Assembly: GCA_002254285.1 (NCBI GenBank)
Contig: NIUZ01000039.1
Coordinates: forward strand, 1 to 35,962
Source of the DNA: Bacteroidetes bacterium 4572_112
GTDB taxonomy: Bacteria > Bacteroidota > Bacteroidia > Bacteroidales > UBA1556
Direction: 5' to 3'
Length of the DNA stretch: 35,962 nucleotides
Below are positions 1 to 35,962 of this stretch, in pieces (position 1 is the first letter of the stretch; each line of letters begins with the position of its first letter). Below the pieces are notes generated by a model that had not been told where the DNA came from, did no database searches, and saw only the letters and a list, made by a program, of their open reading frames with translations. Both the position numbers and the translations under genes were made by a program.

Positions 1-51
1 AGCCTTACAGAGATGGATGTATATTGGGAAGAAGCTAAAAAGTTTGATTAA
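1..51 (+). CDS. mazG: 3' end of probable nucleoside triphosphate pyrophosphohydrolase MazG (partial)
   Basis: Frame 1 reads SLTEMDVYWEEAKKFD*, matching the typical MazG C-terminal 'L.EMD..W.EAK' motif; only 16 codons are visible. Confidence 0.7.
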   Translation, partial: SLTEMDVYWEEAKKFD

Positions 52-113
52 CTGCAACACTTTTTTTTATTTTAAACTATCTTCGCTTAAATTAACTAAT
101 ATAAATACTTGAA

Positions 114-932
114 ATGCGCATATCTTTACTACTCCTTTCTTTTCTTATTATCGTTAATGGATTCTCTCAAAGTGCTTCATCAGATAGTATTGAGAGCTGT
201 AAGGTTAATGGCAAATATTTTAAAGAGATTGCTACAGATTTCCCCAAATTAATTATCAGCCCCATAAAGTGGAGTGGGGGAGAATGGATTGCTGCTGGAG
301 CAGTGCTAGGAGCAGGCGCATTATTATATACTCAGGACAAAGTCATTGCCGAGTGGTGGCAAAGCAATAGAACAGATGCTTTGGATGATGCTAATACATA
401 TTTCTTTGATCCTTACGGAAAGATGTATTATACCGCCCCTTTGATGGGAGGCTTATATCTTTATGGTGTATATGCCGACGATAATAAGAGCAAAAGAGTG
501 GCTATGGATTTTGTGCAGGCAACTATTTATTCCTCTGTGGTGGTAACTGTGATTAAACATCTAGCTCATCGCCAGCGACCATATCAAACCGACCCACTAA
601 ACCCTTACTTATGGGATGGCCTATCTACCGATGATTGGGGTCATACAAGTTTTCCTTCGGGGCATTCAATTACTGCTTTTACATTTGCTGCTGTGGTTGG
701 AACTCATTATAAAGAAACAGTATGGGTGCCAGTAGTAGCTTATAGCTTAGCTGTACTGGAAGGTGCTTCGCGAATGTATGCCAACAAACATTGGAGCTCC
801 GATGTGCTTATTGGTAGCGCACTTGGTTATGCCATTGGTACTTTTGTTGTAAACCAAAATCATTGCAAACTTAAAGCTATGCCTATTATTAGTACTAATT
901 TTACTGGTATTGGGTTTTCTTATGGATTGTAA
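114..932 (+). CDS. PAP2-family phosphatase with signal peptide
   Basis: PAP2 motifs K-x6-RP (KHLAHRQRP), SFPSGH and SR-x5-HWSSD; hydrophobic N-terminus. Confidence 0.9.
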   Translation: MRISLLLLSFLIIVNGFSQSASSDSIESCKVNGKYFKEIATDFPKLIISPIKWSGGEWIAAGAVLGAGALLYTQDKVIAEWWQSNRTDALDDANTYFFDPYGKMYYTAPLMGGLYLYGVYADDNKSKRVAMDFVQATIYSSVVVTVIKHLAHRQRPYQTDPLNPYLWDGLSTDDWGHTSFPSGHSITAFTFAAVVGTHYKETVWVPVVAYSLAVLEGASRMYANKHWSSDVLIGSALGYAIGTFVVNQNHCKLKAMPIISTNFTGIGFSYGL

Positions 933-1018
933 TTGGTGAGCTGTAATTGGTGGAGAGTATTAAATTCCAAATACCATCTAAACTAATATAAATTGTTGGC
1001 TAGTGTCTGCACATTATA

Positions 1019-1101
1019 AGTGAGCTTATGACTCAAAGTTATCAGCTCACTCTGCCTTGAGCGTGGAATTAGACTCGGCGTGTTTTGGAAACACACCGAG
1101 T
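1019..1101. repeat. 83-bp REP-like double-hairpin element, copy 1
   Basis: 74/83 identical to 5064-5146. Contains GTGAGC..GCTCAC and ACTCGGCGTGTTT-TGG-AAACACACCGAGT hairpins. Confidence 0.9.
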
Positions 1102-1509
1102 CTTTCAACGTTGAACAGTCATTCCTGGCCGTTTGAGGTTATACTTTTAACCCCTAACGGTTTTTATAAATAATATATTGAATTTTGTTTGTAGTTTAAA
1201 TAATATTAGTTACATTTGCAGTACTAAATCACAAATGTAAAAAATGTAAAATGCTAACTACAAGCCTACAAGCCATAGACTATTATTATGTGATGCCCTT
1301 AACGATTCTATTTTTAGAGAAAACAGAATATACACAAAAAGAATACCCAATTATTATATAAAAGGAAAAGGATTTACGTAAATTACAAGCTCCCTCAGTA
1401 GAATAATAAAAATTTAAAGATTTATTTTTTCATATACATATAATGAGGGTAGTATGATTAAATAAGCAAAAAAACAATGTAATTTACTATTTATATAAAA
1501 ATTGAAATA

Positions 1510-2803
1510 ATGGAAAAAATATTTTATTTACTATTAATTGCTATAATAACCACTATTAATGCGAATGCACAAACTAATATTGACAATTCCTACTTCAGTG
1601 CAAATCTACCAACATATCATTGGGATATCGGTGGTAGTCCATATCTTATTGAGGATAAAATTATAGTTCCTTTTGGCTCAAACCTTATTATTGAACGAGG
1701 AGTAGAAGTATTGTTTCAGGGACACTATTTTATTGACATAAAAGGCTAAATAAATGCAATTGGAACTACCTGATGATAGGATAATTTTTACGTCAATAGA
1801 TGGGCCATGGAATGGTATTCGATTCGATTTTTCGGATGGCGTACCTCCTACTCCTTCAAACTTACATTATTGTGATATATCTAATTCAAAAAAATATGGA
1901 ACAAATTGTGGTTCACCTGATCCTGAAAGTTCAGGCGGGGCAATTTATATAAGATCTTTTTCAGACCTTGAAATTAGAGAATGCGATATATTTGAGAATG
2001 TAGCCATGGGACATGGTGGAGCAATAGCCGTTTTTGACAACAGTAATCCATTAATTGAAAAAAATGCAATACATATTAATTATGCAGGGCATAAAGGTGG
2101 TGGATTGAGTATTATTAATGCAAGTAGCCCAAGTATTAAAGGTAATAGGTTATACGAAAACGAAAGTGATAAAGGGGGAGGAGCGATTTTTGTTGGAACA
2201 GTTGGTGGTAGTTCATGTAGTCCTAATATTATAGGGAATGTCATTTCAAAAAACTCAACAAATGGTGTAAATAATACGCATGGAGAAGGTGGCGCTATAT
2301 TTATATGTAACTCTAAATCAAAATTGATAGATAATACTATAGATAATAATAACCCCAACCCAATTCCAGGTTTTATTTCTTCAACAGATTATCATTTATC
2401 ATCAGCCTCACCTTGTATAAATGTGGGTTTTAATTCTGTACCTATGACTACAATAGACTTAGATGGTTTTCAAAGAATAATGAATGGAACAACCGACTAT
2501 GGTTGTTACGAATTTGGCTCTACTCCTCCGGCACGACGAAGTGACCCTAATTCTTTAGTTGCCAATGATGATATTACCATATATCCTAACCCTGCTACCG
2601 ACTTTTTAATTATAAATACAGCCTCTGAGCAAAATGTTGATATTTCTATTTATTCCATGTCTGGTCAAAGGGTTTATTTGTCAGAAAGTTGTTTAATTAG
2701 TGGCGAAAAAATAATTTCTATTTCAGATATTAAACAGGGTGTTTATATTATTAAATTGCAAACTCAAAATACTAGCATAAATAAAAGAATTATTATTCAA
2801 TAA
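1510..2803 (+). pseudogene. Disrupted T9SS type A sorting-domain protein with right-handed beta-helix repeats (ORFs 1510-1749 and 1754-2803 are one gene)
   Basis: Reading through TAA 1747-1749 gives IKG*INAIGT, and a +1 shift near 1768 gives PDDRIIFTS...WNGIRF, the usual continuous motif. The gene has a signal peptide, GGAI beta-helix repeats, DYHL..SPCIN.G and an IYPNPA...KRIIIQ CTD. Confidence 0.8.
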
Positions 2804-2824
2804 ATACTAATAATATGAAGCATG

Positions 2825-2850
2825 CACAATTGAATAATTATTCAATTGTG
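2825..2850. other. Perfect 26-bp palindrome between the two T9SS-cargo genes
   Basis: CACAATTGAATAATTATTCAATTGTG is its own reverse complement; no U-tract follows. Confidence 0.7.
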
Positions 2851-2891
2851 GAGAGCTTTATATATAGAGTATTAATAAAAACATAAACATT

Positions 2892-4979
2892 ATGAAAAAC
2901 ATAATTTTAGTTATAATATCCTTAATATATTTTAATGTCCTATATGCTCAAGTCCCAAGTTTTGAATGGATGAAGAGTAATGAGGGCTATCAAGGTAGTG
3001 TGGACCTTAGTAGTATGGAAATTGCTTCAGGAGGTAATATTTATTCTATAGGAAGTTTTAATGGTACGGTTGATTTTAATCCCAATCCAGCAGTTTTTTA
3101 TAATTTGACTTCAACTCCATATATGAATTCTTACTATATACAAAAGTTGGCCCCAAATGGTAATCTGGTTTGGGTAAAAACCATAGATATTACTATGGGA
3201 AGTCTTCGTTCTATAAAAATTGATGATAATGATAATTTGATTATTAGTGGAGGATTTAAGGATTCCGTTGATGTTGACCCTAGTACTGCTGTTAGTATGC
3301 TATACTCAAATGGTGATTATGATGTTTTTATATTGAAGCTAACTGCCAATGGTGATTTCCTTTGGGCAAAGTCTTTAGGAGGAATTGCAGATGACGTAAT
3401 TCAAGATATTACTATTGATTTGCAAGGCAATATATATTCCCATGGTTCTTTTAAAGATACTGTAGATTTTGACCCGGGACCGGGTGTATGTATTCATGGT
3501 ACAAATTATGCACCACCCCCTAGTCCACATCCACTTCGCAATCCATTTATTCAAAAGCTCGACAAAGATGGCAATTTTGTATGGGCCAAAACTTTTGTAT
3601 GTGGAGAGGGAAGTTCATCCATGGGTTATACAATAGATACAGACTCTGATGATAATGTATATTGTGCAGGTTATTATTTTGGTACTAATATAGATTTTGA
3701 CCCGGGTATTGGAGTAATTAACCCACCAGCCAATAATAGCAGTATGTATTTTGTAAAGCTCGATAGTATGGGAAGCTTTGTATGGACTAGGTTTTCTTCT
3801 AATACTGCTCCACTTGGCTATGGGGGTTATGCTAGCCCAAATGCAATGAAAGTAGATAGATTTAATAATATCTTTATTACAGGATATTCAGCCTTAAGTA
3901 TTGATTTTGACCCAGGACCTGATACTTTATTGCTTAATTCAAACACTTTTATACAAAAGTATAATGAAAATGGAGATTTCCTTTGGGCAAAAGCCTATGG
4001 TTATGGTGATGATCCATTGAGTATTACAACTGATACCTTTGGTAATGTATATTCTGCTGGTCGTTTTATAGATTCCACATACTTAGACCCTGTGTCAGAT
4101 ACCCTTGTTTTTCATAATAATGGAGTTGATGGTGCGTACATACAAAAGTTAAATACCAATGGAGAGCTTTTATGGGCAGGAATATTGCAAGGTAGTTGGG
4201 GATACTCTATAGCATTTGATATATTTGTGGATAATGCTGAAAATGTATTTTTAGCAGGAGTGTATGCAGGAACGGTTGATTTTGACCCAGGAGTAGGGGT
4301 TCAAAATAAAATAGCAGTAAGTTTAAATTATGGCGACTCCTACATCTTAAAACTAAGCCAATGCAAAATCCTCAGTACTGATTATGTAACAGCCTGCGAT
4401 AGCCTCACCTGGCTCGATGGAGTTACCTATTATGAATCGGGTTCAACGGCATATTTTACCATGCCAAGCTCCACAGGTTGCGATTCGGTAATTTGTCTTT
4501 CGCTTAATATTCCTAGCATTGATAATAGCATAAGCATTGGTGACTATGGCGGTAGTTTTACTGCCAATCAGAGCAACGCTAGCTACCAGTGGCTCGATTG
4601 TAATAATTCATTATCAGCCCTTGCTGGCGATACTTTGCAAACTTATATTCCAACGCTAAATGGCGATTATGCAGTGGAGCTTAATGTAGATGGTTGTATT
4701 GATACTACGGCCTGTGTGCATATTGGCAATGTAAGCATCGATGAGCTTTGGGGCAATAGCATTATGCTCTACCCAAATCCTAACTCTGGCGAATTTATGC
4801 TCGACCTAGGCAATATAGAAGCCACAGAAGTAAAAATACTAAACACAATGGGGCAAGTGATTTTTGTAGCACAAAACCCCAAAGACCAATATTATAATAC
4901 CGACTTGCAATCAGGAATTTATTTCATGGAAATTCGTAATAATAATGGTAGTGCAACTATTAAGTTTGTGGTGAATTAA
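2892..4979 (+). CDS. T9SS type A sorting-domain protein with SBBP-like beta-propeller repeats
   Basis: Signal peptide; repeated 'GNIYS.G.F..TVDFDPG' and 'IQKL..NG..lWAK' units; ACDSLTWLDG/GCDSV module; LYPNPNSG...IKFVVN CTD. Confidence 0.88.
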   Translation: MKNIILVIISLIYFNVLYAQVPSFEWMKSNEGYQGSVDLSSMEIASGGNIYSIGSFNGTVDFNPNPAVFYNLTSTPYMNSYYIQKLAPNGNLVWVKTIDITMGSLRSIKIDDNDNLIISGGFKDSVDVDPSTAVSMLYSNGDYDVFILKLTANGDFLWAKSLGGIADDVIQDITIDLQGNIYSHGSFKDTVDFDPGPGVCIHGTNYAPPPSPHPLRNPFIQKLDKDGNFVWAKTFVCGEGSSSMGYTIDTDSDDNVYCAGYYFGTNIDFDPGIGVINPPANNSSMYFVKLDSMGSFVWTRFSSNTAPLGYGGYASPNAMKVDRFNNIFITGYSALSIDFDPGPDTLLLNSNTFIQKYNENGDFLWAKAYGYGDDPLSITTDTFGNVYSAGRFIDSTYLDPVSDTLVFHNNGVDGAYIQKLNTNGELLWAGILQGSWGYSIAFDIFVDNAENVFLAGVYAGTVDFDPGVGVQNKIAVSLNYGDSYILKLSQCKILSTDYVTACDSLTWLDGVTYYESGSTAYFTMPSSTGCDSVICLSLNIPSIDNSISIGDYGGSFTANQSNASYQWLDCNNSLSALAGDTLQTYIPTLNGDYAVELNVDGCIDTTACVHIGNVSIDELWGNSIMLYPNPNSGEFMLDLGNIEATEVKILNTMGQVIFVAQNPKDQYYNTDLQSGIYFMEIRNNNGSATIKFVVN

Positions 4980-5011
4980 TAATTGGTCAAATAAGTTTTC
5001 TTAATTGTATA

Positions 5012-5192
5012 AGCGTCAGTGTCGTTCAAAGCGACGCCAACGCTCAGCTCTGCTTTCGGAGCTAGTGAGCAGATGACTCGAAGTCATCAGCTCATTGTGC
5101 CTTGAGCATGAAATCAGACTCGGCGTGTTTTGGAAACACACCGAGTTTATATAACAAATAGCGAAGCCTTCTCTTTGAGCGAAGGCTTCGCT
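5012..5192. repeat. Cluster of five REP-like hairpins, including copy 2 (5064-5146) of the 83-bp element
   Basis: Hairpins at about 5012-5044, 5046-5063, 5066-5094, 5118-5146 and 5160-5192 (AGCGAAGCCTTC..GAAGGCTTCGCT). Confidence 0.85.
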
Positions 5193-5230
5193 TTTAGCTA
5201 TGTATTTACTAATTCTAAAAAAAAACTTCT

Positions 5231-5368
5231 AAAAAAAAAGATACCGACTGTTCCCAGCCGGTATATCCCCTAACAAAATGAAAAAATTATTTACCAATAT
5301 GTCTCCACACATTGGAACGAGACAACCCGGGAGGGTTATGTCACGCTACTCTATTTGTTTACTAAATC
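5231..5368 (-). ncRNA. Candidate intergenic small RNA (~135 nt)
   Basis: TACTTTTG -7 promoter at 5374-5381 (minus strand), two internal stem-loops, and terminator ATACCGGCTG-GGAA-CAGTCGGTAT followed by C and a T9 tract. Confidence 0.6.
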
Positions 5369-5467
5369 CGTAGCAAAAGTATTATAAAAATCTTTATAAA
5401 TGACGAAAAAGTGAAAAAAATAACAAATTATTGCTTAAATGTTAAAGTGGTGGTGCAAATAATAGAT

Positions 5468-6244
5468 TTACAGTAATTTAGAGATGATGGCCAATGCTAC
5501 TCCCAGAATAATTGTAATAAGTTTGTAAATATTGAATCTATGAGAAGTGTTTGATTCAAATAAAATAGTGGTAGAAACGTGTAAAAATATACCTACTAGT
5601 ATTGCCATGATTATTTTATAAAGATACTCAATTGGGATGTCAATCACCTTACCGATAATTTCCCCAGTTGCAGCGCCAAGTGGTGCTGCTAATGCAAAAA
5701 TCATTATCAATACATATGATTTTGTTTTTGAAAGACCTGCTGATAAAAATAAACCCATAAGAGCTAATGCGATGGGTACTTTATGAATAATAATTCCTAT
5801 TAATAAAGTATGTTGTGTATGTTCGTGAGTATGAAAATGGTCAGCAAAAGGCATTCCTTCGAAAAAAGCATGTATGCTTATTCCAATTAATAGGGCATAG
5901 GGCGAAATTGCTAATACTTGCTGATGAGCTTTCTCGTGAGCTTCCTCATGAATATGGTGATGGTCGTCGTGATGAGATGTACAATGCCCATGACCATGCT
6001 CCACACCGCCAGATAGGAACTCTATAAATAATTGTATAAAGAAGCCAAGCAGCACAAAATAACCAAGCATTGAATTATACTGCCCATTAAAAATATTTGG
6101 AATAATATGAGTGAAAGACACCGTTAAAAGGTATGCTCCACTGAAGGAAAGAAGTAATTGCAGAGCCTTGTCTTTGATATTGAACTTTACTACTATAAAG
6201 GCACTTATAATTACGCTAAAAAATAATACTATAACACTTAACAT
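5468..6244 (-). CDS. ZIP-family divalent metal transporter
   Basis: HAFFEG and HKVP motifs, His-rich loop, multiple TM segments. ATG at 6244 is preferred because the TTG at 6283 lies upstream of the TACTTTTG promoter at 6273-6280. Confidence 0.92.
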   Translation of the reverse strand: MLSVIVLFFSVIISAFIVVKFNIKDKALQLLLSFSGAYLLTVSFTHIIPNIFNGQYNSMLGYFVLLGFFIQLFIEFLSGGVEHGHGHCTSHHDDHHHIHEEAHEKAHQQVLAISPYALLIGISIHAFFEGMPFADHFHTHEHTQHTLLIGIIIHKVPIALALMGLFLSAGLSKTKSYVLIMIFALAAPLGAATGEIIGKVIDIPIEYLYKIIMAILVGIFLHVSTTILFESNTSHRFNIYKLITIILGVALAIISKLL

Positions 6245-6281
6245 CTCTTCTTTATTTAAACTTATGTATTTACAAAAGTAC

Positions 6282-6315
6282 AAAAAAAAACCACCTCCAA
6301 AAGGAAGTGGTTTTT
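6282..6315 (-). terminator. Intrinsic terminator after korB
   Basis: A-tract + AACCACCTCC-AAAA-GGAAGTGGTT + T-tract. Confidence 0.75.
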
Positions 6316-6337
6316 GTATTATTTATGACTTATTATA

Positions 6338-7351
6338 TTATAATTCGAAAGTGTTTCCGCTATTAATTAAGTCAGTCATGTTTTTGATTTTAGATTTACC
6401 TTGTACATCAGAAATCTGAAGTTCCATTAGGTCGTTGTAAGTATGAGTTTTGTAGGCTCTAATTACACCAACAGCTACTGGTAATTCAGGAAGCGACATT
6501 CTAGCTAAAAGGAAAGCCATAGTGTTGTCTTCAGCTTTTGCATCATGAACAAGAATATCGTCCATAGTGTATCCGTCTTCACCAATTGTTACAGATTTAA
6601 TTTTTAAACCTTCAAGTACAAGACCTTTTTCTTTGTCCTTACCGAAAAGCATTTTCTCGCCATGCTTAATGTAAATTTGATTGTCGGCACGAGTTACTTT
6701 ATCAGTAATCTCTTTGTGAGTATTATTATTAAAAATAACACAGTTTTGAAGAACCTCAACCAAAGAAGCACCTTTATGCTTAGCAGCCTCAATGAAAATC
6801 TCTTTCATTTCCTTAGGGTTAGTATCAACAGCACGAGCGAAGAAAGTTCCTTCAGCTCCCATTGCCAACTCACCTGGTTTGAAAGGGTGTTCAATTGTTC
6901 CAAAAGGAGAAGTTTTAGTCTTCTGTCCTAGTGGAGTAGTTGGAGAATACTGTCCTTTTGTAAGGCCATAAATCTGGTTATTGAAAAGGATATAGTTAAC
7001 ATCAAGGTTACGACGTAGGATATGGATAAAGTGGTTACCACCAATTGCCATACTATCGCCATCACCAGACATAATCCAAACACTAAGTTCAGGATTAGCT
7101 AATTTTACTCCCGAAGCAATTGCTGCAGCACGTCCGTGAATACCATGGAAACCATAAGTGTCAACATAGTAAGGGAAACGTGATGAACAACCAATTCCTG
7201 AAACAAAAACTAGGTTTTCTTTCTTTACGCCAATCTCTGGCAATGTATTCTGAATAGATGCTAGTATAGAGAAATCTCCACATCCAGCACACCATTTTAC
7301 TTCTTGATCAGATACGAAATCTTTTCTTGTATATTGTTTAATCTCAGTCAT
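6338..7351 (-). CDS. korB: 2-oxoacid:ferredoxin oxidoreductase beta subunit
   Basis: WCAGCG, SGIGCSSR, HGR, GDGD TPP-binding and YGLTKGQYSPT motifs. Confidence 0.95.
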   Translation of the reverse strand: MTEIKQYTRKDFVSDQEVKWCAGCGDFSILASIQNTLPEIGVKKENLVFVSGIGCSSRFPYYVDTYGFHGIHGRAAAIASGVKLANPELSVWIMSGDGDSMAIGGNHFIHILRRNLDVNYILFNNQIYGLTKGQYSPTTPLGQKTKTSPFGTIEHPFKPGELAMGAEGTFFARAVDTNPKEMKEIFIEAAKHKGASLVEVLQNCVIFNNNTHKEITDKVTRADNQIYIKHGEKMLFGKDKEKGLVLEGLKIKSVTIGEDGYTMDDILVHDAKAEDNTMAFLLARMSLPELPVAVGVIRAYKTHTYNDLMELQISDVQGKSKIKNMTDLINSGNTFEL

Positions 7352-9195
7352 TATTTAGCCTCCAAAATTTCGTTAAACTTGTCTTTTAATTCTGAAACCA
7401 TAAATGGTTGTGCTTCTATTTTATTGTACTTCTCATAATCAAATTCAGGAAGAGAATAACGTAAGTGATTAGCAAACTGTCCAGAGTTTAGTTCACATAC
7501 AAGAATTCTTTTGTATTTCTTGAAAATATCAGCAGTATCATTTGGTAGAGGGAATATGTAGTTGAAATTAGTAAAACCAATCTTAGCATCACTATTCTCT
7601 TTAACTTCGCTAAATGCGTCATAAAGCACACCATGCGAGCTACCCCAACCTACAATTAGTAAGTCACCTTCTTGATCGCCATATACATGCTGTGCAGGAT
7701 ATGAGTCAGCAATTTTGTCAATCTTAGCAGCACGAAGAGTAGTCATAAGAGCGTGGTTTTCTGGATCGTGAGATACAGAACCTTTGCCATCTAATTTCTC
7801 AAGACCACCAACACGGTGCTCATTACCTTCAGTACCTGGCCATGCCCATGTACGAACGAAATTCTCGTCGCGCTCAAATGGTAAATAGTCAGCATTTGCT
7901 TTTGCTATTTTAGGAGTAATTGATGGCATATCGTCCATATTAGGAATCTTCCATAATCCTGAACCATTACCTAGGTAACTGTCAGTATGAAGGATAACAG
8001 GAGTCATATGCTCAACAGCCATCTTAGTAGCAGCATAAGCATAATCAAAACAGTCAGCAGGACTAGAAGCAGCAATTACAGGAATTGGAGCTTCACCATT
8101 ACGACCCCAAAGAGATTGTAAAAGGTCAGTTTGCTCAGTTTTTGTTGGAAGACCAGTAGAAGGTCCACCACGCATTACATTCACAATCACAAGTGGAAGC
8201 TCAGTAATACAAGCAAGACCAAGAGCCTCACTCTTTAGACTTAAACCTGGACCCGAAGTAGTGGTAACAGCAAGGTTACCAGCATATGCAGCTCCTATTG
8301 CAGAGTTAATACCAGCAATTTCGTCTTCAGCTTGGAAAGTCTTTATATTTAAAGATTTATGCTTCGATAATTCAGCAAGAATTTCGGTAGCAGGAGTAAT
8401 AGGGTATGAACCTAAGAAAAAGTTCAAGCCTGATTTCTCAGCAGCAGCCATTAAACCCCATGCAGTAGCAGTATTTCCCATAATGTTACGGTACTTACCA
8501 CTTTTGTTCTCATTAGGAAGAACGATATATGTTGTTGATAATACTTCAATAGTATCAGCAAAATTATACCCAGCTCTTAAAATCTTAATGTTTGCATCTG
8601 CAATAGATGGCTTTTTAGCGAACTTAGAAGTGATAAAGTCTTCGCTAAGTTTAATATCTCTATTAAACATGTATGCAAGTAAACCTGTTATAAACTGATT
8701 TCTTGTTTTGTCAATAGTCTTTGAATCAAGACCTGTTTCTTTCAAAGTTAATCTACACTGAGTAGTAACAGGAGCTTCAACCACAATAAAGCCATCTAGT
8801 GAACCATCCTCAAGACGGTTAGTAGTAAGTTTAGCTTTTTTGAAAGCCTTTGCATTAAAACTGTCAGAGTCAAGAACGATTGTTCCGCCAGGTTTAACAT
8901 GCTTAAGGTTGTACTCCAGTGCAGCAGGGTTAAGTGCTACTAACACGTCAGCCATATCACCAGAGGTATTGATGTCTGCATGTCCAATATGAACTTGAAA
9001 ACCAGAAACTCCAGCTATTGTTCCTTGCGGAGCGCGAATTTCTGATGGGAAATCAGGGAAAGTTGCTAGGTCGTTTCCTAAAATAGCTGCTACATCAGAG
9101 AACTGAGTTCCTGATAATTGCATGCCATCTCCAGAGTCACCTGCAAACTTTATAACTATCCTTTCGACTTCGATTTTTTTGTTATTAGTCGCCAT
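7351..9195 (-). CDS. korA: 2-oxoacid:ferredoxin oxidoreductase alpha subunit (gamma-alpha fused type)
   Basis: AGDSGDGMQ, YPITPA, QAEDEIA, TTTSGPG and RGGPSTGLPT motifs; ATG at 9195 (MATNNKK); overlaps the korB start. Confidence 0.95.
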   Translation of the reverse strand: MATNNKKIEVERIVIKFAGDSGDGMQLSGTQFSDVAAILGNDLATFPDFPSEIRAPQGTIAGVSGFQVHIGHADINTSGDMADVLVALNPAALEYNLKHVKPGGTIVLDSDSFNAKAFKKAKLTTNRLEDGSLDGFIVVEAPVTTQCRLTLKETGLDSKTIDKTRNQFITGLLAYMFNRDIKLSEDFITSKFAKKPSIADANIKILRAGYNFADTIEVLSTTYIVLPNENKSGKYRNIMGNTATAWGLMAAAEKSGLNFFLGSYPITPATEILAELSKHKSLNIKTFQAEDEIAGINSAIGAAYAGNLAVTTTSGPGLSLKSEALGLACITELPLVIVNVMRGGPSTGLPTKTEQTDLLQSLWGRNGEAPIPVIAASSPADCFDYAYAATKMAVEHMTPVILHTDSYLGNGSGLWKIPNMDDMPSITPKIAKANADYLPFERDENFVRTWAWPGTEGNEHRVGGLEKLDGKGSVSHDPENHALMTTLRAAKIDKIADSYPAQHVYGDQEGDLLIVGWGSSHGVLYDAFSEVKENSDAKIGFTNFNYIFPLPNDTADIFKKYKRILVCELNSGQFANHLRYSLPEFDYEKYNKIEAQPFMVSELKDKFNEILEAK

Positions 9196-9509
9196 TTTTA
9201 AATTATATATATTTAATTTTATGTGTTTTATTTCCACGACAAATGTAAAAGAATTATCCTATACTTTACTAAGGATTTGATGCGTTTTTTTTGTGATTAA
9301 TGTTTGTATTAAAATATGGAATATGGCAGCTTTTGTAAATTCATGTAAAAAGCTTGATTTTGAACATGTTCAAGGGCGTTATAATAATAACATTTTTGTT
9401 AGTAATTAGTGTAATGCATTGAATGAAAGTATTGTAAGTGTTATGTGTAAAAAAAATAGTTTTAACTTATTGTTAAAATAAAAGTGTGCCAAAAAGTTAA
9501 AACAGCCTT

Positions 9510-9528
9510 ATTTAGAAACGTTATAAAT
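9510..9528. promoter_or_regulatory. Putative Fur-like palindromic operator between korA and the ferredoxin gene
   Basis: ATTTAGAA-ACG-TTATAAAT imperfect inverted repeat upstream of the ferredoxin -7 promoter. Confidence 0.45.
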
Positions 9529-9562
9529 ATTGATAAGGTCTTTGTTAAGTTCAAACATTATA

Positions 9563-9570
9563 TATCTTTG
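9563..9570 (+). promoter_or_regulatory. Bacteroidota sigma-A -7 promoter element for the ferredoxin gene
   Basis: TATCTTTG (TAnnTTTG) with TTTG at 9541-9544 upstream. Confidence 0.65.
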
Positions 9571-9616
9571 CAGCGTTTTAAGAAAATAATATTATTAACA
9601 TAAAAATTATAGCATT

Positions 9617-9784
9617 ATGGCTTATGTAATTAATGACGATTGTACAGCTTGTGGTACTTGTATTGATGAGTGTCCTACTGAAGCAATTTCTGAAGGAGAT
9701 ATTTACGTAATTGACGCAGACTTATGTACTGACTGTGGTTCTTGCGCTGATGTTTGTCCAGTTGAAGCAATTTCTCCTGAATAA
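9617..9784 (+). CDS. 2[4Fe-4S] clostridial-type ferredoxin, 55 aa (not in ORF track)
   Basis: MAYVINDDCTACGTCIDECPTEAISEGDIYVIDADLCTDCGSCADVCPVEAISPE*: two CxxCxxCxxxCP motifs, with its own promoter and terminator. Confidence 0.97.
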   Translation: MAYVINDDCTACGTCIDECPTEAISEGDIYVIDADLCTDCGSCADVCPVEAISPE

Positions 9785-9802
9785 CATCCGATATAGATCT
9801 TT

Positions 9803-9838
9803 AAAAAGCCCTTTCCTATTTGGATTGGGCTTTTTTTT
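9803..9838 (+). terminator. Intrinsic terminator after the ferredoxin gene
   Basis: AAAAAGCCC...GGGC followed by a T-tract. Confidence 0.75.
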
Positions 9839-9879
9839 ATGTGATAATAATTTTAAGAAATAATACATATTTTAAAGCA

Positions 9880-10221
9880 ATGCAATACACAAATAAACAC
9901 GTTAGAAGACAGAATAGATTGTTAAATAAAGAAGCGGCAGTGACACTATTAGATACTGCTTTTTGTGTGGTTGGCAAAACAAATGTTATTTCTAATCAAT
10001 TTACCACAGAGTATCAATCGGTAATCCTTGATTGTGAGGCAAGTATTAAAATCGAAACTGATGAAAAAGTAAAAGCTTTAAGGCTATTAATTAAAAAATA
10101 CTCGCCAAACGATATTGAATTAGGCGATGAGTATATTAAGAAATCCTTTGAACATACAGGCGTGATAAAGCTTAGTGTTAAAGATTGGTCGGGTAAAAGC
10201 AAAGCCACTAAAAACAGCTAA
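9880..10221 (+). pseudogene. Pyridoxamine 5'-phosphate oxidase-like (Nim-like) flavin-binding protein with apparent internal in-frame deletion
   Basis: N-terminal VRRQNRLL and C-terminal FCVVG..FTTEYQSVI..KYSP..SGK motifs are present, but the central PY..P...Y.H...G.K segment is absent (LLDTA|FCVVG); only 113 aa. Confidence 0.7.
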
Positions 10222-10278
10222 TAATTGCTAATCAAAAAAACATACTTTTGCACTAATAAATTTTTCAAATAGCATATT

Positions 10279-10890
10279 ATGGATCAAATACAGTCAATAT
10301 TACTAAAACGTTGTGTGGTGGAGTTCTCAAAACTGCCAGGTATTGGTAAAAAAACTGCCTTGCGATTAGCTATTCACCTACTTAAGCAAAAGCCTGATTA
10401 TGCTGTTTCTTTGGGGAATTCTATTATTGACTTGCGCCAGAATATTAATTTCTGCAAAAAATGCCATAATATTTCTGAAGGTGATTTCTGCGAAATTTGT
10501 AATGGAGTGAAAAGAAATCATTCGCAAATATGTGTGGTAGAAAACATTCAGGATGTGCTTTCTGTTGAAAATACCATGCAGTTTAATGGAACCTATCATA
10601 TCCTTAATGGTGTAATTTCGCCAATGGATGGCGTGTCTCCTTCTGACCTCAATATTGAAAGCTTAATCAATAGAGTGGAAGATGATGATATTGATGAAAT
10701 AATATTAGCATTGCCAACTACAATTGAAGGCGATACTACAAGCTTTTTTCTGTATAAAAAACTTGCTTCCTCAGTAAGCTCATTTACATCAATTGCACGT
10801 GGTGTTTCTGTGGGTGACGAATTAGAATATATTGATGAGCTAACCCTTGGCCGCTCTATTCTGAACAGGGTTCCTTATGCAGGTAAATAA
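10279..10890 (+). CDS. recR: Recombination mediator RecR
   Basis: LPGIGKKTALRLA HhH, C4 zinc finger, and Toprim motifs CVVE, YHILNG.ISP.DG and EGDTT. Confidence 0.97.
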   Translation: MDQIQSILLKRCVVEFSKLPGIGKKTALRLAIHLLKQKPDYAVSLGNSIIDLRQNINFCKKCHNISEGDFCEICNGVKRNHSQICVVENIQDVLSVENTMQFNGTYHILNGVISPMDGVSPSDLNIESLINRVEDDDIDEIILALPTTIEGDTTSFFLYKKLASSVSSFTSIARGVSVGDELEYIDELTLGRSILNRVPYAGK

Positions 10891-11114
10891 AAGCTTGTTG
10901 TCGGCAGAAAATTATAAGATTTTCAGGTGTTATTATATGCTAAAATATTGAATAAAATTAGTGTTAATAAATGTGAAAATCAAAATATTCACTCTTTAGT
11001 ACTCATAATCAAATAGATATATACTTGTTTTAAAATTGAATTTTTACTGATATTCGTCACCATTTCTGTTGAAAAAATAGCTATTTTTACGCCTTATAAT
11101 ACATTAAGATATTT

Positions 11115-11807
11115 ATGGCAATATTATCACATATAAGTAATTGTGAAGACGGTAATGACACAGGAAATTGTTTTAAAGTGCTTACTGAAGAGGAGCAAAC
11201 CCTACTTGAAAACAACCTAACCGAAATCCAATTTACTAAAGGAGAAACCATTGTAAAACAAGGTACAAAGGCGTCTGATATTCTTTACTTAAAAGAGGGT
11301 TTGGTGAAGATAGGTATTAGTAGTGGGGAGAATAATCTAATTATTTGTGTTAAGACTAAGAACCATTTTATTGGTACTGAAAATATATACGGATACGACT
11401 ATCATCCTTACACTGTTACAGCTCTTGAGGATTCAATGATTTGTTTTATTGATATAAGTGCAATCCGACAATTATTAAAGCAGAATAACACCTTTAATTC
11501 AGAAATGTATAAGGTTATCACAAGTAATTCACTAATTACTTATGATAGATTTTTCTCTTTAACTCAGAAGCAACTTCATGGTAGGTTTGCTGATATATTA
11601 CTTTGCTTAAGTAAGAATGTGTTTAAAGCTCAGAAATTTGATCTTCCTTTAAGCCGTAAGGACTTAGCTGCTCTTACAGGTATGGCACCAGAGAGTGTTA
11701 TTAGGATTATTAAAGATTTCAAAACTGATAAAATTATTGCAACCAAAGGAAAACGAATAGAAATACTAAATCAACTTTTATTAGAGAAGATTAGTACTGT
11801 AGGTTAA
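11115..11807 (+). CDS. Crp/Fnr-family transcriptional regulator
   Basis: cNMP-binding beta-roll and C-terminal HTH (LSRKDLAALTGMAPESVIRII). Confidence 0.93.
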   Translation: MAILSHISNCEDGNDTGNCFKVLTEEEQTLLENNLTEIQFTKGETIVKQGTKASDILYLKEGLVKIGISSGENNLIICVKTKNHFIGTENIYGYDYHPYTVTALEDSMICFIDISAIRQLLKQNNTFNSEMYKVITSNSLITYDRFFSLTQKQLHGRFADILLCLSKNVFKAQKFDLPLSRKDLAALTGMAPESVIRIIKDFKTDKIIATKGKRIEILNQLLLEKISTVG

Positions 11808-11829
11808 TTTGGTTTTTAAACGATATATT

Positions 11830-11862
11830 AAGAAGAGGATAATCTGATTATCCTCTTTTTTT
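11830..11862 (+). terminator. Terminator after the Crp/Fnr gene
   Basis: AAGAGGATAATC-T-GATTATCCTCTT followed by a T-tract. Confidence 0.75.
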
Positions 11863-11927
11863 GTGCATATAAAAATGGATTTGTTTCTATAGAATACGTA
11901 ATATCAATTTGGTATAAATCCGTAATG

Positions 11928-11966
11928 CAAAAAAAGAGAATGTTTAATTAAAAACATTCTCTTTTT
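11928..11966 (-). terminator. Terminator after floA
   Basis: A-tract + GAGAATGTTT..AAACATTCTC hairpin. Confidence 0.7.
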
Positions 11967-11995
11967 ATATATTTGAAATAAGCTCTAGAGCTTAT

Positions 11996-13003
11996 TTATT
12001 TTATTTTATTTCCGCCAGACTTAGGCTTGGCAATAGACTCACGCATGCTTGTGTCTGCTTGTATATTCTGGAATTTATAATAATCCATAATTCCCATGTT
12101 TCCATTACGGAATGCTTCTGACATAGCTTTAGGAACTTCGGCTTCAGCTTCAATAACTTTAGCACGGGCCTCTTGAGCCTTAGCTTTCATTTCCTGCTCC
12201 AATGCTACAGCCATAGCTCTACGCTCTTCAGCTTTTGCCTGGGCAATGTTTTTATCAGCCTCAGCTTGATCCATCTGAAGTGCTGCTCCAATATTTTTTC
12301 CTATATCAATATCAGCAATATCAATTGATAAAATCTGGAATGCTGTTCCTGCATCTAATCCTTTTTCAAGAACTAATTTAGAAATTACATCAGGGTTTTC
12401 TAATACTTTCTTATGATTCTCTGACGAACCAATAGAACTAACAACGCCCTCGCCAATACGAGCAAGTACGGTATCCTCACCAGCTCCACCAACTAATTGT
12501 TCGATATTTGCTCTTACTGTTACTCGGGCTTTAGCAATAAGCTGAATTCCATCTTTTGCAACAGCAGTTACAGGAGGAGTGTTAATAACCTTAGGATTTA
12601 CCGACATTTGTACAGCTTCTAATACATCTCTACCAGCAAGGTCAATTGCCGTAGCTATATTGAAAGTAAGATTCATATTAGCCTTGTCAGCAGAAATAAG
12701 TGCGTTTACAACCAACTGAATATTACCACCAGCTAAAAAGTGAGCCTCAAGCTGATCACGAGTGATGTCGATACCTGCTTTCTTAGAGGTAATCATTGCG
12801 TGAACAATGCCTCCTGGAGGAACCTTACGGAAACGCATCATAACTAATTGAAGAAGATTTACAGGAACACCCGATACTGCGGCTTGAAACCATAGATTAA
12901 TAGGTATAATGTAAAAGAAAAGTAATAGAGCAATGATGCCTACCACGAAGAAAACTGCCATGCCAGCCATTGACTGAGCAAGAATTAAAAGTAATGTGTT
13001 CAT
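11996..13003 (-). CDS. floA: Flotillin-like protein FloA (YqfA)
   Basis: [46 protein letters not shown] and MDYY motifs. Confidence 0.95.
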
Positions 13004-13004
13004 A

Positions 13005-13472
13005 TTATTTGATTAATGGTTTTACAATGATTTCGTTTCTATCGGTGCTAATAATCTCTATCTCTGTTTTGGGATCAAGGAATCCAGTATCTGATTTTCC
13101 TTCCAAAGTTTTATTCCCTATTCTAATAGTTCCCAGTGGAGTCAATCGAGAAATAGTTATTCCTGTATCTCCAATGTTAATAGTCTCTCTATAATCCTCT
13201 TTTACTGAAGAATCAATACTGTTTTTTAACTCGACTCTACGCCACGATTTCTGCTTTATAATAGTGAATAAAGCGATGGTTAGAATGCTGAAAATTAGAA
13301 ATGTATTTATATGAGCTTCAATAGCATAACCTTCGCTATAGGGTAAGTATATTGCGTAAATCAGCAATAAGCCACCTAAGATGCCAAGTATGCCACCAGG
13401 TACAAATAGTACCTCTGCAATAATAAATGCTAATGCTATTACTACAAGCCCAATTATTAGAATCCAAAACAT
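13005..13472 (-). CDS. Short NfeD-family membrane protein
   Basis: [10 protein letters not shown] region plus C-terminal OB-fold G.T.SRL.P.G; directly upstream of floA. Confidence 0.88.
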
Positions 13473-13575
13473 ATTTTGTGATATTAATTAAGTGTACTAA
13501 AGTATAAAATATTCTAATATACTTTAAAGGTATTTTATGTATTTTTACTTCATTAATTAAATAATAGATAAATTA

Positions 13576-14601
13576 ATGAATAACCAATACGGGAAAATTG
13601 CAAGGTATGCTAAGTTGCGGTATGCTAGTATATTAATGCTGATAGTTATAAGTATAGGAACTAGTGGTTTTATGATACTTGAAGACTTAGATTTTATTAA
13701 TGCACTATATTTAAGTGTTATTACTATTTCTACTGTTGGTTTTAGCGATGTATTGATTACAACTATTGCTGGTAAAATATTTACAATCATGCTTATAATG
13801 ATTGGTTGGACAGGCTTTGCATATGCAATATCAGTAATTACATCACATTTTGTAGAAGGAGGAATGGGGAATATTATTTATAAATATCGTCACAAAAATT
13901 TATTGAAGAAGATGAAGAATCATACAATTTTAGTTGGATATGGCCGTAATGGTAGTCAGGCAGCTGAGGAATTAGCAAAACGAAATAGTGAGTTTGTGGT
14001 TATTGAAAAATCTCATGAGCTTATTCTTGCAAGTTTGAGCAAAAGGGTAGAGTTTGTAGAAGGTGATGCTACCGAAGATGATATATTATCAGAGGCTGGA
14101 ATAGAGAAAGCAAAATCGATAATTATAACCTTGCCTTTGGATTCTGATAATTTATTTGTGACAATAACAGCTAGGGCACTGAATCCTAAAATTCAGATTA
14201 TAACTCGTGCAGCAAGTGATTCGGCAGAAAAGAAATTATTGATAGCTGGTGCAGACGAGGTAGTTATGCCGGAGTATGTTGGTGGCTCACATATGGCAGC
14301 TATGGTTAGTTCGGTGGATGTTGTACACTTTTTGGATCATATATCGCTAAGCGGTGAAGCAGATACTAACCTTGTGGAGATTGTCTGTGGCGAATTGCCA
14401 AAGGATCTTATTAATAACACAATATTTGAATTGGGAGTACGTACCAAAAGTGGTGCTAATATTGTTGGTTTCAAAACTGCTAATGGAGATATTGTTACCA
14501 ACCCAACTCCAGATACTAAAATACAAGCAGGCTCTAAACTATTTGTACTCGGTAACCCTGAGCAAATAGCTAAAATGAAGAAGATACTTAGGCTATCGTA
14601 A
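13576..14601 (+). CDS. Potassium channel protein with RCK (TrkA_N/TrkA_C) domains
   Basis: 2TM pore with TISTVGF filter, GYGRNG NAD-binding motif, GDAT, and a C-terminal TrkA_C domain. Confidence 0.92.
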   Translation: MNNQYGKIARYAKLRYASILMLIVISIGTSGFMILEDLDFINALYLSVITISTVGFSDVLITTIAGKIFTIMLIMIGWTGFAYAISVITSHFVEGGMGNIIYKYRHKNLLKKMKNHTILVGYGRNGSQAAEELAKRNSEFVVIEKSHELILASLSKRVEFVEGDATEDDILSEAGIEKAKSIIITLPLDSDNLFVTITARALNPKIQIITRAASDSAEKKLLIAGADEVVMPEYVGGSHMAAMVSSVDVVHFLDHISLSGEADTNLVEIVCGELPKDLINNTIFELGVRTKSGANIVGFKTANGDIVTNPTPDTKIQAGSKLFVLGNPEQIAKMKKILRLS

Positions 14602-14620
14602 AATACAGGTATTTAATAAT

Positions 14621-14887
14621 TTTTTACCAATCTTTACCACCCTTTACAACTTTTTACCTTTTTCAAAAAGGCTAAAGGCTAAAGGCTAAAGGCTAAAGGC
14701 TAAAGGCTAAAGGTTAAAGGCTAAAGGCTAAAGGTTAAAGGCTAAAGGCTAAAGGCTAAAGGGTAAAAAAGGCTAAAGGCTAAAATTCAAAGTCTAAAGT
14801 ATAGTCCTTACAAACCTTTACTACCCTTTACAACTCTTTACCACTTTTTACAATCCTTTACAACTCTTTACTATTTCTTACCACCTG
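14621..14887. repeat. Composite tandem array: four 10-mers, about 18 AAAGGCT-type 7-mers, eight TTACnAnnYT-type 10-mers
   Basis: 14 contiguous heptamers at 14667-14764 plus 5 more or less degenerate ones; 10-mer blocks at 14621-14660 and 14808-14887. Confidence 0.95.
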
Positions 14888-16041
14888 CCACTTTGGTTAA
14901 ACCTTTTTATTATAGAATTGGTTTCGCTTTTGATATCGTGCATGAATTGTAATGCGCGTGTTTTTAGCTCTTCATTTCCGTTATGGTTTGCATAAACAAA
15001 CAGAAAAGGGATTATTGTGTTTATCATTATCAAATCAAAAGAGCTACTTCCGAATTTCTTTTTTACATTCTTGGTTTTCTTTCCAAAGACATAATGATCT
15101 TCCCAATATTCGGAGGTTTCTATTTCGAATAAAGCTTGTAATTCCTTAAGCTTATCAATGGCAATTATTTTCGAAAACAGATGTGATGATTTATGTATCA
15201 AAGAAGCAAACTGTGCTATGCGAATGCTGGGAAAATTTACAGGACGCATTCTCATAAATTTCCATTGATATGAGTATACTGATTGTAAATTATGCTTCTT
15301 TTTCAGAAATAAATACTCGTTTTGCAAAGCCGTGGAATATTCATCCTTTAGATTAGGATTTATAAGCGACGACTGACCAAAAAGTATTGCTTCAATCTGA
15401 AAGATATTGTCTTTATATTTTGCTAATGTGCTAAGGGGGGTACTGCTTGCCAACTGCTCAAAAGGGTCAGAGTTTATATTAAATCCAAAATTGCGAGCAA
15501 GTGCTATATAAAATGTTTCTTCCCAATTATTCTTGTTCTTTATAAGTGATGCTTCAATTTGCTCAGTCTTGAATTCGAGGCGTTCGATAAGTAGCCTTTC
15601 GAGCCAAGCGTCTTTTATAAAGCTGTCGACATTGCCTATTTGCTTTGCGCATGGTATCCAATCTCTGGAGCCTTGTAAGTCTTTATATTTGGCATACTGA
15701 CTAAGGTTGAATTTACCTTTTAGTTCCAACACTTCGAGCCTATTTCCTCCTTTGGTAGTAATCTCCTCATCGTGGTCGTATACCACATGCAGTATTACTG
15801 AGTCGTAAGCTGAATCCTTATTATGATTATGTCTATGCCAATCTGATGATTTTATGTGCATTTCCACACTGCCATTCCATTCGGTGCCATCAATAATAAG
15901 TTTTGCGCCTAAGAAATCGGGTCCCGAATTTGTGTTTAATATTCCTGTATTAATAACTTTAATACTCAAACCATCAGCAGTAAAAAGATCGCCTGTGTAA
16001 TTCTTATGTTTCCATATATAATAAAGGAAATCTTCGGTCAT
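14878..16041 (-). CDS. DUF2851-family protein, apparently C-terminally truncated
   Basis: M.EDFL.YIW, GPDF, G.VEMH, W..H.H..D..Y..VILHVV and RMRP.NFP..R motifs. It ends NSIIKRFNQ-SGRW* inside the repeat array and lacks the usual Cys-containing tail. Confidence 0.85.
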   Translation of the reverse strand: MTEDFLYYIWKHKNYTGDLFTADGLSIKVINTGILNTNSGPDFLGAKLIIDGTEWNGSVEMHIKSSDWHRHNHNKDSAYDSVILHVVYDHDEEITTKGGNRLEVLELKGKFNLSQYAKYKDLQGSRDWIPCAKQIGNVDSFIKDAWLERLLIERLEFKTEQIEASLIKNKNNWEETFYIALARNFGFNINSDPFEQLASSTPLSTLAKYKDNIFQIEAILFGQSSLINPNLKDEYSTALQNEYLFLKKKHNLQSVYSYQWKFMRMRPVNFPSIRIAQFASLIHKSSHLFSKIIAIDKLKELQALFEIETSEYWEDHYVFGKKTKNVKKKFGSSSFDLIMINTIIPFLFVYANHNGNEELKTRALQFMHDIKSETNSIIKRFNQSGRW

Positions 16042-16052
16042 GGATTAGGGTA

Positions 16053-16457
16053 TTAAATATGGATTTGATTATTTCTATGGTCAATAATAATAAGTTGCAG
16101 AATGAATAATACTCCAACGGATATTATGCTATAATAAGTTATGCTGCTAATGCCTATTGATTTGAAACTTAGTGTATTGAAGTAGTCAAAACTAGGAATG
16201 TATTCAGAGAGTGAAATGCTACTACTTTGAGGCATCATTAGCATAGCATAAGAAATAAGTGAGATAATAATTAAAGAAATTATATACCAAGTATTTCTTG
16301 ATATTAATGGTGCTATTTCTGTGGAGGTTTGTTTTTCTACAGAAATTTTGACCATAATATTTGATGTAAAATCAAGGCTAGGGGTTTCAATATTATCATT
16401 ACTGAAAACCTTTTTTGCTATTTTATCTATTCTGCTATCTGTTTTCATATACGTCAA
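16053..16457 (-). CDS. Putative membrane anti-sigma factor
   Basis: PS.DFT..IM motif, PLIS and two TM helices; overlaps the 3' end of the ECF sigma gene. Confidence 0.65.
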   Translation of the reverse strand: MTYMKTDSRIDKIAKKVFSNDNIETPSLDFTSNIMVKISVEKQTSTEIAPLISRNTWYIISLIIISLISYAMLMMPQSSSISLSEYIPSFDYFNTLSFKSIGISSITYYSIISVGVLFILQLIIIDHRNNQIHI

Positions 16458-17019
16458 TTATTTCTTTAGGAAGCTGCTTTCTTAATATAATCATAAGCTT
16501 TTGCCTGCTTCTATGAATTTTAACCTTTATGCTATTTGCTTTATGTCCAGTAATGTCAGCAATCTCTTGCATCGACATATCTTCATAATAGTACAAAGTT
16601 AATATAAAAGCTTCTTCCTTATCGAGTTTTTTTATACTTGATTTTATTTGAGAATTGAATTCATTATTTTCTAAAATATCCATAGTTGAATCCATATCAG
16701 CAAATTCGTACTCATCAATATTAATGCTGCTTAGTGAGTCGCTATGTCTCTTTATGCTTTTCAGTTTGTCGAGGCTTGTGTTATAAGCAATACGATATAT
16801 CCACGATGAGAATTTTGCCTCGCCTTTGAATTTTGCCAAGGATTTATAAATTTTCAGAAATGTATCCTGTGCAGCTTCCTCGGCATACTCTTTATCTTTT
16901 ATAATTCTATAGCATAAGGTAAAAACAAGATTCTTATACCTATCAATAAGTATAGAGAATGCGTTATCCTCACCTTTCAGCACCTTATCAATGTAGTATT
17001 GGTCGTTGTTATTGCTCAT
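16435..17019 (-). CDS. ECF-type RNA polymerase sigma-70 factor (SigW-like)
   Basis: Region 2 (AEEAAQDTFLKIY..F.G...FSSWIYRIAYN) and region 4 (LYYYEDMSMQEIA...IKVKIHRSR). Confidence 0.95.
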   Translation of the reverse strand: MSNNNDQYYIDKVLKGEDNAFSILIDRYKNLVFTLCYRIIKDKEYAEEAAQDTFLKIYKSLAKFKGEAKFSSWIYRIAYNTSLDKLKSIKRHSDSLSSINIDEYEFADMDSTMDILENNEFNSQIKSSIKKLDKEEAFILTLYYYEDMSMQEIADITGHKANSIKVKIHRSRQKLMIILRKQLPKEIIDVYENR

Positions 17020-17025
17020 CTATAG

Positions 17026-17056
17026 TATAGACTTTGGTTATCTATGTTTGGTTACA
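17026..17056 (-). promoter_or_regulatory. ECF-type promoter of the sigma gene
   Basis: TGTAACC-N16-AGTCTATA; AGTC ends 10 nt before the ATG. Confidence 0.75.
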
Positions 17057-17065
17057 GTTTTTCTT

Positions 17066-17247
17066 AAGGCTAAAGTGGGAAAAGGCTAAAGGCTAAAGTA
17101 AAAAAGGCTAAAGGCTAAAGTAAAAAAGGCTAAAACTCAAAGTATAAAGTGAAAAGTATAGTCCTTACAAAGCTTTACCATTCCTTACAATTCTTTACTA
17201 TTTTTCACCAACCTTTACATTTCAAAGCAAAGGCTGAGGCTGAAGTC
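17066..17247. repeat. Second composite AAAGGCT / TTAC-10-mer array
   Basis: Shares the AAAGGCTAAAA(C/T)TCAAAGT..ATAGTCCTTACAAA.CTTTAC junction with 14768-14821, in the same orientation. Confidence 0.9.
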
Positions 17248-17279
17248 CTAATTAATAATTAAACATTAATAATTACAAA

Positions 17280-17310
17280 TGTAACCGATTCAGAAAAAAC
17301 ATCGTCATAA
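17280..17310 (+). promoter_or_regulatory. ECF-type promoter of the DUF6249 gene
   Basis: TGTAACC-N16-CGTCATAA. Confidence 0.75.
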
Positions 17311-17350
17311 GTCACGAGAGCAAAGTTATAAATTTAATAAACATAATATT

Positions 17351-17701
17351 ATGGGAGATTTTTTTATTGTATTAGTCATTTTCGGTTCAATATTCGGAGT
17401 TTTTTACCTTCATTATAATACCCGCAATAGAGAGCGAATGGCTTTAATAGAGAAAGGTGCTGATGCAGGTATATTTTTTAGTAAAAAAGAAAAGCGCATT
17501 ACTCCAGTATGGAAAGTACTGACATTAAACCTTGCATTATTGCTCATGGGAGTTGGAATAGGGATTGTTTTTGGTGCCACACTTGGTGAATATACTGCTA
17601 TGGGAAGTGAAATTACTATGCCGGGCTCAATATTCTTTTTTGCAGGCACGGGCTTATTAGTTGGTTATTTTATTTCTAGAGATTTTGATAAGGTAAAATA
17701 G
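17351..17701 (+). CDS. DUF6249-like small membrane protein
   Basis: TRNRERMALIEKG motif with three TM helices; divergent from the ECF sigma gene. Confidence 0.8.
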   Translation: MGDFFIVLVIFGSIFGVFYLHYNTRNRERMALIEKGADAGIFFSKKEKRITPVWKVLTLNLALLLMGVGIGIVFGATLGEYTAMGSEITMPGSIFFFAGTGLLVGYFISRDFDKVK

Positions 17702-17716
17702 AAATTTAGCTAAAAT

Positions 17717-17756
17717 AAAAAAGCATCTTCAATTTAATTATTGAAGATGCTTTTTT
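17717..17756. terminator. Bidirectional terminator
   Basis: AAAAAAGCATCTTCAAT..ATTGAAGATGCTTTTTT between convergent genes. Confidence 0.85.
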
Positions 17757-17784
17757 ATTTTTTAATGAAAGATAATTGCAAATA

Positions 17785-19224
17785 TTACTTAGCCAATAGG
17801 TCCTTAATAATGTCACCAGCACCCATACTAGGACGAGTAGCATTAGCGTCATAGATGTTTCCTTGAGGGTCAAAAATCATAAAACGAGGTATTCCGTTTA
17901 CTTTATAAAAGTTTTGGATAGTTTCGTTCTGACCTGCCCATACTTGAACACCTTTTAGCTCTTCGTCTTTTACCATCTGCTGCCAAGGCTGCTGCTCTCT
18001 ATCAACAGATATTGACATAAATACAATATCTTGTCCTTTGAACTCTTCTTCTAAACCTTTTAGTACAGGAATCTCTGCTTTACAAGGGCTACACCAAGTT
18101 GCCCAAATATCGATATATATCCACTTGCCTTTAAATTGCTCAAAAGTAACAGCATTGCCATCCATATCAACTAACTGAATCTCTTTAGCAGGAGCTCCTT
18201 TGTCTAAATGCTTCCATTCAGCTAATTTGTCAGTTATGTTTTGTACTAAAATATCATTTGTACAAGTCTTTGTAAAAGCATCCCAATATAAATCCTTATC
18301 AGTGCTACCACGGTAGTCTACTTGATCGTATACGCTTTTGTAAGCAAGAATACTCTTAATTGTACTATTTTCTATTTTAGAATTAATAATACTCATTTGA
18401 TAGTTTGCGTATGAAACATATTCTTTCTGAATATTCTCATCTTCATAAAAAGCACCATTGTCTGTCCTTAAGTAACTTTGGAGAAATTCAAGGTAAATAG
18501 GAAGAATAACAAGCTCTTCATTATTTAAATCAACCTCAGCAAGGTAAGTGTCAAATTCTGGTGTTAAATTAACTTTATTATCACCTTCTAATTTATGAAT
18601 ATAGTTATAGTAATCAGGGTATATGCGGTGGAGAATAGCCCATTCGTATATAGCTCTAGAGTTCTCTATTTTTATAAAGTATGGGTCGATATTAGCATTG
18701 CCTTTTTGTAAGGCAGCAAGTTCGTCAGCATGCAAAGCACGAGCAGAGTCAAGCGAATTCATGGCAGCTTTTTCTTCTTGTCCCATAAGGCTCATCAATG
18801 ATTGATTAAGCTTGTCAGAAATGTTTTTAGAACGCAATAAGTAGTCATTATATATAGGTGCATTTCCACCAAACTTAATTGTTTGATAAAAACTACCAAC
18901 TCCCTTTGCATTAATTAATAATGAATCACCAGGGCGAGTATATAAAGTGATTTTTGGACGACCACCCACAAAATTTAATTCAAAATATTCAGGCTTATCT
19001 ATATTCGCTTCAAAAATAATATCTCCATTTTCGTTAACCTTAATAGTATCTCCGGCTATTTGAAAAGGGGAGGTGCTTTTAATAACAGCTTGTACTCCTT
19101 CGTATTCTTCAAAACTAATTTTTATAACAGTTTTATTCGACTTTTCGTTATCTGTATTACACGAAAAAAGAAATAATAACATTGCGAAAATGCTTAGCGA
19201 TAATACGCTTTTTGATGTGTTCAT
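17785..19224 (-). CDS. TlpA-family thiol:disulfide oxidoreductase lipoprotein
   Basis: Lipobox LFSC; DIWATWCSPC, SISVD and GIPRF thioredoxin-fold motifs. Confidence 0.92.
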   Translation of the reverse strand: MNTSKSVLSLSIFAMLLFLFSCNTDNEKSNKTVIKISFEEYEGVQAVIKSTSPFQIAGDTIKVNENGDIIFEANIDKPEYFELNFVGGRPKITLYTRPGDSLLINAKGVGSFYQTIKFGGNAPIYNDYLLRSKNISDKLNQSLMSLMGQEEKAAMNSLDSARALHADELAALQKGNANIDPYFIKIENSRAIYEWAILHRIYPDYYNYIHKLEGDNKVNLTPEFDTYLAEVDLNNEELVILPIYLEFLQSYLRTDNGAFYEDENIQKEYVSYANYQMSIINSKIENSTIKSILAYKSVYDQVDYRGSTDKDLYWDAFTKTCTNDILVQNITDKLAEWKHLDKGAPAKEIQLVDMDGNAVTFEQFKGKWIYIDIWATWCSPCKAEIPVLKGLEEEFKGQDIVFMSISVDREQQPWQQMVKDEELKGVQVWAGQNETIQNFYKVNGIPRFMIFDPQGNIYDANATRPSMGAGDIIKDLLAK

Positions 19225-19240
19225 ATTGCTAATAGTTTAG

Positions 19241-19386
19241 TGTGGGTTGGGTATTATAATAAAAAAGGCAATATTAACTAAAATATTGCCTTTTTCTTAT
19301 AAAATTATTGATTTGTGGGTTGGGTATTATAATAAAAAAGGCAATATTAACTAAAATATTGCCTTTTTCTTATAAAATTATTGATT
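19241..19386. repeat. Exact 73-bp tandem duplication containing the eno terminator
   Basis: 19241-19313 equals 19314-19386; each copy has AAAAAGGCAATATT..AATATTGCCTTTTT. Confidence 0.95.
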
Positions 19387-20694
<1,308 letters not shown>

Positions 20695-20905
20695 TTAATA
20701 AAACGTGTTTTATAATCGATATGCAAATATATAAAAAAAGAAGGCTGTTATTTGCGTAACAATACAGGCTCAATGTTACTTTAATGTTAAGCTTTCATAA
20801 ATATCAATTAATCGATTGATTTTTGTTCGCAATGAGTGATTTAATAATTTTCTGAAACTCAATAATTGTTTTATCTTTGATTTCTTAATTAAAATACTAA
20901 TAGAA

Positions 20906-22087
20906 ATGAGCAAATATAGTTTCGATAAAACCACCAACCGCAAAGGTACTAATAGCGTAAAATACGATTTACTGGAAAAGCTTTACGGCAAAGAGAACCT
21001 TATACCGATGTGGGTAGCGGATATGGATTTTGATACTCCTTCATTTATTTTTGAAGCTATCGCTAAGCGAGCACAGCATCCAATATTGGGTTATACATTC
21101 CGTGACGAAAGCTATAATTTGAATATTGTGGAATGGCTTCAGAAAAGACATCAATGGAAAATAGAGCCTACGCAAATATCGTTTACTCCTGGGGTAGTGC
21201 CAGGTTTGCTTATGGCCATGGAAGCGGTATCGAATATTGGTGACGAAATTATAGTTCAAACTCCTGTTTACTTTCCGTTTTTTACTACCATAAAGAAAAA
21301 TGGGCGTATTATGCTCAATAATGATTTGAAGAAAGTAAATGGTAACTATAGAATGGATTTCGATAATTTGAAATCAATAATTACTCCCAAGACAAAGGCT
21401 ATAATTATTAGCAATCCGCATAACCCTGTTGGCCGTGTGTGGACTTTACAAGAGCTAAACGAGCTTGTGGATATCTGCTATGATAATGATATTAAAATCA
21501 TTAGTGACGAAATTCACTCCGATATAGTTTTTGCTCCCAACAAACATATTCCCATAAGCTCTGTTTCGGATAAAGCTGCGGAAATATCAATGGTATTTAT
21601 GGCTCCAAGCAAAACTTTTAATATCGCTGGGCTTTCTACTTCTTTTGTTGTGATAGAGAATAAAGCATTATTTGTCAAATACGAACAGCGCCTCGATGCA
21701 CTTCATCTATGGCAAGGAAATATATTTGGAAATGTAGCAACTCAAGCAGCCTACTCTGCACAAGGAACAGAATGGCTAGGGGAGATGCTAACTTATTTGG
21801 AAGAAAATATTGATTATGCTATTGGTTATATTAACGATAGAATCCCCCAAATATCAGTTCATAAACCTGAGGCAACTTACCTGCTTTGGTTTGATATGAA
21901 AGAATATGGCATGTCGCATAAGGAACTTACAGATTTCTTTATTAATGATGTGGGAATCGCCATAAATCAAGGAAGGATATTTGGCAGTGGAGGTGATGGC
22001 TATGTTAGACTGAATGTTGCTACATCACGAGAGATAGTTATGCAGGCTCTGAATCAATTGGAAAAGGCAATTAAGTCACGTAAATAG
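20906..22087 (+). CDS. patB: PatB/MalY-family PLP-dependent cystathionine beta-lyase (C-S lyase)
   Basis: PMWVADMDF, NPHNPVGRVW, SDEIHSD, APSKTFNIAG and EATYLLW motifs. Confidence 0.9.
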   Translation: MSKYSFDKTTNRKGTNSVKYDLLEKLYGKENLIPMWVADMDFDTPSFIFEAIAKRAQHPILGYTFRDESYNLNIVEWLQKRHQWKIEPTQISFTPGVVPGLLMAMEAVSNIGDEIIVQTPVYFPFFTTIKKNGRIMLNNDLKKVNGNYRMDFDNLKSIITPKTKAIIISNPHNPVGRVWTLQELNELVDICYDNDIKIISDEIHSDIVFAPNKHIPISSVSDKAAEISMVFMAPSKTFNIAGLSTSFVVIENKALFVKYEQRLDALHLWQGNIFGNVATQAAYSAQGTEWLGEMLTYLEENIDYAIGYINDRIPQISVHKPEATYLLWFDMKEYGMSHKELTDFFINDVGIAINQGRIFGSGGDGYVRLNVATSREIVMQALNQLEKAIKSRK

Positions 22088-22144
22088 AATTCATGTAAAT
22101 AGAATTCATGTAAATAGAATTCATGAATTCTATTTACGTGACTT
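22073..22144. repeat. REP-like palindrome with triplicated left arm
   Basis: AAGTCAC-(GTAAATAGAATTCAT)x3-GAATTCTATTTACGTGACTT. Confidence 0.9.
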
Positions 22145-22156
22145 CTATCAACATGA

Positions 22157-22714
22157 TCATATATACTTAATCGTATCTAATTGACTATTCATATCTGTTT
22201 TACTTTGATCCACACCACCAATAATTGTACATATTTTTAGTTTCATTCCACAGAATTCAATAATTTGTTTATTAAACATATTTTTAAGCCTTCTGTTTGC
22301 ACCAGTAATCTTATAGTAGAATGATGGAGCACCTGTGGAGGTGAAAATGCTAACTTTTTTGTTAGTAAGAAGACCTTTTGGACGAGAATTGACATAGGTA
22401 AAGGCGAAACCTTTTGATAAGTTCCAATCAATAAAATTCTTTAGTATAGCTGGCATACTTCCCCACCAATATGGAAATACAAAAACAATTTCGTCAGCAT
22501 TGCTAATCTTTGTTTGAAAGAACTCCATGGACTTAGTTGTAACTAAATCGTTTGCTCTTTCATAGGTGAAAAATGGCTGCTGATGTTCGCAGTTATACAA
22601 ATCTAGCACCTCAACTTTATGATTTTTAGATTCAGCCGATTCTTTATACTTATTTGTCATAGCAAAAGAGAAACTCTCCTTTATGGGATTTGCTACTATT
22701 ATTAATATATTCAT
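22157..22714 (-). CDS. Flavodoxin-fold NAD(P)H-dependent (quinone) oxidoreductase
   Basis: ILII.ANP..ESFS, FPYWWGSMPAILKNFID, GFAF and TSTGAP motifs. Confidence 0.9.
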   Translation of the reverse strand: MNILIIVANPIKESFSFAMTNKYKESAESKNHKVEVLDLYNCEHQQPFFTYERANDLVTTKSMEFFQTKISNADEIVFVFPYWWGSMPAILKNFIDWNLSKGFAFTYVNSRPKGLLTNKKVSIFTSTGAPSFYYKITGANRRLKNMFNKQIIEFCGMKLKICTIIGGVDQSKTDMNSQLDTIKYI

Positions 22715-22789
22715 AGTAATATTGATTGTTTGAATTTATTATTAGCACAAAGATAGCTAAAGTGAGAGCAGGAGGATGTAATAGAAATC

Positions 22790-22827
22790 ATGTAGTAGAT
22801 AGAATTCTTGAATTCTATCTACTACAT
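22790..22827. repeat. GTAG-type REP-like perfect palindrome
   Basis: ATGTAGTAGATAGAATTC-TT-GAATTCTATCTACTACAT (18-bp arms); related to 22073-22144. Confidence 0.85.
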
Positions 22828-22859
22828 AAAAAAAACGACCACCAAAGGGCAGTCGTTTT
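22828..22859 (-). terminator. Terminator after nqrF
   Basis: A-tract + AAACGAC..GTCGTTT hairpin. Confidence 0.65.
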
Positions 22860-22881
22860 CATATATATTATAATTCGATTA

Positions 22882-24141
22882 TTATCCTCCGAAATCATCA
22901 AAGGCAATCATCTCATCTGGTACACCAAGGTCTTCCAACATTTTAAGAACGGCATCGTTCATCATTGGAGGTCCACAAAGGTAATACTCAATTTCTTCTG
23001 GCTCTTCCATTTTCGATAGGTAGTTGTCGAGGATTATCTGATGGATAAATCCTACATAACCTTCCCAATTATCTTCTGGAGCAGGCTCCGAAAGTCCAAT
23101 ATGGAATTTGAATTGTGGGTTATCTTTTTCAATAGCCCTAAACTCATCCACATAGAATAGTTCTCTTAACGAGCGACCACCATACCAGAAAGTAGCTTTA
23201 CGATCTGTTTTCTGAGTTAAGTATTGATCGAATATATGCGAGCGCATAGGAGCCATTCCGGCACCACCACCAATAAACATCATCTCGCGCTTGGTATCCT
23301 TAATAAAGAACTCACCATAAGGTCCCGAAACCATAACTTTATCACCTGGCTTAAGGTTAAATATGTATGAAGAGCAAATTCCTGGGTTTACCTTAGCAAA
23401 ACCTTTATTCTTAGCATCCCACGGTGGAGTTGCAACACGAATATTAAGTTTCACAATATCACCTTCAGCAGGGTGGTTAGCCATAGAATATGCACGGTAT
23501 ATTGGCTCTGGATTTTTCATCACCAAATCCCACATATTAAAGTTGTCCCAATCGGCTTTATAGTCGTCACCAATAACCATATCTTTATAATTAACAGTGA
23601 TTTTAGGAACATCAATCTGAATATATCCACCTGAGCGGAAATCCATATGCTCGCCTTCAGGAAGACGTACCGTAAATTCCTTAATAAATGTAGCAACAGA
23701 TTCGTTAGAAACCACTTCGCATTCCCATTTCTTAATTCCGAATATCTCAGCTGGTACGCCAATACTCATATCGTTACGAACCTTCACCTGGCAACCAAGT
23801 CGCCAATGATCAGAAGCCTCTTTACGAGTAAAAAATCCTTTTTCAGTAGGAAGAATATCTCCACCACCATCAAGCACCTGTACTTTACACATTCCGCAAG
23901 TACCACCACCACCACAAGCCGATGGAAGGAAGATTTTCTCTTCGGTCATCTTGGCCAATAGTGTACCATCAGGATCAGTTTCTATTTCTTTTTCGCCATT
24001 AATAGTAAGCTTTACCTTTCCTTGAGGAGTAAGCTTTTTCTTTGCATATAGCAATATGCTCACCAATAGAAGCATTACGCCCAAAAAGGCTACAACGCTT
24101 ATTATAATTATGGTAGAGGTTGAAATTTCTGCTAATATCAT
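22882..24141 (-). CDS. nqrF: Na+-translocating NADH:quinone reductase subunit F
   Basis: CGGGGTCGMC 2Fe-2S motif, RAYSMAN, GGGAGMAPMRSH, YLCGPP and FDDFGG. Confidence 0.98.
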   Translation of the reverse strand: MILAEISTSTIIIISVVAFLGVMLLLVSILLYAKKKLTPQGKVKLTINGEKEIETDPDGTLLAKMTEEKIFLPSACGGGGTCGMCKVQVLDGGGDILPTEKGFFTRKEASDHWRLGCQVKVRNDMSIGVPAEIFGIKKWECEVVSNESVATFIKEFTVRLPEGEHMDFRSGGYIQIDVPKITVNYKDMVIGDDYKADWDNFNMWDLVMKNPEPIYRAYSMANHPAEGDIVKLNIRVATPPWDAKNKGFAKVNPGICSSYIFNLKPGDKVMVSGPYGEFFIKDTKREMMFIGGGAGMAPMRSHIFDQYLTQKTDRKATFWYGGRSLRELFYVDEFRAIEKDNPQFKFHIGLSEPAPEDNWEGYVGFIHQIILDNYLSKMEEPEEIEYYLCGPPMMNDAVLKMLEDLGVPDEMIAFDDFGG

Positions 24142-24151
24142 ATCTTTAAAA

Positions 24152-24769
24152 TTATAATTTTATACCCATAAATGTCATGAAAGCAATACCCATAATACCT
24201 GTAATTACGAAAGTAATTCCTAGGCCACGTAGTGGAGCAGGTACGTTTGAATACTGAATCTTCTCGCGAATAGCAGCAATCGCTACAATAGCCATAAACC
24301 AACCTACACCCGAACCAAGTCCGAATACTGTTGCCTCGGCAATGTTTTGATATTCTCGCTGTTGCATAAATAATGATCCACCAAGTATTGCACAATTTAC
24401 TGCAATAAGAGGAAGGAAAATTCCTAGTGATGCATATAATGAAGGAGAGAATTTCTCAACAATCATTTCCACAAGCTGTACCATTGATGCTATAATGGCA
24501 ATAAACATGATAAAGCTAAGGAAGCTAAGGTCTATAGTAGCATACTCTTCGCCCATCCACTGCAATGCGCCAGGCTTAAGAAGGTATTCGTTCATAAGGT
24601 AGTCAACAGGTACTGTAATTATCAAAACGAAAATTACTGCTGCACCAAGTCCTACCGATGTTTTTACTGTTTTCGATACTGCCAAATAGGAACACATTCC
24701 AAGGAAGTACGCAAACACCATATTGTCTACAAATATGGATTTTACAAATATATTTACTAAATCTTGCAT
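24152..24769 (-). CDS. nqrE: Na+-NQR subunit E
   Basis: FLGMCSYLAVSK, LGIFLPLIAVNCAI and GLGITF motifs. Confidence 0.97.
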   Translation of the reverse strand: MQDLVNIFVKSIFVDNMVFAYFLGMCSYLAVSKTVKTSVGLGAAVIFVLIITVPVDYLMNEYLLKPGALQWMGEEYATIDLSFLSFIMFIAIIASMVQLVEMIVEKFSPSLYASLGIFLPLIAVNCAILGGSLFMQQREYQNIAEATVFGLGSGVGWFMAIVAIAAIREKIQYSNVPAPLRGLGITFVITGIMGIAFMTFMGIKL

Positions 24770-24795
24770 ATTAATTTCTTTAAAATATTATCAAA

Positions 24796-25251
24796 TTAAT
24801 CTTCAACTAGGTCAGTATTGCGCGAGCGCTGAATCCAAATAATAGTTGCAACAGCAAATAGAGCCATTGGTGGTAATAATACCAAACCATTATTTACATA
24901 TCCTAAATCATAAAATGAGTCAGGGATAATTTTCATTCCCATAAGTGATCCTGTTCCGAATAACTCACGGAAAAAAGCCACTGCAACAAGTATCCATGCA
25001 TATCCTGCACCGTTTCCTAGTCCATCGAGGAAAGCAGGCCAAGGTTTGTTTGACATAGCAAATGCCTCAAAACGTCCCATGATAATACAGTTGGTAATAA
25101 TAAGTCCAACAAATACCGATAGCTGCTTGCTTACATCATAAGCGAAGGCTTTAAGTACTTGGTCAACAAGGATTACCAGTGCCGCAATTACTACTAATTG
25201 AACAATGATACGAATACGAGAAGGAATTCCGTTTCGCATGAATGAGATCAC
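24796..25251 (-). pseudogene. nqrD: Na+-NQR subunit D, N-terminally truncated
   Basis: [36 protein letters not shown] is present; the N-terminal NNPI..LG.CSALAVT region is absent. Confidence 0.9.
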
Positions 25252-25927
25252 CATTACATGTAAGTGTACTTCCTGATATAGCATCAATACCATTTATGGC
25301 ATCAATATCCGATTGGTTTGCAACGCCACCTTTTATCACAGATACCGATACAAATTTATCATCTTTAAAAATCTGTTTTCCAATAAATCTGTTAGTAAAG
25401 TCAGGTAGAATAATCTCTGCTCCAAGTCCAGGAGTTTCGCTATCGTGTCCAAAATTTACTGCTGCCACAGTGTTTTTGTCAGAATCTAATGAGATGTTTC
25501 CATAAATAGGACCCCAAAGTCCTTTTCCAAATAGTGGAATTATATAGAAAGTTTCTCCATTATTATTCATAACAAACAATGGCATTGCTGTAATGTTTTT
25601 AGAATTAGCATTATATAATGCTGTTTTTAGATTTACGTCAAAAGCACGAGTAGTACCTGTAAGTTCGCCATTGGCAAAGGTGCTAATCTCTTCTCCTTTT
25701 TCGTTTATTATCACCTCTTTAACAAGGTGCTTTTTGTATAAGTCAGCTGCTGTAGTTGCATCAGCTGCCACACCTATTGATCCCAATAGGTTGATCATTT
25801 TTTCGTTTTGCTTATTTTTATCCTGCAAAGGTTTTAGCGCAAGATTGGCTGAGGTAAGAATTACCGCTACCAATACCACCATAACCGAAGCATAAATAAA
25901 AATGTATGAATTACTATTCTTGTTCAT
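25250..25927 (-). pseudogene. nqrC: Na+-NQR subunit C, C-terminally truncated; ORF runs out of frame over nqrD to 25163
   Basis: GKGLWGPIYG, ETPGLGAEI and [12 protein letters not shown] are present, then an abrupt switch to nqrD sequence. Confidence 0.9.
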
Positions 25928-25947
25928 ATCGTTAAATTATTTAATGG

Positions 25948-27099
25948 TTAAGCGCTAAGTTTAGCACGTTTAAGTCTTTTCTTTATGTTTGAATCCACCA
26001 CGTAGAAGTCAATTGTTGGAGCAAATACGTTCATAAATAGTATTGCCAACATTACACCTTCTGGATAAGCAGGATTTAGCACCCTTACAAGTATAGCAAT
26101 GAATCCGGCCAAGAAGCCATAAATCCATTTTCCTGTTTCGGTTTGTGCTGCTGTTACTGGATCGGTAATCATAAATACACCACCAAAGGCAAATCCACCA
26201 ATTAGGATATGCTCCCAAGGACATAATTGTAAGTATGTATTGTCAGGGAATGATCCTGATAATAAGTGAAGAATTCCTCCCATTGCGATACCTCCCACGA
26301 AGAACGATAACATCAATTTCCAATTTCCTACTCCTGTTACCAATAGTATAAAGGCGCCTATTGCCAAAGCAATAATTGAAGTCTCACCAATGGATCCTGC
26401 GTAGTTTCCTACTATCATTTCCATATGGCTAATTCCGGCACCATGTCCTGCTGTAAGCTCTGCTAGTGGAGTTGCTCCTGAGAAAGCATCAGCTTTTTCG
26501 GCAATCCATACTTTGTCACCACTCATTGCTGAAGGGTAAGCGAAGAATAATACTGCTCTTGTTAATAGGGCAGGGTTTACAATGTTCATCCCTGTACCTC
26601 CGAAAACTTCTTTTCCGAAAATAACAGCAAAAGCTACTGCCACAGCAACCATCCATAATGGAGTAGATACTGGTACAATTAGCGGAATAAGCATTCCCGA
26701 TACAAAGAAACCTTCGTTTACTTCGTGACCTCTGCCTTGGGCAAACATTATCTCAATTCCCAATCCTACTACATAAGTAACAATGATGATTGGTAGCACT
26801 TGCCATAATCCATAAACAAAGGCATCCATTATAGATGCTGTTTCGCCAATGGAAGTAAAATGCATATTTCCAGCATTCCACATTCCGAAGAATAAAGCTG
26901 GCATCATGGCTATTACAACCATAAACATTGAGCGCTTCATATCCACACCGTCTCTGATGTGACTTCCCGATGTTGTAACTACGTCGGGAGTATAAAATAA
27001 AGTATCAGCGGCGTCATACATAGAGTGAAAAGCCTGAAACTTTTCTCCCTTTTGCACGTGAGGCTTTATATTGTCTAATATATTTCTTATAAATTTCAT
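25948..27099 (-). CDS. nqrB: Na+-NQR subunit B
   Basis: HIRDGVDMKR, EGFFVSG, KEVFGGTG.N..NPAL, SGATPL FMN site and AYPEGVMLAIL. Confidence 0.97.
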   Translation of the reverse strand: MKFIRNILDNIKPHVQKGEKFQAFHSMYDAADTLFYTPDVVTTSGSHIRDGVDMKRSMFMVVIAMMPALFFGMWNAGNMHFTSIGETASIMDAFVYGLWQVLPIIIVTYVVGLGIEIMFAQGRGHEVNEGFFVSGMLIPLIVPVSTPLWMVAVAVAFAVIFGKEVFGGTGMNIVNPALLTRAVLFFAYPSAMSGDKVWIAEKADAFSGATPLAELTAGHGAGISHMEMIVGNYAGSIGETSIIALAIGAFILLVTGVGNWKLMLSFFVGGIAMGGILHLLSGSFPDNTYLQLCPWEHILIGGFAFGGVFMITDPVTAAQTETGKWIYGFLAGFIAILVRVLNPAYPEGVMLAILFMNVFAPTIDFYVVDSNIKKRLKRAKLSA

Positions 27100-27119
27100 T
27101 ATCGATAAATTATCATTAA

Positions 27120-28466
27120 TTAACTCATTTCCTTACGTAATTCATCAAGACCCTCGCGGAGTACTTTCTGAATGTCAATTTTAGAAGTACTGATGTATTC
27201 GCATAATGCTATATCCTCTTCATCAACTTCGTAAATTCCCAAATTCTCCATCATATCTATATCATTAATCATAATCGATTTGATAAGTTGAATAGGGTAT
27301 ATGTCCATAGGGAAAACCTTCTCCATCTGTCCTGTAAAAACAAAAGCACGCTCACCACCGTTCATATTAGTGTTTAGAGTGTACTCTTTGTTTGGACTTA
27401 ACCACGAGAAAGCTGTTCTGTAAAAACTATGCTTTTTAGGACTTGGAATTAACCAACCGAAAAACTCAAATATATTTCCTTCAGGAATTACTGTTAATGA
27501 GTTATGGTAGTAAGAAAGTGAGCCCTTAGGTCCAATATTGCTACCAGTAAGTACATTACCACTAATGATTCTAACAGGGTTCTCAGTTTTAAGTTTTCCT
27601 TCAATAATTTCAGCAATACAAGCACCACGGTTCACCTTATAGTATTGAGGCTCTTTAACCTCAGAACCTGTCAATGCAATTGTAATTTCAGGTTTGTACT
27701 CGCCAGTTAGGAATAAATTACCAATGGTGGCAACATCCTGAGCTTGTACTACCCATACAATCTCACCTTTATTAATTGGTGATACATGATGAATCTGAAT
27801 CCCTACATTTCCTGCTGGGTGAGGCCCAGAGAAAGTGTTGATTTCTACATTCTTAATATCTTTAAGGAAAGAACTAGTTTTGGAACTAATTCCTAAGTTT
27901 ACTTTTCCTTCAGTAAGTTTTGCCAGAGCATCAACTCCTGCTTGAAAGGCCTCTTCTAAGCCCGCAAGGCTGAAATCCAAATCAGCCGCTAGTGGAGCGC
28001 TATCAAAACCAGATATAAATACTGATTTTGGCTTATCCTCAGGATTTGCTACAACAGTATACGGACGTTGGCGGACCAAAGACCAAAGGCCACTTTCTAA
28101 AAGTTGCTCTTTGATTGCTTTTGCATCCAGAGTTGAAGGTTGAGCTTTGCCGAAAGAAACAAAATCGTTGCTGCCATCGGCCTCAATCTTTATCTCAAGC
28201 ATTTTACGCTTTGCACCTCTAACTATTTCAGTAATTGTACCACTAACTGGGGATGGGATTTTTACGTACTCCCTTTTTTTATCAAAGAAGACAGGAGCGC
28301 CTCTTTTTACTTTGTCTCCCACTCTTGCTGACAGTTTTGGCAGCATCCCGTGAAAGTCGGTAGGTTTTAATGCATAATGACTTGTATTTATTTCTTGCAC
28401 TTCTTTTTGCGCAGTTCCTACAAGTTTTATGTCATAACCTTTCTTTATCTTAATATTCATTGACAT
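27120..28466 (-). CDS. nqrA: Na+-NQR subunit A
   Basis: IKIKKG.D, GPHPAGNVG, ISGNVLTG, GGERA and EED.ALCEY..SK motifs. Confidence 0.97.
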   Translation of the reverse strand: MSMNIKIKKGYDIKLVGTAQKEVQEINTSHYALKPTDFHGMLPKLSARVGDKVKRGAPVFFDKKREYVKIPSPVSGTITEIVRGAKRKMLEIKIEADGSNDFVSFGKAQPSTLDAKAIKEQLLESGLWSLVRQRPYTVVANPEDKPKSVFISGFDSAPLAADLDFSLAGLEEAFQAGVDALAKLTEGKVNLGISSKTSSFLKDIKNVEINTFSGPHPAGNVGIQIHHVSPINKGEIVWVVQAQDVATIGNLFLTGEYKPEITIALTGSEVKEPQYYKVNRGACIAEIIEGKLKTENPVRIISGNVLTGSNIGPKGSLSYYHNSLTVIPEGNIFEFFGWLIPSPKKHSFYRTAFSWLSPNKEYTLNTNMNGGERAFVFTGQMEKVFPMDIYPIQLIKSIMINDIDMMENLGIYEVDEEDIALCEYISTSKIDIQKVLREGLDELRKEMS

Positions 28467-29254
28467 AAGAAAACTATGATTGTTAACACTTTAACACCTT
28501 TGTTAAACCTAACAAAAGTGAATTATATAATACTACAAATATGGTAAAAAAAATTAAGTCATCACTACTTAATAGTTAAATAAAAACGGTTAAAAAACTA
28601 ACATTTCTCATAAAATAACATAAAGTATCAGAAAATGAAGATATTATAATCAAATAGTTATAAGAATAACAGCTAAGTTTATTTAATAACAACGCCTTAT
28701 TTAGAATAGTAAACTTCTTTGAAAATTAAAGTGTTTTTGTTTTTTTTATTTGGCTATTATAAATAGTGTTTTTACAAGAGCCAAGTTTAATTTGTGATTA
28801 TTTGCGCGGACTAATTGTAATTATTGGGATAAATTTTCCACTTATGTAATACTAAATATTTATAAATGGTATATACACTAAGTATTATAAAATACAGTAT
28901 ATCAAATATATAAAGGATTATATTGCTTGCCTATGATTTTGTATATGGTTAATTATTTGTAATGAAATATTTTGCAGATTGACTAAAATCAATTACTTTT
29001 AGAAATATTTTGGTAGGTAAATTGTTCTCTGAATTTATGCTAATTTATAATATGAGATAAGTTACTTTCTTAGGTGTTTTGTCTTTGTGTTCAAATATAT
29101 CTAACATCATTATAAATAATACTGATAAATGAGAGTAGTTTATTACTTTTGTGAGCACAAATAGAAAAAGTCTGTGTTGAATTTTGTTGTTACAAAAATA
29201 GCAAGACATTTATTTGGTTTGAATATTAATAGGTTTAATTATAATAATAGTTTT

Positions 29255-29749
29255 ATGAAATTCAAGAACATTTTTGTTGCTTTTCTTGTGATATTGTTGG
29301 GGTGGATGCTTCTGACGTGGTCATTGGAACTGCAGAGTATATTGCTCGGTGTTGGAATTTCGGCAGTATTGTCGTTATTGCTCTGCGGTAGTTGTACTCT
29401 TTTTAATGAGATTAACCTTACACCTAAGGCTTTTGCTTATTCTTTTTGGTACTTAATTGTATTTCTAATAGAGTTGGTTAAAGCTAATATTGATGTAACG
29501 CGAAGAGTGCTTTCGCCTTCAATGCCTATAAATCCAGGTATTGTGAAAGTAGAGACTACTCTAAAATCTAAAATGGCTCGTTTGATTCTTGCTAACTCTA
29601 TCACATTAACGCCAGGTACATTTACCATTGAGATAAATGACGACGCGCTTTATGTGCACTGGATTGATGTTGAGAGTGATGATGTAGAAGGCGCAACGAA
29701 AGCGATAGTAAGTAAATTTGAAAAGTTATTGGAGGTAATGTATGGATAA
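29255..29749 (+). CDS. mnhE: MnhE/MrpE (MbxA-like) antiporter subunit
   Basis: INPGIV, LANSITLTPGT and LYVHWID motifs; ATG at 29255 preferred. Confidence 0.93.
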   Translation: MKFKNIFVAFLVILLGWMLLTWSLELQSILLGVGISAVLSLLLCGSCTLFNEINLTPKAFAYSFWYLIVFLIELVKANIDVTRRVLSPSMPINPGIVKVETTLKSKMARLILANSITLTPGTFTIEINDDALYVHWIDVESDDVEGATKAIVSKFEKLLEVMYG

Positions 29750-30002
29750 TATAGTTATTTATATTGCTTTAGTAATGTTGATGGTAACATTATTAGCAGG
29801 GCTGATAAGGTTTGTAAAAGGACCTTCGGTAGTAGATAAAGTTGTGGGCTTTGATTCCATGACAATCACCTCTTTGGTGATGATTGGTGTTATAGCTTAT
29901 TTGTCGAATCGTGCTATTTATTTAGACGTAGCAGTGGTATATGGCTTCCTTAGTTTCTTAGGAGTTATTATTGTTGCTAAATATATACAAGGAGGACTAT
30001 AA
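29742..30002 (+). CDS. mnhF: MnhF/MrpF (MbxB-like) subunit
   Basis: RFVKGPS..D.VV..D and YLDVA motifs; 3 TM. Confidence 0.92.
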   Translation: MDNIVIYIALVMLMVTLLAGLIRFVKGPSVVDKVVGFDSMTITSLVMIGVIAYLSNRAIYLDVAVVYGFLSFLGVIIVAKYIQGGL

Positions 30003-30003
30003 T

Positions 30004-30381
30004 ATGGGCGAGACAATAAAATTAATCGGTGAAATATTTCTGTTAATAGGTTCATTTAGCCTTATGACAGCAGCTGTAGGTTTACTACGTATGCCAGATG
30101 TATATAATAGAGTGCAAACAGGTACTAAAGCTTCTACTTTGGGAGCATTAATGTCGTTTGTAGGCTTAGCAATGATGAGTTTTGATCATTGGCAAGAAAC
30201 AAACTGGGTAGGTAGATTCTTGGTTTTAGTGATTTTCATTCTTCTTACAAATCCAGTTTCGTCACATGTGTTGATGCGTGCTGCTTATGCTATGAAAATA
30301 CCTTTATCAAAGCTTACTTCAGTAGATAAACTAAAGGAAGATATTAATAATAAAGTTTTGGAGGAACCTAAAGATGAATAG
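30004..30381 (+). CDS. mnhG: MnhG/MrpG (MbxC-like) subunit
   Basis: GLLRMPDVYNR....TKASTLG and LTNPVSSH motifs. Confidence 0.93.
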   Translation: MGETIKLIGEIFLLIGSFSLMTAAVGLLRMPDVYNRVQTGTKASTLGALMSFVGLAMMSFDHWQETNWVGRFLVLVIFILLTNPVSSHVLMRAAYAMKIPLSKLTSVDKLKEDINNKVLEEPKDE

Positions 30382-30631
30382 TGAAATGATATATAGCTTA
30401 ATAGCTATCGGAATAGGTATTCTTATGTTAATAATGGCAGTAATTGCTATTCTTAATGATAAGTTATCTGTAGCAGTTATAGCTGCTGGTGTTGTTAGTT
30501 TATTTGCCTCAGTACTGTTTTTATTAATGGCGGCTCCCGATGTTGCAATGACAGAAGCTGCTATTGGTAGTGGACTTTCAACTTTAATTTTCTTTTATGT
30601 ATTAAATAAAATCAAAAGACAAAATGCTTAG
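30374..30631 (+). CDS. DUF4040 / MbhD-MbxD-like subunit
   Basis: APDVAMTEAAIGSG motif; 3 TM. Confidence 0.9.
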   Translation: MNSEMIYSLIAIGIGILMLIMAVIAILNDKLSVAVIAAGVVSLFASVLFLLMAAPDVAMTEAAIGSGLSTLIFFYVLNKIKRQNA

Positions 30632-31331
30632 AAATTTTTTAATAGCATTAGTTTTGGCTAGCTTTGGATTCATATTTCTGAATCTATATAATAGCTATGA
30701 GCCAAAAACTGAGCTTACAGGTATTGCAGCCCATTATGCAGAAAATGGTGCTAGTGAAGTTGGTGCAGCCAACCTTGTTACTGCTGTGGTGGTTTCTTAT
30801 CGTTCTTTTGATACTTTAGGAGAAATTACCATACTATTCCTTACCGCTGCTATCATCTCTTTCTTCTTGAAATTGAGCAACGAGGACGAAAATAAAGTTA
30901 TTATCCACAAAGGAACTTCAGAAATTCTTAAAACAGCTTCTCAACTCCTTATACCCCTCATATTCTTATTTGGAGTGTATGTGTTCATCAACGGACACCT
31001 TACTCCCGGTGGAGGTTTTCAGGGAGGTGCGATTATAGCATCAGGAGTAGTATTAGCTATTATGGCTAATCCTAATATGACCATCAACCATACTGTAATA
31101 GTGTGGGTAGAAAGTCTGTCGGGTGTTACAGTGGTAATAATTGGTGTACTAGGAATTATCCTTGGTGGTGGTTTCCTTGATAGTACGCTAGATGGATATG
31201 GCCTTGGTGAATTTGGAACTGTTTTTAGCGCAGGTACTATCCCTGTTATCTATAGCCTTGTAGGCTTAAAGGTAGGAGCAGAGATTTCAAATATCTTGAA
31301 TAAATATCAAAAATCACAAAAAGAATCATAG
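30624..31331 (+). CDS. mnhB: MnhB-family subunit (MbhE+MbhF-type fusion)
   Basis: NLVTAVVVSYRSFDTLGE followed by GHLTPGGGFQGG and GLKVG. Confidence 0.92.
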   Translation: MLRNFLIALVLASFGFIFLNLYNSYEPKTELTGIAAHYAENGASEVGAANLVTAVVVSYRSFDTLGEITILFLTAAIISFFLKLSNEDENKVIIHKGTSEILKTASQLLIPLIFLFGVYVFINGHLTPGGGFQGGAIIASGVVLAIMANPNMTINHTVIVWVESLSGVTVVIIGVLGIILGGGFLDSTLDGYGLGEFGTVFSAGTIPVIYSLVGLKVGAEISNILNKYQKSQKES

Positions 31332-31333
31332 AT

Positions 31334-31714
31334 ATGGAAACTTTGGAATTAGGAAAAATAGGATTACTTATCGGTTTCTTGCTAGTGATAGTTGGTTTCT
31401 GGGGTATCCTTCAACAGAAAAACATTATTAAGATTATTGTGAGCTTCACAATTCTTAATACAGGTATAAACTTAGTAATGGTTGCTTTGGGCTATATTAA
31501 AGGTCGCACAGCTCCTATTATTGATGACTCAGTGGAGCAATTAGCTAATCACAATGTGATAAATGCTATTGTCGATCCTGTGCCACAAGCTCTTGTACTT
31601 ACGGCTATTGTTATTGGTTTTGGTGTTACATCATTACTATTAGCATACGCAATGAAGCTTTTTAGAGCTAAGAAAACATTAGAAATTAATCAGTTTAACG
31701 ATTTGAAATGGTAG
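31334..31714 (+). CDS. mnhC: MnhC/MrpC (MbxG-like) subunit
   Basis: KNIIKII, APII and DPVPQALVLTAIVIG motifs. Confidence 0.93.
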   Translation: METLELGKIGLLIGFLLVIVGFWGILQQKNIIKIIVSFTILNTGINLVMVALGYIKGRTAPIIDDSVEQLANHNVINAIVDPVPQALVLTAIVIGFGVTSLLLAYAMKLFRAKKTLEINQFNDLKW

Positions 31715-34700
31715 ATCCAATTTTTATAGTAGTTGCTGCTCTAGGAGTAGGCTTCTTAATCGGTATCTTAGGGAAATTGGGAAAAACTTTTACCGGTTTG
31801 TTATCCCTTCTTACAATTGCTTTTATGACTTACGTTTCCGCAGGTTGGCTTTTAGCCTTCTATTCAGGAAGCCAAGTGGCAGAAGTAATCACCACCGCAG
31901 GTTTTCAAGCACCATTCTCCATTAGTTTACTAATGGGATATAATGAGGCTTTCCTTACAACAATAGTCAATTTTATGGGCTTACTTGGTGGAATTTATTT
32001 ATTCTTCAACTTTGGTCGTAAAGGTCGAAACGCTTACGTTGTTTATATCGTTTTCCTTATGGGATTAAACGTTGTGATAATGAGTCGTGACCTTTTTAAC
32101 CTTTTTGTATTCCTCGAAATTACTTCGATTGCTACAGCAGGACTTATCCTTATTGAGGATGGTAACCGTACCGTAGGTGCTGGTTTTAAATATATGCTAG
32201 CTACTTCGGTAATATCAAGTATTTTCCTTTTGGGAATTATATTTATATACTTCTTTACAGGCACTCTTAGTCTTGAGGATTTATATAATAATGCAAACCT
32301 TCAGAATGCGGGTGGCGCAATAGCAATTTTCCTTGTGATGGTTGCTGCCATACTAGAAATGAAACCTTTTCCTGCCAATGGTTGGGGACTGGATGTTTAT
32401 GAAGGCTCGCATCAAGGTTTCTCAGCGTTAATTTCTACTGCTACAGCTACAGCATCTTTTTATATGCTATATAAGATATTGCTTATTGCAGGTGCTGCTT
32501 GGAATTACCCTATCGCACTTATCGGTGCATTCACCTTTATCGGTGCCAACCTTTTTGCAGTAAAACAAAAGTATGCTCGTCGTATGTTATCTTATTCTTC
32601 AATTGGTCAGCTAGGTCTTTTGATGATGATAATGGGACTTAGAGAGTATTTAGGCGATAACCTTAACTTTATTGTTGTTACAGTTCTTCTTACCAATGTT
32701 CTTGCTAAATCAGGTTTCTTCTGGTTAATTGGAATGGTAAAAGCTCTTAAACTTAAAGAATGGGCAATTATTCGTCGCAAGCCGTTTATGCTTTTCCTAA
32801 TGGGAGTATTTATTTTTGCTCTTATCGGATTTCCTCCATTCCCTTCTTTCTTTGGAAAATGGGAGTTTATCATGAGCCTAGCTAAAGTTGGTGGTTTCAG
32901 CTGGATTGCTGTTATCCTTATAGGTTCATTCTTTGAGGCAATATATTTATTCCGCTGGTACGGGATGGCTGTTAAAGGTGAAGATATTTATGATAACCTA
33001 GAATTTAAAACTAAGTTAAATAAACTTATTCCAGTTGGAATAGTAACTGCACTATTATTTATTATCGGATATTTTTCAGCACAATATACAGAAGCTGGAG
33101 CAATGATTAACTTCATTCCTTTCATATTTGTATTGGTATTATTTGCTGTTGACAAACTTCCTTTAATGGTTAAAAACATAGCTTCAATAGCTGCTTTGGC
33201 TCTTCATTTTTATATGATTTATCCAAACTTAGCTGGCGACAATCTTCGCTTGATATTTGAAGTAATATTTATGGTTGGTGGTATTCTTACCCTAATCGCA
33301 GGTTTCTCTTATAAAGGTGTTCGTCGTGGTTTTTATCCAGTAGCAATTCTTATGTATGCTGGTTTAACTGCTATTATCGAAGCTCATACAACTCTAGGGT
33401 TCTTCTACGGTTGGGAGTTAATGACTGCAGGTTCTTACTTCCTTATTATAAGAGGTAAAAAATCTATGCCACATGCTCTTAGTTATATGTTATTTAGTAT
33501 TGCTGGTGCTTATGCTATCCTTGCAGGATTTAGTATTGCAGGTATTGGATATACTGATTTCAATTTAGATATTCTTAATAATATTCAATATTTCCCAAAT
33601 TGGGCTTATGGTTTATTGCTGGTTGGTTTCTTAACCAAAACAGCTTCTATCGGTCTTCATATTTGGTTACCTGGTGCTCACGGTGAAGCCGAGAGTGATG
33701 TATCGCCAATGGTATCAGCTATATTACTTAAAGCTGGTGTATTTGGAGTAGTACTTACTCTTATCGGAATGACTAAGTCAGATTTTGATCTGAGCACTCT
33801 AGCATATATACTTGGTTGGATTGGTGCTCTTACTGCTTTGGTTGGAAATATCGGAGCTGTATTCCAAGAAGATGCTAAGCGTTTGCTAGCTTATTCTTCA
33901 ATTGGTCAGCTAGGTTATATCATTTTTGCTTTCGCAATTATGACTCACTTGGGTTGGTTAACAGGTTTTACTTATACAATCAATCACTTTATGTATAAAG
34001 CAGTACTCTTCCTTACAATAGGAGCAGTGGTATTGCGTACAGGTACTCATAATATGTACGAAATGGGTGGTTTGATTAAGAAAATGCCTTTCGCTTTTGT
34101 AGCTGTATTAATTGGAATTATCGCTCTATCGGGTGTGCCGCCTTTGTCAGGTTTCACAGGTAAATGGTTATTCTATAATGCTGTAATCGAAAAAGGTTGG
34201 TACTTCCAAGGAACAATAGTTTTCTTCTCTGGTGGATTGGCTTTCTTATATCTTTTCCGCTTGATTCATACTATATTCTTGGGTCAGTTGAAAGATAATC
34301 ACCGCGAGTTGAAAGAGATTTCTATTTGGTTCTTAATACCAATATATACTCTTATTGCAGGTTTGATGGTGTTTTCTGCCAAGCCACAATGGGTATTACA
34401 ACCTCTAGGCGAAATTATTGCCAACTACTTCCCTAATGGAGGTTTACGTTGGGACGGTGCTTTTGCATACACTCAGCTAGGACATTGGACTGGTACAGGA
34501 GTTATGATCACAATTGCAACAGTATTTGTAAGTATTCTTATTATACTTAAAATGCTTACTCGCAAAGCACACAAACTTGAACAATTTGATGTGGTATTCT
34601 CAGGCGAGCGTCCTGAAAGACCAGAAACTACACATATAGCATACAATATGTACGCAGGATTCTATAAAGCTGTTTGGCCATTAACTCTTCCTTATTTCGA

Positions 34701-34848
34701 GAAATTTTGGGAGTGGGCAACAAATATAGTTCATGAGACTGCAGGATTCGGACGTCGTGTTTATAGCGGTAACGGACAAGCTTATATGTTACATATTGTT
34801 CTATTTATTATTGTTTTATTCTTTATAACAATTGGAGGAAGTTTATAA
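31708..34848 (+). CDS. Fused double MrpD/NuoM-N-like antiporter subunit (MbxH+H'-like), 1046 aa
   Basis: Two complete proton-antiporter modules: DLFNLFVFLE/YSSIGQLG/GFPPF..FFGKW and FFYGWE/HIWLPGAH/YSSIGQLG/GVPPLSGFTGKW. Confidence 0.9.
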   Translation: MVDPIFIVVAALGVGFLIGILGKLGKTFTGLLSLLTIAFMTYVSAGWLLAFYSGSQVAEVITTAGFQAPFSISLLMGYNEAFLTTIVNFMGLLGGIYLFFNFGRKGRNAYVVYIVFLMGLNVVIMSRDLFNLFVFLEITSIATAGLILIEDGNRTVGAGFKYMLATSVISSIFLLGIIFIYFFTGTLSLEDLYNNANLQNAGGAIAIFLVMVAAILEMKPFPANGWGLDVYEGSHQGFSALISTATATASFYMLYKILLIAGAAWNYPIALIGAFTFIGANLFAVKQKYARRMLSYSSIGQLGLLMMIMGLREYLGDNLNFIVVTVLLTNVLAKSGFFWLIGMVKALKLKEWAIIRRKPFMLFLMGVFIFALIGFPPFPSFFGKWEFIMSLAKVGGFSWIAVILIGSFFEAIYLFRWYGMAVKGEDIYDNLEFKTKLNKLIPVGIVTALLFIIGYFSAQYTEAGAMINFIPFIFVLVLFAVDKLPLMVKNIASIAALALHFYMIYPNLAGDNLRLIFEVIFMVGGILTLIAGFSYKGVRRGFYPVAILMYAGLTAIIEAHTTLGFFYGWELMTAGSYFLIIRGKKSMPHALSYMLFSIAGAYAILAGFSIAGIGYTDFNLDILNNIQYFPNWAYGLLLVGFLTKTASIGLHIWLPGAHGEAESDVSPMVSAILLKAGVFGVVLTLIGMTKSDFDLSTLAYILGWIGALTALVGNIGAVFQEDAKRLLAYSSIGQLGYIIFAFAIMTHLGWLTGFTYTINHFMYKAVLFLTIGAVVLRTGTHNMYEMGGLIKKMPFAFVAVLIGIIALSGVPPLSGFTGKWLFYNAVIEKGWYFQGTIVFFSGGLAFLYLFRLIHTIFLGQLKDNHRELKEISIWFLIPIYTLIAGLMVFSAKPQWVLQPLGEIIANYFPNGGLRWDGAFAYTQLGHWTGTGVMITIATVFVSILIILKMLTRKAHKLEQFDVVFSGERPERPETTHIAYNMYAGFYKAVWPLTLPYFEKFWEWATNIVHETAGFGRRVYSGNGQAYMLHIVLFIIVLFFITIGGSL

Positions 34849-34850
34849 TT

Positions 34851-35765
34851 ATGACAAATTTTTCAAATATTGGATATACATTACTTGGTTTATTTTTAGT
34901 ACTAAACTGGGGAATGTTGATGAGCGCAACTTTTAGAAAGATTGTTGCTCGCGTGGCTGGACGTCACGGAATACCAATTTATCAACCATGGATTGATCTT
35001 GTAAAGAATGCTGGTACTCGTACCACTCTTTCGCATGGTGTAATGTTCTACTTAGGGCCTGTTTTTCGCCTTACTGGAGCTGTTGGTATGTTTTTATTTA
35101 TGCCTGCTCTTGTAGGAGTTGGTAATGATCATTGGTTAAACTTTTCATTCCAAGGCGATATAGTTCTTGTTCTTTACTTCCAACTGTTTGGAATGTTGGG
35201 AATGGCTCTTGGTGCTGGTGAAGGTGGACAACCTCACTCTGCTATCGGTATTGGTCGTGGTTTGGCGCAACATGCTGCTATTGAGCTTCCTTTAACTTTA
35301 GGAATACTCTCTTTGGCTATTCAATATCAAACTCTATCATTGGTTGATATTGCAAATGCTCAACAAGGTGGATTTTTGAATTGGTCGTTATTTACTAACC
35401 CAATAGCTTCAGCAGCAATATTACTTGCAGCTCTTGGTGCTATGGGTCACTCACCATTTAACTTGGTGAAAGCTCCTAACGAAATTCCTATTGGCCCTCC
35501 AACAGAATATCATGGTAGTTACCTAGGTATACTAATGTCTAGTGGTGCTATTATCCACGTTATGGAAGCAGCATTATTTATGAACCTTGTGTTCGGTGGT
35601 GCTACTAACTGGATTGAGTTTATTATAAAAACATTCCTAATTTATTTCTACTCTGTATTTGTGGGCGTTGTATTCCCCCGTTTCAGAATAGAGCAGTCAG
35701 TGGTTTGGTTCTTCAAACTGCCACTAGTTTTAGGAATAATCGCTATTTTAATCTATAGTTTTTAA
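34851..35765 (+). CDS. NuoH/MbxM-family (complex I subunit 1) membrane anchor
   Basis: RKIVAR...R.G.P..QPW.D..K, PF......E...G..TEY.G and PRFRIEQ motifs. Confidence 0.88.
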   Translation: MTNFSNIGYTLLGLFLVLNWGMLMSATFRKIVARVAGRHGIPIYQPWIDLVKNAGTRTTLSHGVMFYLGPVFRLTGAVGMFLFMPALVGVGNDHWLNFSFQGDIVLVLYFQLFGMLGMALGAGEGGQPHSAIGIGRGLAQHAAIELPLTLGILSLAIQYQTLSLVDIANAQQGGFLNWSLFTNPIASAAILLAALGAMGHSPFNLVKAPNEIPIGPPTEYHGSYLGILMSSGAIIHVMEAALFMNLVFGGATNWIEFIIKTFLIYFYSVFVGVVFPRFRIEQSVVWFFKLPLVLGIIAILIYSF

Positions 35766-35776
35766 TTTAGAGTATT

Positions 35777-35962
35777 ATGTCAGAAATAGATATGAATGAT
35801 AAGATGAACGAATTGCTTAAAAAGGCAGAGGTTAATTCTTCTACCAAAGAGGCAAAATCATTTGTTCGTCCTGAAGATGAAGAGAGAGAAGTAATTGCTC
35901 CCGATGGATCTATAATTAAAGTAAATCCTATTTACGATTACTTTAGTGGAGAAAAGCCAACT
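35777..35962 (+). CDS. Partial ORF running off the window; by gene order possibly the NuoB/MbxJ-like subunit
   Basis: Open frame MSEIDMNDKMNELLKKAEVNSS...PIYDYFSGEKPT, 11 nt after the previous stop; hydrophilic; no diagnostic motif visible yet. Confidence 0.55.
   Translation, partial: MSEIDMNDKMNELLKKAEVNSSTKEAKSFVRPEDEEREVIAPDGSIIKVNPIYDYFSGEKPT

What the first reader, a model, noticed from the sequence alone, without database searches (positions are those of the whole stretch)
29255..35962. Mbx/MBS-like Mrp-coupled membrane oxidoreductase operon in a Bacteroidota genome
Seen: tightly coupled genes for MrpE, F, G, DUF4040, MnhB, MrpC, a double MrpD, a NuoH-like subunit and a further soluble ORF. 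Known: a plain Mrp antiporter has no NuoH homolog. The Thermococcales mbx (MBS, sulfane-sulfur reductase) operon has this order, with two antiporter genes followed directly by subunit M, whereas MBH has one antiporter gene and M late in the operon. Inference: this is a ferredoxin-fed, ion-pumping complex-I ancestor-type enzyme with unknown electron acceptor. I know of no functional characterisation in this phylum.
Basis: partly seen in the sequence, partly recalled or inferred. Interest (0 to 1): 0.8.

Follow-up and report, generated by a model that had tools for sequence, protein, structure and literature searches.

The report
Bacterial MBX respiratory operon, cut short
The window ends inside a 13-gene operon for a bacterial relative of the archaeal sulfur-reducing ion pump MBS whose input subunit is fused to an NAD(P)H flavoprotein, a widespread kind already noted in Thermotoga genomes but never tested biochemically.

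Summary
They are MrpE/F/G, MbhD, a fused MbhE-MnhB, NuoK/MrpC, one 1046-aa fused double antiporter subunit and a NuoH-like anchor. The last 62 codons begin a NuoB-like gene and are cut off by the contig end.

All four window proteins tested match chains of Pyrococcus MBS (6U8Y) best.

Collinear orthologues (82-83% DNA identity) continue with:
- a NuoB with only three cysteines;
- NuoC;
- an MbsL-like NuoD without [NiFe] motifs;
- a NuoI domain fused to an NfnB/GltD-type flavoprotein;
- a DHOD-like FMN protein.

So "Mbx/MBS-like" holds. "Ferredoxin-fed" is unproven, because NAD(P)(H) is built in as a substrate.

This is the bacterial "MBX" noted for Thermotoga and Mesotoga. At least 580 stretches in the species-genome collection encode the fusion. 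This scan has reported the kind before on other DNA.

New here:
- The genome holds two diverged MBX operons.
- The window's type carries an acidic, NADH-like motif. The other keeps the NADPH-type YRR.
- A Na+-NQR operon lies divergently upstream.

Verdict: new member of a known, uncharacterised kind.

The parts
29255..29749 (+). MrpE-like first gene of the operon (MbsA position). The ORF is open from GTG 29174. ATG 29255 gives 164 aa, the length of the G008 orthologue.
   Evidence: Pfam MNHE E 4.4e-39. ORFs, sequence. Not compared with PDB chains.
29742..30002 (+). MrpF-like (MbsB position), 86 aa.
   Evidence: Pfam MrpF_PhaF E 6.8e-14.
29971..30381 (+). MrpG-like (MbsC position), 136 aa.
   Evidence: Pfam PhaG_MnhG_YufB E 9.4e-25.
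30374..30631 (+). MbhD/MbsD-like (former DUF4040), 85 aa.
   Evidence: Pfam MbhD E 4.6e-19.
30624..31331 (+). MbsE-like, 235 aa. MbhE and MnhB domains lie in one protein, as in MBS. In MBH they are two chains, E and F.
   Evidence: Pfam MbhE + MnhB. Best PDB hit is 6u8y_E (235 aa), 148.6 bits over residues 33-231 of both. 6cfw_F scores 51 and 6cfw_E 36.
31334..31714 (+). MbsG-like (NuoK/MrpC), 126 aa.
   Evidence: Pfam Oxidored_q2 E 2.2e-23. Best PDB hit is 6u8y_G at 83.6 bits; 6cfw_G scores 55.3.
31708..34848 (+). Fused MbsH-MbsH' double antiporter-like subunit, 1046 aa.
   Evidence: Two Proton_antipo_M stretches in Pfam. The C-terminal half (508-1038) matches 6u8y_X (MbsH', 618 aa) best, at 189 bits. 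NCBIfam: N-half NuoN-like, C-half PRK08668. A frame of about 1045 aa occurs in 50 of the 62 related loci that hold a hit.
34851..35765 (+). MbsM-like (NuoH-like) membrane anchor of the peripheral arm, 304 aa.
   Evidence: Pfam NADHdh E 2.9e-43. Best PDB hit is 6u8y_M at 123 bits; next are NdhA at 65 and MbhM at 49.
35777..35962 (+). First 62 codons of the MbsJ/NuoB-like subunit. This is its lineage-specific N-terminal extension, cut by the contig end.
   Evidence: Translation. 92% identical to residues 1-62 of the 241-aa NuoB-like protein of G012. The extension motif R.V..PDG..I.V.P..DYF recurs across most of the 64 related loci printed.

Best explanation
**What it is (confidence about 0.9).** The window holds the membrane arm and the first 62 codons of the peripheral arm of a 13-gene bacterial MBX operon. 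[quoted passage not shown]

**Gene content.**
- In the window: MrpE/F/G, MbhD, MbsE and MbsG (the Na+/H+ module), one fused MbsH-MbsH' (two pump units), MbsM, and the start of NuoB/MbsJ.
- Seen only in orthologues: the rest of NuoB/MbsJ, NuoC/MbsK, NuoD/MbsL, NuoI/MbsN fused to an NfnB/GltD-type FAD-NAD(P)H flavoprotein, and a DHOD-like FMN protein.

**Proposed mechanism (inferred, about 0.4).**
1. NADH reduces the FAD. This 'A-type' carries an acidic NADH-like motif.
2. Electrons pass through the four [4Fe-4S] clusters of the fusion protein to the proximal cluster of NuoB.
3. As in MBS, that cluster has only three cysteine ligands and so an open iron. There a sulfane-sulfur compound (polysulfide or similar) is reduced at the NuoB/NuoD/NuoH chamber.
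4. That chemistry drives the two antiporter-like pumps and the Mrp module to export H+/Na+.

**Shown:** gene content, homology, the cysteine pattern and the cofactor motifs.
**Inferred:** the donor, the acceptor, the direction of flow and the ion.
For: **Subunit by subunit, the best solved match is MBS (6U8Y).**
- Window proteins: MbsM 123 bits (next best 65); MbsH' 189; MbsE 148.6; MbsG 83.6.
- Orthologue proteins: MbsL 278 bits (Nqo4 181, MbhL 125); MbsJ 216 (NdhK 143, MbhJ 107); MbsN 77 for the N-terminal domain of the fusion.

**Orthology.**
- G008 and G012 are 82-83% identical in DNA and collinear up to the window's last bases.
- The same 13 genes occur in G004, G006, G008 and G039.
- G012's contig starts inside the fused H-H' gene and holds NuoH through the DHOD-like gene.

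**MBS hallmarks (defined from passages of PMC7684303 and PMC8165549).**
- The NuoB-like protein has exactly three Cys (92, 157, 187).
- It aligns without gaps to the MbsJ motif. Gly stands at the non-ligand C25 and Cys at C28.
- A single-Cys G[FYW]G[TS]GCG motif occurs in 63 of 66 related loci; the other 3 gave no regex match.
- The NuoD-like protein keeps only the two vestigial Cys that align with MbsL's RICV and NCPP motifs, which I equate with the paper's C85 and C385.

**Flavoprotein.** Two CxxCxxCxxxC motifs (NuoI-like), Fer4_20 and Pyr_redox_2. The best solved relatives are NfnB-type chains at 232-251 bits.

**Nucleotide preference.** NfnB-type chains have YRR where the A-type has T[SAC]LE.E, in 42 of 46 aligned A-type rows (4 gave no regex match).

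**Physiological context.**
- PFOR and other 2-oxoacid:ferredoxin oxidoreductases in 5 of 5 genomes.
- [FeFe]-hydrogenase in 4 of 5 and RnfC in 4 of 5.
- No NuoA in 0 of 5, three of which are at least 97% complete.

**Literature.** T. maritima mbxA rose 4.4-fold after S0 addition (PMC9431562, passages read).
Against: - **The window lacks the peripheral arm.** Every statement on NuoB/C/D, the fusion and the DHOD-like protein rests on orthologues. The exceptions are the 62-aa start of NuoB and a 90-codon 3' end of a DHOD-like gene at the end of contig C84.
- **No activity has been measured** for any bacterial MBX.
- **The driving force is small.** By recalled standard potentials, NAD(P)H to polysulfide yields only about 10 kJ/mol per electron pair. 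That is little for a complex with two pump units.
- **The literature is split.** It offers ferredoxin:NAD(P)+ oxidoreductase as the alternative function (PMC4758237 and 10.1101/322537, passages read).
- **Coupling residues are only partly kept.** In the pairwise alignment, two of the five MbsM charged-axis residues named in PMC7684303 (E203, E211) align with Glu. E193, D196 and E104 align with Ser, Asn and Leu. This is my residue count on a pairwise alignment only.
- **The fusion protein misses its family cut-off.** It scores 877 bits against NF010590, below the curated 946.
- **NADH preference is a motif rule**, recalled rather than measured.
- **The DHOD-like protein is not shown to be a subunit.** The complex prediction gave only weak support: score 0.38, best of 3 controls 0.00.
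Confidence: 0.5

Rival explanations
1. Ion-translocating ferredoxin:NAD(P)+ oxidoreductase, the same job as Rnf. Reduced ferredoxin donates to the NuoI-like clusters, and electrons leave through the Fer4_20 clusters and FAD to NAD(P)+. The membrane arm pumps Na+/H+.
For: - This is the function given to Mbx-like operons with the GltD-type subunit in PMC4758237 and to Mesotoga Mbx in 10.1101/322537 (passages read).
- The flavoprotein is closest to NfnB, whose [4Fe-4S] clusters talk to ferredoxin.
- The organisms make reduced ferredoxin: PFOR in 5 of 5 genomes.
- By recalled potentials, the driving force (about 30 kJ/mol) suits two pump units better than NAD(P)H to sulfur.
Against: - The electron path would bypass the proximal cluster and the NuoB/D/H chamber, the only known coupling site of this enzyme class. 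Even so, the three-Cys cluster motif is kept in 63 of 66 loci.
- RnfC is present in 4 of 5 genomes, including this one, so the role would be partly redundant.
- Two MBX paralogues with different nucleotide motifs are not explained by this alone, although NAD+ and NADP+ versions are conceivable.
Confidence: 0.3
2. A three-substrate, flavin-based bifurcating or confurcating enzyme. The NfnB-like FAD would split or merge electrons between NAD(P)H, a low-potential branch (clusters or ferredoxin) and a higher-potential acceptor. That acceptor would sit either at the proximal cluster or at the FMN of the DHOD-like protein.
For: - The closest solved relatives of the flavoprotein are the bifurcating NfnB-type subunits and NfnB-like domains of larger redox enzymes.
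- A DHOD-like FMN gene follows directly in 46 of 58 Bacteroidota-labelled loci.
- NuoI-like clusters, Fer4_20, FAD/NAD(P)H and a DHOD-like barrel together make up the domain set of dihydropyrimidine dehydrogenase (the DPD architecture is recalled).
- Complex prediction, DHOD-like protein against the fusion: weak support. Median score 0.38 (runs 0.32-0.51), best of 3 controls 0.00. The runs agree in at least 63% of contacts and the partner's pLDDT is at least 81. The mark was reached by 58 of 80 solved complexes and 2 of 110 mismatched pairs. At 0.60 or under it was reached by only 7 of those 80 and by both mismatches that passed.
Against: - No NfnA/PyrK-like partner gene is in the operon.
- The DHOD-like gene was absent from all 16 loci of other phyla with enough downstream DNA, so it is not core to the enzyme.
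- The weak pass may reflect likeness to solved DPD/PreTA structures rather than binding.
- In the alignment an Ile, not Cys or Ser, stands opposite the Cys of DHODA's NLSCPNV motif, which I recall as the catalytic Cys130. Its substrate is therefore unknown.
Confidence: 0.1
3. An alternative complex I: NAD(P)H:menaquinone oxidoreductase in which the flavoprotein replaces NuoEFG.
For: - A built-in NAD(P)H module joined to a NuoB/C/D/H/I core and antiporter-like pumps resembles complex I logic.
- No NuoA was found in 5 of 5 genomes searched.
- Nqr next door shows that a quinone pool is used.
Against: - NuoB has one Cys where complex I and NDH-1 have the tandem CC (PMC7684303 passages).
- The positions aligned with Nqo4 His38 and Tyr87 are Thr and Val. 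This is my count on the alignment, and the role of those residues is recalled.
- All subunits score far higher against MBS than against any complex I chain.
Confidence: 0.05
4. A group 4 membrane-bound [NiFe] hydrogenase (MBH/Ech type), or a plain Mrp antiporter.
For: Mrp-type genes and a NuoH-like gene occur in both kinds of cluster.
Against: - The orthologous large subunit has two Cys in all and no CxxC pair.
- Its PF00374 match is absent for the A-type and below cut-off for the B-type.
- MbhL ranks far below MbsL (125 against 278 bits).
- A plain Mrp has no NuoH/B/C/D genes.
Confidence: 0.02

Closest known systems
[quoted passage not shown]
   Same: - Same gene order.
- Same subunit set: A-E, G, H, H', M, J, K, L and the N domain.
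- Every tested subunit scores best against its MBS chain.
- Three-Cys proximal cluster motif of MbsJ.
- MbsL-type large subunit with two vestigial Cys and no [NiFe] ligands.

   Different: - H and H' are fused into one 1046-aa protein.
- NuoB carries a conserved extension of about 60-70 aa.
- MbsJ C25 is Gly.
- Subunit N is fused to an NfnB/GltD-type NAD(P)H flavoprotein.
- A DHOD-like gene is appended.
- Host is bacterial and, judging by its relatives, mesophilic.
- No biochemistry has been done.
[quoted passage not shown]
   Same: - 13-gene Mrp + NuoH/B/C/D design.
- Flavoprotein-bearing last subunit.
- Predicted Na+/H+ pumping.
- Never purified.
   Different: - No Thermotogae sequence was on hand, so closeness is not measured.
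- The fusion protein falls below the NF010590 cut-off (877 against 946 bits).
- The window's A-type has an acidic motif in place of YRR, the H-H' fusion, the NuoB extension and the DHOD-like gene.
- The paper describes rubrerythrin at the operon end, not a DHOD-like gene.
P. furiosus MBH (membrane-bound [NiFe] hydrogenase), PDB 6CFW
   Same: Mrp-derived membrane arm and a NuoH/B/C/D/I-type peripheral module.
   Different: - MBH has one antiporter-like subunit, separate E and F chains, subunit M late in the operon (order recalled), and four [NiFe] Cys.
- Its scores are two to three times lower than those of MBS.
NfnB / NfnI large subunit (4YLF_B, 5JCA_L); also GltD and dihydropyrimidine dehydrogenase
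   Same: Residues about 150-600 of the fusion align end to end with them: two [4Fe-4S] clusters, FAD and an NAD(P)H site.
   Different: - No NfnA partner.
- An added N-terminal NuoI/MbsN domain.
- The A-type replaces the YRR of the NADPH site with T[SA]LE.E. The B-type keeps YRRR.

Membership tests
MBS/Mbx-type complex (P. furiosus MBS, 6U8Y) | Complete Mrp-derived membrane arm with two antiporter-like units (H, H') followed directly by the NuoH-like anchor M | tested here: met
   Window ORF order, Pfam, and best PDB chains MbsE, MbsG, MbsH' and MbsM. H and H' are fused here.
MBS/Mbx-type complex (P. furiosus MBS, 6U8Y) | Large subunit without the four [NiFe] cysteines but with the two vestigial ones (MbsL C85, C385) | tested here: met
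   Tested on the G012 orthologue, not on the window. It has two Cys only (92, 390), aligned with MbsL's RICV and NCPP motifs, which I equate with C85 and C385. 278 bits against 6u8y_L, compared with 125 against 6cfw_L. Feature taken from PMC7684303 passages.
MBS/Mbx-type complex (P. furiosus MBS, 6U8Y) | Proximal [4Fe-4S] of subunit J held by three cysteines in a shortened motif | tested here: met
   The orthologue's NuoB has exactly three Cys. It aligns without gaps to the MbsJ motif, with Gly at C25 and Cys at C28. The single-Cys motif occurs in 63 of 66 related loci. Real cluster coordination cannot be tested here.
MBS/Mbx-type complex (P. furiosus MBS, 6U8Y) | Stand-alone two-cluster subunit N that takes electrons from ferredoxin | tested here: not met
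   The N-like domain (77 bits against 6u8y_N) is the N-terminus of a 600-615-aa NfnB/GltD-type flavoprotein.
MBS/Mbx-type complex (P. furiosus MBS, 6U8Y) | Ferredoxin-dependent polysulfide reduction coupled to ion translocation | not testable with these tools
   Needs enzyme assays.
Bacterial MBX (Thermotoga-type mbx-like operon) | Mbx-like operon whose NuoI-like subunit is a GltD-related flavoprotein | tested here: met
   Met in orthologues G004, G006, G008, G012 and G039 and in the paralogue on C173. Definition from PMC4758237 passages.
Bacterial MBX (Thermotoga-type mbx-like operon) | Fusion protein belongs to NCBIfam NF010590 (PRK13984) | tested here: not met
   877.2 bits over 3-608 of 611 positions, below the curated cut-off of 946. 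It is a near relative, not an equivalog.
Group 4 membrane-bound [NiFe] hydrogenase (MBH/Ech) | Two CxxC [NiFe] motifs in the large subunit | tested here: not met
   No CxxC pair in the A-type or B-type large subunit. No PF00374 hit for the A-type; the B-type scores 19.7 bits, below the cut-off of 25.8.
Complex I / NDH-1 (quinone reductase) | Tandem cysteines on NuoB, quinone-binding His/Tyr on NuoD, and NuoA/J subunits | tested here: not met
   Single Cys in the motif. Thr and Val stand at the positions aligned with Nqo4 H38 and Y87 (my count; the role of those residues is recalled). PF00507 (NuoA) was found in 0 of 5 genomes.
Plain Mrp Na+/H+ antiporter | Seven Mrp subunits only, with no NuoH/B/C/D partners | tested here: not met
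   A NuoH-like gene and the start of a NuoB-like gene follow in the same operon.

The most novel reading that the evidence does not exclude
The window's 'A-type' is not just another MBX. It is a distinct respiratory enzyme of the Bacteroidota/FCB group, marked by four features:
- an NADH-specific input flavoprotein (T[SA]LE.E in place of YRR);
- fused H-H' pumps;
- a conserved NuoB N-terminal extension;
- in Bacteroidota, an extra DHOD-like FMN subunit that gives the electron wire a second redox outlet.

On this reading it works beside an NADPH-type 'B' isoform in the same cell. The two together would link the NADH and NADPH pools to sulfane sulfur, or to another still unknown acceptor, with Na+ pumping.
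Probability: 0.3. Interest if true: 0.65.

Novelty: new member of a known kind. Interest (0 to 1): 0.35.

Why it matters
MBS-type complexes sit between Mrp antiporters, membrane hydrogenases and complex I in evolution. Only the archaeal enzyme has been purified. The bacterial flavoprotein-fused form turns out to be common in anaerobic Bacteroidales, Ignavibacteria/Chlorobiota, Spirochaetia, Cloacimonadota and Marinimicrobia, with at least 580 confirmed stretches in the species-genome collection. In the five genomes searched, this organism and four relatives, no NuoA (the marker used for a standard complex I) was found.

Knowing its reaction would change energy budgets drawn for many sediment and vent fermenters. 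The candidates are an NAD(P)H- or ferredoxin-driven sulfur reductase and a second Rnf-like ferredoxin:NAD(P)+ pump.

Cultured carriers exist (Prolixibacter, Draconibacterium), so the question can be tested. For this window the result is mostly a sound annotation. It adds the observation that two isoforms with different nucleotide motifs coexist.

Tried and rejected
The recalled consensus TTGTGAANNNNTTCACAA gave 3 hits, all with 3 mismatches, against 3.7 expected by chance. The one in the intergenic region (28480) is no better than chance.
- **Promoter scan of 28400-29400.** 8 sites found against 8.4 expected.
- **Alignment of the upstream regions of four genomes.** No conserved block.
- **Expression.** No RNA holder was listed for the stretch, so nothing can be said on expression.
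- **Laying contigs of four DNA runs.** This showed only that near-identical DNA exists elsewhere and runs on past the window's end. The run labels (marine sediment, hydrothermal vent) are labels and are not used as evidence of function.
- **Rest of the A-type operon in this MAG.** PF00346 and PF01058 hit only the paralogue on C173. tblastn found only the last 90 codons of a DHOD-like gene at the end of C84.
- **Labelled tree with MBH, MBS, Ehr and Nuo references.** Not built, because no labelled reference sequences were on hand. PDB score rankings were used instead.
- **Literature on Bacteroidota Mbx.** Searches returned nothing relevant. One search listed 25 of 216 papers, and none of the 25 holds 'Mbx'.
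- **Papers not seen.** Schut et al. 2013, cited by others for the Mbx function, is not in the library and is only recalled. The figures and supplements of PMC4758237, which may list the taxa with mbx-like operons, could not be seen.

Full report
**What is in the window.**
The window is a whole contig (G000:C115) of a MAG with 191 contigs and 71.5% completeness. From 29174/29255 to the last base there is one tight + strand gene row. Pfam names the genes as follows:

| Coordinates | Pfam family | E-value |
|---|---|---|
| 29174/29255-29749 | MNHE | 4e-39 |
| 29742-30002 | MrpF_PhaF | 7e-14 |
| 29971-30381 | PhaG_MnhG | 9e-25 |
| 30374-30631 | MbhD | 5e-19 |
| 30624-31331 | MbhE + MnhB in one 235-aa protein | 6e-8 and 2e-23 |
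| 31334-31714 | Oxidored_q2 | 2e-23 |
| 31708-34848 | Proton_antipo_M, twice in one 1046-aa ORF | 2e-84 |
| 34851-35765 | NADHdh (NuoH) | 3e-43 |

The remaining 62 codons (35777-35962) have no Pfam hit and run off the contig.

That matches the length of the orthologue in G008. The 'double MrpD' is one fused gene.

**What the cut-off part is.**
- The NuoH-like protein finds orthologues at E 1e-100 or better in 12 other genomes of the 41 searched.
- G008 and G012 are 82-83% identical in DNA to the window and collinear with it up to its last bases.
- In G012 the gene after NuoH is a 241-aa NuoB-like protein. Its first 62 residues are 92% identical to the window's fragment.
- After that come NuoC-like (186 aa), NuoD-like (396 aa), a 600-615-aa protein and a 323-aa protein.
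- G004, G006, G008 and G039 show the same row.
- In this MAG, PF00346 and PF01058 find only a paralogue on contig C173.
- The last 90 codons of a DHOD-like gene run off the end of contig C84. About 5.4 kb is therefore simply unassembled.
- A near-identical contig in another public run continues about 1 kb past the window's end.

**Which family.**
Each of the four window proteins I compared with the PDB scores best against the corresponding chain of P. furiosus MBS (6U8Y). So do the orthologues' peripheral subunits.

| Protein | Source | Best MBS chain, bits | Next best |
|---|---|---|---|
| NuoH-like | window | MbsM, 123 | NdhA 65, MbhM 49 |
| C-terminal half of the fused subunit | window | MbsH', 189 | |
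| MbhE-MnhB | window | MbsE, 148.6, same length | |
| NuoK-like | window | MbsG, 83.6 | MbhG 55 |
| NuoD-like | orthologue | MbsL, 278 | Nqo4 181, MbhL 125 |
| NuoB-like | orthologue | MbsJ, 216 | NdhK 143, MbhJ 107 |
| N-terminal domain of the fusion | orthologue | MbsN, 77 | |

The MBS papers (PMC7684303 and PMC8165549, passages read) define the enzyme by two features:
- a large subunit that keeps two of the four [NiFe] cysteines (C85, C385);
- a proximal cluster held by three cysteines of MbsJ (C28, C93, C123) in a shortened motif.

Both features are met. The orthologous NuoD-like protein has only two Cys, aligned with MbsL's RICV and NCPP motifs, which I equate with C85 and C385. The NuoB-like protein has exactly three Cys and aligns without gaps, with GFGTGCG opposite MbsJ AFCTGCG. 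The single-Cys motif is found in 63 of 66 related loci; the other 3 gave no regex match.

The positions aligned with the quinone ligands of Nqo4 (His38, Tyr87; their roles are recalled) are Thr and Val (my count). NuoB lacks the tandem Cys of complex I. A hydrogenase, complex I and a plain Mrp antiporter are thus excluded, as far as orthologues can speak for the missing DNA.

**Where it departs from MBS.**
- The subunit-N domain (two CxxCxxCxxxC motifs) is fused to Fer4_20 + Pyr_redox_2.
- NCBIfam places the whole protein next to NF010590/PRK13984: 877 bits, below the cut-off of 946, over nearly the full model.
- The closest solved relatives of the flavoprotein part are NfnB-type chains (232-251 bits), ahead of GltD and DPD.

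NAD(P)(H) is therefore a built-in substrate, and 'ferredoxin-fed' is an assumption.

This design is in print. [quoted passage not shown] PMC9431562 calls the T. maritima 13-subunit homologue MBX, reports mbxA up 4.4-fold after S0 addition and predicts a sulfur reductase. 10.1101/322537 treats Mesotoga Mbx as a Na+-exporting NADP:ferredoxin oxidoreductase. None of these measured the enzyme.

My searches found no paper on it in Bacteroidota. Searches returned nothing relevant. One search listed 25 of its 216 papers, and none of those 25 holds 'Mbx'. This scan has described the same kind on other genomes several times.

**Distribution.**
Of these, 580 were confirmed by tblastn, and the best 80 were kept.
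- 58 of the 80 carry Bacteroidota labels, including Prolixibacter denitrificans DSM 27267, P. bellariivorans ATCC BAA-1284 and Draconibacterium.
- 3 carry Chlorobiota labels.
- 19 carry other labels: Spirochaetia, Cloacimonadales, Neomarinimicrobiota, Aminicenantes, Delongbacteria, Deltaproteobacteria and unnamed.

Among the 62 loci with a hit to the fused subunit, 50 have a frame of 1043-1083 aa. The 12 shorter ones mostly start at a locus end.

The DHOD-like gene follows directly in:
- 46 of 58 Bacteroidota-labelled loci (10 lack it despite at least 1300 nt downstream; 2 are too short to tell);
- 1 of 3 Chlorobiota-labelled loci;
- 0 of 19 others (16 have enough downstream DNA; 3 are too short).

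It is NF005741, 'dihydroorotate dehydrogenase-like protein' (365 bits, cut-off 303). In the alignment an Ile stands opposite the Cys of DHODA's NLSCPNV motif, which I recall as the catalytic Cys130.

A complex prediction of this protein against the fusion gave weak support only:
- median score 0.38, best of 3 controls 0.00;
- at least 63% of contacts agree between runs, and the partner's pLDDT is at least 81;
- the mark was reached by 58 of 80 solved complexes and 2 of 110 mismatched pairs;
- at 0.60 or under it was reached by only 7 of those 80 and by both passing mismatches.

Solved DPD-type structures may explain the pass.

**Two isoforms in one genome.**
Contig C173 carries a second, complete operon: E, F, G, D, E', G', separate H (505 aa) and H' (618 aa), M, J (182 aa, no extension), K, L and a 595-aa fusion. 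The contig ends 116 nt after it.
- Its subunits are 25-60% identical to the window type.
- Its large subunit is closer to MbsL: 369 bits.
- By the NuoH query, 6 of the 41 genomes hold both types: G000, G001, G008, G012, G014 and G039.

At the NAD(P)H site, the NfnB-type PDB chains and the B-type have YRR(R); all 5 B-type loci do. The window's A-type has T[SAC]LE.E in 42 of 46 aligned rows. By the usual Rossmann-fold rule (recalled), this suggests NADH for the A-type and NADPH for the B-type.

The A-type NuoB also carries a conserved N-terminal extension, R.V..PDG..I.V.P..DYF, seen across most of the 64 loci printed. The window's last 62 codons are part of it.

**Context.**
- Divergently upstream, across a 788-nt AT-rich spacer, lies nqrABCDEF (28466 down to 22882). 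A 449-aa ORF of NqrA length sits in the same place in G008 and G039; it was not scanned.
- The five genomes searched have PFOR (5 of 5), [FeFe]-hydrogenase (4 of 5), RnfC (4 of 5) and no NuoA (0 of 5; three are at least 97% complete).

These are ferredoxin-producing fermenters with Na+-type membrane energetics. This last point is an inference.

**Mechanism and odds.**
I rate the identity as an MBS/MBX-type ion-pumping oxidoreductase at about 0.9.

For the reaction I favour, at about 0.4, NADH (for the A-type) feeding the cluster chain and sulfane-sulfur reduction at the open iron of the three-Cys proximal cluster, which drives H+/Na+ export. My reasons are that this cluster motif is so strictly kept and that the chamber is the only known coupling site of the enzyme class.

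Points against:
- the small driving force of NAD(P)H to polysulfide (recalled potentials);
- three of the five MbsM charged-axis residues are not acidic in a pairwise alignment;
- there are no data on any bacterial enzyme.

The rivals are ferredoxin:NAD(P)+ oxidoreductase (0.3), a bifurcating three-substrate enzyme that uses the NfnB-like FAD and perhaps the DHOD-like FMN (0.1), a quinone reductase (0.05), and a hydrogenase or plain Mrp antiporter (0.02).

**Verdict.**
The donor and the novelty were overstated. This is a new member of a known but uncharacterised kind. The coexisting A and B isoforms and the Bacteroidota-specific additions are the only points of fresh interest.

Noticed in passing
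window 22882-28466 (- strand): A complete Na+-NQR operon, nqrA-F, transcribed divergently from the MBX operon across a 788-nt AT-rich spacer. Pfam families: NQRA domains, NQR2_RnfD_RnfE, FMN_bind, two Rnf-Nqr proteins, and Fer2 + FAD/NAD-binding. A 449-aa ORF of NqrA length sits in the same place in G008 and G039; it was not scanned.
   Followed up: partly
G000:C173 = L007 7981-18990 (+): A second, paralogous MBX operon ('B-type') in the same genome. It has separate H and H', a NuoB without the extension, a large subunit closer to MbsL (369 bits) and a YRRR motif at the NAD(P)H site. In G039 the B-type operon has its own DHOD-like gene. In three same-genus genomes it does not.
   Followed up: partly
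G000:C84 12733-13002 (- strand, running off the contig end at 13007): The last 90 codons of a DHOD-like gene, 71% identical to residues 234-323 of the G012 protein. This is probably the far side of the assembly gap that cuts the window's operon.
   Followed up: partly
window 35777-35962 and loci L024-L103: A-type NuoB-like subunits carry an N-terminal extension of 48-88 residues before the cluster motif in 63 of 64 loci (one frame holds X). It has a conserved core R.V..PDG..I.V.P..DYF and is absent from MbsJ and from the B-type. Its function is unknown.
   Followed up: partly
window 7351-9237 (- strand): A 628-aa ORF with a POR_N domain (2-oxoacid:ferredoxin oxidoreductase type). This is a ferredoxin-reducing enzyme on the same contig.
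   Followed up: no
G000:C148 1203-4935: Further antiporter-like (MrpA/D or NuoL/M/N type) genes, 24-33% identical to the fused H-H' subunit, on a 5.7-kb contig. This may be a plain Mrp antiporter or another complex.
   Followed up: no
L023 8670-9026 (G039): An extra 118-aa ORF lies between the NuoD-like gene and the fusion gene in this more distant genome. It is not seen in the same-genus operons.
   Followed up: no
window 22157-22714 and 17785-19224 (- strand): A Flavodoxin_2/FMN_red protein (185 aa) lies just downstream of nqrF, and there is a 479-aa protein with a C-terminal thioredoxin/AhpC-TSA domain. These are redox genes near the two respiratory operons.
   Followed up: no
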